This document shows, one piece after another, positions 1 to 64,000 of a stretch of DNA of 64,000 nt. The translations under genes were made by a program, and so were the position numbers. Below the pieces are notes generated by a model. It worked only from the letters and a program-made list of their open reading frames with translations. It made no database searches and was not told where the DNA came from. This stretch comes from Nitrospirota bacterium (lineage in GTDB: Bacteria; Nitrospirota; UBA9217). The stretch spans positions 384,001 to 448,000 of the forward strand of contig CAVVUN010000012.1 of assembly GCA_963751455.1 (NCBI GenBank). Direction: 5' to 3'. The stretch's first letter is position 1. The number at the start of each line of letters is the position of its first letter.

Positions 1-735
1 CGCCTGTACTTTTTCGGTCATTGCGTTAAATGCTTTCGACAGGTCGGCAAATTCGTCATTGCCTGTGATGTCGATCCTGTGATCGAGGTTTCCCGCTCCT
101 ATGATCGAGGCCCCGTCCTGGAGCCGCTCTATGCGGTGCGTCATAGTCCGGCCCATAATCCACGAATTGATTATTGCCGCCGCGGCTGCAATGGTAATTA
201 AAATGATAATGCCGCAGCCTGCCAGTCTGAGGGAGGAAAAGAGGTGTTTTTGGGCGACCTCACGCAGCGTGCGTACGTACAAAACCTTATCATACAGCCG
301 CATTTCCAACTGGCTAATCAGTCTGTTTTCGGTCTCCCGGGAGAGGGCAATTGACTTTTCGCCGGACTTTGCCTTTTCACGGTTTTCCACGACGGCTGAA
401 AATAGTTTACCGGTGGATTCCTGATCTTTGATCATCTTGTCTATGACTGCTTTGTCTTCAGCATCCTTGAACTTTTCCGCGGCAGCCTTCAGGAGCGTCC
501 CGATCTGTTCGTGCCTGACAAACCACTGAACTTTTGCCCGTTCACTGTTGTTCCGCAGATAATCGTCTCTCAACGCACTTCTGTCAAATGCGCTGCTCAG
601 TATCTCGCCTGAGATTTCCAATTCCTGCACGGTATGTTTAACCTGATCTAAAGCCAGGAAAAGCACGAGGCCTATGACAACAGCCGTGATCACCGAAACG
701 GCGACGTTTATTTGAAATCTTTTCTTTATCTGCAT
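1..735 (-). CDS. Membrane-anchored HAMP-domain sensor protein, N-terminal part (runs off the window start)
   Basis: Read manually: ATG at 735 gives MQIKKRFQINVAVSVITAVVIGLVLFLAL (TM helix), a periplasmic region, a second TM, then a HAMP-like ...GAGNLDHRIDITGNDEFADLSKAFNAMTEKVQA at the edge. Absent from the ORF track because it has no stop in the window. Confidence 0.8.
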   Translation of the reverse strand, partial: MQIKKRFQINVAVSVITAVVIGLVLFLALDQVKHTVQELEISGEILSSAFDRSALRDDYLRNNSERAKVQWFVRHEQIGTLLKAAAEKFKDAEDKAVIDKMIKDQESTGKLFSAVVENREKAKSGEKSIALSRETENRLISQLEMRLYDKVLYVRTLREVAQKHLFSSLRLAGCGIIILITIAAAAAIINSWIMGRTMTHRIERLQDGASIIGAGNLDHRIDITGNDEFADLSKAFNAMTEKVQA

Positions 736-921
736 AACTCGACCCCTACCTCAGTATCGTTACCACATCCGGTCTGATCGACTCCAGCCCGTCAATGTAA
801 ATAAAATCAAGATAACAGCACCGGTAACATAACGCCTTCACTGCGTCGCCGACAATACGGCAAAGGTATGATCATCATCCGCTTTCTAATTTGCCGCCTT
901 ACCTGAGTTAAAGAGGTATCT

Positions 922-3900
922 TTATCGGGGCGAGACCAGCTCCTTGAACTTCTCCGCGGGCAGCGGCCTGCTGAACAGAAAGCCCTGCGCTTCGTCGCAA
1001 TCCGAATTGCGCAGAAACGCGAGCTGCTCCTCGGTCTCTACTCCCTCGGCGAGCACCTTGATCCTCATAGCATGCGCCATGACGGTAACCGCGCTGATGA
1101 TGGCGCGGTCGTCGGGATCAATGACGATATCCTTTATGAACGATTGGTCGATCTTGAGCTTTTGAATAGGGAGCCGTTTCAGGTAATTCAATGATGAGTA
1201 GCCTGTTCCGAAATCATCTATGGAAGAATGGACCCCCATTTTTACAAGCTCACTCAAACGGCTTATGGTACGTTCGATATTGCTCATCGCCAGGGTCTCC
1301 GTTATCTCCACATCCAGGCATTCCGGAGGGGCGCCGGTCTGTTGCAGTATGCTTAAAATCTTATCGGCTAATTCGGGATTCTGAAACTCCCGCGCGGAGA
1401 GATTCACGGTAACGCAGACCGGAGACAAACCCGCGTCCAGCCACGACCTGACCTGAGTACAGGCGGTCTTAAGCACATGTTCATCGATTGCGGTAATAAA
1501 CCCGGTGTCTTCCGCCGCAGGGATGAAGCGCTTCGGATCAAGTAGACCCATCTCCGGATGGCGCCAGCGCACGAGCGCTTCGGCACAGATGATCTTTCCG
1601 GAGCTGATGTCGATCTGCGGCTGGTAATACACTATCAGCTCTCCTCGTTCAAGGGTCTGACGCAGACTGCCTTCAAGCCTGATCCTTTCAACCGACCGGC
1701 GATTAATATCGGGATTATAGAAATAATAGGCGTTTTTGCCGAGATCTTTCGCCTGGTACAAGGCAATATCCGCGTATCTGAAAAGCGTATCTGTTTCCTC
1801 GCTGTCATCAGGATAGATGCTGACCCCGATGCTGGTGGTGATGTGCAGCTCCTGACCCGCGACCGGGAAGGGACGCCGAAAGGAATCCATTATCTTCCGC
1901 ATAGTAACGGTAATATCGTTCGCGCGGACAATATCGGAAAGGATAAGATTGAATTCATCCCCGCCGATGCGGGCGACGGTATCCGAAGCCCTGATGCAGG
2001 CTTTGATCCGGGTCGCGACTTCCTTGAGCAGCTCGTCCCCCGCGTCGTGGCCCAGGGTGTCGTTCACTTCCTTGAAACGGTCGAGGTCCAGAAACAGGAC
2101 CGCCAGTTTTGTCCGATTGCGCCGCGCCTGTGCAACCTCAATTTCAATGATATCCATGTAAAAACGCCTGTTCGGCAGACCGGTCAGGGCATCGTGATGC
2201 GCCATATGCCTGATTTCCTCTTCCATTTTTTTTCTTTCCGAGATGTCCGTGGAAATCCCCGCAATGCCGTAGGCGCGTCCCGAAGCATCGAAAAGAGGGG
2301 ACTTTACCGAGGTGTATATGTGAAGACCGTCAGCTTGCGGAACAACTTCCTCAAATTCAATCGGCGCTCGGCTCTCGATTACTTTCCGGTTATTGATCAG
2401 CATCGAAGCTGCAATTTCACGGGGAAACAGGTCATGCAGGGACGTGCCTGCTATTCTCTCGCTCGTTACATTGAATAGTTCTTCGAAGCGCCGGTTGATG
2501 TGGATGAAGCGGCCGTCTGCATCGACCATATATACTACAGCGGGCGTATTGTTCAGGATTACGCTCAGCTTGCCTTCGCTTTCGCGAAGCGCATTTTCGA
2601 TGAGCATCCGATGGAGCAGGGTTTCGGTTTCAGCCGCCAATATCTCGAAAGTTTGTATATCGACCCTTGCGGGCTTCTCGATCCGGGTGGAGCCTAGATT
2701 CAGGAATCCGAACGTCTCTTCTCTGACGCGCAAAGGTATCGAGAATGCATGACGCATACCGTGCATTCTGAAGAGCTCACGCATATCGTCGAACTCTTCA
2801 ACTAAATCTATCAGCTCTTTCTGTTCCAGAACCGCCTTGACTATCGGCCGGTCCATGGGCACCTGCTCCACATCACGGATAAATGCCGCGGGCAGGCCCT
2901 TATGGTATCGAAGAACAGCGGACCCCTTTTCAACGAGGTATACCCCGCCTCCTTCCATGCCGGTAAGCCGTAACGCGGCAGCAAGAAGCTGCTGTAAAGC
3001 ATCCTCAAAAGTCCTGCTGTTGCTTATGGCTACCATGACTTTCTGCAGTTGCTCACCGGTGTCGGCTGCCCGCTTCAGCGCCTCTTCCGCCCGCTTCCGC
3101 TCGCTGATGTCCACGCTGTAAGCCCAGTCGTACTCTCTCCCCCCGAACGAGACATAATTGGCCGATATCTCCACCGTGATCAACGTGCCGTCTTTTTTCC
3201 GGTGCAGGCTTTCGAAGCGCACACTGCCTTTTTTCTTGAGACTTCCCCACATGTCGGCCCATGCGGACATGGGAACATTAGGGTCCAGGTCCGGAATGGT
3301 CATTGCCAGCAATTCTTCCTGAGAATATCCAAGGGAGCGGCATGCGTGATCGTTCACATACAGGATGCGGGCGTCTTTTCCGATGAGGAAAGCGGAAACC
3401 GAGGCGTGGTCAACCGAGAACTTTGTCAGTTGCAGGGTTTCTTCGGCCTTTTTGCGTCCGCTTATGTCGCGGACGATCCCCGAAGCATGCCAGGTGTTCC
3501 CGAGCTTGAAGGACGTTACGGACAACTCGATGGGGAATCTCGTGCCGTCCTTTTTTGTGGCGTTTAACTCAAGTGCCTTGCCGATTACTTTGCACTCACC
3601 CGACTTCTCGAAAACCGGAAGCCGGTCATAGTATTCCTGCCTGGCTTGCTCCGAGACCAGGAACGTATGGAGCTGCCTGCCTACCGTCTCTTCCCGTGTA
3701 TATCCGAACAGCCTTTCAGCCGCGGGGTTCAGATATGAAATTTCCCCTTTTCCGTCAATAATAAAGATTGCATCCAAGGAGGAATGATTCACCGCTTTGA
3801 GAGTCCTATCGCTCTCCTCGACATATTTCTCCGTCTTCAGGCGGTATAATACAAAATAAGTTATAAGCCAGATAACGATTATCCCGAACATCCTGTTGCT

Positions 3901-4137
3901 GAGCGCCACAGAAAGGGGCACGCCCCCCGGGGGAGATAAAACAATATCGAGTAAGAGTAAGAGCGTATAGGCAGAGGCAAGATAAGGAACATAGGCCAGG
4001 TTCATAAAACGCAGGCAAAGAATGAAGGGAAATAAATGGAGTATCCATTCGAAATGACCCAATGGCATCATAAGATCGAAAATAAAAACTCCGATCACGA
4101 CCATTGCCAGAATAATACCGATTATATTTAACTTCAT
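922..4137 (-). CDS. Membrane PAS-PAS-GAF-PAS-GGDEF-EAL protein (diguanylate cyclase/phosphodiesterase)
   Basis: Intact 1071 aa ORF. Hydrophobic N-terminus, PAS motifs, RASD I-site, GGDEF, AEALVRW, DDFGTGYSS, AEGVET. Confidence 0.93.
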   Translation of the reverse strand: MKLNIIGIILAMVVIGVFIFDLMMPLGHFEWILHLFPFILCLRFMNLAYVPYLASAYTLLLLLDIVLSPPGGVPLSVALSNRMFGIIVIWLITYFVLYRLKTEKYVEESDRTLKAVNHSSLDAIFIIDGKGEISYLNPAAERLFGYTREETVGRQLHTFLVSEQARQEYYDRLPVFEKSGECKVIGKALELNATKKDGTRFPIELSVTSFKLGNTWHASGIVRDISGRKKAEETLQLTKFSVDHASVSAFLIGKDARILYVNDHACRSLGYSQEELLAMTIPDLDPNVPMSAWADMWGSLKKKGSVRFESLHRKKDGTLITVEISANYVSFGGREYDWAYSVDISERKRAEEALKRAADTGEQLQKVMVAISNSRTFEDALQQLLAAALRLTGMEGGGVYLVEKGSAVLRYHKGLPAAFIRDVEQVPMDRPIVKAVLEQKELIDLVEEFDDMRELFRMHGMRHAFSIPLRVREETFGFLNLGSTRIEKPARVDIQTFEILAAETETLLHRMLIENALRESEGKLSVILNNTPAVVYMVDADGRFIHINRRFEELFNVTSERIAGTSLHDLFPREIAASMLINNRKVIESRAPIEFEEVVPQADGLHIYTSVKSPLFDASGRAYGIAGISTDISERKKMEEEIRHMAHHDALTGLPNRRFYMDIIEIEVAQARRNRTKLAVLFLDLDRFKEVNDTLGHDAGDELLKEVATRIKACIRASDTVARIGGDEFNLILSDIVRANDITVTMRKIMDSFRRPFPVAGQELHITTSIGVSIYPDDSEETDTLFRYADIALYQAKDLGKNAYYFYNPDINRRSVERIRLEGSLRQTLERGELIVYYQPQIDISSGKIICAEALVRWRHPEMGLLDPKRFIPAAEDTGFITAIDEHVLKTACTQVRSWLDAGLSPVCVTVNLSAREFQNPELADKILSILQQTGAPPECLDVEITETLAMSNIERTISRLSELVKMGVHSSIDDFGTGYSSLNYLKRLPIQKLKIDQSFIKDIVIDPDDRAIISAVTVMAHAMRIKVLAEGVETEEQLAFLRNSDCDEAQGFLFSRPLPAEKFKELVSPR

Positions 4138-4254
4138 TTTCTCACGAACCTTTCCGGCAAGTTCCTCGCAGGATCACCCTCAGGACAAAAGAGGTTATCT
4201 TGGCAAGCTCAGGCGCTTGTCGGGAGCTGAATGTCCATTAAATGTTAAATGTCA

Positions 4255-4328
4255 GCCACGAATTAACACTAATTCCCACGATAAAGACTTGGTTTTGGAT
4301 GCCTTCGCGTCCATTCGTGACCATTCAG
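4255..4328. repeat. Degenerate REP-like palindromic element (gccacgaattaacactaatt...ttcgcgtccattcgtgacc)
   Basis: Imperfect inverted arms built from ~9-nt units, lying between two GGDEF-EAL genes. Confidence 0.4.
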
Positions 4329-4370
4329 GCACCGCCCACCCCAGGTTTGGCAAATAATACTCTGCCGGTA

Positions 4371-7300
4371 CTATCCCGTGGCTACCAGCTCCCTGAACTT
4401 ATCCGCGGTCACCGGCCTGCTGAACAGAAATCCCTGAGCCTCATCGCAATCCGAATCGCGCAGAAACGCAAGCTGCTCCTCGGTCTCGACTCCTTCGGCC
4501 ACGGTTCGCATTCCCATCTTATGCGCCATCGACGTGACCGCGCTTATGATCGCCCGGTCATCCTGGTCCGTCACAATATCGCGAATAAATGATTTATCTA
4601 TCTTAAGGCGTTCAATCGGGAATTTTTTAAGATAATTAAGCGATGAATAGCCGGTGCCGAAATCATCGATCGAAATATGCACTCCCATTTCCCGCAGTTC
4701 GCGCAATTGCGAGGCGCTCCGCTCTACATCTCTCATTGCCGTGCTTTCGGTCACTTCGAGGTCGAGGCAACCCGGAGACGTTCCGGTTTCCCGGAGGATC
4801 GTGGAAATCATGGCGACCAGGTCCGGGCTCTCGAACTGGCGGGCGGAAAGGTTCACGGTAACACAAAAGGTGTCGAGGCCCGCCTTCTTCCACGCGGCTG
4901 CCTGGCTGCAGACCGTCTTCAGCACCCATTCGTCTATCGACGTTATGAACCCGGTCTCTTCCGCGAGGGGTATGAACTCCTTCGGCTCAAGCATTCCTCT
5001 GTGCGGGTGGTTCCATCTCACCAGCGCCTCGGCATACCATATTTTGTTCGATTTAATATCGATCTGGGGCTGGTACAGCACGGACAGTTCGCCGCGCTTT
5101 ATCGTTTGGCGGAGAAAGCTCTCCAGTTTCATCTGCTCGAGCGAGCGGATGTTGATCGAGGGATTATAGAACCGGAAGGTGTTTCTGCCGCTTTCCTTCG
5201 CATGGTACATGGCGATATCCGCATACCTGAGAAGGGTTTCGATCTCGTCGCTGTCGTCCGGGTAGATGCTGATGCCGACGCTGGTCGTTACATGCAGCAG
5301 GTGGCCGTCAATGTCAGATCGGCTCGTGGAGAGAATTGACGATCTTGAGCGCGATCTCGCTCACATCTTCCGAACGGGCAATATCGGAAAGGATCATGTT
5401 GAATTCGTCCCCGCCGATCCTCGCGACGGTATCGGCTTCGCGGATTGTTAGCCTGAAGCGCGACGCAGCCTGCTTCAGCAGCCGGTCCCCGGCCTCATGG
5501 CCGAGCGTATCGTTGATCTCCTTGAAGCGATCGAGATCGAGAAACAGGATTGCAAGCTTCGTCCTGTGCCTGCGTGCCTGCGCAAGTTCGACATTCAGGA
5601 TGTCTATGAACAACCGCCTGTTGGGGAGCCCGGTCAGGGCGTCGTGCTGCGCCATGTGCCGTATCTGTTCTTCCATGCGCTTGCGTTCTGTCACGTCCCG
5701 CGCGATTCCTGCCGTGCCTGTGACCTCGCCTTTATCATTATAAATCGGCGTCTTGATCGACTCGATCCACCTGCCTTCTCCGACTGCAAGGGGCTCTTCA
5801 ACGCGTTTCTGAGCCCGGCTTTTCATGACTTCACGGTCGTCAGCCCTGTACCGCTCCGCCAGCTCTTTGGGCCATACGTCCAGATCGGTTTTTCCGATCA
5901 GGTCCTCGGGTTTGTTCCCGGTTGCTCTGGCCATGGGCTCGTTCACAACAATAAAACGGCTTTCCCTGTCCTTGAGCCACACCATATCGGGAATGCTGTT
6001 TACAATCGCCTTTAACAGGCGCTCACTCGTCCGGAGCGCCTGATACAACTCGGCATTCTCCAGGGCGAGCGAAACGGAGGCAGAGAGTTTCCTCGCGAAA
6101 TCGATACGTTCCTCCTCGAACTCGATCCGCCGTGAAAGGCCGTAAAAAGCAATGGCCCCGGCAATCCTCTTTGTCGTGATCAGGGGAGACACGAGCAGGG
6201 AACGAATTCCCATTTCCTTTACAAAAGGAATATTAAGCCGTTCATCATTGGCTGCGTCATTGAAGGCGACAGTATCTCTAACCTGGGCCACATACTGCAT
6301 GGCCCTCAGTTCGTCGGACGCAAGCCTTCGCCTTGAAAATTCCTCGGGCATGTTGTAGACGCGGCGAACATGAAAAATCCCGTCTTCATACAGCCCGATC
6401 AATGTCCCGTCGACTTTCATGACCCGGGCCGCCTCTTGTACGACCCGCTGCATGATCTCGTCGAAATCGAGCGTTGAGTGGATCACGGTCCCGAGACGAT
6501 TAAGAGCGTCGCTCAATTCCTTTGACTTCCGGATCAGCTCCACGGCCTTCTGCCGCTCGGTAATTTCCATCCGAAGCTCATCATTTATTTTTGCCAGCTG
6601 TTGCGTGCGTTCCCGGACTTTCGCTTCCAATTCCGCGTATGCCTGTTTGAGGATGTTCTCCGCTTGCTTGCGTCCGGTAATGTCCACGCCGAACGCGACG
6701 TTGTATTCCCGTCCTCCGAATGACAAATAGTTCAGGGACATCTGGACCGGGACGAATGTCCCGTTCTTTTTCCGGTGCTGCGTTTCAAAGTGAAGGTTTC
6801 CTTCCTTCTTGAGCTGCGCCCAGTGATCGTCCCATTTTGAAAGCGGGTAATCGGGATCCAGGTCGTATACCGCCATGGACAGCAGCTCTTCGCGGGAATA
6901 CCCGAGCGTACGGCATGCCTGTTCGTTCACATACTGGAAGCGCGCGTCGTGTCCCACTAAATAAGCGCATACGGACGCGTGGTCCATGGAGAACTGCGTC
7001 AGTCTCAGACTCTCTTCCGCCTGCTTGCGTTCGGATATGTCCCGGACGCTTGCAAGTATCCGGTCCCTGCCTTTGAGCGGAACCCGCCGCAAGTTCACCT
7101 CGACCGGGAAGATTTTGCCTGTTTTGCTCCTGGCCAGCCACTCAAACGTCTGAGGCTCCCCTGCTGCCGCCCGGTGCAGGATTGCAAGCGCATCGGCGTT
7201 CGTATATCCGGGAGACCCGGCGCTCAAGGAACCCACATCAAGGCCCTGTATTTCATCGACTTCATATTCATAAAGGTCTTCGAATTTCCGGTTTACCTCC

Positions 7301-7770
7301 AGGATCCGGCCTGTTTTTATATCATGAACGAAAATAGCGTCATGGACGGAGTTGAAAATCATTCGAAAGCTTTCTTCTGATTCTTCGAGCTCATGCTGGA
7401 CGCGGTTCCGTTCGGTAATATCCCTCATGATTGAGGCATACCCAATGATTTCACCGGCCTGTTTCAGCAGGACCGCTGTCAATTCAATCGGTACGATTCT
7501 GCCGTCTTTTGCGAGCCGCAAAGTCTGGTACTCCGACATCTTGCCTTTCTCGTTCAGCTCGTGTATGCAGTGCTCGATCTCCCGCTGCGCGATATCCGGC
7601 GGTATTATTACTGCAACATTTTTTCCTATCAGTTCATCCTCACGGTATCCGAATATCTCCTCGGCGCCCCTGTTCCATGAACGTATGATCCAATCGGTGT
7701 CCATGATGCAGATGGCGTCGGGGATATTCTGGCAAATTTCGTACAATACATTGGCTTGAATTTTTTTCAT
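4371..7770 (-). CDS. PAS x3-GAF-PAS-GGDEF-EAL protein, one apparent frameshift near 5315
   Basis: ORF 5314-7770 (PAS, GAF, READ-GGDEF) continues in another frame (DIDGHLLHVTTSVGISIYP) into ORF 4371-5210 (EAL, DDFGTGYSS). Removing one base joins them. Confidence 0.88.
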
Positions 7771-8191
7771 GGCTGTTCACCGAAAAAGGGCGCTCTCAGT
7801 CGCGCTTTTTTACTGCAATAAGTCTTTATGCTTCTCCCATCCCCAAATCCTCTTAATATAATTATAATTCCAATCTCATGGCGAATGAATTACACATAAG
7901 GATGAGCCGCACTGTGGCCGGTAGAATTGAGCATCGAACGGGCTATTGATTCGATCTCACGCAGCGGAAAGGTGGACTTCTTCGCTGAGCTCGGAAGTGA
8001 AAGGGTGTTGCCTGGAGAAGGAAAGGACCTGGTCAGTCAGGGTACCGGACTGAAACTGAAAGGAAGGGATTAAATTAGAGCATGAGCCTGATATCGGCAG
8101 TACCTAACAGGCTGTTGAAAAAGTATCTTTAGCCGTCGTTGCGAGCGGACGATTTTCCCAGGAGATAAATTTATTAACTATTTTTAAGCTG

Positions 8192-8522
8192 TTCTCTGTG
8201 CCCTCTGTGTCCTGTGGCAAAATTTCTTCCCATTTTGGGTAAAATTTGATTCGTAACAGATTAACAACGCAAGCCTCAGACCGGTGAAGTAAAACCGGAA
8301 TCTTGACAAAAGCACATTTATCCGCAGATTTCGCAGATGCATGCAGATTTTTAAGAAGAATAAATCGGCGAAAATCTGCGTAATCTGCGGATATAATATC
8401 GACTGCATAAAATCAAAAGCGGTCTCGCGCAAAGACGCCAAGGCGCAAAGACAACCTTAAATCCCTGATCTTGATTTAAAAATAATAAAGAGAGTTCGCC
8501 TTTCTTTGCGGCTTTGCGCGAA
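8192..8522. repeat. Cluster of REP-like elements: ctctgtgccctctgtg half-site (8192-8221), tatccgcagat...atctgcggata palindrome (8319-8393), cgcgcaaag...ctttgcgcg palindrome (8424-8522)
   Basis: Inverted arms of 8-9 nt tandem units flank AT-rich spacers. Relatives occur at 17085, 38631 and 61212. Confidence 0.7.
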
Positions 8523-8586
8523 AATTGATTTTATCTTGGTCTTTCAAACTTGACTCTAAATTTAAGATGTTGGTCCATAAAGTACT

Positions 8587-11500
8587 TTAACGGGTCGAGA
8601 TCAGCTCCGTCATTTTTTCGGCCGGTACCGGCCTGCTGAACAGAAACCCCTGGGCCTCATCGCAGTGGCTTTCCTTCAGGAACGAAAGCTGCTCTTCGGT
8701 TTCAACTCCTTGCGCAATGACCTTTATTTTCAGGGAGTGCGCCATGGCCGTTGCCGCCTCAATTATTGCGCGGTCGTCGCGGTCCACGGCTATGTCCCTG
8801 ATGAACGATCTATCGATCTTCAGCTTTTCCACCGGCATTCTCCTGAGATAATTCAGCGACGAATAGCCGATGCCGAAACCGTCCAGGGAAAAATGAACTC
8901 CCAATTCAGCCAATTTGTCCATTAAGCCCCGCGTGTACTCGACATCGCTCATGGCTATTCTTTCAGAAAGCTCGATATGCAGGAATTCCCCGGGTGTGCC
9001 GGTTTCCTTCAGGATTGATTCTATTTTTTTTACAAGATTGGGGCTCTGAAATTCACGATTGGACAGGTTCACGCTCACACATACCGGGCGAAACCCTGAG
9101 TCCTGCCATGACCGGAGCTGCCTGCAAACGGCGGACAATACCCATTCGTCTATCTCCTTAATGAAGCCGCTCTCCTCGGCCTCGGGTATGAAGTCCTCCG
9201 GAAGAAGCAGTCCTCTTTCAGGATGCCGCCACCGCACAAGCGCCTCTGCGCAAATCACCTTGCCGCTGATGACGTCGATCTGCGGCAGGTAATAGAGGAC
9301 CATTTCCCCGAGTTCGACGCTCCGGCGCAGCATCTGCTCCAGACGCGCTCGTTCTATCGACCGTATATTGATTGAAGGATCGTAGAAGCGATACGTGTTT
9401 CTGCCGCTTTCCTTCGCGTGGTACATGGCCATGTCCGCGTATCTCAGCAGGGTGTCTATTTCCGTTCCATCATCGGGATAGATGCTGATGCCGACACTGG
9501 TCGTTGTTTTCAGTTCGCCGCCGGCGATCATAAACGGCTTCCGGAAGCTGTCCACGATTTTTCTCGCGATGTCGGAAACCGCATCGGAACGGCCGATATC
9601 GGCAAGAATGATGCTGAACTCGTCGCCGCCTATGCGGCCGATGCTGTCCGATTTGCGCAGGGCCGATTTGAGCCGGGATGCAACTTCCTTGAGCAGCTGG
9701 TCCCCTGCCTCGTGGCCGAGCGTATCGTTGATCTCCTTGAAACGGTCCAGATCGAGAAAGAGAATGGCGAGCTTCTTGTGGTTCCGTTCGGCCTGCGCCA
9801 TCTCGATATTCGCAATTTCGTTGAACAGACGCCGGTTCGGCAAACCCGTCAGCATGTCGTGATGCGCCATGTGCCTGATCTCCTCTTCCATCCTTTTCCG
9901 GTCCGTGACGTCCTCCACAATTGCCGAAGTATGAAGCGGTCGGCCGAGTGAGTCGTGCGCTACTGCGGCCCAGACATGCACCCATATTATCCGGCCGTCT
10001 TTTCTGATATATCGTTTCTCGGTTTCATACGTTGGCGCGCCGGGCAAGAGCGTTTTGGCGAATGCCTCCGCGTCCAGCGTTCGGTCTTCGGGATGAGTCA
10101 ACTCGTTGAAGGTCATTGATCTCAGTTCTTCACAAGTGTATCCGGTCATCTCGCAGAACCGCTGGTTGGTTCTGGAAAACCTCATGGTTGCCGGGTCCAA
10201 CTGGGTCGTTCCGACGGCAGCCAGTTCGAAAAACGTCCTGAAACGCTCCTCGCTTTCCTGCAAAGCCTCCTGCGCCTTCACCATGTCGGTAACATCCCAA
10301 TGTATCAGCACTACCTCATGAATTTGGTCCCCCGCGCCTTTAACCGGGTAGATGAAGGCCTTTACCCAGCGGGCACGGCCCGCGTAGTCTATTTCGGACG
10401 GATCATAACCGGTTATCGGTATCTCCGACGCTTCTCCGGCAAAGCCTTTCTGAATATAGAGGCATGATGCCTTTGTCGAGAAGTTGCTTATCATGCAATA
10501 CGTTATAGTCTTTGATCGCATCGAGCTTCAACCCCCACAGCTCTTCCCAGGCATGGTTCACCTCCAGGGTCCGGCCGTCGGGCGCGAATATCTGCATGCT
10601 GATGGAAGATTGCTTGAAGAGATTGCGGAACCTCGATTCGGAGACCCGCAAAGCCTCCTCTGCCTCTTTCCGTTCGGTTATATTTCGCTGGACATGCACG
10701 ACCTGTACGACATTGCCCGGTCTCGTCCCTGATCGGCGACGTGGAAACCTCGACAAATATCTTTTTTCCCTTCCTGTCGTAATGCACGTGGTCAACGGAA
10801 AAGTGGTCTTTCGTCTTTACCGTCTCTATGAACGGGCAGATATCGTCAGGCGCCGAACACATATCGGGCCGGTGATGGGTTATTTCATAACAGTGTTTTC
10901 CTGCTATTTCCGCCTGGTCCGAATATCCGTAGTTTTTAAGAAAGACATTATTCGCTGAAACTATCGTGAAGTCCCGAACGTCGATAAGCGAGATCGCATC
11001 GTTCACGCTGTCGATGATAGTCTTGTTGAGACTATAGGAAAGCCTCAGCTCATTTTCAGCCCGCTTGCGCTCGCTGATGTCAAGGGCGAATCCGATATTG
11101 TACTCCCGCCCTCCGAAGGAGAGATAATTCACCGAGATATCCATCGGGATCAATGCTCCGTCCTTTCTCCGATGCAGGCTCTCGAAATGCAGAAAGCCTT
11201 CCTTTTTGAGCTGCTCCCAATGGTCTCCCCAGCGGGAATGCGGGAAATTGGGATCCAGATCCGGGATAGTCATGGACAAGCAATTCTTCGCGCGAATAGC
11301 CCAGGTCCCGGCATGCCTGCTCGTTCGCATACAGGATTCGCGCATCCCGGGCAACGATAAATGCGGAAACTGAGGCATGGTCCAGTGAGAACTGCGTCAG
11401 TTTCAGTGCTTCTTCAGCCCGGCGCGCTTCCGTTACGTCCTGCGCTGTTCCCCGCATACTGATGATTATGCACCCGCGCTGTTGTATTCAAGCCGAAGCC

Positions 11501-12712
11501 GGGTATAAATAGTCCGGATCGTGCCGTCCGGCCTGATGATCCGGTACTCGTTAAATGTGGTTTCTTTCCGTTCGTTCGCTGCTTCTGCAAGCGATTTCTC
11601 GATGCCGGCCCTGTCTTCCGGGTGCACCAGTTCCATAAATGCTTCATACGTTCCCTTGAATTCGCCGCGCGGGACATTGAAAATACGATAAACTTCATCG
11701 GACCACGTTACCGTGTTTGCTGCGACGTCCCACTCCCAGTTCCCGATTCCCGCTATCTGCTGCGCCTCTTCGAGCTGTCCCTTGGTTCTCCTGATTTCCT
11801 GCTCTGTTCTTTTGCGCTCGGTGATCTCCCGCACAATGGCGAGCAGCCGGGTTTCGCCGCCGATGACCGCCCGCTTCAGGTTGACCTCGACCCAGAACAG
11901 TTCCCCGTTCTTTCTTCTGCTCATCCACTCGAACAGCTGAGGAGGGCCGGCGGCAGCGCGGCGCATCTATTTCGATGGCATCTTGAGCGGTATAGCCGGG
12001 CAGCCCTGAAAAAAGAGACTCATCAATAAACTTGCGAAATTCCCCGTGAGAGTATCCGAACATTTCTTCTGTTTTCCGATTAACGGAAATAACTTCTCCC
12101 GTTTCGATATCATGGACGAAAATGGCATCGTTGACGGATTCGAAAATCTCACGGTAATTCTCTTCGCTTTCTTTAAGGGCCTCTTCCGCCTTTCTGCGCT
12201 CGGTAATATCACTGAAGGTAACCACCGCGCCCCTGATCTCGCCGCCTTCCAGTATAGGCGTGCTGGTATATTCGACCGGGAATTGGGCTCCGTCCTTTCT
12301 GCAGAAACATTCATCATCAACATGCATCACCCTGCCTTTCCGGAAGGCTGCATACGTCCTGCATTCGCTCCTCCGGATAAGGACTTCCATCGGGTCTTAC
12401 ATAGTGGATACAGGAGTGGCTATGCTTGCCTAATAGTTCCCCTTCTTTGTAGCCGAGCATTGCCGCAGCCGCTTTGTTCATGAAGGTGTAATTGCCCTGC
12501 ACATCCAGCCCGAATATTCCCTCGCCTGCGGACTGCAGTATCAGCTCGTACCTGCGGCTGAGCTGTCTGAAACGCTCTTCCGCCCGCTCAAGCTCCTGGA
12601 GTTGCTGCTGGAGCTTCGGGTAATAACTCTTTCTGATGGAACGTTCTCCGAGCCCGATTATTTTTTCCCGCAGCTTATCGAAGTCTTCGGGTTTGTCAGA
12701 GCGCCTGCTCAT
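8587..12712 (-). CDS. ErcS-like N-terminal helix + ~7 PAS + GGDEF + degenerate EAL, split by several apparent frameshifts
   Basis: ATG at 12712 (MSRRSDKPEDFDKLREKIIGLGERSIRKSYYPKLQQQL). Seven consecutive ORF fragments each carry the next PAS segment, ending in RKSD-GGDEF and an EAL with LDGFGIGYSS and AQGVET. Confidence 0.82.
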
Positions 12713-13859
12713 AGAGCTGTTCAATCTCCTTTTGCGTCGGTCTGCGCGGATTCGTGGCAATGCAGGGGTCTTTGACGGCCTTAGCCGCCAGATTGGAAAT
12801 GTCGCTCCGTTTTACGCCGTGCCTGCCGAGCGCTACGTCTACTTTCAATATCTCTCTGAAGCTCTCCAAAGCCATAAGAAGCGCGGCCTTTTTTTCAGAG
12901 GGGAGCATGCCGGCCGTCGACGGCCGCATTGCTTCTCCAATGGCTGAATATCTCTCGGGAGCGGCCTCGAAGTTGAATTCTACGACGCGGCTGATCAGTA
13001 TCGAATTGCTTTCTCCGTGAGGAATATCGAGGTATCCGCCGAGCGAGTGCGCCATTGCGTGCACGAGACCGAGGCCGGCATTCGAGAAGGCGAGCCCGGC
13101 ATACAGGCTGCCCAGCATGGTCCGGGCTCGGATATCGAGCTCATCCGGGTGCTCGATTGCCGGGATCAGGCTTGCTGACATAAGCCGGACCGATTCCAGG
13201 GCGAACAGATCGGTGACAGGAGAACGGGCATTCGAGACATATGCTTCAAATGCATGACAGAGCGCATCCATGCCCGTATGCGCCGTCAGTTCGCGGGGCA
13301 TGGTCGTGAGGGTAAGCGGATCGATAAGCGAGACATCCGGCACGAGCGTCTTGCTGATGATCGCGATTTTCACTTTCCTGTCCGTGTCGGTGATAATAGC
13401 GAACTGAGAGACATCCGCAGCGCTTCCGGCGGTGGTGGGAACGCAGATCAGGGGGGGGCCGGGGCTGGGCACCTGGTCGACCCCCTCGAAATCGAGAATA
13501 TTGCTTTTATTTGAACTCACAATACCGATGCCCTTCGCGCAGTCCATCGGGCTCCCCCCGCCGACGGCAACGATCATATTGCACCGCTCCTGCTCGTACA
13601 CTTCGGCTCCCGCCATAACCTCTTCAGCTTTCGGGTTCGGAGTAACCGAGGAGAAGACATGGTAAGGGATGTTTGCTGCTTCCATGCCGTCGGCCACTTC
13701 TTTTGTCCACCCCGCCGCGATAATGCCGGGATCCGTCACGATCAGCACTTTTGAAGCCCCGAAATTTCTTGCGTACCGGGAAGCCATGTTCCGGGCGCCC
13801 GCTCCGAACACAAATTCGGGTGCAACGAATTTTCGAAGTTCGGTCTGGTTTTTTTCCAT
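12696..13859 (-). CDS. ercA: Iron-containing alcohol dehydrogenase family protein, ErcA-like regulatory type
   Basis: LRKFVAPEFVFGAG N-terminus typical of ErcA, GGGSPMD NAD motif, metal ligands in GMDALCH, VHAMAH and PHGE. Overlaps a gene that starts with the ErcS-type GLGERSIRKSYYP motif. Confidence 0.75.
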   Translation of the reverse strand: MEKNQTELRKFVAPEFVFGAGARNMASRYARNFGASKVLIVTDPGIIAAGWTKEVADGMEAANIPYHVFSSVTPNPKAEEVMAGAEVYEQERCNMIVAVGGGSPMDCAKGIGIVSSNKSNILDFEGVDQVPSPGPPLICVPTTAGSAADVSQFAIITDTDRKVKIAIISKTLVPDVSLIDPLTLTTMPRELTAHTGMDALCHAFEAYVSNARSPVTDLFALESVRLMSASLIPAIEHPDELDIRARTMLGSLYAGLAFSNAGLGLVHAMAHSLGGYLDIPHGESNSILISRVVEFNFEAAPERYSAIGEAMRPSTAGMLPSEKKAALLMALESFREILKVDVALGRHGVKRSDISNLAAKAVKDPCIATNPRRPTQKEIEQLYEQAL

Positions 13860-13884
13860 AAGTCCTCACCTCTTGAACTTCGTG

Positions 13885-14093
13885 ATGGACGAAGAACGAG
13901 CGCTCGCGCGCGGTTTAATCCCGATGAAAACCGGGACTCGCCGGAACGATGGACGATTTTGCGTCCCTCATCCTGCGTGCTTCATCCCACGCCTTCCTCT
14001 TCCCTCGCCTTGGTCCTCCCTTTACGCCATGCTCCATGCCCTACCCGCACCCAGCGCTACGCGTGCGCCGCGCGCGTGCAGGGTGTGCGCTCT
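13885..14093. repeat. Heptamer-repeat elements (gacga/tcgtccc type and gccatgc/gctatgc type) with an embedded GCACCCAGCG...GTGCAGGGTGTGC hairpin
   Basis: Same units recur at 17334, 24386-24497, 24993-25118 and 27191-27421. Confidence 0.6.
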
Positions 14094-14099
14094 GATATC

Positions 14100-17000
14100 T
14101 TATCCGCTATGCGCCAGCAGACCCCTGAATTTCTCCGCCGGCACGGGCCTGCTGAAAAGGAACCCCTGCGCCTCGTCACACCGTGCTTTACTCAGGAAAG
14201 AAAGCTGTGCTTGTGTTTCAACGCCTTCTGCGGCAACCTTGATTTTCATCGTATGCGCCATCGCTGTCATCGCATGAATTACACCGCGGTCGTCCGGATC
14301 GGTTGCTATGTCCCGGATAAACGATTTGTCGATTTTGATACGCTCTATAGGCAACCGCTTCAGGTAACTCACGGACGAGCAGCCGGTCCCGAAACCATCG
14401 ATCGTTATACGGATGCCCATGCCGGCCAGTTCGGTCATCATGGAAACCGAATGCCCGATATCATCCATGGCGCTGTGTTCGCTCAATTCGATATTCAGTC
14501 GTTCGGCATCCAGACCGGTCTGCTTCAGAATTGCCGCAAGATTCCCTGCAAGGTCCGGGTTTCGGAATTCCGGCCCCGAGAGGTTGACGGTAAGCGTAAA
14601 TTTTTCCAGTCCGCGGATTGCCCAGTTCCTGACCTGGGAGCATGCCGTCTTGAGCACCCATTCGTCGATTGCTGCAACAAGCCCGATATCTTCGGCTGCG
14701 GGAATGAAAGAACCGGGCTCAAGCAGGCCCTTCTCAGGATGGTTCCAGCGCACCAGCGCTTCCGCGGAAGTCATTCTGCCCGTGGCAAGGTCCATCTGGG
14801 GCAGGTAATGCAGAACAAATTCGTCTCGGTCGAGAGCCTGCTGCAGACTGCTTTCCAACCGCGTTCTCTCGAGCGATTTTATGTTGATTACCGGGTTATA
14901 GAACCGGTATTGGTCCCTTCCCCGCTCTTTGGCATGGTACATGGCGATGTCTGCATAGCTGAGCAATATTTCCTGCTCCGTGCTGTCATCCGGGAACACG
15001 CTTATGCCGATGCTGGTCGTGATATGCAGCTCATGGCCGCCTATCACGAACATTCGCTTCAGGGACTCTATTATCTTTATCGCAACTTCGGCGGCGTCCT
15101 CCGCGCGTTCTATATCCGATACCATGATATTGAATTCGTCTCCGCCGATGCGTGCAACAGTGTCCGATTGCCTGATACTCGCTTTGACCCTGAGCGCGGT
15201 TTCCTTTAAGAGAAGGTCCCCGGCATCATGCCCCAGGGTGTCATTGATTTCCTTGAAGCGGTCGAGATCGAGAAAGAGCACGGCTGCTTTGCTTCTGTTC
15301 CGCCTGGCCTGAGCCAGTTCTAACTCAAGAATGTCCTTGAACAGGCGCCTGTTCGGCAGACCGGTAAGCGCATCGTGGAGCGCGAGATGCCGTATCTCCT
15401 CTTCCATGCGCTTGCGGTCCGTTATATCGCGGGCGATGCCGGTGGTCCCGATAACCTGGCCCTCTTCATCATAGATAGGTGTCTTGATCGTCTCGATCCA
15501 CCTGGCCCTCCCGTCCTTCGTAGCCAGGGGCTCTTCATACCGCTTGCGCGCGTGGTTCTTCATTACCTCCCTGTCATCCGCAAAGTATTGCTCGGCAAGT
15601 TTCTTCGGCCAGGCATCGAAATCGGTTTTCCCGGTCAGTTCCGCCGGTGTTTTTCCGCACGCTTCGGCAAAGGGCTCATTGACCACAATGAACCGGCTCT
15701 CTTTGTCCTTCAACCACGCCATGTCGGGGATGCTGTTCAGGATTGCGGTCAACCTCCGTTCATTTGCCAGCAGCGCCTCCTCCTGCCTCTTTTGATCGGT
15801 TATGTCATGGAACGCGGTAATCGAAGCAATAATCTTCCCCCCTTCCAGGACAGGCGCTGATATCACTGAAATGGGGAAAACGGTTCCGTCTTTCCGTACA
15901 AAAACTTCGTCCGTTGATGAATACCGCTTGCCCGTGTTGATGACTCCGCGCATGTTGCACTTCTCAATCGGCAGCGGCGTACCGTCCTTGGTGCGGAAAT
16001 GGACAAGATCATGCGGGCTTTTCTCGCCCATCTCCTCAAGAGTCCATCCAAGCAGGCGTTCGGCCTCGGGATTCATGAATATAATGCGTCCCTTTGCATC
16101 AAGCACATAAATTCCTTCCGCCACACTGGCAGTGATACTGCTCAACTGTTTTTGACTCTTTCGGAGTTCCTCTTCAATTTCTTTTCGTTGTTCGATCTCG
16201 CCCCGCAATTCCATCGTGGCCTGTGCGAGTTCCCGGGTCCGTTCCTGGACCTTGCTTTCCAGGCCCCGGTATGCCTTGCGAAGTTCCTGCTCAGCATGTT
16301 TGCGCGACGTAATGTCCCGCACAACAGCAAGTATCACATCCTTTTTTCTCAACCTTATCTTTGTCAGAAATACCTCGGCATCGAAAACGGAGCCGTCCTT
16401 CGGCCGTCTTGCTTTCCATTCAAATGACCGGCTCTTCCCGGAAACGACATCCTTCCATATTTCCGGTATCGAGTCCAGGGGGTTGTCCGGAGAGGAAAAA
16501 TCGTTCCGTATCGAAAGAGACAGGGCTTCTTCATATTCAACATCGTACAGCTCCTGCATCTTTTTATTTACGTCGATGATCTTCCCGTCCAGTTCATGAA
16601 TGAAGATCGCATCGTTGGAGCTGTCGAAGACGGTCCGCAGGTTTGCTTTTGATTCGGCAAGCGATTTATTTGCGGCATTCAGTCCGGCTGAGTACTCCCG
16701 GAGGCTTTCCTCCGTGCTCTTCCTGCGGTAATTAAGAAGGGACAATGCCCAGAGCGCCGATATCCCGAGCGTGCGGTTTACCGCGGAAATCGAGGGTGAT
16801 ACGCCCGAAGGCGAAATAAAAAAGTCCGCGACGACAAGAAGCGTGATACACCCTGCAGCGAGAATGACGGTGGTGCGGGATGCTTTCGACGAAACATATA
16901 CAAGGGGAACAGCATAAAGCAGCCACGTTGAATAGCCTAAAGGCGTAAACAGATCGATGACAAAAACCGTTATTGTCAGCGCCAGCGTCCGGAGAATCAT
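14100..17000 (-). CDS. Membrane PAS x3-GGDEF-EAL(degenerate) protein
   Basis: Intact 966 aa ORF. TM N-terminus (DLFTPLG...W..Y) similar to that of 922-4137, RQSD-GGDEF, EAL with IDGFGTGCSS. Confidence 0.92.
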   Translation of the reverse strand: MILRTLALTITVFVIDLFTPLGYSTWLLYAVPLVYVSSKASRTTVILAAGCITLLVVADFFISPSGVSPSISAVNRTLGISALWALSLLNYRRKSTEESLREYSAGLNAANKSLAESKANLRTVFDSSNDAIFIHELDGKIIDVNKKMQELYDVEYEEALSLSIRNDFSSPDNPLDSIPEIWKDVVSGKSRSFEWKARRPKDGSVFDAEVFLTKIRLRKKDVILAVVRDITSRKHAEQELRKAYRGLESKVQERTRELAQATMELRGEIEQRKEIEEELRKSQKQLSSITASVAEGIYVLDAKGRIIFMNPEAERLLGWTLEEMGEKSPHDLVHFRTKDGTPLPIEKCNMRGVINTGKRYSSTDEVFVRKDGTVFPISVISAPVLEGGKIIASITAFHDITDQKRQEEALLANERRLTAILNSIPDMAWLKDKESRFIVVNEPFAEACGKTPAELTGKTDFDAWPKKLAEQYFADDREVMKNHARKRYEEPLATKDGRARWIETIKTPIYDEEGQVIGTTGIARDITDRKRMEEEIRHLALHDALTGLPNRRLFKDILELELAQARRNRSKAAVLFLDLDRFKEINDTLGHDAGDLLLKETALRVKASIRQSDTVARIGGDEFNIMVSDIERAEDAAEVAIKIIESLKRMFVIGGHELHITTSIGISVFPDDSTEQEILLSYADIAMYHAKERGRDQYRFYNPVINIKSLERTRLESSLQQALDRDEFVLHYLPQMDLATGRMTSAEALVRWNHPEKGLLEPGSFIPAAEDIGLVAAIDEWVLKTACSQVRNWAIRGLEKFTLTVNLSGPEFRNPDLAGNLAAILKQTGLDAERLNIELSEHSAMDDIGHSVSMMTELAGMGIRITIDGFGTGCSSVSYLKRLPIERIKIDKSFIRDIATDPDDRGVIHAMTAMAHTMKIKVAAEGVETQAQLSFLSKARCDEAQGFLFSRPVPAEKFRGLLAHSG

Positions 17001-17084
17001 GCTCTATGCCTCCTCGTGATTGCAACTGCAGGAAGAAACGATAAGATTTTTCGTTAGCGGCTCAGTTCATCCTGAAAACGGCAA

Positions 17085-17282
17085 TTGGACGCAGATGAAC
17101 GCAGACTTCGGCGTGAGCTCAGTCGAACGATAACCGCAGATCAAACAAAAGAATTTTTAGAGAAAAAAATTCACCCGCAGGGTGACTGCTTTTACGATAC
17201 AAGAACGTTTTTTTATCCGACCTTATCGTTCGACTGAGCTCACGCCGAAGTCTGCGTTTATCCGATTTTTCTGCGTCCCAAA
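17085..17282. repeat. Palindromic element with a perfect 36-bp inverted repeat (17098-17133 / 17223-17258)
   Basis: aacgcagacttcggcgtgagctcagtcgaacgataa and its exact reverse complement, 89 bp apart. Outer arms are shared with 61212-61330. Confidence 0.85.
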
Positions 17283-17345
17283 TGCTTTTTTTAGGTTCAT
17301 ACGGCCCCATTTATTGCCGTGCTCTATGGGTTGCCGTCTCGTCCC

Positions 17346-19532
17346 TCATCCTTCGTCCCTCGTCTGCCACATCCCTCGGCCCACGAGTTCCCCGAACCGG
17401 TCTGCCGGCAACGGCCTGCTGAAGTAAAACCCCTGGGCCTCGTCGCAATGCAGCGCTCTCAGAAAAGCAAGCTGTTTCGCGCCTTCGACGCCTTCTGCAA
17501 CGACCTTCAATTTCATGGCATGGGCCATCAGCAAGACCGCGGTGATGATCGTACGATCACCGGCGTCGGTGGCGATATCCCTTATAAAAGACCTGTCAAT
17601 CTTCAATTTGCGGATAGGCAGCCGCTTGAGCTGATTCAGCGAAGAATACCCTGTGCCGAAATCGTCTATGGATACATTCACGCCCATTTCCGTCAGCTCG
17701 CGTATCTGCCCAATCGTGTCCTCAATATTGCCCATGGCCGTCGTTTCCGTAATCTCGACATCCAGGCACTCCGGCGGCATTCCCGTTTCTCCGAGTATCC
17801 GGCCGATCCGTCTGGCCAGATCCTTTTTTTGAAACTCCATTGCTGAAAGGTTTACCGTAACACAGACCCGGCCCAGGCCCTGGCCCATCCATGTTTTGAT
17901 CTGCCTGCCCACAGCCGACAGGACCCATTCGTCTATATCCGTCATGAAACCGAGCTCCTCGGCCGCTCTGAGGAAATGCTCGGGCTCGAGAATGCCTTGT
18001 TCCGGGTGCTGCCAACGGAGCAGCGCTTCACCGGAAACAAAACCGTTGGTCTTGACATCGACCATGGGCTGAAAATACAAGCGGAATTCCTGGCGCTCGA
18101 TCGCCCGGCGCAGGCTGTTCTCGAACTGCATGCGTTCTATCGAGCGGGTGTTGATGTCCGGGTCATAGAACCGGTACATGTTCCTGCCGTGTTCCTTGGC
18201 GTAATACATGGCGATGTCGGCATACCGGAAAAGGGTCTCTGTTTCCGCGCTGTCGTCGGGATATATGCTGATCCCGACTGAACAGGTGACGGTGAGTTCA
18301 TGGCCTGCTATCAGAAAGGGCTTTCGGAAAGACTCGACGATTTTCCCGGCTGCGTCAGCCGCATCTTCGGAATGAACGATGTCGGATAACAGCAGGTTGA
18401 ATTCATCGCCTCCTATGCGGCTCACGATATCGGACTCCCTGACCGCCCCTTTGAGACGAACGGATACCTGTCTCAACAGTTGGTCCCCTAATTCATGACC
18501 CAGGGTATCGTTAATTTCCTTGAACCGGTCGAGATCAAGAAACAAAACAGCGAGCTTTCTTTGTATGCGCCGCGCCTGCGCCGCCTCCACCTGAAACAGA
18601 TCGAGAAACAACCGCCTGTTCGGCAGATTTGTCAGGGAGTCATGGTGGGCCAGGTGCCTCAGTTCCTCTTCCATCCGTTTGCGTACGGTGATGTCAGTCA
18701 CGAAAGAGTAATAATAATCAGGGTCCCCCTTTTCGTCCCTGACCAGGTGGACTTTTAATTCTACCGGTACTTGCGTGCCGTCCTTTCTTATATATTCTTT
18801 CTGATAAACCGGGGGCGTCCCGGTCCTGCGCAGCTCTTCAAGCATCTGCTCTTCAAGCTCCCGCCACTTGGGCGGAGTCAGTTCGATCCATGTCTTTATC
18901 CGCAATTCTTCAGCCCCGTAGCCTGTCAGCTCCAGAAATGCCTGATTATAGTTCATGAGGCGGCCGTCGGGATACGCGGAGTTGAAAGGCAGGGAGGAAC
19001 TTTCTATGGCGCTCGCGAAAAATGAGGCCCTTTCCTTCGCTGCCTTAAGCTCGGCCGTGCGCTCCTCAACCTTTTTTTCCAGGCCGGCGTGATAGGCTTC
19101 AAGCTCTTTCTGCATGCGCCTGTGTTCACGCCTGACCTGAGCATCGCTCAATTCCCGCGCGATCGCGGGAACAAGCCGGGCCATATTGCCCTTCGTCACA
19201 TAATCATGCGCGCCGGCTTTCAATGCGTTCACTGCGGTTTCCTCCGTAATTGTGCCGGAGACAAGAATGAAAGGCAGGTCGGGATCGGTCCCGCGCACAA
19301 TTTTCAGCGCCGAGACCGCGTCGAAGTAAGGCATTGAGAAATCGGATATGACCAGGTCCCACTGCTGCCTTGCGAGCGCATCCCTCAATGTGTCCGCTGT
19401 CTCGACGCGCTCGGAGACGGCTTCATAGCCGCCTTTCCTGATTTCTCGAAGAACGAGCATCGTATCGTCCTCGGAATCTTCAACAACGAGGACGCGCAAG
19501 GGAATGACCGCCTTATTGTCAATGTCAGACAT
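17346..19532 (-). CDS. REC-PAS-GGDEF-EAL response regulator
   Basis: VVEDSEDD, ISDFSMP and YVTK receiver motifs, PAS, RESD-GGDEF, GEALLRW, DDFGTGYSS. Confidence 0.93.
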   Translation of the reverse strand: MSDIDNKAVIPLRVLVVEDSEDDTMLVLREIRKGGYEAVSERVETADTLRDALARQQWDLVISDFSMPYFDAVSALKIVRGTDPDLPFILVSGTITEETAVNALKAGAHDYVTKGNMARLVPAIARELSDAQVRREHRRMQKELEAYHAGLEKKVEERTAELKAAKERASFFASAIESSSLPFNSAYPDGRLMNYNQAFLELTGYGAEELRIKTWIELTPPKWRELEEQMLEELRRTGTPPVYQKEYIRKDGTQVPVELKVHLVRDEKGDPDYYYSFVTDITVRKRMEEELRHLAHHDSLTNLPNRRLFLDLFQVEAAQARRIQRKLAVLFLDLDRFKEINDTLGHELGDQLLRQVSVRLKGAVRESDIVSRIGGDEFNLLLSDIVHSEDAADAAGKIVESFRKPFLIAGHELTVTCSVGISIYPDDSAETETLFRYADIAMYYAKEHGRNMYRFYDPDINTRSIERMQFENSLRRAIERQEFRLYFQPMVDVKTNGFVSGEALLRWQHPEQGILEPEHFLRAAEELGFMTDIDEWVLSAVGRQIKTWMGQGLGRVCVTVNLSAMEFQKKDLARRIGRILGETGMPPECLDVEITETTAMGNIEDTIGQIRELTEMGVNVSIDDFGTGYSSLNQLKRLPIRKLKIDRSFIRDIATDAGDRTIITAVLLMAHAMKLKVVAEGVEGAKQLAFLRALHCDEAQGFYFSRPLPADRFGELVGRGMWQTRDEG

Positions 19533-19560
19533 TAGCTTTACTCTCTTTTTTCCGGTAAGG

Positions 19561-19746
19561 CGCCTTGCAAGACTTCGCGAACCGCCCTTTTGTCATTTCG
19601 ACCAAAGGGAGAAATCCTCGGTTCTTTACCAGGAAAGGTTCCCCGGTCGCGGAGCCTGTCCCAACGTTAACAGCCAGATTTCTCGCTTCGCTCGAAACGA
19701 CAAGGCGAAGGGCCTGAATGACACAAAGTGACTTTTGCAAGGGCTC
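19561..19746. repeat. REP-doublet-like element (tgtcatttcgacc..gggagaaatc ... agatttctcgcttcgctcgaaacgaca, 19591-19702) nested in an outer ccttgcaa...ttgcaagg inverted pair
   Basis: Inner arms are nearly identical to 39687-39813. Confidence 0.7.
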
Positions 19747-19950
19747 TCGTTTCAGTTAAATTATAACTCTCATTAAGATAAGATTACCCCATTATCGTAC
19801 CCTCTCCCTGAGGAGCGGGAGAGGGGAATCAAGGGGAAGATTTACTTGAATAGATGCGTACAATGAGTAATAATAAAAACAGGATTGTTTTAGTGCGATT
19901 AAAACTTTTTATGTAATAAGTTGCAGCGGGGTTTTTCGCAGAGCGAAAAA

Positions 19951-20013
19951 CGCATGGCGCACAGCGCAGAGCGCAAAGGGTTAACGCCATGCGCCATGCC
20001 CTATGCGCTATGC
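19951..20013. repeat. Heptamer palindrome (gcatggc/gcacagc/gcagagc ... gccatgc/cctatgc/gctatgc)
   Basis: Tandem 7-mers in inverted orientation just upstream of the PAS-array gene RBS. Confidence 0.75.
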
Positions 20014-20038
20014 AGCGATTCACGAAAGGAACACGCCC

Positions 20039-23000
20039 ATGGCAGACAAAACGAAACAAAAAACAACCATGCAGGAGATGGCCGAACCGGGCGAGGGCCG
20101 GATCGCGCTCCTTGCCTCCATTGTCGACTCATCCGACGACGCCGTCTATGCCAAAACACTGGAAGGCGTTATCACGAGCTGGAACCGCGCGGCGGAATTG
20201 ATGTACGGCTATACGGCGGAAGAGATCATCGGCAAGCCCGTCTCGGTCCTGTTGTCCCCGGACCGGCCGAGGGAGATGGAAGATATTCTCCTGAAGATCC
20301 GCGAGCGGAGAACGCATAGAACACTTCGAGACCCTGCGGCGGCGCAAGGACGGCACGCTGGTCCACGTGTCCCTCACGGTTTCTCCGATCCACGACTCCG
20401 CGGGCCGGCTGATCGGCGCTTCGTCCATCGCCAGGGACATTACGGAGCGCAAGCGGATGGAGGAACAGCTCAGGGCCACTTCTCAGTATGCGCGGAGCCT
20501 GATCGAGGCGAGTCTCGACCCGCTGGTCACGATCAGCCCCGAAGGCAAGATCATGGATGTCAACGAAGCGGCGGTCAAGGTGACGGGCTTGTTCAAGGAG
20601 CAGCTCATCGGCACGGACTTCTCGGACTACTTCACCGAGCCGGAAAAGGCGCGCGAGGGATACCGGCAGGTCTTCGAGAAGGGCTTTGTAACGGACTACC
20701 CGCTCACGATCCGCCACAGGGACGGCCGTCTCACGAATGTTCTCTACAACGCCTCGGTCTACCGCGACCTGCAGGGCAACGTGCTCGGCGTTTTCGCCGC
20801 GGCCCGCGATGTGACGATGCAGCGCCAGGCCGCGCAGTATGCGCGGAGCCTGATCGAGGCGAGTGTCGATCCGCTGGTCACGATCAGCCCCGAAGGCAAG
20901 ATCACGGACGTGAACGAGGCCACGGTCAAGGTGACGGGCTTGCCCAAGGAACAGCTCATCGGCACGGACTTCTCGGACTACTTCACCGAGCCGGAGAAGG
21001 CGCGTGAGGGATACCGGCAGGTCTTCGAGAAGGGGTTTGTAACGGACTACCCGCTCACGATCCGGCACAGGGACGGCCGTCTCACGAACGTTCTCTACAA
21101 CGCCTCGGTCTACCGGGACCTGCAGGGCAACGTGCTCGGCGTTTTCGCCGCGGCCCGCGATGTGACCATGCAGCGCCAGGCCGCGCAGTATGCGCGGAGC
21201 CTGATCGAGGCGAGTCTCGACCCGCTCGTCACGATCAGCCCGGAAGGCAAGATCACGGACGTGAACGAGGCCACGATCAAGGTGACCGGCATGCCGAAAG
21301 AGCGGCTCATCGGCACGGACTTCTCCGACTACTTCACCGAGCCGGAAAAGGCCCGCCAGGGATACAAGGAGGTCTTCGCAAAGGGGTTTGTAACCGACTA
21401 CCCGCTCACGATCCGGCACAAGGACGGCGCGCTGACCGACGTTCTCTACAACGCCTCGGTCTACCGTGACGTACAGGGCAATGTGCAGGGCGTTTTCGCC
21501 GCGGCCCGCGACGTGACGGCGCAGCGGCAGGCAGCTCAGTATGCCAGGAGCCTGATCGAGGCGAGCCTCGACCCGCTGGTCACGATCAGCCCGGAGGGAA
21601 AGATTACGGACGTGAACGAGGCCACCATCAAGGTGACCGGCATGCCGATGGAGCGGCTCATCGGCACGGACTTCTCCGACTACTTTACCGAGCCGGAAAA
21701 GGCCCGGGAAGGGTATCAACAGGTCTTCGCGCAAGGGGTTCGTGACCGACTATCCGCTCACCATCAGGCACAAGGACGGGAAGCTCACGGACGTCCTTTA
21801 TAACGCATCGGTTTACCGGGATGTGTACGGCAACGTGCTCGGCGTCTTCGCCGCTGCCCGCGACGTGACGGCCCAGCGGCAGGCCGCTCAGTATGCCAGG
21901 AGCCTGATCGAGGCGAGTGTCGACCCGCTGGTTACGATCAGCCCGGAAGGCAAGATCACGGACGTGAACGAGGCGACGGCGAAGGTCACGGGTATTCCGC
22001 GCGACAAGCTCATCGGCACGGACTTCTCCGACTACTTCACCGAGCCGGATAAGGCCCGTGAGGGGTATCAGCAGGTCTTTGCCAAAGGGTTCGTGACAGA
22101 CTACCCGCTGACGATCAGGCACAGGGACGGGAAACTGGTCGACGTGCTCTATAACGCGTCCGTTTACCGGGACGTGCAGGGCAACGTGCTGGGCGTGTTC
22201 GCCGCGGCGCGGGACGTGACGGAATCCAAACGCGTCATGCGCGAGTTCGCGGAGACGAAAAACTTTCTCGACAACATCCTGCAGAGCTCGACCAAGTACT
22301 CCATTATCGGAAAAGACCTCGACTACCGCATTCTCTCCTGGAATGAAGGGGCGCGGCTGAACTACCGATATACGGAAGATGAGATCATCGGCAAATCGGC
22401 GACTATTCTTCACTCGCCTGAAGATATCGAGTCAGGGGTCGTCGATAGGATGCTGAAGACGGCTTATGATAAGGGACTGGCGGAAGGCGAGTTTCAGCGC
22501 GTCCGGAAGGACGGCTCCCGTTTTGTGGCAAGCGTCGTGGTCACGCGCCGGAACGACGCCTCAGGCAATCCCATCGGCTACCTGCTCATGAGCACCGACA
22601 TCACGGAAAAGAAGCAGTCGGAGGAAAAGCTGCGTTATGCGTCCCAGTACGCCCGCAGCCTGATCGAGGCTAGTGTCGATCCGCTGGTAACGATCAGCCC
22701 GGAAGGAAAGATCACGGACGTGAATGAGGCGACGATCAAGGTGACCGGCATGCCGAGGGAGCAGCTCATCGGCGCGGATTTCTCGGACTACTTCACCGAG
22801 CCTGAGAAGGCCCGCGAGGGATACGAGCAGGTCTTCTCGAAGGGTTTTGTGACCGACTATCCCCTTACGATCAGGCACCGGGACGGGCGGCTCACGAATG
22901 TTCTCTACAACGCCTCGGTCTACCGGGACGTGCGGGGAAACGTGCTGGGCGTGTTCGCTGCCGCGCGCGACGTGACGGCGCAGAGGGAAGCGGAGGCAAA

Positions 23001-23175
23001 GGTCGTCGAGCAGCGCGCGAGAGAAGAGCAGCGGGCGCGCGAGCTGGAAAGGCTGGCCGAGCTGGAGCGGTTCCAGAGGCTGACCGTGGGACGAGAACTG
23101 AAGATGGTGGAGCTGAAGAAGGAGATCGAGGAACTCAAACGGGAGAATGATGCGCTGAAGAAAAAAGCGGCGTAG
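20039..23175 (+). CDS. Cytoplasmic 8-PAS protein with no enzymatic output, ending in a GRELKMVELK coiled coil (two apparent frameshifts, ~20303 and ~21732)
   Basis: AAAGGA RBS then MADKTKQK. PAS1, five tandem near-identical PAS, one distinct PAS, a sixth copy of the repeat, then ELERFQRLTVGRELKMVELKKEIEELK and stop. Confidence 0.85.
20487..22980 (+). repeat. 351-bp (117 aa) intragenic tandem repeat, 5 adjacent copies + 1 separated copy
   Basis: YARSLIEAS codons start at 20487, 20838, 21189, 21540, 21892 (352 bp spacing equals the extra base) and 22648. Confidence 0.95.
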
Positions 23176-23222
23176 AGACAACGTGACCGTGAGGCGGCTA
23201 TCAAACTGCTCACCAGGAAAAC

Positions 23223-24376
23223 ATGAAAACAGAACTTACAGAAAGGCTTTCAGCCGAACGCCGGTCAACCGGACCGGAAGAATATACGAAGGCCATGCTC
23301 AACATCCTCGAGGACTTCTCGGTCGAAAAAACGCGGATGGAAGAGACGCAGCGGGCCATTTTCAATATCCTGAACGATTTCACCGAGGAAAAGGAGCGGC
23401 TGGAGGAAACGCACCGGGCTGTGCTTAATATCCTTGACGACTTCGCAGATGAAAAGACCCGGCTCGAGGATGCGCAGCGGGCCGTGCTGAATATTCTGCA
23501 GGATTCCTCGGAGGAAAAGTCCCGGCTCGAAGAGGTCCGGAAAGCCATGCTGAACCTTCTGGAGGATTTTGACGTGGAACGGACCCGCACCGAAGCGGCA
23601 AACACGGAACTCCGGGACGCGCTGGCTTCGGCGCGAAGCGCAAAAGAAGCCGCCGACGCCGCCAATACGCGAACTGCAGGCATTCAGCTATTCCATTTCT
23701 CATGATCTCCGCGCCCCGTTGCGGGCCATGGACGGCTTCAGCCAGGCGCTGCTCGAGGATTATTACGATGTCCTGGATGAAGGCGGGAAGGATTATTTGC
23801 GCAGGGTGCGGACCGCGAGTCAGAGAATGGCGCAGCTCATAGATGCCCTGCTGAAACTCTCGCGCCTGACCAGGGGTGAATTGAATATTGTACCGGTCGA
23901 TCTTTCGACCATGGCCCGCGGCATACTATCCGAGCTGCAGAGGTCTTATCCGGACAGGCAGGTTGCTTTCCGGGTGGCCGAAGGCATTACTGCAAAAGCG
24001 GACGCAAATCTCATCAAGGTCGTCCTTGAAAATCTGCTCGGGAACGCCTGGAAGTTCACGGCCAAAATAAAGGACGCTGTTGATCGAATTCGGGACCGTG
24101 GAACTGGAGGGCGCCACAGTCCTGTTCATCCGGGACAACGGGGTCGGGTTCGATATGAAATATGCGGACAAGCTCTTCGGCACGTTTCAGCGCCTTCACT
24201 CGGAAAGCGAGTTTCCCGGCACGGGAATCGGGCTGTCGATTATTCATCGCATCATTACCCGGCACGGAGGGAGTGTGTGCGCGCATGCAATCCCCGGCAA
24301 GGGCGCGACATTCTTTTTCAGCATGGAGAGCCCGGTGCTGAAGGAAGGCTGCGTGAAGGTGCGAACAGCGGCGTGA
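23223..24376 (+). CDS. Soluble histidine kinase with five N-terminal 21-aa helical repeats (two apparent frameshifts, ~23667 and ~24082)
   Basis: Fragments join as repeats - [19 protein letters not shown] (H-box) - [11 protein letters not shown] (N-box) - [19 protein letters not shown]. Confidence 0.87.
23292..23606 (+). repeat. 63-bp (21 aa) repeat x5, consensus A(M/V)LNILxDFxxEKxRLEExxR
   Basis: Directly visible in the 23223-23705 translation. Confidence 0.9.
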
Positions 24377-24385
24377 AATAGAAAA

Positions 24386-24497
24386 CGCAGAGAGCGTGGC
24401 GCATAGAGCATAGCGTAAAGATTTGCCATGCTCCACTTGCACCCAGCCGCCAACGAGTGCGGAGCGCGAGTGCAGTGTGTGCCCTATGCGCTATGCG
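24386..24497. repeat. Heptamer palindrome with embedded GCACCCAGC...CGAGTGCAG-GTGTGC hairpin (24439-24482)
   Basis: gcatagagcatagcg ... gccatgctcc ... ccctatgcgctatgcg between the kinase and the response regulator. Confidence 0.7.
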
Positions 24498-24508
24498 AGG
24501 TTTTAATC

Positions 24509-24952
24509 ATGATACCTGAAAAAATAATTCTGCTTGTAGAAGACAATCCTGACGACATAGAGCTTACTCTCCGGGCGTTTCGGAAGACAAATATGGGAAA
24601 CCGGATCGTAGTGGCGAAGGACGGGGTCGAAGCGCTTGATTACCTGTTCAGAAGGGGGCAGTGGGAAGGCAGAGGGACCGAGACGGACCCTATACTAACG
24701 CTGCTCGATCTGAAGCTTCCCAGAATAGACGGGCTGGAGGTGCTGCGCCAGGTGCGTTCAGACCCGCGAACAAAGCTTCTGCCCGTCATCGTCATGACGT
24801 CCTCGGTAGAGGAACTGGACGTTATTCACAGCTATGATCTCGGCGCAAACAGCTATATTCACAAGCCGGTCAATATGCAGCAGTTCGTCGAAGCGATCAG
24901 GGAGCTCGGCCTGTACTGGCTGGTCCTGAACGTCCCGCCGATGGCGGCGTGA
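24509..24952 (+). CDS. Single-domain response regulator (Rcp1-like)
   Basis: MIPEKIILLVEDNPDD, LLDLKLPRIDG, MTSS, GANSYIHKPV, YWLVLN. The longer ORF start lies in repeat DNA. Confidence 0.92.
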   Translation: MIPEKIILLVEDNPDDIELTLRAFRKTNMGNRIVVAKDGVEALDYLFRRGQWEGRGTETDPILTLLDLKLPRIDGLEVLRQVRSDPRTKLLPVIVMTSSVEELDVIHSYDLGANSYIHKPVNMQQFVEAIRELGLYWLVLNVPPMAA

Positions 24953-24992
24953 TAGATACAGTGCGGAGTGCGGGACAAAATCACTATGCATT

Positions 24993-25118
24993 TGCGTCCC
25001 TCGTCCATCGTTTCTCATCCTCGTCCTTATCCTTTATTCGTTGCGTCCCTCGCCCATCGTCCTCTCGTGCCTCTCCTTCCCTTTACGCTATGCGCCATGC
25101 CCTATGCGCTATGCGCCA
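24993..25118. repeat. Heptamer repeats (cgtccct/cgtccat and gctatgc/gccatgc types) at a convergent gene junction
   Basis: Tandem 7-mers. The stop codon of the 25102-27174 gene lies inside them. Confidence 0.7.
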
Positions 25119-27174
25119 TCATTTCCCTGAACCGGTCGGCCGGCACCGGCTTGCTGAACAGAAATCCCTGGGCCTCGTCGCAGTTCAGCCCGCGCAGAAA
25201 CGTCAGCTGCCCGTCCTGCTCCACTCCCTCGGCAACCACTTTCAGCTTCATGGAATGGGCCATAAGCAGGACCGCGGTGATGATGGCGCGATCGTCTGAA
25301 TCGGTTGCAATGTCCTGGATAAACGACTTATCGATCTTCAGTTTCCCGATCGGCAGCCGCTTCAAATAATTCAAAGAAGAGTAGCCTGTGCCGAAATCGT
25401 CGATCGAGACGCGGACTCCCATTTCCGCCAGCTCATTGAGACGCGCAATCGTGTTTTCGATGTTTTCCATGGCAACGCTCTCGGTTATCTCGATTTCGAG
25501 GCATCCCGGCGCAATTCCTGTTTCCTCGAGGACTCGCGCGATCCTTGTTATCAGGTCCCGGTCCTGAAATCTCCTGGCGGAAAGGTTTACCGTAATACAG
25601 ACGTGCGGCATGCCCTGCTCGATCCACGACTTGATCTGGATGCCTACGTTCTGCAGGACCCACTCATCGATGTCCGGCATGAAGCCGATGTCTTCAGCTG
25701 AACCGAAAAACTGTCGCGGCAGCAGAAGACCCCTCTGGGGATGCTGCCAGCGCAGGAGCGCTTCCGCGGAAACCAGCTTTCCTGTTTTGACGTCCACGAG
25801 AGGCTGGAAGTAGAGCCGGAATTCATTATTATCGATCGCCTGCCGCAGACTATTTTCGAATTGTATGCGCTCGATAGACCGGGTATTGATGACCGGGTTA
25901 TAGAATTGATAATTGTTGCGGCCCCTGTCCTTGGCATGGTACATGGCGATGTCCGCATACCGGAGCAGCGTGTCCGCTTCTTTGCCGTCATGCGGATAGA
26001 TGCTGATTCCGATGCTGCCGGACACGTTCAGCTCGTGGCCGTTGATCAGGAACGGTTTCCGGATTTCGGACATTATCTTCTGCGCAACTTCGGCGGCATA
26101 TTCGGCGCGTGTTATGTCCGGGATAATCAGGTTGAACTCGTCTCCCCCGATCCGGGCCACCGTATCCGAAACCCTGATAACGGACTTCAGTCGTGCCGCT
26201 GTCTCGTTCAGCAGCTCATCCCCGGCTTCATGTCCCAAGGTGTCGTTGATCTCCTTGAACCGGTCGAGATCCAGAAAAAATACTGCCAGTCTTCTCCCGT
26301 GCCGGCGCGCCTGGGCGAGCTCGACGCTGATGATTTCCCTGAAAAGACGCCTGTTCGGCAAGCCGGTAAGTTCATCATGCTGGGCCAGGTGTTTGACCTC
26401 TTCTTCCAGGCGTTTCCGTTCGGTAATGTCATGAAAGAAGGTTGCGACATACCCCCTCTCGGGACAATAGGCATATACTTCAAACCATCTGCCCGACAGT
26501 CTGCTGTACTGTTCGAAATGACGCGGCTCGCAGCTCTCGGAAAGAAGCCCGCAAACATCGGCCCAGGACGGCTCCATGTCGGAGCTCACTTCCCCCGCCG
26601 TCTTTCCCCTCGCGTTTTGGATGGAAATGCCGGTCAGCCGTTCCCAGGCGGTGTTTACATCGAGGTAACGAAGATCGTACGCGTTTCCCCCGGAATCGAG
26701 GACCATCTCACAGCGGGCAAACGCTTCGGTCATTGAATCGAACAGACCGCGGTATTTCTCCTCGTTCTCCCGTAAAGCTTCGGTCGCGCGTTTCCGTTCG
26801 ATGGCATACCGGATTGAGCGGACAAGACTGTCCCTGTCCATCCGTCCTTTCGTGAGATAATCCTGCACCTCCATCTGCAGCGCCTTTACAGCCAGCTCCT
26901 CGTCATTCATGCCGGTAAGAACGATGATCGGCACACCGGGAAATTGCGAGTGCACATTCTGAACCGTTTCTATCCCCTGGCTGTCCGGGAGTCCGAGGTC
27001 CAGGAGCACGATATCGAAGCGCTGCTGCCGCAGGAAGGCAAGCCCGTCCGACAGCCGCTTCGCATGAAAAAATGAGAACCGCTGCTCTGGAACCTCGCCC
27101 AGCATTTCGCTGATCAGCACCGCATCTTCGATGCTGTCTTCAATCGCAAGTACGTTAATATTTGCAGTGTTCAT
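25102..27174 (-). CDS. REC-PAS-GGDEF-EAL response regulator
   Basis: IEDS, LLDLGLPDS, LTG, YLTK, PAS, RVSD-GGDEF, AEALLRW, DDFGTGYSS. Confidence 0.93.
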   Translation of the reverse strand: MNTANINVLAIEDSIEDAVLISEMLGEVPEQRFSFFHAKRLSDGLAFLRQQRFDIVLLDLGLPDSQGIETVQNVHSQFPGVPIIVLTGMNDEELAVKALQMEVQDYLTKGRMDRDSLVRSIRYAIERKRATEALRENEEKYRGLFDSMTEAFARCEMVLDSGGNAYDLRYLDVNTAWERLTGISIQNARGKTAGEVSSDMEPSWADVCGLLSESCEPRHFEQYSRLSGRWFEVYAYCPERGYVATFFHDITERKRLEEEVKHLAQHDELTGLPNRRLFREIISVELAQARRHGRRLAVFFLDLDRFKEINDTLGHEAGDELLNETAARLKSVIRVSDTVARIGGDEFNLIIPDITRAEYAAEVAQKIMSEIRKPFLINGHELNVSGSIGISIYPHDGKEADTLLRYADIAMYHAKDRGRNNYQFYNPVINTRSIERIQFENSLRQAIDNNEFRLYFQPLVDVKTGKLVSAEALLRWQHPQRGLLLPRQFFGSAEDIGFMPDIDEWVLQNVGIQIKSWIEQGMPHVCITVNLSARRFQDRDLITRIARVLEETGIAPGCLEIEITESVAMENIENTIARLNELAEMGVRVSIDDFGTGYSSLNYLKRLPIGKLKIDKSFIQDIATDSDDRAIITAVLLMAHSMKLKVVAEGVEQDGQLTFLRGLNCDEAQGFLFSKPVPADRFREMMAHSA

Positions 27175-27190
27175 CTTCTTTTAGTTCCCT

Positions 27191-27421
27191 GCACACCCTG
27201 CACTCGTTCATGGCCGCGTTTTCGCAAGAGCAGGCTACGCTGCGCACAATACTTCGACTCATTGTCGTACCATCTCGCTGAGAATCGCGAGACGGGAATC
27301 GAGGGCCTCGTTGGCGCTGGGTGCAGGTAGCGCATGGAGCATGGCGTTAAAACCGTTTACCGCGTTTACCGCTTGTGCGTCTTTACTCTTTCGCTCTGCG
27401 CTATGCGCCATGCGCTATGCG
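27191..27421. repeat. Heptamer palindrome (27329-27421) plus a minus-strand copy of the GCACCCAGCGCCAACGAG...CGAGTGCAGGGTGTGC element with a ~100 bp loop
   Basis: Arms at 27307-27324 and 27191-27206 match those at 14047-14088 and 24439-24482. Confidence 0.72.
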
Positions 27422-27424
27422 TTT

Positions 27425-29485
27425 CTATTTGCGCAGCAATTCCCCTATTTCATCAGCGCCGACCGGCTCGCTGAAAAGAAAACCCTGCATTTCATCGCAC
27501 TGATTGGACCGCAGGAAAGAGAGCTGCTCGCGCGTTTCCACTCCCTCGGCGATCACGATCAATTTCATCTGATGGCCCAGGGCGATTACCGCGTTGACGA
27601 TGGCCTGATCGTCGGGGTCCCCGGGAACTCCCCGTATGAAGGACTGGTCTATCTTCAGTTTTTTTACGGGAAACCGCTTGAGGTAGCTGAGCGAGGAGTA
27701 TCCTGTTCCGAAATCATCGATCGCGATATTGACTCCCATCTCGTGCAAGCCTTTCAGCTTCGGAACAGCCAGGTCGATATCGCGCATCGCGGTGCTTTCC
27801 GTGATCTCGATCTCGAAATAGCCGGGATCCAGACGGGATTTCCGCAATATACCAGATACCAGGTCCAGCAAAGCCGGATCATGAAATTTTTCCGAAGAGA
27901 GATTCACGCTCATGCATAGTTTCGACAGAGCGCCGTCATGCCACTCTTTAAGCTGGAAAGAGGCGGTTTTCATGACCCATTCGTCTATCATGGTGATAAA
28001 TCCCATTTCTTCCGCTATCGGTACAAACTGGGAAGGATTCAAGAGACCCAGCCTCGGGTGCTTCCATCGCACGAGCGCTTCGAAGCCGATGATCTTCCCC
28101 GTCCGGATGCTTACCTGCGGCTGATAGTGGAGACTGAGTTCGTTGCGCTCGATGGATTGCCGCAAGTCGCTCTCCAGCAGCAGCCTCTCGACAGTCCGTA
28201 TGTTGATCTCCGGGTTGAAGAACTGATAATTGTTCCTTCCGTGCTTCTTGGCTGCGGAAACGGCGATGTCCGCGTATTTGAGCAGGACATCCGGATTTTC
28301 ACCGTCCTCGGGAGACATGCTTATGCCGATGCTCGCCGTCGCGTACAGTGTGTGACCGTTCGTGTTCAGTGGTTCGCGCATCGCCGCGATGAGCGTGCGC
28401 GCAAACACGGCCGCATCCTCCGGCCGGTCGAGGTCGGCAAGCAGGATCATGAATTCATCCCCTCCGGTGCGCGCCAGTGTATCGCTTTCACGGACAAGGT
28501 CCTTGAGCTTCCCGGCAACCTGCCGGATGACCATGTCGCCCATTGCGTGGCCGAGCGATTCGTTGATTGCCCTGAAGCGGTCAAGGTCGAGGTGCAGGAC
28601 AGCAACTTGTTTTTGATTGCGTTTCGCCTGGGCCAGCTCGAGGCCGATCTTGAGCATGAGCTGCGCCCTGTTCGGCAGACCGGTAAGCATATCATGGTAT
28701 GCCTGGTACTTGATGGTCTCCTCAGCCTTCTTCAGTTCGGTGACGTCCTCTGCGAGAGCGAGCCGCGCAGCCCTGCCTTTGAACAGGACATCGTTCGTCG
28801 TAATATTGACGTCGATTACGCTCCCGTCCTTTCTTCTGTGTTTCCAGATGCCGGAGTACCTCAACGGAGCTGACGTCTCCTTCCCGGCAATCAGGAGACG
28901 GGGCAGCTCCTCGGGCTGATGAATATCTTTCAAACTCATGCCGAGGAACTCTTCCCTCGAATACCCGTAATGCTGAATGGCCGCGTTGTTGACCGCCAGA
29001 AATGAAAGGGATTCCCTGCAATAGACCCACATCGGCAAGGGGTTGGATTCGAACAGAACGCGGTACTGCTCCTCGGAACTCCGCAGCTCTTCGAGTATTC
29101 GTTTCCTTTCCATGGTGTAACGGATGGTTCGGACGAGCAGCGTCCGGTCGATCTGGGCTTTAATAAGGTATTCATCCGCACCGGAATGGATCGCCTTCAC
29201 TGCAAACTCCTCGTCGCTAAGGCCTGTCAGGATTATTATGGGCACATGGGCATTCTGTTTTCTTGCTCTCAGCAGAGTCTGCATTCCCTGGCTGTCGGGA
29301 AGCCCGAGATCGAGCAGGACCGCGTCGAAGCGTTTTCCGTCCAGATATGAGAGTCCCTCCGAAAGCCGACCGGCGTGCATAATGGAAATCACCGGGTTCC
29401 GCTCTTCCGACAGCAACTCCGAAAGATATTCAGCGTCCGGAAGATTGTCCTCAATCAGAAGAATCTCAAGCGTATTGTTCTTCAC
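27425..29485 (-). CDS. REC-PAS-GGDEF-EAL response regulator
   Basis: GGAG RBS then GTG at 29485 (VKNNTLEILLIEDN). LLDLGLPDS, PAS, RESD-GGDEF, FEALVRW, DDFGTGYSS. Confidence 0.92.
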   Translation of the reverse strand: MKNNTLEILLIEDNLPDAEYLSELLSEERNPVISIMHAGRLSEGLSYLDGKRFDAVLLDLGLPDSQGMQTLLRARKQNAHVPIIILTGLSDEEFAVKAIHSGADEYLIKAQIDRTLLVRTIRYTMERKRILEELRSSEEQYRVLFESNPLPMWVYCRESLSFLAVNNAAIQHYGYSREEFLGMSLKDIHQPEELPRLLIAGKETSAPLRYSGIWKHRRKDGSVIDVNITTNDVLFKGRAARLALAEDVTELKKAEETIKYQAYHDMLTGLPNRAQLMLKIGLELAQAKRNQKQVAVLHLDLDRFRAINESLGHAMGDMVIRQVAGKLKDLVRESDTLARTGGDEFMILLADLDRPEDAAVFARTLIAAMREPLNTNGHTLYATASIGISMSPEDGENPDVLLKYADIAVSAAKKHGRNNYQFFNPEINIRTVERLLLESDLRQSIERNELSLHYQPQVSIRTGKIIGFEALVRWKHPRLGLLNPSQFVPIAEEMGFITMIDEWVMKTASFQLKEWHDGALSKLCMSVNLSSEKFHDPALLDLVSGILRKSRLDPGYFEIEITESTAMRDIDLAVPKLKGLHEMGVNIAIDDFGTGYSSLSYLKRFPVKKLKIDQSFIRGVPGDPDDQAIVNAVIALGHQMKLIVIAEGVETREQLSFLRSNQCDEMQGFLFSEPVGADEIGELLRK

Positions 29486-29500
29486 AGATGACTCCAACAC

Positions 29501-29598
29501 GGCAGAGCGCATGGAGCATGGCGCATAGCGTTTAAAACCGTTTGCCGCTTTGCGCTTTATGCTTTACGCTATGCGCTATGCGCTTTGCTCTATGCGCC
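29501..29598. repeat. Heptamer palindrome (gcagagc gcatgga gcatggc gcatagc ... gctatgc gctatgc gctttgc tctatgc)
   Basis: Closely resembles 27329-27421, including the taaaaccgttt spacer start. Confidence 0.8.
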
Positions 29599-30057
29599 CC
29601 GCGCCTTCTCCTTCGGCGGCAGCTTCACGATGTTGAACCAGAATTCCTCTATGTTCTTTACAACCTGAAAGAACTGGCTCAGCCGGACCGGCTTGGTCAC
29701 ATAGCAGTTCGCGGGAAGATTGTAACTCTTCACAATATCTTCCTCGGATTTCGAGGTCGTGATCACGACAACCGGTATGCGCTTCAGTTCGGGATCGTTT
29801 TTGATCTCTGCCAGAACTTCCCGGCCGTCCTTCTTTGGAAGATTGAGGTCCAGCATTATCAGGTCCGGGCGGGGAGCGTCACGATGCTTGCCTCTTCGGT
29901 AGAGAAAATCCAAAGCTTCGTCCCCGTTGCCCGCCACGTACAGCTTGTTCAGCATTTTTTCTTCCTGGAGCGCCTCCTCCATGAGCAGCACGTCCGCCGG
30001 GTTGTCCTCAACAAGCAGGATCTCGATCGACTGCTCGGTTGTCGTATTTTGTATCAT
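29590..30057 (-). CDS. Single-domain response regulator (Rcp1-like)
   Basis: GAGGAGG RBS, MIQNTTTEQSIEILLVEDNPAD, MLDLNLPKKDG, TTS, ANCYVTKPV, FWFNIVKLP. Confidence 0.92.
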   Translation of the reverse strand: MIQNTTTEQSIEILLVEDNPADVLLMEEALQEEKMLNKLYVAGNGDEALDFLYRRGKHRDAPRPDLIMLDLNLPKKDGREVLAEIKNDPELKRIPVVVITTSKSEEDIVKSYNLPANCYVTKPVRLSQFFQVVKNIEEFWFNIVKLPPKEKARGA

Positions 30058-30074
30058 GCCTCCTCCTCTGACGT

Positions 30075-30186
30075 CGCATAGCGCATGGGGCATGGCGCAT
30101 AGTTCATTTCGAGAATACCTCCTAACCTCCCTTTTCCAAAGGGAGGCATTTCCCATCTTTCGCAAAGAGGGGTTAGGGGAGATTTT
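30075..30186. repeat. Heptamer half-element plus REP-like palindrome (ctcctaacctcccttttccaaagggagg...aaagaggggttaggggag)
   Basis: Inverted arms visible. A related short ccctctccc...gggagaggg hairpin is at 19800-19827. Confidence 0.6.
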
Positions 30187-30350
30187 ATAAAAACATGTTC
30201 AGATTATTTGAGACCATTAAATAAGTCGTTCAGTTGTAACGACTACTCAACCACTGACTATTTACCACTCAACGCGTAAATAATATTTACCCTTTGCGTA
30301 TGCTCCACGGCGGGAGGTGGACTGCTAAGGGCGGGATGCGCTATACGTCC

Positions 30351-32387
30351 TTACCGCGCCGGCATCGTAAAATAGAAACTGGACCCCTCTCCCGGCTTGG
30401 CTTCCGCCCAAATTCGTCCGCCGTGCCGTTCCACGATTTTCCTGCAGATGGCGAGCCCGATGCCGGTGCCGGGGTATTCCTCCCGGCTGTGCAGACGCTG
30501 GAATATTGTGAAGATACGGTCATAGAAACCGGGATCGATGCCGATGCCGTTGTCATGCACGCCGAACACCCATTCTTTGCCTTTGGACGCCGCGGAAACA
30601 CGGATCTGTGGCTGTTCGCCTTTCCTCCTGAATTTAATGGCGTTACTGATAAGGTTTTGCATGAGTTGAACCAGCTGAGAGTCGTCGCCGTACAGGACCG
30701 GCAGTTCCTTGAAATCGATCACCGCCTTGCTCTCTTCTATGGACATCTTCAGATTGGCAATCGCCTGCCTGAGTATCTCTTCCATATTTACCGGAGCAAA
30801 TTCCTTTCCTTTTGTTCCGGCCCTTGAATATGTCAGAAGATCGTTAATCAATACAGACATGCGGTTCGCCCCATCAACCGCGAAGGAGATGTACTTGTCG
30901 GCTTTTTCATCGAGCTTCCCGGAGTATTTCCGGGAAAGGAGCTGCAGGAAACTCGCGACCGTTCGGAGCGGCTCCAGCAGGTCATGAGAGGCCGCATAGG
31001 CGAAGTGCTGAAGCTCCTTGTTCGAGCGCTCGAGCTCGGCCAGGGTCTTCTTCAGCTCCTCCTCTGCCAGCTTGCGCTGCGTTATATTCCGCACGATCCC
31101 TATTGAATTCCATTTATCTTTCAGTTTTATGGCGGCAAGCGAGAGCTCCACGGGGAATTCCGTTCCATCCTTTCTTTGCGCCTCGATTTCGTAGGTCTTT
31201 CCTATAAATTTGCCGTGGCCGGTCGCCTTGAAGGCCTCAAAGCCGCGTACATGATCCAGTCTATAGCGCTCCGGCATGATAAAATTATGAAGGTTTTTGC
31301 CGATCATCTCTTCACTGGTATATCCGAACATGTTTGTTGCGGCATCGTTCCAGAACCCGACGGTCCCTTCATTATTGATCAGGATGACCGCATCCTGCGC
31401 CGCAGAGGCGATATTGCGGAACTTGCTTTCGCTCTCCCTGAGCGCGTCTTCGGCCATTATCCGGTCCGTAATATCGTTAAAAACGGCGACACCCGCAATG
31501 ATCCGGTCCCGCACATCTCGAATCGGCGCCGCACTTACACTGATCACCCCGGCATCGCCGTTTTCCCGGGTGATCCTGATCTCTTCCCCGGTGATAATCT
31601 CGCCTTTGCGGATGGAGCGCGTAAGCGGCCATTCCTCAAGCTCATAGGGCCTTCCATCATGATGAAATCCTTTATAGCGATCATATTCAGCGCTTTCGGC
31701 GGCTTTGAGGAACGGATGTCCCAGGATCCGCTCGAGCTGCTCGTTTCCACGGATCAATTTTCCGGACGGCGCTTCGGCGATGAGGACCCCCGCCGGCATT
31801 TCCTCCAGCACCGCATTGAACCGGCCGCGCTCTTCCTGCGCCTGTTCCAGCAGCCGGTCGCGTTCCTCGATAAGCCGGGCATTTTCCAGGGCCAAAGACA
31901 GCAGCGCAGCGGCACGTTCGGCGAACTCGATCTCGATATCGGGAAATTTCATTTTCGGAGACAGGTAATGGAAAAAGAGGGAACCGATTATCCTTTCTTT
32001 TACGGTCAGGGGAACCGCGAGGAGGGACCGGATGCCGAAATCTCTCAATACGGGGCCGGTCATTTCATCGCTGAACACATCACTGATTGCAACCGGTTTT
32101 TTGTTGTCCGGTGCGGCACCTGCAAATACCGCTTTCTCGTCCGCAAATGATTTGACGATCAGCTCTTGCGGCAGCAGATGGCTGTATCTGATCACCCAGG
32201 CGCCGTCTTCACGCGCCGCGATTCCGGCCGAGTCGCTTCCGAGAGCTTTCGTTGCCTCCATCAGGACCCGGTGTACGATCTCTTCGAAGTCGAGGGATGA
32301 ATTCACCATTGACGCAATATTGATCAGCGAGCTGCTCAGCCCCTGTTCTCTCACCAATTCGGAAACTCTTTCTTCACATGTGTCCAT
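30351..32387 (-). CDS. GAF-PAS-PAS histidine kinase
   Basis: ASHDLLEPLR H-box, QNLISNAIKF, DNGIGI, GTGIGL. The second PAS is FixL-like (IMPERYRLDH). Start set to the ATG at 32387 after GAGG. Confidence 0.92.
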   Translation of the reverse strand: MDTCEERVSELVREQGLSSSLINIASMVNSSLDFEEIVHRVLMEATKALGSDSAGIAAREDGAWVIRYSHLLPQELIVKSFADEKAVFAGAAPDNKKPVAISDVFSDEMTGPVLRDFGIRSLLAVPLTVKERIIGSLFFHYLSPKMKFPDIEIEFAERAAALLSLALENARLIEERDRLLEQAQEERGRFNAVLEEMPAGVLIAEAPSGKLIRGNEQLERILGHPFLKAAESAEYDRYKGFHHDGRPYELEEWPLTRSIRKGEIITGEEIRITRENGDAGVISVSAAPIRDVRDRIIAGVAVFNDITDRIMAEDALRESESKFRNIASAAQDAVILINNEGTVGFWNDAATNMFGYTSEEMIGKNLHNFIMPERYRLDHVRGFEAFKATGHGKFIGKTYEIEAQRKDGTEFPVELSLAAIKLKDKWNSIGIVRNITQRKLAEEELKKTLAELERSNKELQHFAYAASHDLLEPLRTVASFLQLLSRKYSGKLDEKADKYISFAVDGANRMSVLINDLLTYSRAGTKGKEFAPVNMEEILRQAIANLKMSIEESKAVIDFKELPVLYGDDSQLVQLMQNLISNAIKFRRKGEQPQIRVSAASKGKEWVFGVHDNGIGIDPGFYDRIFTIFQRLHSREEYPGTGIGLAICRKIVERHGGRIWAEAKPGEGSSFYFTMPAR

Positions 32388-32519
32388 CGGAACCTCAATA
32401 CGGTAAATTTCAAATTGAAATACCAAGTCACGAATAAATCCAGCTTCTCAAAAAAACCCTTGTTCAAAAGGCTTCGAATTTAAGTGTTTATTTGAAATAA
32501 GCTGCTTTAAATTTCGTAT

Positions 32520-34177
32520 TTATCCTCTGCTGGCCTCTGCCGGCAGCGTGAAATAGAAGCTCGACCCTTCTCCCGGCTTCGATTCCACCCAGATCCGCCC
32601 GCCGTGCCGCTCAACGATCCTCCTGCATATCGACAGACCCACTCCTGTTCCGGGATATTCCTCCCTTGTATGCAACCGCTGGAATATCACGAAGATGCGT
32701 TCGGAGAAACGGGGCTCGATGCCTATGCCGTTGTCATGTACTCCAAAGACCCATTCGTTTCCTTTGCGCTGGGCGGAAATGTGTATGCGGAGCTGCACGT
32801 CCTTCTTCCTGAACTTGACCGCGTTTCCGACAAGGTTCTGAAACAGCTGCACGAGTTGAGTATAGTCCCCCTTCGCTTCCGGCATGGCATCCATGGTAAT
32901 CGCTGCTCCGCTTTCGCTTATTGTTTTTCTCAGGTTGCCGAGAGCCCGCTCCAGCACCTCGCCGACCTGTACCCGGTTGAAGGAACTGGCCTGTGTCGCG
33001 ACCCGGGAGAAAGCGAGCAGGTCATTGATCAATTCGGACATTCTGTTCGCGCCTTCGACTGCAAATGATATATACTTGTCCGCGTTCTGGTCCAGCTTGC
33101 CCTTATACTTCATGGCCAGAAGATCCACATAGCTGGAAACGGTCCTGAGCGGCTCCTGCAGGTCGTGCGACGCTATATAAGCAAACTGCTGAAGTTCTTT
33201 GTTGGAACGCTGCAGCTCGGTGATCAATCTCTCCCGTTCCTGTTCGGACTGACGCCGGTCCGTGATATCGACAACAACAGCAAGCAGGGCCCTCCTGCGG
33301 TTGTAGATGATCTCGGCGAACCGCATGTCCGCATCGATAACCTCGTTATTCTTTTTGCGGTGCCTGGTCTGAAGCCTGCCTTCTAATTTTTTTCCTCCGG
33401 TACAGCATTCTTTCGCCAGGCGCTCGAACTCTGTAAATTCTTCGGCTGTCCTGATGTCGGCAAGCGTAAGATGGTTGAACTCCTCCCTGCTGTATCCGTA
33501 ATGTTCTACCGCCGCATTGTTCACTTCGAGAAAAGCGAAGGTTTCGATATCAATGACGAACTTGGGCAGTGGACTTCTGTCGAACAACAGCCGGTAATGT
33601 TCCTCTCGCAGGCGCAACGCCTCCTCCAGCTCTTTGCGTTCGCTGATGTCAATAACCGCGGCACGGCAGCATTCCGCCTTGGCAGCTGGTTCCCGGGCAA
33701 ATACGAACTGCAAGCTGGCGTAGAAGAAGCTGCCGTCGCTTTTCCTGAGCTTGACATCGATCGCTTTCCCCGCCTTCGACAGGAGAACATCCTAAGAAGA
33801 TTGCGATAGCGCTGCCGCTCTGAGCGATCGCTGATGAACAGAGAGAACGGCCTCCTGATCAGCAACTGCTTCGGGATCCCGAGCATCGCCGCGCCAGTCG
33901 GGTTACGTCCAGAATGATCCCATCCTTGTCAAAGGTGAAATAGCCTGCGGGCGCAAATTCGTATAATTCTGCGTACCGGCGGCGAGAGAGTCCCAGGTCG
34001 CTCTGTATCCGTCGAAGCTCTTCATTCTGACTTTCCAGTTCAACCCGGTACACGCCTGCGTTGTGAACAAGCCGCGCAATCTCCTCTTTGGACAGCGTTG
34101 GCTGCTTTTCCAGCATTATTCTCAGCGGCTTTTTCCTTTTTTCCGCGGACCATAGCCAGTTTATGAGATGTTTTCAT
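32520..34177 (-). CDS. PAS-PAS histidine kinase, 5' part broken by apparent frameshifts
   Basis: GGAGG RBS and ATG at 34177. Fragments ELESQNEELRR / LYEFAPAGYFTFD (PAS), then an intact PAS-ASHDLQEPLR-HATPase in 32520-33713. Confidence 0.83.
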
Positions 34178-34430
34178 GGTCCTCCCTCAGCGCTTTTTTT
34201 CGCCGTACATGGATCTTTGATTATAATTATAAGCCTTTGCCCTGTTTGCATGAAATAGTTTAGAAAGCGCAAAGTAAGAAAGCAGGATTTAGTAGCAGAA
34301 AAGCAAGATCAATAGGAAACCGAGGTCCAGAGACGCGGATAAAAAAATGCCACCTAAGGGCTCCAGCACGCAAGACGGTATTCGTCTATGGGTCCTTTCG
34401 TGGCATAGCCTGCCTCTTATTTTGTCCTGC

Positions 34431-35655
34431 TTAGGCCGCGAGTTTTTCCGATGGAGTGACCTCCACCTTTGATCCAGCCCGGCTTGCGCTCGTCGAAAGC
34501 CTTGTACGCGTCGATTACCGAGGTCAGGGGTTCTATATTCGAAAGAATCTGCTCCGGATCGACAACATGGCTTTTCACGAGTTCCATCAGGTGCGGAATA
34601 TATTTGCGATGATTGCAATTTCCCCCTTTGATCGTAAGGTTCTTGTTCACCGCTTTTCCGAACGGGAAGAACTCGAAGCTCTCGGGATAGTCGCCGATTA
34701 TGGATATCGTGCCCGCCTTTGCAACCGCTTCTACCGCCCAGTCCAATGCCTGCGAAGGCGCGTCTCCCGGGACCCAGTTCGGGCCTTTCGGGCTGATCCG
34801 GGGCGCGACCTGTTTGACTTCCCGCTTGAACTCCTCATCTTTCTGGTAGGCCTGCTCGCAGCGGGTCCGCTGTCGGATGCACAGCGTCCACTCCTACAGC
34901 GTCTATAACGCGGTCCACTCCGATGCCGCCGGTTTGTTCGATGATCACGGCGACCGGATCGTCTTCATCGAAGTTGATCACTTCCGCGCCCTGGTTCTGG
35001 GCCAGTTCCAGCCGCGACGGGATCCTGTCAACGGCAAACACCCGGCCGGCGCCCATAAGAAAAGCGCTCACGATCGAAAATAATTGTACCGGTCCGCACC
35101 CGAAAACAGCAACGGTGTTACCCGGCTTGATCTCCGCGTTTTCGGCCCCGAAGTGCCGGTGGGGAATATGTCGGACAGCATGATCGCCTGGCTGTCGGTA
35201 ATTTCATCCGGAATTTTAATGAGATTGATGTTTGCATACGGGATACTGGCCGCTTCCGCCTGCAGCCCGTGAAACGACCCGGAAGATTTCGGACCGCCGA
35301 GATACGCCGTACCCGCCCGCCGTCCGTTCGGATTGACGTTGTCGCACTGGGCAAAATAACCGCTTCTGCAGTACGAGCAGTAGCCGCACCCAAGTGTCGA
35401 TGAAATCACAACCCTGTCGCCGATCGTCAGGTTGCGTACTTCGGCCCCCACCTCCGAAACTATTCCCACGCCTTCATGGCCGAGTATGGTGCCCGGCTCC
35501 ATCCCTCCCATGGTGCCGCGAATCATATGAAGGTCTGTCCCGCAAATTGCGCTCGCCGTCAGCTTGACGATCGCATCATGGGGGTCCCGAAGCTTGGGCG
35601 CCTCCACCTCCTCCAGCCTGATATCGCCTATATCATGAAATACAACTGCTTTCAT
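34431..35655 (-). CDS. Zinc-dependent alcohol/formaldehyde dehydrogenase-like (MDR family), frameshifted
   Basis: ICGTDLH, GHEGVG, CGYCSYC...C, LSDIFPTG, VIDAVGVDA, GNCNHRKY across three fragments. Probable end WIKVEVTPSEKLAA*. Confidence 0.87.
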
Positions 35656-35780
35656 TTTTTATGTCCTCCTTTCGGAAAATCCTTTCCAAAGTGTGGGAGG
35701 CCGATACTGAAAAAGGTACAACAATACTGTGTTGTTCTAACGCTCTTGATATGTTCAGTATATCGCCTGCACAAAGTTCT

Positions 35781-35810
35781 AGGGAGGCAGCCCCGAGGCC
35801 TCCCTTTTTT
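35781..35810 (+). terminator. Intrinsic terminator-like hairpin
   Basis: agggaggc-N9-gcctccct followed by a T run. Confidence 0.5.
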
Positions 35811-35837
35811 GACAACAGGGATGCTCGCTGTTAGAGT
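35809..35837 (+). promoter_or_regulatory. Putative sigma70 promoter
   Basis: TTGACA-N17-TAGAGT with an extended -10 TG, ~60 bp upstream of the ATG at 35897. Confidence 0.5.
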
Positions 35838-35896
35838 TTTATAAGAAGATGTTCATATTTTGCGTATTTCTTTTTCCCCATACTTCAGGAAAACAC

Positions 35897-36356
35897 ATGG
35901 AAGCACTCACCTGGCGCGAAGTGGATTTCAGCGGTGTCGTACTGGCCGGCCTGATCGGCGGTTACCTCATGGCCATCTCCGGCTTGTGGGCGGGTAAAGT
36001 GCCGGGCCTTACAGCGTTTGACATCGCGGATTTCGGCCGGCGATATATCGTATCCGACCGTCCAAGCGCCTGGTATTTCGGAATGGCATCGCACCTGGCA
36101 AACAGCGTCATCTTCACGCTCTCCTGGGCCGCGCTCATTGAACCGAACCTTTCCTGGCCCCGCCCCCTCGAAGGGCTGCTCTGGGGTGAAACGCTTGCCG
36201 TGTTTCTTGCCCGGCGGAATGATCGCCCCTCTTTCCGGAATGGGTTTCATGGGACGCCGGACCGGAAGCCCGCGGTTCGGCATAACTAGTATTTTGCTTC
36301 ATGCAATCTGGGGCATCAGCATCGGCTTGATTTACTCTCCGGGAATGCACTCATGA
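35897..36356 (+). CDS. Small multi-TM membrane protein of unknown function (one apparent frameshift ~36208)
   Basis: MEALTWREVDFSGVVLAGLIGG...SHLANSV...LLHAIWG. Two intramembrane His. Stop overlaps the next ATG (ATGA). Confidence 0.7.
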
Positions 36357-38572
36357 ATGGAAGCGTCCGGATCCCGAATCCCGTCGATATATTGTATGGG
36401 GGCGGCGTTTCCCTGTCGTGCAGCAGGGACGGCCAGATCTTTGCCGATGGGCTTCACGGACTCTTCGCAGGTGACACGCGCGTCCTTTCCACGTATCGGA
36501 TCAGCATAGGAGGCGCGTCGTGGAAATTGCTCGGCCGCGCCAGAACCGGCTCATCGGATGCCGAATGGCATTTTCAAAATCCCGCTGTAAGATCGCCCTC
36601 GTCCGAAATACCGGCCGGCAAGATCCTGCTCAGCTTGAAGCGCAGGATCGCCGGTGCGCTGCATGACGACCTCCGCGTCTGCTCTTATTTCGGACAGCCG
36701 GCTCAGGTGAGGCTCGTCCTTCAGCTCGATGCGGATTTCGCCGACATCTTCCAGGTGAAGCAGCAAAATCTTCCTCCTCGCCTGAACGTATTGCGCATTG
36801 CCGGTCTGAACACGCTCACGCTGCTGTATGATAGAGCCGGTTTCCGGCGAGGCCTCCGCGTTCGTTTTGATCCGTCCGGCGGCAAGGCATTCCATATCGG
36901 GACCCAGACGATTTTTGAACTCGATCTGCTGCCCAACTTGGAATGGACCTGCTGTATTGAGGCCTGCCCGGTGATAGACGGGCAGGTAATCGGCTTCGCC
37001 GGGGACCCGCACGCGAGCAAAGAGCTGCTCACGCACGCCAAGCCCGCTGCCGGCCTGCTTATCCGCACAGGCGCTATACTGCAAGCTCCGTTTGAGCGCG
37101 GCCGCATTGATCTGCGGTCATTAGCCTTATCCGCGAACGGCGGGCCGCTTCATATCGCCGCCGGCGTTCCATGGTTCTTTACCCTGTTCGGCCGGGATCA
37201 GCTTATCGCCGCGCTCATGGCCGGGCTAGACGGTCCCTGGTCTGCGAAGGGCGCCCTCGAATCGCTTGCACCGTTGCAGGCGCGCGATCGCGATGACTGG
37301 CGCGACGCGGAGCCGGGCAAACTTCCTCACGAACTGCGCCGGGGAGAACTGGCTTCGCAAGGGCTTATCCCTCACACACCCTACTATGGGACCCACGATG
37401 CTCCTGCCCTCTACTGCCTCTTGTTATGGCAGGCATGGCGATGGACAGGGGACCGCGCGCTCCTTGCGCGGTATCTCAAGACAGCGCGAAGGGCGCTCTC
37501 CTGGTGCGAAAAGCTGGGTGACCGTGACGGCGACGGGTTCCAGGAATACGAAACCAGAAGCACTAAAGGCTACTACAACCAGGGCTGGAAGGATTCGGAG
37601 GATGCGGTTGTGCACTCGGACGGCCGTAAGGCGGAAACTCCGCTCGCAACCGTCGAGCTGCAAGGCTACCTGTTTGCCGCTTATCTCGCTGTCGCGGAGC
37701 TTTTGACAGAAACAGGAGAGAGAGAGGAATCAGGCCAGCTCATCCGCAAAGCGCAGACGCTTCGTTCCCGTGTCGAGAAAGCCTTCTGGATGAAAAACGA
37801 AGGGTTCTACGCAATGGCGCTCGACCGGTCTAAGCGGCAGGTGGCCGGCCTTTCATCTAATCCGGGACACCTGCTCTGGTGCGGACTTCCTGCACAGGGC
37901 ACGCGCCGGACTTCTTGCCGCGCGCTTTCTTCAGAAGGACCTCTTTTCCGGCTGGGGGATCAGGACCTTGTCGTCCTCCAACCCGGCATATAATCCGCTT
38001 GCATATCAGCTCGGCTCGGTCTGGCCCTTCGACACGGCTCTTATTGCTGCCGGATTATGGCGGTACGGATTCCGGGAGGAAGCTGGAATACTGCTGCGGT
38101 CTCTTCTGGAAGCTGCTGCGAGATTCGAGGAAGAACGGCTTCCTGAGGCTCTTCTGCGGGGTGGATCGTTCGGCAGGCGGGCCGATCCCCTACGAAGAGG
38201 CAAACATACCTCAGGCCGTGGTCTGCCGCTGTCCCCCTGCTTGCAGCACAGCTTTTTCTGGGACTGCTTCCCTACGCGCCCCGGGGACGCTGTTTTCTTT
38301 CGCCCTGGCTTCCGGAATGGCTGCCTGAGCTCGAATTAAGCGGGATAGCCGTAGGTCAAACGGAGATCAATATCAAACTCACGCGGCGGGGCAGCGAGAC
38401 GTTGATTGACCGGATCGAGGCGAAAGGCCTTGAGATCGTCCGGGGGCTTCCGGTAGCGCCGCTATGGGGAGAGCCGATGGATCGCGCAAATTTTACGCTT
38501 AAAAAGGTTACAACCTGCCGGGTCTGCTACATGCGCATAAGTCGACCCTGGCTTCACACCAGTGTACCCTAG
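36353..38572 (+). CDS. Amylo-alpha-1,6-glucosidase / glycogen debranching-type glycoside hydrolase, 3' part frameshifted
   Basis: GDTRVLS, DADFADIFQV, AAGVPWFFTLFGRD, EPGKLPHELR, NQGWKDS, SNPGHLLW, YQLGSVWPFD, RLPE, PQA motifs. Confidence 0.87.
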
Positions 38573-38630
38573 CTAATGTGCACATGATCGCTTGGTAACT
38601 TGCGACTTTGTTCAGAACCGGAAGGAACTT

Positions 38631-38731
38631 TCCGCGCAAAGTTGCCATGCTCGCAAAGAAAAGCTAAATAATATGATGTTCGAATCAAGAACTAAGGATT
38701 TCCTTTGCGTCTTCTGCAGGTTCTGCGCGAG
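38631..38731. repeat. Degenerate cgcgcaaag...ctttgcg...tgcgcgaga palindrome between convergent genes
   Basis: Similar to 8424-8522. Confidence 0.5.
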
Positions 38732-38751
38732 ACGTCTTGCATCCTGGCTCG

Positions 38752-39632
38752 TTAGTGAAACAGCGTGATCACTACGAATCCGGCGAACATGAGCAAGCCG
38801 CCGGCCAGCCGGCCGCCGATCTCTTTTTCGCGGAAAAAGATAAACCCGTACAGGCTTCCGATCAGCAAACTGGTGCGCTTGATCGAGATGACATAAGCGA
38901 CGTTGCCCAGACTTATTGCAGCGTAATGCGTAATTGCCATAAGCGAAGTGAACACCGCGGGAAGGGCTGCAAATTTGAGATTATTACGAAGAGCGCCTGA
39001 GAGAGTCTGCGCCCGCGCTGATTCAGCGCGACAATCGGAAGCAGGCATACCATAACTGCCAGATAATAGCTCGCCGCGAAAAAGGGCGCTGACGAGTGAG
39101 TAACCGCGACTTTTCCGAGCGATGACGTAACGCTGTAGATCAACGCAACACATATCATATACACTGACCCGCGTTCTTTCGCTATCGCCCTGAATGGCTC
39201 CAGAAACCCCGCCCGCACCGTCCTGATATTAAGCGTATAACCTCCCAGCACTATGAGTGCAATGCCTGCGCTCCCAACAGGAGAAACCGTCTCTCCGGCG
39301 ATGGTCCGCGAAAAAAAAATCAGGAACAGCGGGGTAAGGGACTGAAACGGGAGAGTCGCGCTGAGGGGAGAAAGGCGCAGGGCCTTGATGTAGAGAACGA
39401 TTGCAAGGATCTCGAGAGGCAGCGCCGCGCAGAACGCGAATACAAACGTGCGGTCAAGCGCGGGCATGGAGGAAAAAAACAGATAGACCGCCAAAACCGG
39501 AAAGGCCAGGGAAGTCCTGAGCCATGCCATGACCAGTTCGTTGTCCGGTCGCAGCTCTTTTTTTGTGAGCGCATCGCTGGTTGCAAGCGAAAAAGCGCAA
39601 ATGACGGAGAGGATGATCCAGGACTCGGGCAT
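38752..39632 (-). CDS. EamA/DMT family transporter (one apparent frameshift ~39000)
   Basis: Multiple TM helices across two ORFs. YIKALRLSPLS, VAYVISIKRTS, FFREK motifs. Confidence 0.87.
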
Positions 39633-39686
39633 GGTGTCGATGATAACATAGAACTGTCATTGACAATAAAAGAATTTTGGTATGTT

Positions 39687-39813
39687 TGTCATTTCGACCA
39701 GAGGGAGAAATCTTTCCCACTTCACTTTTATCCGATACTTTGTGCCGGTATTGGGATTTATCGCTGAATTGCCGAACAGCAAAAACAGATTTCTCGCTTC
39801 ACTCGAAATGGCA
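39687..39813. repeat. REP-doublet-like element (tgtcatttcgaccagagggagaaatc ... agatttctcgcttcactcgaaatggca)
   Basis: Arms nearly identical to 19591-19702, with an unrelated spacer. Confidence 0.75.
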
Positions 39814-39837
39814 AGCGGAGGCAAGGCAAGCGCCCGT

Positions 39838-41349
39838 CTACGGCTGCACGCCCGTGTGGCAATCGAAGCATCTGCCCTGTTTCCATGCGTCCCCGATGTC
39901 AACGGGGTGTTTGAAGTCGAGGCCGGTCTCGGCGGTGATCACTTCTCCTTTCATCCCGGGCCCCTGCCCGATGATGATATGGCATGTCCGGCAGTCATTC
40001 ATGATCAGCGTCCCGGTGCTGCTCGCGTGCTTGCCGTCATGGCAGCGCATGCAGCCGGGATAAATGAAGTGCCCTATGTCGTCCGGGTAGTCCTTCCAGC
40101 TTGCGTTCATAATCGGAAAGATATTTCGCTGATATGCCGCTTGTACATTCAGGATCGCCTCTTTTATCTCTTTCTCGTTTTGCAGCGCAATTCTGCGATA
40201 ATTTAACCGGTAGAAGTCCGTGATCGCGCCTGCTATGCCCCGCAGTGCTTCCTGCTCTGATCGGTATTCCCTGATCATTGCTTCCACTGAAATCTTCTTG
40301 ATCTCAGGCAGCTCCGGACTGATTCTTCCGGTTGCCAGGGCAAGGTCGATCGCGTAATCAGGAGACTGGAAATCGTGGCTCGGCCGGTTATGGCAATCCA
40401 TGCAGTCCATGGTCCTCGGCTGCGCTTCCGCAACCTGCTTATCGCTCAGAGGTTTTGCCGTATCCCGATACATCGTCACCCGGCCCGTCATGTTGTCCGT
40501 TACCCTGATCCACGGAATGTCCTGTCTTCGTTCATCGCGCGCAATATATTGCACCGTAACCGCTATATTCATATGCCAGTGAATGCCCGCAGTCTGGCTC
40601 GTTTTCGGGCTTCCCCCGCCGATCCTCATCAGCATATTGATCGGCCATCTGGAATTCGCTTTGTCGTACCGGTAATGAACGAACTCCTGCTGCTTGGAAC
40701 CGAAGAACTGACGGGGCCAATGGCAGGTCTCGCAGGTCTCGCGGGCCGGCCGGAGTTGCTCTATAGGAGTTGGAATCGGCCGCGGGTATACATTTGCGAG
40801 GACCGCGTATACCTGGTAAAGGCCTGAGAGCTTGGACCGTGCATACCAGCCCGCTCCCGGGCCGATGTGGCAGTTGACGCATCTCACCCGGGCATGGGGA
40901 GAACCCTGGTACGCGACGTATTCCGGCTTCATTACTTTATGGCAGGTCAGGCCGCAGAACGAAACTGATTCAGTGTAATGATAGGCCTGGTAAATTCCGA
41001 CGGAGCTGAAGAGCATGAATAGAAATGTTGCGAGCAGAAAGATGGCAGTAGTTTTGCGCTGACCGGGATTGTTCAGATCCACGGATGGCCATCTTCGATA
41101 ACTGACTTCTCCGGTCCGCTGACGCCTGCGCCATTCAAGGAACATGCCGAGCGGTATCAGGAACAGGCCTGCGATAAGAAACCCGGGCATAACGATATAT
41201 GCCAAGATACCGACGTACGGATTGATCCCCCGGGTAACGAGACTGATTACGACGAAGAAGAGGATCGTGAGTATAGATAGCCCGGCAACAACTGCGCCAA
41301 TGGTGCTGATCCAGTTTTTGAATAAGTGCGGCAATTTCGGAGTTTGCAT
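39838..41349 (-). CDS. imcH: Inner-membrane heptaheme c-type cytochrome, NapC/NirT-related, ImcH-like
   Basis: 503 aa, three N-terminal TM helices. CGLTCH plus six CxxCH (CVNCH, CETCH, CMDCH, CMRCH, CRTCH, CFDCH). GSPHARV, LRPARETC, GIHWH and HPVDIGD match Geobacter ImcH as recalled. Confidence 0.75.
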   Translation of the reverse strand: MQTPKLPHLFKNWISTIGAVVAGLSILTILFFVVISLVTRGINPYVGILAYIVMPGFLIAGLFLIPLGMFLEWRRRQRTGEVSYRRWPSVDLNNPGQRKTTAIFLLATFLFMLFSSVGIYQAYHYTESVSFCGLTCHKVMKPEYVAYQGSPHARVRCVNCHIGPGAGWYARSKLSGLYQVYAVLANVYPRPIPTPIEQLRPARETCETCHWPRQFFGSKQQEFVHYRYDKANSRWPINMLMRIGGGSPKTSQTAGIHWHMNIAVTVQYIARDERRQDIPWIRVTDNMTGRVTMYRDTAKPLSDKQVAEAQPRTMDCMDCHNRPSHDFQSPDYAIDLALATGRISPELPEIKKISVEAMIREYRSEQEALRGIAGAITDFYRLNYRRIALQNEKEIKEAILNVQAAYQRNIFPIMNASWKDYPDDIGHFIYPGCMRCHDGKHASSTGTLIMNDCRTCHIIIGQGPGMKGEVITAETGLDFKHPVDIGDAWKQGRCFDCHTGVQP

Positions 41350-41624
41350 TTAGGAACCTTTCCGGATAAATAGATGCGCTTTCTTTTTCAGTATATCGCG
41401 CACGTTTCAATTGTTCGTAAAAGGAGTCCTTGGTATGACGAAGAGAAAATATCGCGCCGATTTATAAACTTAGCTGGTCTAACCAACCCGGAACGGGCTG
41501 ATAATTAAATTCAACCGTCTTTCGGAGATATGATGAAGCAAGCGCACTTTAACTAAAATCTCCATTCATTCGGATACGTGACATGCCCGGTTGCGAAAGG
41601 GTCGAAGTGAGCTAAAGTTGAAAC

Positions 41625-42095
41625 ATGAAGCCTTTAATAATTACGTTGTTCCTTTCCAGCGCGCTCTTCCTAATCGCTCTGGCGTCCGATTCTCTGTCGG
41701 TGTCCTGCCCGCCAACCGAAGCCGACATGCTCGGTCCCTTTTATAAGCCTGATGCACCGGTCAGATCGAATGTGGACAATGTGGACACGGGCTACAAATT
41801 AGCCGGTGTCGTAAAATCATCTCGGGACTGCGCGCCGCTTCCTCATGCGAAGCTGGAATTCTGGCTTGCAGGCCCGGACGGGCAGTATGATGATGCCCAT
41901 CGAGCAACGGTCTTCGCGGACAAGTCCGGTTCGTATATGTTCGAAAGCAACGTCCCCGGAACATACGGGGGAAGGCCTCCGCATATCCATCTTCGGGTAA
42001 CGGCCGATGGTTTTCGTACGCTTGTGACCCAGCACTACCCTGAACAGGGCAATAAAGAAGCCGCTTTCGATCTGGTGCTTTTACCTGTCCGGTAA
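41625..42095 (+). CDS. Exported intradiol ring-cleavage dioxygenase-like protein
   Basis: Signal-peptide-like N-terminus. GPFY, GQYD and PGTYGGRPPHIHLRV give the Tyr/Tyr/His/His Fe ligands. Confidence 0.83.
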   Translation: MKPLIITLFLSSALFLIALASDSLSVSCPPTEADMLGPFYKPDAPVRSNVDNVDTGYKLAGVVKSSRDCAPLPHAKLEFWLAGPDGQYDDAHRATVFADKSGSYMFESNVPGTYGGRPPHIHLRVTADGFRTLVTQHYPEQGNKEAAFDLVLLPVR

Positions 42096-42158
42096 AGGAG
42101 AGTAGTCCTTTTTTACTTCATATTTCTTGCTTCTTCATTCTTCCTTCTATGTTCTCCC

Positions 42159-42827
42159 TTACGCATGTCCTCCGACGTGGGAGAAGCACTCGTCCTGAAT
42201 TCGCAGAGTCGAAGCCAGGGACAGATGCGCAAGCCCCATTCTGACCGATACGCCAAGCCAGATTATGGCAGCGCCGAACAACAGCCCGCCCACGGTTCCG
42301 ACAGCAGACGGCAGGGGTGGGGTAAACATCAACAGCGGCGCCCCAAGGAAAAGAATGCCGTTGACAACGGGTATCGTCCTGGATGACACGAGGTATCCGG
42401 CAAGAAGCAGGAACCCGAGGGCGGCGATAAGCATCGAAATGCCGATCATTGTGCCGAGCGGCCCGCTCAGCAGGGGACCGGTTTCGCTCAAAAGCGGCTG
42501 ATATTCCGGACTGCGCGCGATAACCGGCAGCACGGTTGCCTCGAAGAAGAACATGATGCCCGTGAGAAGCAGGTTGCCGAGCATGGCAAGTCCGAAGGCC
42601 GCTCTGCCAAACGAGCTGATATTGATGTTCATAACCGCAAGCAACGCAGCGAGCCCGGCAAACCCGAACAGGGTCGAAAAGCCCATCATGATATGCACCG
42701 GCATCCATGCGCGAGTTGCCGCATACCCCGGCTCAGACATGTCAGGATGAAAAAGCACACCTATAGCCAGAAGAATGCCGGAAATAATAAGGAGCATACT
42801 GCTCCGATTTAACATTTTAGTCGTCAT
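42159..42827 (-). CDS. Hypothetical multi-pass membrane protein
   Basis: GGAGGT RBS, about 6 hydrophobic helices, own promoter upstream. Confidence 0.75.
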   Translation of the reverse strand: MTTKMLNRSSMLLIISGILLAIGVLFHPDMSEPGYAATRAWMPVHIMMGFSTLFGFAGLAALLAVMNINISSFGRAAFGLAMLGNLLLTGIMFFFEATVLPVIARSPEYQPLLSETGPLLSGPLGTMIGISMLIAALGFLLLAGYLVSSRTIPVVNGILFLGAPLLMFTPPLPSAVGTVGGLLFGAAIIWLGVSVRMGLAHLSLASTLRIQDECFSHVGGHA

Positions 42828-42858
42828 TGCACACCTCCTTACCGATTACTGCTAACAA

Positions 42859-42888
42859 ATTGTATCTCCCGGCAACCGCGGTTGTCAA
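42859..42888 (-). promoter_or_regulatory. Putative sigma70 promoter overlapped by a 12-bp palindrome
   Basis: Minus strand TTGACA-N18-TACAAT. CAACCGCGGTTG at 42873-42884. Confidence 0.55.
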
Positions 42889-43029
42889 TTTCTCGACCAC
42901 CGATTTTGAGGTCAAGGAATGCCCGCGCTCAATAGCTTCAATAGTATGAAGGCGAGTATGGGGCGGATCATGTGGCTTTTTCATGTGCGGTATATTTAAA
43001 ATACGGTTTGGCGGTCGGGAGGTGTTGGA

Positions 43030-43749
43030 ATGCTCATCCTATTTGATGACCTCGGTACGTTATTCTCGCTCGATAAAGTAAGAAAGAGATTTATCGTTGC
43101 CGGTATTGAGGAAGCACTGGCGGATTACTGGATTATGAAGTTGGGACAGGCAATGATGGCTTCATCGCTTGCAGGCAAGTATATTCCCTTCAGGGACCTG
43201 GCGTACTCCACCTTGAAGCATCTCTTTGCGGCTGAAAATATCAGCGAACGGTACGTCGATGACACGCTGGACAGCCTGGAGGAAATAGAGCCTTTCGACG
43301 ATGCGGCTGAATGCCTTCGCTCGCTTCGCTCCGATGGGCATCGTCTCGCTGTTCTGACGAACTTTGCGTACGACGACGCCGAACGGCTGCTGCGCCGGTC
43401 CGGATTAAAGAAAGAGTTCCATAGAATATATTCCGCGGATGATGCAAAAGCGTGCAAGCCGAATCCCTCGATTCATCAAATAGTGTTCCGGACAATGTTC
43501 ACTGCTCCCTACGACTGTTGCGTGGTGTCAGCGCACGACTGGGAGATCATGGGCGCTGAAGCGGCCGGCATGAACGGCGTCTATGTAAACCGTATTGAAG
43601 GGCTGTTTCCCTTTCCCGAGAGGCCATCGCTCATTGTTCCATGCCTGCGGGATGTGCCCGGGTTGATCTCAAAAGAGTTCGGGAAGCCGGCTGTTGCGGA
43701 CGAGACGGGTTTTGAAGGAGAACGTATAAAAAGATATGGACGGGCGTAA
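43030..43749 (+). CDS. HAD-family hydrolase, 2-haloacid dehalogenase-like
   Basis: GGAGG RBS, LFDDLGTLF motif I, VLTN, CKPNP, SAHDWEIMGA. Confidence 0.82.
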   Translation: MLILFDDLGTLFSLDKVRKRFIVAGIEEALADYWIMKLGQAMMASSLAGKYIPFRDLAYSTLKHLFAAENISERYVDDTLDSLEEIEPFDDAAECLRSLRSDGHRLAVLTNFAYDDAERLLRRSGLKKEFHRIYSADDAKACKPNPSIHQIVFRTMFTAPYDCCVVSAHDWEIMGAEAAGMNGVYVNRIEGLFPFPERPSLIVPCLRDVPGLISKEFGKPAVADETGFEGERIKRYGRA

Positions 43750-43864
43750 TTCAAAGCGAGGCGCAGAGTACGCGGCTCCCTTTTCCTTTGCATTGTGTAA
43801 TAGTATTATGCCGCTGAATGGCATTCAAATTAATCGCTTCTTGTTCAGCGTGCCTTTTAATGCC

Positions 43865-44359
43865 TTACTTTATCTCCGCTGTTAATTCCGCGGTAAGTCC
43901 GCTTATTACGTTCCCGCCCACGTCCGATGCTGAGAAATTAACAAGGCTGAAATCAGTACTTTTCGGCGAATGCCCTTCAGCGATATTTCCGTTCACCGAG
44001 CAAAACTGTCCGGTCGAGAACCCGTTCCCAGTCGCGACCAGGACCCGGACTCTTCCGGGTATACTGCTTGTGGCCGCAGTATAGACGGCAGTGATCGTGG
44101 CATATGAAGCAATGTCCGAAAGCGTTATGACATTGCTGTCAATGTAAGGAGGATTCGTGCTTTTGAGCGTTACTCCCGAAGCAAGATTCACGGTCACGTC
44201 AATGCCGTAGATGGTTGTATCGGTTCCGGAGGTTATCAGTTTCAATGTTGCCTTGGTCATCACAGCCGGCGTGCCGGCCCCGGTTCCTCCGTTGCCGCAA
44301 GCGGAGAGGGCTGACATAAGGACAAAAAATATAGTTATGAGTTGCGCGATTTTTTTCAC
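43865..44359 (-). CDS. Lipoprotein with putative cohesin-like beta-sandwich
   Basis: GGAGGG RBS, GTG at 44359, lipobox LSAC. Beta-strand pattern IYGIDVTVNL / GRVRVLVA / GQFCSVN / FSASDVGGN. Lies 50 bp downstream of a dockerin-tailed gene. Confidence 0.65.
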   Translation of the reverse strand: MKKIAQLITIFFVLMSALSACGNGGTGAGTPAVMTKATLKLITSGTDTTIYGIDVTVNLASGVTLKSTNPPYIDSNVITLSDIASYATITAVYTAATSSIPGRVRVLVATGNGFSTGQFCSVNGNIAEGHSPKSTDFSLVNFSASDVGGNVISGLTAELTAEIK

Positions 44360-44409
44360 ATAACCCTCCGTTTGTTCAAATAATTGATATTCTGATGCTG
44401 ATCCCTGTC

Positions 44410-47400
44410 TCACCAACTCCCCAGCCCCACTGCTTTCCTCAATATCACCACCACGTCGCCGATATCGATCTTGCCGTCAGGAGTCGGCGTATTGTTCACA
44501 ATCGGCGCAACGTCTCCGCGTGACTGTTCACTTGCGGATGCCGTGTCGATCCCCGCGGCTATCCTGAGCGCTTTGAGCGCGTCAGCCACATCCACGTCAC
44601 CGTCTGCGTCGAGATCCCCGAGTTTAATATAGATGATGTTTCTGGTAACGCTGCTCGTGTTTCCTGCTTCGTCCGTGGCCGTTACGTTAATCGTATATGC
44701 ACCTTCTGCAGGCAAAACGATTGTCTGGCTGAAAGTTCCTGCTGTGACTGTCGGTGTATATGTTGCTGTTCCTATGCTGACCAGGACCGCCGAGGTAGTC
44801 AGAGTATCCGAAACCGTACCCGTTATCGTCACTGTCGGCGCAGTCACGATTGTATCCTGCGCCGGAATGGTCACCGCAAGGCTGGGAGCAGCCGGGTCGT
44901 AGATGACTGTGCGCTTGCCGGATGACGTGTTTCCTGCCGGGTCGGTTGCCGTAATATCGATGGTGTTCATGCCTGGTGCGAGATTCACGTCCGCGCTGAA
45001 GCCGTTCGCTGTCATGGCTGCGGTGATAGTCGTGGTGCCGTCACATATCAGCACGCTCTGCACCGCCTCATCGACCGTGCCGGTGACCGAGGACACGAGC
45101 TGGTTCGTGAAGCTGTTGTCAGCAGGAGAGGTGATCGTAAGGCCCGGCGCTGATTGATCGAGCGTGATAACGCGAGAATCGGTTGCGGTGTTCCCCGCAA
45201 GGTCCGTGGCCATTGTGGTGATGGTGTTCGAGCCAGGATTGAGTGTTACGAAAAGGCTGAAGCTGTTATCGGGCTGAACCGTGACGCTCTGGCCGCTCAC
45301 CACAAGACCCTGGATGCCGCCGCTGTCAATGGCCGTGCCCGAGATATTCAGAGTCTGGCTTTTCGTGACGCTCGCGTCTGCAAGAGTGGAGAGTGTGAGA
45401 ACCGGCGCGGTTAGATCTATGATCCAGCTCGCTGTTGTAGCCGCTTGTTCGGGCTGCCAGTTGCCGGCAGCGTCCTTGCCGATTACGGATACGCTGTGGC
45501 TGCCCTCCGCTAACCCGATGGAACTAAAGGCGATTGCCGTCGAAGTCTCGGCAGAGTAGTTTCCATTATCGAATGCGTACCGGTATGACACGACATTGGT
45601 CCCGTTGACCGTAAGCACTACAGTCGTTTGATTTGTCACTGCCTGAGGTACGCCGGAAAGGGTCGCTGTCGCTGCAACGGTGTCAAGGACGATGACCGCG
45701 GTCGCGTTTGTCTGGTTTCCCGCAGTGTCGATTGCAATGGCTGTGATGCTGTTGCTCCCTTCGGTCATGTTTGTAATGTCAGCCTGCCAGGTCGTTGCTG
45801 TGGGATAGGACACAATCCCGACAGCCGCCGTGGGACAGGTCACGGAGATTGTCGCCCCTTGTTCCATAGTCCCACTCATGGTCTGGCTGTTTTCGTTTGT
45901 GGGCGAAGCGACGGTGTTCACCGTGACTGTGGGAGCGGTCGAATCGAAAATGATGTTCCTCGTTGCTGTCATGGAGTTCCCTGCCTGATCTGTGGCCGTG
46001 ACCGTGATCGTATTTGTCCCTGGCGTCATATTCGTAATGTCAACCTGCCATGTGGTCGCCGTGGGATTGCTCACAAAGCCGACGGAAGCCGTGGAGCAGG
46101 TAATAAGCATGCTGACAGCGGCCGTGTCGCTGATTGTTCCGCTCACCGTGAAGCTCGCTTGGCTGGTTCTCGTATCCTGGTTCGGACTTGTGATGGCAAG
46201 CGCCGGGCTTACGTTATCATACGTTACCGTCCGCTTCACGCTTGTGGTATTGCCGGCAAGGTCCGTTACCGTGATATCGAGCGTATTGATTCCGTCGATC
46301 AGCGTCGCCGTATAGGTGAAGCTTGTACCGGTCATGATTGCGTAGGCCGGACTGCCGGTGTTGACTGCGATGCTGACTGTCGTGTTCTCTTCAACGGTAC
46401 CCGTTACCGCGGACAGCACTTCATTGGTTATGCTGCTGTCAGCAGGTCCGGTGACAAAGAGAGCCGGAGCTGTCTCATCGAGCGAAATAGTCCTCGTATC
46501 CGTGGTCGTGTTGCCTGCAGCGTCCGTTGCGATGGCTTCGATAATATTTGGTCCGGCCTGAAGAGTAATCGAATGGCTGAAGCTTCCACCTGCTCCCAGG
46601 GTTACTACCTCGGCCAGTGTCTGGTGGCGTACAACCAGGGACTGGACAGCGATATTATCCGTGACCGTACCCGTTAAATTCAGAACAGGATTGTTAGTGT
46701 AGCTGTTACGTGCCAGCGTCGAGACAGTAAGCGAAGGTATCGTCCCATCAATTATATAAACCTCAGTACTTGCCACACCGGCATTGCCTGCCATATCCAG
46801 AGCGAAAAACTTCAGTGTTGTGTCAGCTGCTATGGCGATCGGGGCCGTGTACAGGGTGGAACTGATTGTCGGGATATCCCCGTTCGCGGTGTAGTAGATG
46901 GCGCTGTCTGTTGCTGAAAGAGTGACATTCTTTGTTGTGTTGAACAATCCTCCTGAAGGAGTCGCGGTGCCGGTCGGCGCTATGGTGTCCATTATCCACG
47001 CGTACTGCGCCGGAGATTCGTCCGTATTGCCGGCCTGGTCAATTGCACGCACAAAGAAGAGATGGCTGCCTTCGGACAGGGTTGTGTAGGTCATGGGGCT
47101 TATGCAGGACGAGTAACTCCCGGTGTCCAGCCTGCACTCAAAACTCCCTGCCTCTGTTAAGGTAAACGTGAAGGTAGCTGCGGCCGAGTTGATGATACTC
47201 GCGGGCCCCGTGCTGATGGCAGTGTCCGGCCTTGTAATATCAAGAACGATTGATGCGGAGACCGCGGAGGAGAGATTCCCGGTATTGTCGGTTGCAGTGA
47301 CCGAAACCGAATTCGCTCCCGGAGTGAGCGTTGTAAGCATGGCCTGCCATGTCGTTGTTGACGGATAACTTACCGGTCCGACTGTTGCGGTGGAACAAAC

Positions 47401-50400
47401 AATGTCAACCGTGCTTCCCGGCTCCATTGTGCCCGTGATCGCCTGGGTCTCCTGGTTCGTGGGCGACGATATGGGATTAATGGTGATCGCTGACGGTGTT
47501 ATGTCATAAATAATGTTGCGCTGCACAATCGTGGTATTGTCCGCGCTGTCCGTTGCGGTCACAATGACGGCATAGGTCTTCTCTGTGCTGAAGGTAACCG
47601 TCTGCTCGAACGCTCCCGCAGTGACAGTGGGGGTGGATACTGTTCCGTCAATGTTGACCGTTACCACGATGCCGGTCATGTCCGTGACAGTTCCCTTGAG
47701 CAGATAGCTGTTCTGGTTTGCCCTGATATCCTGGTTCGGGTCCGTTATTGCCAGGGACGGACCTTGATTGTCAAACGTTACCGTTCGCTTTGCTGTTGAG
47801 GTATTTCCGGCAAGGTCCGTAGCAAGGATGTCGATGGTGTTTTCGCCGGAAGCGAGGTTAATTGTGGCGGTAAAGCTGCTTCCGATCACTTCCGCATTGA
47901 TCGTTGTGGTCCCGATTGAGACAAGCACGCTCTGCACGCTCTCGTCCACGGTGCCGGTGATAGTTGAAATAATCTCGTTGGTAATGCTGTTGTCCGCGGG
48001 AGCAGTGACCGTGAGACTCGGGGCTGCCTCATCGAGAGTGATTGTTCTCGTGTCCGTTGTCATATTGCCCGCAGCGTCAGCTGCAATAGTTTCAATAGTG
48101 TTTGCGCCGGACTGAAGCGTTATTGAATGGCTGAAGCTTCCGCCCGCTCCCGTGGTTACTACCTCCGTCAATGTCTGGCGGCTTACAAGCAAGGCCTCGA
48201 AAGCGATATCATCCGTGGCCGTACCCGTCAGGTTCAAAACCGGGTTGTTGGTGTAGCTGCCGTCCGCCAGCGTCGAGAGCATGAGCGACGGTACAACCTC
48301 GTCAAAGGTGACTATGCGGGTATCCGTTATCGAATTACCCTGAAGGTCCGTTGCGATCGTCGTAATGGTGTTCGATCCGGTCGCAAGGGTAATCACATGG
48401 ACGAAGGTGTTATCGGTGTTTACCGTAATTGTGGTCCCGCTTATGACCAGGCTCTGAAGACCGCCATTGTCCGAGACCCGTCCTTCGATGTTCGGGGTCT
48501 GATTATTCGTGATGCTGTCGCTGGCGGGAGTGGAAACCATCAGAGCGGGCGCGGTACTATCGATGAAGCTGGCCGCAACAGTGCAGTCTTCGGTAATCAG
48601 GCCGGTTGTGTATATGTCCGGACCGGTCAAGGTCCCGCTGCAACCTGAAACCAGCGCAACGCTGTAGCCGGGAGCAGCGATCACCGTGAACGAGGTCGCG
48701 GTGTTATAAGGCACGACCTGGTCCGTGCTGATACTCCCGTTCGGTCCGGCTGATGTCGAGACAGTAAAGGTGTCGATCGCGAATGCCGCTATGATCGTGT
48801 GGTCCGTTGTTACGTTGGTGAAGGTATAGCTGTTCACCGGACCGATTGGGACATCGTCCACAAGCACATCCGCTATGTGATAGTTTGCCGAAGCCGTGAT
48901 CGTATAAACGTGGTCCGAGCCATAGTTCGCGGCAAGATTCCCTGCGGGGCTTATGCCGCCGCCCGATCCCGTGGAAGCGCTGATAATGCGGGTGTCGCTC
49001 GCGAACGTCGCACTTATCGTATTAGTCGTTGTTACGTTGGTGAAGATAAAGCTGTTCACCGGACCGACCGAGAAGCCGTTTACCAGCACATCGGCAACAT
49101 GGTAGTTCGCCGAAGGCGTGATCGTAAACGCCTGGCTGCCTTCATAGTTGACCGGCACATCTCCTGCCGGGCTTATGGCTCCATTCGTTCCTGTTGAAGC
49201 AGTGATCGTGCGAGTGTCGATCGAGAATGTCGCGCTTATCGTATGGTCCGCTGTTATATCGGTGAATGTATGGCCGGCCGCCAGTCCCACCGAGACGCTG
49301 TCGACAAGAATATCCGCTACATGGTAGTTTTCGGAAGGCGTGATGGTAAACGTCTGACTCCCTCCTTTATTGACCACAACGGTCGCACCCGGGCTGATGC
49401 TGCCGCCCGGTCCGGCGGACGGCGCCAGCGCGTAGTTGTCCTCGGCGAAGACGGCACTGATCGAATGGTCCGCCTCTACCGGGTTAAAGGTGTAACTGGT
49501 CACCGGCCCCACCGGGACCCCGTCTATCAGCACCGTGCTGATGAAGTACCCGTCGCCCGGGGCGATGGTGAAGGTCCTGTTCCCTCCGTCATCGATTGAA
49601 ACAGCATCGGGAGGATCAATGCTTCCGCCGGTAGAAGCCGACGGAAGCAATGACCACGTCTGCAGACTTGCCGAGCAGGAAGCTGTGCTTCCGTCATACT
49701 GGCCGCTGCAGGACCAGGACCACGGGTGGCCGGAACCGCTCACCGGAGACGCTTCCCCCATGACACAGAGGTCATCAACCGTTTCAGCCGCCGTTAATGT
49801 CCGGCCGTGGTCCGCTCCGCAGACGCCGTTTATTGGATCGTGGGCGAAGCGTACTATAATCGTATGGTTGGCTGAAACCGTTTCAAAGATGTAATGGTAC
49901 AGGCCCTTTTGACACGCCGTCGATCAGCACATCCGCCACGTGGTATCCCGGATCAGGCGAGAAGCAAACGGCGGAGAGAGCGCTCGGCCATCCACCACGA
50001 CAATGCCTGCCGGGGAGAGCGCTTCCTCCGCCGTCGACGCTCGCATTCAAGCACGATAAGTCCACTGGATCGATTTGCTCACGGATTCAATCATTCCCGC
50101 AGTGTTTTCCCCGGGCCTTGAGATAGAAACTGTTCCCGACGAGGAACTGATAATGCCCGTCGGTCCGCAGCCAGCTCCCATGCTCCGCCCGGGTGCGGCA
50201 GTTTAAACCCGGGGCCAAGGGGTGACCAGGCAGCGCCAGCATAAGAGAACCACACTTCGGAGATTTCCGGAGCTGTGCCGCTTCTCATCCAGGTGATCTT
50301 TTGCCGTTAACGGTGACCGACAGGCGCTGCTCCGCCGGAGAGGTGGCGTGCACGCGCGCGATCCGGCCCCTGGACATCCCGCCGATAGATGTGAAAGCGC

Positions 50401-53400
50401 CTCCCACAACCGCCCTGCCGTCGGACTGGATGGCGATTGATCGGACCTCGACGGGATCACTGGCCGGGATCATAGGTCGCATCAAGAGAACCGTCCGGAT
50501 GCAGCCGGGCTATGCCGTTTCTCGTCGTCCCGCTTATGGAGGTAAATAATCCGCCCGCTATGATTTTCCCGTCCGCCTGCAGGGCCAGGGAATTAACGAT
50601 CCCACCAGCGGCGTTCGGGTTGAAACCAGTATCCAGATATCCATAGGGATAAAGCCGCGCGATGCGGTTTATTGTGTAAGTCTGGCCGCTGCACACAATA
50701 GAGGTGAAGTCCCCTCCGATGAGGATCATGCCGTCAGACTGCTTCGCAATCGTTCGGACCTCGCCTTTCACCCTTGCAAAGAAATTGGGGGCAACAGACC
50801 CGTGAAGAATCAAGACGGATAAGCCCGCCCAACGAACTGGTCGGGGAAGTGTAGAAGTTTGTTCCACCGAGAAGAATTCCGTCACTCCCAGGCGGAGACT
50901 GGGTGACTATCGAATTTATCGGTCCGGTCAGCCTCGGCTGATACGGTGGATTAATGCCATCGTTTATCCCTTCCCCAAACTGCAGCAGGGAGGAGAGATT
51001 GAAGCCCTCATCAATCCTGCCGTCATCAAAGATACGGGCAATACCCGGCCTCTGTATCCCGTTGATGGTAGAAAAATCCCCTCCAACGAGGATATTGCCG
51101 CTCATTTCAAAGGCGCCTGCCCGTACAGAAGCAATCATCGGGGGAGTGATAAAAATGTTAGGAGCCGAGAAGCCGGAAACATGGCTGCCGTCCTCATCCA
51201 ATCGGTCGATGCCTTGCCTTGCCACAAGAATTTTGCCGTCGCTCCGGACAACAGTGGCGTAAACAGGACCAGGCACGACCGGGGTTGAAAGCCGTCGTCC
51301 ACGCTCCCATTCTCATGGAAACGGGCCATGCCGTTTCTATCACGCCGGCGAGGAGGTAAACTCTCCGCCGACAATGATTTTGCCGTCCGCCTGGATGGCC
51401 GTGGAATTCACCGCCTGGTCCGCATTCGGATTGAATGCCGTCTCCATGCGTCCGTCCGGGTAGAGGCGGGCGATATATTCCTTTGACGCGCCGCCGAAGG
51501 CAGTGAAGTCTCCGCCTACGAGGACTTTCCGTCCGGCTGGACAACGAGCGCGATTCAGGACCATTCGCATTATAGTTCGGGGGCCGTCCGGTTCGAAAGT
51601 CGTATCGAAACTAGGCCGTTCTGATGCAAACAACGAGGCGATTTGTCAATATTTCTGTTCGCTGATGACCATGGAGGTAAACTCACCGGCTACGATTATT
51701 TTACCGTCCGACTGAAGGGAAACCGCCTAAACTGCTGGTATTTGACGTCGAAGGAGCATCAAGAACTGCCGGGGAGAATGTGATTCCTGACTCCCGTCCT
51801 GATTCAGCCGGACGAATGCAGCGCGCGTCTTGCCGACAAGGATCTTGCCGTCAGGCTGAAGGGTTATGGAGTAGACGCATCGGCGCTGTCGAGTGAAATC
51901 AGTATTGAAGCCGCTGTCTACGGTTCCATCCTGGTTCAGTCGGGCGAGGCGATATCTTGTCGGCCGTGACCGAAGAAAACAGCCCCCCTACCAAAATCTT
52001 GCCGTCAGGCTGGACGCGACTGCCCGGACCTCCCCATCTGCGATCGGCTCGAAACCGGTATCCAGCGAGTCATCCGTGTTCAGCCTGGCGATAAAGCGCC
52101 TCTCTTGATCTCGAACCATGTTGAACCCCCCCCGACAACGATCTTGCCGTCCGGCTGGAGGGCCAGGGTCTCACCGTCAAAAACGGGAGCAAAGGCCGTA
52201 TCCGGCGGGCCGTCCGGATTGAGCCGCATGAGGCCAACAGCTTTTAATAAGTATCTTGCCATCCGGCTGGACCGCCAGGAGGACGAGGCCCCATGGGGTC
52301 TTCGAACATAAATGTGGTATCGAGGGTCCCGTTTTGATGAAGCCGGGCCAGGCCGTTTCGACGCAGAGGCTGCCCGCTTAGGGCCCGAATGTCGCCCCGC
52401 CGACAATAATCTTCCCGTCGGGCTGGACGACGACGCCGGTCACAGCACGATCGGCCTCGGGATAAAAGCCCGTATCGATAAGCGATGCGGCCGCTTTGGG
52501 GGTAAAGGTGGCGGCGATGGTATGGCTGGCGTTGACATTATAGAAGTTGTAACGGGTCACCGGCCCCACGGAAAAACCGTCCACCCGAACATCCGCGACT
52601 TGATAACCAGGCTCCGGAATAATGCCGAAACACCATGTCTCGCCGTGGTTCACCACCATGGGATTATCTTCCTCCGGGAAAATGGACCCGCCCGCGCCTG
52701 CCGAGCGGGTCAGGGTATAGGTGTTGACGGCAAAACTCGCAATGAACGTGTGGCTGTCTTCTATGTTAGAGAACGTATGGCTGTTCACGACGCCCACGGA
52801 AGCATCATCGACCTTCACATCGGTAATGTGGTAACCTTCAGAGGGTATGATGGTAAACGTCTTATTCGACCCGTGGTTCACCGATACCTCTCCTGCCGGG
52901 CTGATCGCCCCTCCTGCCCGCTCGCTCCCTGTTGATGCGCTTATTACATACGTCTGGATCGCGGCTGAGCAGTTGGCGCTGTTGCCGCCGAAACTGCCGT
53001 TGCAGGTCCAGGTCCAGGCGTTGCTCAAAGTGGAAGCGGACCCCGCGGCGCAAAGCTCCGTGGGAGGCGACGTCAAGCCGGTCCTGCCGTGGTCCGTCCC
53101 GCACGCGCCGGTGACGAGACTGCCGAAGGCGGCCGTGATCGTGTGGTTGGTGACAACGTTGCTGAAGGTGTAACTGGTCGCCGTCCCTGCAGACACTGCC
53201 GAAGTCACGCCGTCAACATGCACTTCCGCGCCATATCCGGCATCAGGTGTGATGGTAAACGTCTGGTCCTTTCCCCTTTCGACGACGACCGTCCCGGCCG
53301 GACTGATCACACCGTTCGCGCCCGCGGAAGCATTCAGAGTATAGGGAACCAGGAAAATATTCCGCACGGATTCCAGCACGGAGTCGCCGGCATTGTTGAT

Positions 53401-56400
53401 GCCCCCGTAAGTCCTCCCCAGCGCCTTGATGTAGTAATTGGCGTTTGCGGGAAGGCTCAAGCCGCTCGCGAGTTCCCAACCGCCCGTCATCCTCGTCCCG
53501 TTCCCGAGGCTGGTCCATTCAGCCGAGTTCGCAGAGCCATAGAACACCACTCCGTGAACTTCCGGACCGGCGCCGCTTCTCGTCCAGGTTATCCGGCTGC
53601 CGCTTGCATCGGCTGAAAGATTTTGCGATTCCGCTTCACTATTGGCAAGACGGACCGCATACTGCTGGGCCTGACCGCCCACAAAGGTGAAAGCCCCGCC
53701 GGCAATGACTTTTCCGCCCTGCTGCACTGCAACGGAGTAGATGGTATTGTCCGCATCGAGATCAAAGGCATTATCGAGCGAGCCGTCACTGTTGAACCGG
53801 GCAAGCCGGTACCTGAGCTGCCCGCCCATGGAAATGAAGGCTCCTCCAACCATGATCCTGCCGTCGGTCCGGATGGCGATGGAGTAGACCACGTCATCGG
53901 CGTTCGGGTTGAAATCCGGGTCGAGGGTCCCATCACTGTTCAGTCGGGCGAGGCGATTTCTCGTGACCCCGTTAATCGTCGTGAAAGCACCTCCCAGCAG
54001 GATCTTCCCGTCCGGTAGAACGGCGATGACATGGACGGTCCCGTTTATGCCTGGAGCCAGGGTGTCGAGGGACCCGTCGGGATTCAGGCGGGCGAGACGA
54101 TTTCTTGCTTCTCCGCCAATTTCCGTGAAATCGCCCCCCACAAGGATGTTTCCGTCGGTCTGGACCGCGACGCTATAGACAGTACCGTTCACGCCGGGAT
54201 TAAACGCATCATCAACAGTCCCATCCTCATTCAGGCGGGCGAAGCGATTTCTTGTCGTCCGGCTCTCGATGCCCTGATGATTGACGACCTGATACGTGCT
54301 GAAGTAAGTAAACTCTCCTCCCACCAGGATCTTACCGTTCGTCTGAGCGGTCACGCTATGGACAATGCCGTTCACGCTGGGAGCAAAGGGGACATCCATG
54401 GACAAGTCGGAATTCAGGCGGGCGAGACGGTTCCTGGGGTGATAGCCTATCTTGGTGAACTCCCCTCCCAGCACTATCTTTCCATTCGCCTGGATTGACA
54501 TGGACCGGACCGGGCCATTCGCCTCGGGTCTTATGCCAAGTTCGGGGGTTCCATCCTGGCCGAGCCGTACCAACCGGGAATAGCTGGACCCACCCACGGA
54601 AGTAAAAGTTCCTCCCATCAGGATCTTCCATCCGCCTGGACAACAGTTGAGTAGACCTTGCCGTTCGCATTCCGGGCAAAGGCCGCATCAGGTGCTTCAA
54701 CAGGTCCCATCCGGGTTGTAGCGGGTGACCTTGTCCCTTCTGCCAACCAGGATACTGCCGTCCTGCTGGATAGCCAGAGAATAAGCGCTATCGTCGTTCG
54801 TGAAGGAAGTGAAGGATCGATCGAGCCTTCCGTCCGGGTGAAGGCGGGCAGTACGCATCCTCTCGGCCCCATTGACCGAGCTGAACCTCCCGCCGATCAG
54901 GATCCTGCCGTCCGGCTGGAGGACCGTGCAGGAGACATTGTCGTTCAGCTGCACTCCAAAATCTCCATCGATAGAGCCATTCGTATTAAGACGGGCGATA
55001 TACCAGTTCCCGCTGCTGCCGATGTTTCGGAAATCTCCTCCGACAATGATTTTACCATCAGGCTGGATGGTTATCGTACGGACAATACCGTGTCCATCGA
55101 GATCGAATGCGGCGTCGATGGTCCCATCCTGATTCAGGCGGGCAATGTTGTTCCTCGTTTGTGCGCCAACCGAGGTAAAGCTGCCGCCGGCGATGATTTT
55201 TCCGTCGGGCTGGATGGCTACGGCATGGACAGTGCCGTTCATGTTCGGATTGAATTCCGCATCCAGGGTGCCGTTCTTATTCAGCCTGGCAAGGCGGTTC
55301 CTCGTTTGCCCGTCGACGGAGGTGAAGCTCCCGCCCACGATGATCTTTCCGTCCGGCTGGATGGCCACTGCCTGGACCCGGTATCTGGCGTCAGGTCTGT
55401 AGAAGGTGGAATCCACGGTACCGTTCCCGTTGAGCCGTGCGATGGAGTATCCGAATTCGCCGCCCAGGAAACCGAAATCTCCGCCCACAATGATCTTTCC
55501 ATCGTCGGGCTGTATGGCCAGCGCAAAAACTCCGCCGCCGTAGGCATCGGGGTTAAAGGTTGTATCCAGGGCGCCGTCAACGTTAAGACGTGCAATGTAA
55601 TTCCTGGACTGTGCGCTCACGGAGGTAAAATTCCCTCCCATGACGATTTTCCCGTCGGCCTGAATGGCCATGGCGTTGATGAAACCATTTGTCGCAACCT
55701 GGCTGAAGCCGGCGCCGGTGACGGCATTAGTCGGATTCGGCGCGAACCGGACGGTTATGTCGTGCTTTTCCGTGACCACCACGGTGTAGGTGGCATGGGT
55801 TGCCAGCGCCCCGGCCAGCGCGCCCACGGGAACGCCGTTGTCCCGCAGGTCCGCAATGTGATAGCCCGCATCAGGGGTTATGGTATAGATCACTGTCTGC
55901 CCGTGATCGATGAAAACAGGTTCGTCGGGACTGATGCTGCCGTGCGTGGGCGACCCGGCTGAATAGAGAGTGGACGCATTAAGCGTGTAGGTGTTGAGCT
56001 CAAAACGGGCGGTGATCGTCTGGCTGGTAGCTATGTTGCTGAAGGTATAACTGGCAGCCGATATCACGGACATGGTATTGCTGAGCGCCGTGAACACGGA
56101 ATCGCCGAGCTCGGCCATCACGGACACGACGGAAGTTGCGGTCAATCCACTGACCAGAACGTCCTTTATGTGATAGCCCGCAGCGGCCGTTATGCGGTAT
56201 GCCTGGGTCGCATCATGAATTAAAATTCTGGTCCCTTCCGGGTTGATGCTGCCGTTGGCAGCGGCGGTGGCGGTCATGTTATGGAGCGTTTGCAAAGACT
56301 CAACGAGGGACGAAGAGGCATTATTATACCCCCCGTGTGTCCTCCCTTGTGCCTTGATGTAATAGTCGGTTCCCGTTCTGGGAAGATTCTGCCCGCCAAG

Positions 56401-59214
56401 CTCCCAGCCGCCCGTTGTCCTCGTTCCGGATCCCAGCCTGGTCCATGCTGTCCCATTCGTGGAGCCGTAGAAGATAACGCTTGAGACTTCCGGCAGTGCG
56501 CCGCTTCTCATCCAGCTGATTTTGGAGCCGTCGTAGTTGGCCGGGATGGTTTCAGAAGCCGTCCCGATATTTTTGAAGCCGGCGACATTGTTCCTGAACC
56601 CACCTTTTGCAAAATCGAAATCCCCGCCGATCAAGGTCCTGCCTTCCGGCAAAATCTCGTCACCGGGCAGGACCAGCAGGGAAGAGACGCTGCCGTCGGC
56701 ATAGGGAAGGAAATCCTGATCAAGGATCCAACGAGACTGTGTTTCGTTATATTCGTCCTCATAGTCCTGTTTATTGAGGCGGGCCAACCGATACCTGGCA
56801 ACATTGTCGACGAATTGAAAATAACCTCCAATGGTGATGTCCCCATTAGCCTGAAGCGCAATGGAACGTACAGGGCCGTCAATAATGGGATTGAATCCCG
56901 CGTCCAAACTTCCGCTGCCATTGAATCTGTCATTAGGACCGATAAACCTCAGCAGGTATGAAAAAGTTCCCCGGCCATACCAGTCAGTGACGGCAAATTC
57001 GCCTCCGACAAGGATTTTCCCGTCGGCCTGAACAGCAATGGCATCCACGGGTCCATTCATCAGCCTCGAATAGCTTTCAAAGGCGGAATCGACCCATCCA
57101 TTCGGCAACAGCCGCGCCAGGTAATACCGTTCATAATCTTTCTGGAAAGTTGCTTCATAGACCGAGGTAAAATCACCCCCGATGATTATCTTTCCGTCAT
57201 AAGGGTGGATAGCGATGGTCCTGACCGTTTTGTTCGGCTCTGCGGTGAATTGCGTATCAAGTGATCCGTCCGTATTCAGGCGGGCAAGATGCTTATGCGT
57301 CACCGTTCCACTCCCTTCGAACTCGCCTCCTATCAATATCTTGCCGTCAGCCTGGATGGCGATCGCATGAACAGTGCCGTCCATGCTTGGCGCAAAGCTG
57401 TCGACCGATCCGTCACTATTCAGGCGCGCGACGCGATACCGGCTCACAGTTGACGAGCCTTCCCGCGCTATTGTTGTGAACTGTCCTCCAATTACTATCT
57501 TGCCGTCATCCTGGATCGCAATCGCACGGACAGCGGCGTACTCGCTTGTAGAAGTCGCGCTGCTCTGAACACTGGGAGCAAAGGCGCCGTCGAGCGATCC
57601 GTCGGAATTCAGGCGGGCAAGGCGATTTATCTGCGTGCCGTTTACGGAAGTGAAATCACCGCCCAATAGTATCTTGCCGTCAGCCTGCCTGGCCATCGCA
57701 TAGACCGGGCCGTTCACGTTCGGGGCAAAGGTATTGTCGGGAGTTCTGGGTTCCGGGCTCTCATCAGGGGCAAAATAGGCGGTAATTGAGCGTTTCCCCG
57801 TGCAGGTGGTATCGTCATTGAAGTTAACGGTATAGGTGGCGGCGCTGCCCGCCGTCTTGCCGTCGATCTGCACGAAAGCTACATGATGTCCGGGGCTCGC
57901 TGTGAAGGTCCACGCGCTGCTCAAACCGTACTCGATGGTTCTGGTCGCCTGAGTAATGATGCTCCCCGCTGCGTCAGTAACAATGGTTGCCGTTTCGCCA
58001 GCGATAATGGTTCCCGTTGCGTCAGAATAAATGCTGCCTTCTCCAATCGTTTTTGCGGTAATGATTTGGGGTCTTCCTTGCCTGGCAGGATTCGTACAGT
58101 AATTCTGGTTGAGCCTTATTGCTTCGTCGGTTGCAAAAGTTCCAAAATCGTCAACAGAGAGAATGTTCGGCCAGAGCGGATAAATTAGACTCGAGCTCAG
58201 CACCGAAGAGAGCAGGTTCCCCGACAGGTAACCGTTTACGTGTTGTGCCAATTCCAATATGTCATCTGCCAGGTTAAAATAACAACCTATCTGTTGATTA
58301 GGCTGTTGGGTCAGAGTCCAGGAAAGAAGAAACAGCTTGTCCCCATGATGTGCCTGGTTACTCAGCTTCGTAAACTGATCAGATATCATATCATCGACAA
58401 TATTTTTATTTGCATAGTGGCCATAGACTCGCAAGTCATCATCAGGGCTTCCTAAATGGTCAGTTGTGCCTTCTGATCGTAATATACCGTTCTTTCTATC
58501 ATATGCATAGGAGGTGTCGAAGACCGCGATTGCCTGGCCTTTTTTCAATATGTCTTTAAAGGTCAATACCCGCATGTTCCCTTTTTCGGTCAAGTTTTCA
58601 TTGTCATCGAGTTTTACCAGATGATCACCGAGAATTGACTTCACCATGCCGGACAGGGCTTCTTTTGTTTGTGTCGTAAAAGTCGGCATTATGCCGCTTC
58701 CGTCCCGATCAAAGTAATGTGAGAAATTAAGGATCACCAATTCACCTGGATGGTTATCCAGAAAGACTTTAACATCGCGCAGAACGCCGGCTAAATTTTC
58801 CCCGTTACAACCGAGCGTAACATCTTTAGTTACAAAGGGAGCTAAAAGCAAATACTGAGGAGGGAATACATACCAGGGAAGCGTCATATGATCGTAGTGC
58901 CCCGTTACAAATTCGCCGTCAAACTTGAGCGGCCTCAAGTCAAAAAATCTGGAACCGGCCAATAGTTGATCGTAAACGGATTTATTCTGGGTCTTCGTAT
59001 TACACTCTGATGCGAACGACGCGCAATATTCGGTTACGGACATCGCCGCATCGTGTGATCCCGGTATCACAATCTGTTTGAGCGTTCTGTTCTCAAGAAG
59101 AGACTTCATATTCCGCATCCAGTTGGATTGATCTGCATGGGCCTGTTGCATCATCCCGCCTGAACATATCAGGACAAAAAGCAAGCCGGAAAGTAGTCGT
59201 TGCAGGGTGTTCAT
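44410..59214 (-). CDS. Giant secreted protein (~4,900 aa if repaired): signal peptide, PI-PLC-like domain, three delta-60 repeat blocks, Ig-like repeats, C-terminal dockerin; many apparent frameshifts at 49.8-54.7 kb
   Basis: Fragments 54697-59214, 52378-54618, several short ORFs and 44410-49761 are contiguous in content. Motifs: IPGSHDA / QLLAGSRFFDLRP, repeated A(I/V)QxDGKIxxGGxF..RLNxDGxLD, ITAS.G.NGSISP modules, DxAGN Ig repeats, GDLDADGDVDVAD...DGKIDIGDVV. Confidence 0.82.
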
Positions 59215-59662
59215 TTTTCCTCCAAATTCTTAACTTTGACTTAACGCAGAAACAACGTGCGGTTAAGAACAGTTCGTGGTTGAATCGGAAGCTACGACAG
59301 CACGGTGGTGGGGTGGAGGTGTCGCCGCTTATCGGGGTAAAGATAGTGCGGTCAGTGTGTCAAAAAACGATAAGAGAGTCAAGGTAATTGTCACCTTTTT
59401 ATATTTATTATCCAATAAAAATTTGTCGATATTTTGGGTGAACTCTAGCTGCTGAATCCGATGGTGCGTAAATAGCAGTGTTCTGATTTTTATCGGTTTT
59501 TTTGATTATACTGCCGAGATATGAATACGAGACAGGGCTAAATCTTCTGGGATGGCCGGTCTCAGAAAAATCTGAAATCAGCTGTTCGCGAGGGGGAGAA
59601 CGTCTAAAAATGGGGAGGTAATCGTAAACACTGCAACTACTGCCAGAGTTTCTATTTTTAAT

Positions 59663-60391
59663 TTATTTCATCTTCCTTATCCGCACTTCAATGTCCTTGT
59701 TTCCCTTTAGCAGCGAAACGACGCGGGAAACGTCGGTATCACCGAAATGATACGGATAGAGAATTTTCGGTTTGAATGATTGAGCAGCACCCGCGACCAT
59801 TTCCGGCGTCATGGTGTAGGGCAGGTTCATGGGAAGAAAAGCAACATCGATATGCTGCAGCGCCTTCATCTCCGGCGTGTTTTCCGTATCGCCGGCAATA
59901 TAGATCCGCTTATCCCCGAAGGTCAGCACATAGCCATTGCCTTGCCCTTTCGGATGAAAGGGCTGGCCGTTATCCCGCTTGTGCACAAGATTATACGCGG
60001 GGACAGCCTCTATTCTGATTCCCTTCACCGTCTGAATGTCGCCGTTCTTCATCACACCGCCGCCCGGCAGTTTCTCGGAGCACTTCTCCGTCAGAATAAC
60101 CTTCGTGTCTTTGGTCCTGATCCGGTCAATGGCTGCGGGATCGAGATGGTCCTGATGGTCATGAGTAATCAGAATCAGGTCCGCCTTCGGCAGCTTCGAA
60201 TAATCCGTCAGCTTGCTGTAAGGGTCAATGTAAATGACTTCCTTATTGAACGTGATCATGAGAGATCCGTGCCCGATAAACGTGATAGCGACGTCTCCTG
60301 ACGCCGTTGTTATCACATCTTTTTCGAATTCCTGTGCCATGACGGGAACTGCAAGAAGGGCAAATACTATCGTGGCTAGAGCGAATTTCAT
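59663..60391 (-). CDS. Exported MBL-fold metallo-hydrolase
   Basis: Signal peptide MKFALATIVFALLAVPVMA, GHGS, THDHQDH, AGDT, YPYH. Confidence 0.9.
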   Translation of the reverse strand: MKFALATIVFALLAVPVMAQEFEKDVITTASGDVAITFIGHGSLMITFNKEVIYIDPYSKLTDYSKLPKADLILITHDHQDHLDPAAIDRIRTKDTKVILTEKCSEKLPGGGVMKNGDIQTVKGIRIEAVPAYNLVHKRDNGQPFHPKGQGNGYVLTFGDKRIYIAGDTENTPEMKALQHIDVAFLPMNLPYTMTPEMVAGAAQSFKPKILYPYHFGDTDVSRVVSLLKGNKDIEVRIRKMK

Positions 60392-60682
60392 GGAAAACCT
60401 CCTTAATGAAGGTGTCATTGTCAAAAGTGTTGCCACAGTCCTTTTTTAGGTCCCTGCTGTGAATGAGCAGATTATAGCAAAAAAGGCATGTCCGACATGA
60501 GAACCTTTTGTTGTTAGTGTAGCACCAGGACCGGGAGAACAAACCGACCAGCCAACAGGCATGCTCGGATTTATCTTGGGATTTGATTCTAATCTTTGAT
60601 ATACTTTTACAGTATATAAAGTGAGTTTTTGAATTGTTTTTTTCAGAGGGGCAAATTACACACCAGGGAGGAGTGCATAATA

Positions 60683-61168
60683 ATGAAGAAATTATCAATT
60701 CTTTTCGTATTGCTGCTTACAGCCTCAACAGCATCAGGCGCGCAGGATGGAATCGGTCTCGGCGTCATACTGGGTGAACCTACCGGCTTTACGTTCAAGA
60801 CCTGGACCAGCCGCTCGACCGCAATCGATGCCGCAGCAGCATGGTCATTCTCGGAAAATGAATCCTTCCAACTGCACGCCGACTACCTGATCAATCCCTT
60901 CTCTATGCCGAAGCCGCGGGAGATCACCGGAAGGATATTCTTCTATTACGGTATAGGCGCCAGGCTTAAGCTTCGGGATTCGGACAACGGGCGCGGCAGG
61001 AATGACAATGACGACCTGATCGGCATACGGTTCCCGGTCGGCTTTTCTTACATCCTGGCGGAAGCGCCTGTTGAATTTTTCGTGGAGCTCGTTCCTATTA
61101 TGGATATTGCTCCGGACACTGAAGCGGACTTGGATGCGGCGATTGGGGCGCGATATTACTTTAAGTGA
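60683..61168 (+). CDS. Small outer-membrane beta-barrel protein (DUF3996-like)
   Basis: Signal peptide, GLGVILGEPTG, amphipathic strands, C-terminal GARYYF. Confidence 0.75.
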   Translation: MKKLSILFVLLLTASTASGAQDGIGLGVILGEPTGFTFKTWTSRSTAIDAAAAWSFSENESFQLHADYLINPFSMPKPREITGRIFFYYGIGARLKLRDSDNGRGRNDNDDLIGIRFPVGFSYILAEAPVEFFVELVPIMDIAPDTEADLDAAIGARYYFK

Positions 61169-61211
61169 ATCAGTCGGTCCGGCTGGGAATAACTCACCCT
61201 GGAAACTGCTG

Positions 61212-61330
61212 TTGGACGCAGATGAACGCAGATACATGCGGATAAAACAAATTTTGATGGAAAAACAATTTACCAGTAAATTTTTGATCAGCTTTTATCC
61301 GCGTTTATCCGGTTTTATCTGCGTCCCAAA
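61212..61330. repeat. Palindromic element ttggacgcagatgaacgcaga...atctgcgtcccaaa between convergent genes
   Basis: First 21 bp identical to 17085-17105. The 3' arm nearly matches 17254-17283. Confidence 0.8.
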
Positions 61331-61345
61331 TTGGTCTTTCCAGGT

Positions 61346-61801
61346 TCACAGCTTGAGCAGTAACTCATTGAGCAGCGCGGCCTGTGCCGGATTTATCTTC
61401 TGCTTTGCTTCCGGGATCTTAAACCAGCCTGCCCGGTCGGCTTCGGGAAACTCCTGCATCCTGCCCGATTTAGGCGGCCATTCCAGACTGAACATGTTGC
61501 TCGTGATCGAATCCGCGTCGCAGTCGCCTTCCGCGGCCCACGATACTACGATCTTGCCGCTTTTCTGCGTTACGGGCAGGAGCGAAATAAATGGGCCTTT
61601 AGGCCTGCATCCCGTTTCCTCCTCGAACTCGCGTTTGGCGGCAGCCAGTTCGTCCTCACCCTCGTTGAGCTCACCTTTCGGAATAGACCAAGCACCCGCG
61701 TCTTTCTTTCCGAAGAACGGCCCCCCGGGATGCACCAGAAAAACTTCGAGCGCATTGTTTATTTTTCGATACAACAGTATGCCGGCGCTGGTTTTCGGCA
61801 T
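61346..61801 (-). CDS. NUDIX hydrolase
   Basis: SAGILLYR, VHPGGPF, WSIPKGE...AAKREFEEETG Nudix box, FPEADRAGWF. Confidence 0.9.
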   Translation of the reverse strand: MPKTSAGILLYRKINNALEVFLVHPGGPFFGKKDAGAWSIPKGELNEGEDELAAAKREFEEETGCRPKGPFISLLPVTQKSGKIVVSWAAEGDCDADSITSNMFSLEWPPKSGRMQEFPEADRAGWFKIPEAKQKINPAQAALLNELLLKL

Positions 61802-61824
61802 TCCCACTCCTATTTCTATCGAAG

Positions 61825-63318
61825 TTAAAAAAGAGGCGCCTGTCCTGAAATAGTCAGGTATTTATTCACCAAGCCTGTGTATTCAGTAAACAGGGTCGAG
61901 GAGTATCCTGAATAATGGGTCGTGATTATGCTGCTGATCTTGTCTTTCGTAGCACGAGTGCCGAGCAACTCGGTAAATAGGAAGACCGTTTCCGCGTCGC
62001 GTATGTTGTTTTCCTGAAGCCCGAGGACCTCCCCGACGGTCTTTGTAAGGGTCTTCGTTATTTCCTGGTTGGTAACAGGATCTGTATACGTGGCGGTAAG
62101 CGTGAAATCGCGGGTGGTATCGGACGGCCCTGAGAAGACTTCATAGAAATACTGGCTCGTATTGTAGGAAAAGTTGGTTGGTGAAACGTCAGTCGCCACG
62201 GTTGATGTCTGTTCCGCTGCGCTTGTCGTATGGGTCCACGTTTCGGGAAAATCAAGCTTGAAGCGCACGTGTCGTGCGGCGACGGAAACAAGGGCGATGA
62301 ACCTGTCCTGAAACGCTCTTTGTGCGTCGTAGTTCGTGATGACCGTGAAGTAAGCGCCCTTGCCTGCCTCGGTAAGTTCGTTCAGGAACGCCTCCTGGAA
62401 ATCAGCGCCCATGCCGATGCCTGAAAAATATATCCCTTCCAGCTCATTTGTCCTGGTATTTTGCGAGATGATCGTACTGTTGATCTGGCCGATATTCGCG
62501 AATGCGTCTGTAATCATCACGACCCTGTTGAGTTTTGACTGGTCAAACGTGCTCAATGCGGCCTCATATCCTTTCTGAAGACCATCATCCAGGTTGGTCG
62601 ACGCGATAACTTTCAGGTTATTGACCGCGGGGATGAACGTAGTCGCAATTTGTGAATAAGGCACACTCTTCAGCACAATTGCAGCGCTGTCGGAGAAGGT
62701 TACCAGGTTAATGATGTCGCCCTCTTTCAAGGATGCTCCCAGCTGGTTCAGGCCATATTTGGCCACATCCAGTTTCATTGAAGAAATTTCCGCATCGCTG
62801 CTCGACAACTCACTCATCGATCCCGACACATCTACGACGAGGGTCAGCACTACGTTCTGTCTTTCCTCCAGGGTTATTTCGGGCGATGCCAGGTGCACTC
62901 CCAGATGATACTCGGATTCGCCGGAAGTCTGGGCGGGCCTGCTCAGGAGCCCCATCGAAACATTGAATATGCCGAAGGGCTCGGAGCCCGAGGGATCGAA
63001 GGATTCGTAATTAAAAAACTCCCAGGGCCTGGCAAGCGACGATGAAGGCAAGGTATTGTGGTTCAATTTGTACTTCACAAGTTCTACGGCTGCGGTGCTT
63101 GCTGAATCATCATACGAAAAATAAAAAAACTTGCTCCCGGAATCTACGCTTTCGCCGTTCGTGCTGTTCTGGTTGCGGTCAGATGAGTATCCGCTGCCTG
63201 CGCCCCCTCCGCCGCCGGGGCCAAGCGAATTGCTCTTGTCGCTCCCGCCCGATCCGCATCCGGCAAGAACGGACAGCAGAGCCAGGCAGAAAACCATTAT
63301 CATCACTCTTTTTTTCAT
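61825..63318 (-). CDS. VWA-domain lipoprotein
   Basis: Lipobox LAGC, Gly/Ser linker, MIDAS DVSGSM, STNLDDGL, MITDAFAN. Confidence 0.85.
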   Translation of the reverse strand: MKKRVMIMVFCLALLSVLAGCGSGGSDKSNSLGPGGGGGAGSGYSSDRNQNSTNGESVDSGSKFFYFSYDDSASTAAVELVKYKLNHNTLPSSSLARPWEFFNYESFDPSGSEPFGIFNVSMGLLSRPAQTSGESEYHLGVHLASPEITLEERQNVVLTLVVDVSGSMSELSSSDAEISSMKLDVAKYGLNQLGASLKEGDIINLVTFSDSAAIVLKSVPYSQIATTFIPAVNNLKVIASTNLDDGLQKGYEAALSTFDQSKLNRVVMITDAFANIGQINSTIISQNTRTNELEGIYFSGIGMGADFQEAFLNELTEAGKGAYFTVITNYDAQRAFQDRFIALVSVAARHVRFKLDFPETWTHTTSAAEQTSTVATDVSPTNFSYNTSQYFYEVFSGPSDTTRDFTLTATYTDPVTNQEITKTLTKTVGEVLGLQENNIRDAETVFLFTELLGTRATKDKISSIITTHYSGYSSTLFTEYTGLVNKYLTISGQAPLF

Positions 63319-63408
63319 GATCATCGTGATACCCTCCTTTTCATCCGATGCACCGGCTATTATTTGGTTTTCAAAAGATCATTTCAGACGGCGTGATAAA
63401 TTGTATCA

Positions 63409-63437
63409 AGAGTAGGATAATTATTTTAGAATGTCAA
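63409..63437 (-). promoter_or_regulatory. Putative sigma70 promoter of the VWA lipoprotein gene
   Basis: Minus strand TTGACA-N17-TACTCT. Confidence 0.5.
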
Positions 63438-63488
63438 TCTTTTCGGTGGGGTATTTTCGGGCGATGCTGATTTTGAGCACTGTAATGT

Positions 63489-63520
63489 AAAAAAACCGGC
63501 AGAGATTTCTCCCTGCCGGT
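63489..63520 (-). terminator. Intrinsic terminator of groEL
   Basis: Minus strand accggcag-ggagaaatct-ctgccggt followed by T7. Confidence 0.85.
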
Positions 63521-63563
63521 CTTCGTTCCTCGCGAACTGGATGCTGTTGAAAAAACAGCTTCC

Positions 63564-64000
63564 TTAGTACATTCCGCCCATGCCGCCCATGCCACCCATG
63601 CCGCCGGGCATGCCGCCCGGCATGCCGCCTTCCGACTTCTCTTCCGGCAGGTCGGTGATCATGACTTCCGTCGTGAGCATGAGGCTCGCCACGGACGACG
63701 CATTCAGGAGCGCCGAACGGGTGACCTTTGTGGGGTCGATGATGCCCGCTTGGAGCATGTCGACATATTCTTCCTTCTGCGCGTCAAACCCGTAGTTCTG
63801 TTTGTCCGACTGTTTTACTTTGTCCAGAACGACGGAGGACTCGACACCCGCGTTGTTTACGATCTGCCTGATCGGCTCTTCAAGCGCCTTCTTCACTATC
63901 GATGCGCCGATGCCTTCATCACCCGTCAGTTTGAGCTTGTCGACGCTGGCAACGCAGCGAAGCAGCGCAACGCCGCCGCCGGGCACGATGCCTTCTTCCA
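63564..64000 (-). CDS. groEL: Chaperonin GroEL, 3' end (partial)
   Basis: [26 protein letters not shown]-terminal GGM repeats. Confidence 0.98.

What the first reader, a model, noticed from the sequence alone, without database searches (positions are those of the whole stretch)
20039..24952. Candidate split two-component system: output-less PAS array plus sensor-less kinase with five 21-aa repeats
Seen: an 8-PAS protein ends in ELERFQRLTVGRELKMVELKKEIEELK with no catalytic domain. 47 bp downstream, with its own RBS and ATG, a kinase has no TM, PAS or GAF. Its only input region is five 3-heptad repeats A(M/V)LNILxDFxxEKxRLEE. An Rcp1-like receiver follows, and a REC-PAS-GGDEF-EAL gene is divergent. 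The PAS protein tail aligns with the start of a DHp helix (ELERF..... G versus ELQAF..... H) but lacks the His. Inference: the GRELKM helix docks on the LNILED repeats, so one kinase has multiple docking sites and can integrate detachable sensors in trans. I know of no description of this pairing.
Basis: partly seen in the sequence, partly recalled or inferred. Interest (0 to 1): 0.82.

Follow-up and report, generated by a model that had tools for sequence, protein, structure and literature searches.

The report
Detached sensor tail, multi-site kinase
An eight-PAS sensor with no enzyme part ends in a conserved helix, and the sensor-less kinase encoded next to it begins with five copies of a second conserved helix; the two motifs travel together across bacteria and archaea and likely bind each other, which would be an undescribed way of wiring separate sensors to signalling enzymes.

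Summary
Observation confirmed, with one omission: both genes carry two frame breaks each in this assembly (error or decay, unresolved). The split between them is real: 11 of 11 other multi-repeat cassettes are split at the same place. The tail (motif A) is a large unnamed family (16,017 clusters), nearly always C-terminal on proteins without a kinase. The repeat (motif B) occurs as 4-10 exact 21-residue copies in sensor-less kinases, and as single copies before HisKA, HisKA_2 and probably HD-GYP and GGDEF outputs. In 745 genomes, 28 of 30 with B also had A; a broader profile found B in 64 of 75 A genomes against 6 of 80 A-less controls. B sits at a fixed heptad phase to the phospho-His (28 of 28). 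Natural A-B fusions exist. Two first-reader points weaken: the pseudo-DHp likeness got no profile support, and 7 of 10 multi-repeat genomes have only one A gene, so the repeats more likely bind several copies of one sensor than different sensors. Not found in nine literature searches; this scan has noted the tail/partner-helix pairing before on other DNA.

The parts
20039..23175 (+). Output-less PAS array gene (8 PAS, about 1,040 aa if read through), frame breaks near 20320-20340 and 21733
20482..22222 (+). Five tandem 351-bp PAS units; a sixth copy of the same unit starts near 22652
23047..23154 (+). Motif A, conserved C-terminal helix (L-x2-F-x5-G-R-E-L-K-M-x-E-L-K-K); R and E invariant in 109 of 109 aligned tails
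23176..23222 (+). 47-nt gap with AGGA at 23215-23218 before the kinase ATG
23223..24376 (+). Sensor-less HisKA-HATPase kinase gene, frame breaks near 23670 and 24080; H-box His codon at about 23701
23292..23606 (+). Five 21-residue motif-B repeats (A-x-L-N-I-L-[ED]-D-F), starting at 23292, 23355, 23418, 23481, 23544
24509..24952 (+). Single-domain receiver with the Asp of LLDLKLP present (the label Rcp1-like is recalled, not from a call)
17346..19532 (-). Divergent REC-PAS-GGDEF-EAL gene, candidate downstream target (inferred from position only)
25102..27174 (-). Convergent REC-PAS-GGDEF-EAL gene, second candidate target (inferred from position only)

Best explanation
The PAS array and the kinase are separate proteins, and the conserved tail helix of the array likely docks on the conserved repeats of the kinase, so that the detached sensor would control kinase activity. 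Shown: two separate genes, two conserved motifs, tight co-occurrence, fixed heptad phase of motif B to the phospho-His. Predicted: the repeats and DHp helix 1 form one unbroken helix of about 160 residues, so the kinase dimer would be a long parallel coiled coil. Inferred: with M/V, I and F in the dimer core, the conserved A, L, N, L and D of each repeat face outward and line grooves that take the tail's R-E-x-x-M-[IV]-x-L face. A change in the PAS chain would shift the bound tail and retune the stalk leading into the DHp, as an in-line linker does in a fused kinase. Phosphate would pass to the small receiver and probably on to the flanking c-di-GMP enzymes. The five repeats most likely bind several copies of the same array (avidity or gain). 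The same pair is a portable part, used in single copy before other outputs. The signal sensed is unknown.
For: Neighbourhood: 7 of 7 GTDB loci fetched with the repeats have an A-tailed gene directly upstream. In 79 metagenome loci fetched with a tail, a B pattern lay downstream on the same strand in 26, upstream in 0, on the other strand in 0; with at least 5 kb downstream 19 of 28 by pattern, 22 of 28 by the broader profile, against 0 of 22 upstream. Genomes, seeds removed, B at E<=1e-3: A+B+ 28, A+B- 47, A-B+ 2, A-B- 668 of 745. The broader profile turned 36 of the 47 positive (28 of 39 not in its training set) against 6 of 80 A-less controls. Own genome: B on 3 ORFs only, all in the two A-bearing clusters, among 35 DHp-like and 43 GGDEF ORFs. 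Unlinked co-occurrence in G038, G047, G055, G068, G074, G080, G089, G748. A followed by B in one chain: L018, P0248, P0251, P0254. Last B to His distance 31, 38, 45 or 52 in 28 of 28. One helix, residues 18-179, in the AlphaFold2 monomer of P0009; 2 prolines in 15,603 repeat residues. Tail positions 18 and 21 covary with B's Asn above all 60 shuffles (z 8.7 and 8.2 against a maximum of 7.7).
Against: No direct evidence of contact. The covariation rests on 63 related pairs, is confounded by ancestry, and other pairs score as high. B-like motifs occur in genomes where no A was found (G194, G543, G022, G373, G023), and 11 of 75 A genomes stayed B-negative. 6 of 28 long metagenome loci lacked B downstream; a profile trained only on tandem repeats found B in just 8 of 79 loci. 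Several metagenome loci are near-duplicates and kin are not independent, so the Fisher values overstate. Co-occurrence fits any functional link, not only A-B binding. This copy has 4 frame breaks in 4.3 kb against about 0.1 per kb in other signalling genes and may be decaying.
Confidence: 0.68

Rival explanations
1. The motifs are independent coiled-coil parts. The tail is a self-dimerising zipper that caps the sensor, the repeats are a spacer or self-assembly stalk, and the two proteins talk through other surfaces.
For: Both are helical with heptad patterns. B occurs in some A-less genomes. Operon linkage alone gives co-occurrence.
Against: A spacer does not need invariant N and D. A and B co-occur unlinked and with unrelated sensors and outputs, where the motifs are the only shared parts. 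In two A-less genomes B has lost its Asn (L167, L170).
Confidence: 0.15
2. The tail is a His-less pseudo-DHp helix that pairs with the kinase's own DHp and inhibits or activates it, as pseudokinase partners do; the repeats have another role.
For: ELERF resembles ELEAF before the H-box; GRELK can be set by eye against SHDLR.
Against: hhalign aligns 5 residues, probability 1.8%; no HisKA match in 109 tails. A partners include HisKA_2 kinases and, by motif, HD-GYP and GGDEF proteins with no DHp, all carrying B.
Confidence: 0.09
3. The repeats are covalent modification (methylation) sites like those of chemoreceptors or the RsbK S-helix, and the tail recruits the modifying enzyme.
For: Repeats are Glu-rich (net charge -12). 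One A tail in this genome ends a CheB-CheR-PAS protein (L106).
Against: The recalled chemoreceptor methylation consensus is met strictly in 1 of 120 repeat regions and loosely in 11. No ERT signature in the repeat consensus. No CheR-like neighbour was apparent in the multi-repeat cassettes examined (motif tags only).
Confidence: 0.04
4. One fused PAS kinase split by a sequencing error.
For: The assembly has four frame breaks in this cassette.
Against: 11 of 11 other multi-repeat cassettes are split at the same place, kinase in another frame. The tail lies within 30 residues of the C-terminus in 120 of 120 and 148 of 150 homologs. Homologous kinases start at the same Met.
Confidence: 0.01

Closest known systems
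Signaling helix (S-helix), Anantharaman et al. 2006, PMC1592074 (abstract and section 7 read)
   Same: Short conserved coiled-coil element with polar conserved residues, between diverse sensors and diverse outputs, proposed as a switch.
   Different: The S-helix is one in-chain element with an ERT signature. Here there are two unlike motifs, usually on two proteins, and one is multiplied in tandem.
Stand-alone or accessory sensors acting on a kinase (DivL-CckA, RcsF/IgaA-RcsC in passages of review PMC12471899; H-NOX-kinase, NreA-NreB, UhpC-UhpB recalled)
   Same: Sensor and kinase are separate polypeptides, often adjacent genes.
   Different: Those contacts are system-specific. Here the same two motifs recur with unrelated sensors (PAS, REC, CheB-CheR, ETR1_N-like) and unrelated outputs. 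The passages read describe nothing like it.
Chemoreceptor-CheW-CheA arrays (recalled)
   Same: Many output-less sensors share a conserved C-terminal helical part that feeds one kinase.
   Different: No MCP signal domain or CheW family matched; class I kinases and other enzymes instead of CheA; acceptor sites lie on the enzyme's own stalk.
Cph1/Rcp1-type kinase and single-domain receiver pairs (label recalled)
   Same: H-box SHDLRAPL, N-box [10 protein letters not shown], small receiver next door.
   Different: No photosensory module; input region replaced by motif-B repeats.
'Split histidine kinases' (PMC3591291, search listing only; content recalled)
   Same: Name only.
   Different: That term refers to splitting ATP binding from phosphotransfer; here the catalytic core is whole and the sensor is detached.

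Membership tests
Class I histidine kinase (HisKA + HATPase_c) | DHp with phospho-His and CA domain with N, G1, F, G2 boxes | tested here: met
   Pfam E 8.7e-15 and 5.4e-14; boxes conserved in 80 homologs
Class I histidine kinase (HisKA + HATPase_c) | Intact reading frame in this genome | tested here: inconclusive
   Two frame breaks; no own reads available
S-helix | Central ERT signature at c-d-e | tested here: not met
   Absent from the consensus of A and B cores against PMC1592074 section 7
S-helix | Lies between two domains of one chain | tested here: not met
   A terminal in 268 of 270 homologs; B repeats N-terminal in the multi-repeat kinases, though single B is often internal
DHp (HisKA) helix 1 / pseudo-DHp | Profile similarity of the tail to DHp | tested here: not met
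   hhalign 1.8%; no HisKA hit in 109 tails; short helices limit power
DHp (HisKA) helix 1 / pseudo-DHp | Second helix completing the hairpin | tested here: not met
   Median 10-12 residues remain after the motif
Chemoreceptor methylation helix | Small-small-x2-[EQ][EQ]-x2-small-small consensus (recalled) | tested here: not met
   1 of 120 strict
Accessory sensor-kinase pair | Separate genes, conserved linkage | tested here: met
Accessory sensor-kinase pair | Physical binding and control of kinase activity | not testable with these tools
Any curated family for motif A or B | Match above cut-off in Pfam, NCBIfam or PDB sequences | tested here: not met
   the Pfam copy dates from 2025, and PF26724 listed on some homologs could not be looked up

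The most novel reading that the evidence does not exclude
Motifs A and B are a universal, output-independent docking pair of prokaryotic signalling: any sensor ending in A can drive any kinase, phosphodiesterase or cyclase carrying B. Tandem B arrays count bound sensors, and proteins with B inside and A at the end chain sensors into relays. It would be a mix-and-match wiring layer in over 16,000 protein clusters and a ready tool for synthetic two-component design.
Probability: 0.4. Interest if true: 0.88.

Novelty: new variant of a known kind. Interest (0 to 1): 0.74.

Why it matters
Thousands of 'PAS-only' and 'sensor-less kinase' annotations would turn out to be halves of one system, and the motifs would predict which sensor feeds which enzyme. 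A non-covalent sensor-to-DHp link at a fixed helical phase would allow direct tests of how coiled-coil stalks switch kinases, and the natural 1-to-10 repeat series is a ready-made valency experiment. This cassette is fully soluble, so it is the easiest version to reconstitute.

Tried and rejected
Single-sequence AlphaFold2 of the natural fusion L018: two long helices, pTM 0.43, no contact information; its fold search found nothing at E<=0.001. Pseudo-DHp idea for A and a DHp-helix-2 idea for B: no profile support. PAS number against repeat number: rho 0.71 in 9 cassettes, 0.05 after adding 3 pairs joined by equal contig length (3 contig-edge loci left out, some repeat counts low); rejected. 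Methylation sites: rejected. Reads: one weak DNA holder, no cover of the junction, no RNA holder listed. ESM Atlas for the repeats: nothing at 0.9 or more; for the tail only unnamed clusters. Plasmid collection: 2 weak tail matches, not followed. Relatives search with the single repeat region found 2 of 61 genomes. Promoter scan: one weak sigma-70-like site at 19846-19874, near chance. Literature searches gave no paper on these motifs; most subscription papers are outside the library and no supplements were read.
Full report
OBSERVATION. The cassette is as described. The PAS gene (20039-23175) holds eight PAS units, five as a 351-bp tandem array, and ends 27 residues after GRELKM. A 47-nt gap with AGGA leads to ATG 23223. 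The kinase starts with five exact 21-residue repeats, then HisKA and HATPase_c. A single-domain receiver follows, and REC-PAS-GGDEF-EAL genes flank the cassette on the other strand. P0009 matches the kinase end to end across three frames. Other genes in the assembly also break, but 4 breaks in 4.3 kb is well above the roughly 0.1 per kb seen in 86 signalling-domain loci (my hand Poisson estimate is about 0.001, and the method undercounts). No reads of this organism were found. Assembly error and real decay of this copy both remain open. The family-level conclusions rest on intact homologs.

THE SPLIT IS REAL. In 11 of 11 other multi-repeat cassettes the PAS gene stops and the kinase starts in another frame. 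The tail lies within 30 residues of the C-terminus in 120 of 120 close homologs and 148 of the best 150 profile hits, none with an H-box pattern.

TWO UNNAMED FAMILIES. Motif A: 16,017 clusters at 50% identity; R and E invariant in 109 aligned tails. It ends PAS arrays, a CheB-CheR-PAS protein and, in the Atlas structure search, REC and ETR1_N clusters. Motif B: 1,847 homologs of the repeat region. The best 120 have 4-10 repeats at multiples of 21, and 117 of 120 list no sensor family. N and D of several repeats are invariant in 80 of 80 whole-protein rows. Single copies precede HisKA, HisKA_2 and, judged by recalled motifs only, HD-GYP and GGDEF domains. Neither motif matches Pfam, NCBIfam or PDB sequences above cut-off.

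CO-OCCURRENCE. From B to A: 7 of 7 GTDB loci. From A to B: in 79 metagenome loci a B pattern was downstream in 26, upstream in 0 over similar total lengths (309 and 260 kb); with 5 kb or more downstream, 19 of 28 by pattern and 22 of 28 by profile A4, which was partly trained on these loci; a profile trained on tandem repeats alone found 8 of 79. Some loci are near-duplicates. By genome in four phylum samples, seeds removed: 28 A+B+, 47 A+B-, 2 A-B+, 668 A-B-. Profile A4 then found B in 36 of those 47 (28 of 39 outside its training) and in 6 of 80 A-less controls, two or three of them covering the core. In the own phylum B lay 0.1-2.5 kb downstream of an A in 11 of 12 B genomes. In this genome three A genes and three B genes occupy two clusters, and no other of 35 DHp-like or 43 GGDEF ORFs carries B. 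Eight genomes have A and B on different contigs, which fits action in trans but may partly reflect fragmentation. A then B in one chain occurs in L018, P0248, P0251 and P0254; B inside with A at the end in P0343, P0365, P0390 and L162. Kin are not independent, so the statistics overstate.

MECHANISM. Shown: the last B lies 31, 38, 45 or 52 residues before the His in 28 of 28 loci without an intervening domain. Predicted: one helix from the first repeat through DHp helix 1 (pLDDT 73-93 by block from residue 31). Inferred: taking the usual DHp core register, M/V, I and F face the dimer core, and A, L, N, L, D face outward, the pattern of a binding groove rather than a spacer. The tail has its invariant R at a core position and a second hydrophobic stripe, so it looks incomplete as a homodimer. 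Tail positions 18 and 21 covary with B's Asn (Asn to Tyr with Leu to Phe or loss of Ile), above shuffles but confounded by ancestry. I therefore favour A-on-B docking that retunes the kinase stalk (0.68).

WHAT THE REPEATS DO. Of ten genomes with a multi-repeat kinase searched for A, seven had one A gene, while G056 and G748 with six A genes gave one B match each. Multiplying sites therefore looks like avidity or gain for one dedicated PAS array; cross-talk among the three tails of this genome stays possible. A link between PAS number and repeat number did not hold.

COMPARISON. It works like an accessory sensor on a kinase and resembles the S-helix in spirit (PMC1592074, abstract and section 7 read), but it fails the S-helix, DHp and methylation-helix tests. 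Passages of a 2025 review on accessory proteins (PMC12471899) describe no such pair. PMC4574943 was seen as a listing and one unhelpful passage; the other papers only as listings. Searches found no description; closed-access papers and supplements were not seen. Earlier notes of this scan report the tail and partner helix on other DNA; they are not independent support, and my reading was set before I saw them. I found no note on the tandem form.

VERDICT. Real, widespread and apparently unpublished two-motif signalling module, here in a soluble multi-site form. Docking is likely but untested. Interest 0.74; new variant of a known kind, with a 0.4 chance of being a general wiring layer.

Noticed in passing
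G000:C15:1683457-1707000 (L106, L003): Second cluster in this genome: CheB-CheR-PAS protein with an A tail, a REC-PAS protein with an A tail, then a MASE3-PAS-HisKA_2 kinase and a REC-PAS-GAF kinase, each with one B motif.
   Followed up: partly
window 922-29512, minus strand: Dense c-di-GMP cluster with at least seven GGDEF-EAL genes; the cassette sits on the opposite strand in its middle, and the PAS gene is GC-richer (0.615 against 0.54-0.55), hinting at acquisition.
   Followed up: partly
window 4371-7770: PAS-GAF-GGDEF and EAL ORFs are one gene broken by a frame change inside GGDEF.
   Followed up: partly
window 19987, 24484, 25088, 27401, 29569, 30075: Short intergenic heptamer arrays at gene boundaries; 16 arrays of three or more units in the genome, 4 in this window.
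   Followed up: no
L107:736-3868 (G112); also G100: A-tailed sensor, then a V4R protein, then a short HAMP protein ending in motif B with no output domain.
   Followed up: no
L162, P0343, P0365, P0390: Proteins with B inside and A at the end, in L162 between an A gene and a B kinase: candidate chain adaptors.
   Followed up: partly
P0241-P0280, L163: About 20 proteins carry two A motifs, one internal and one terminal.
   Followed up: no
L091, L092, L095, L096, L098: A-tailed genes directly upstream of probable HD-GYP proteins with variant B motifs; near secA-like genes in L091 and L095 (labels recalled).
   Followed up: partly
L002, L007, L008: The same repeat array is grafted on HisKA_2 kinases, including an archaeal Methanoperedens record, showing output swapping and cross-domain spread.
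   Followed up: partly
window 44410-59214, minus strand: Large Ig-repeat protein and two DUF5122 beta-propeller proteins, probably surface proteins.
   Followed up: no
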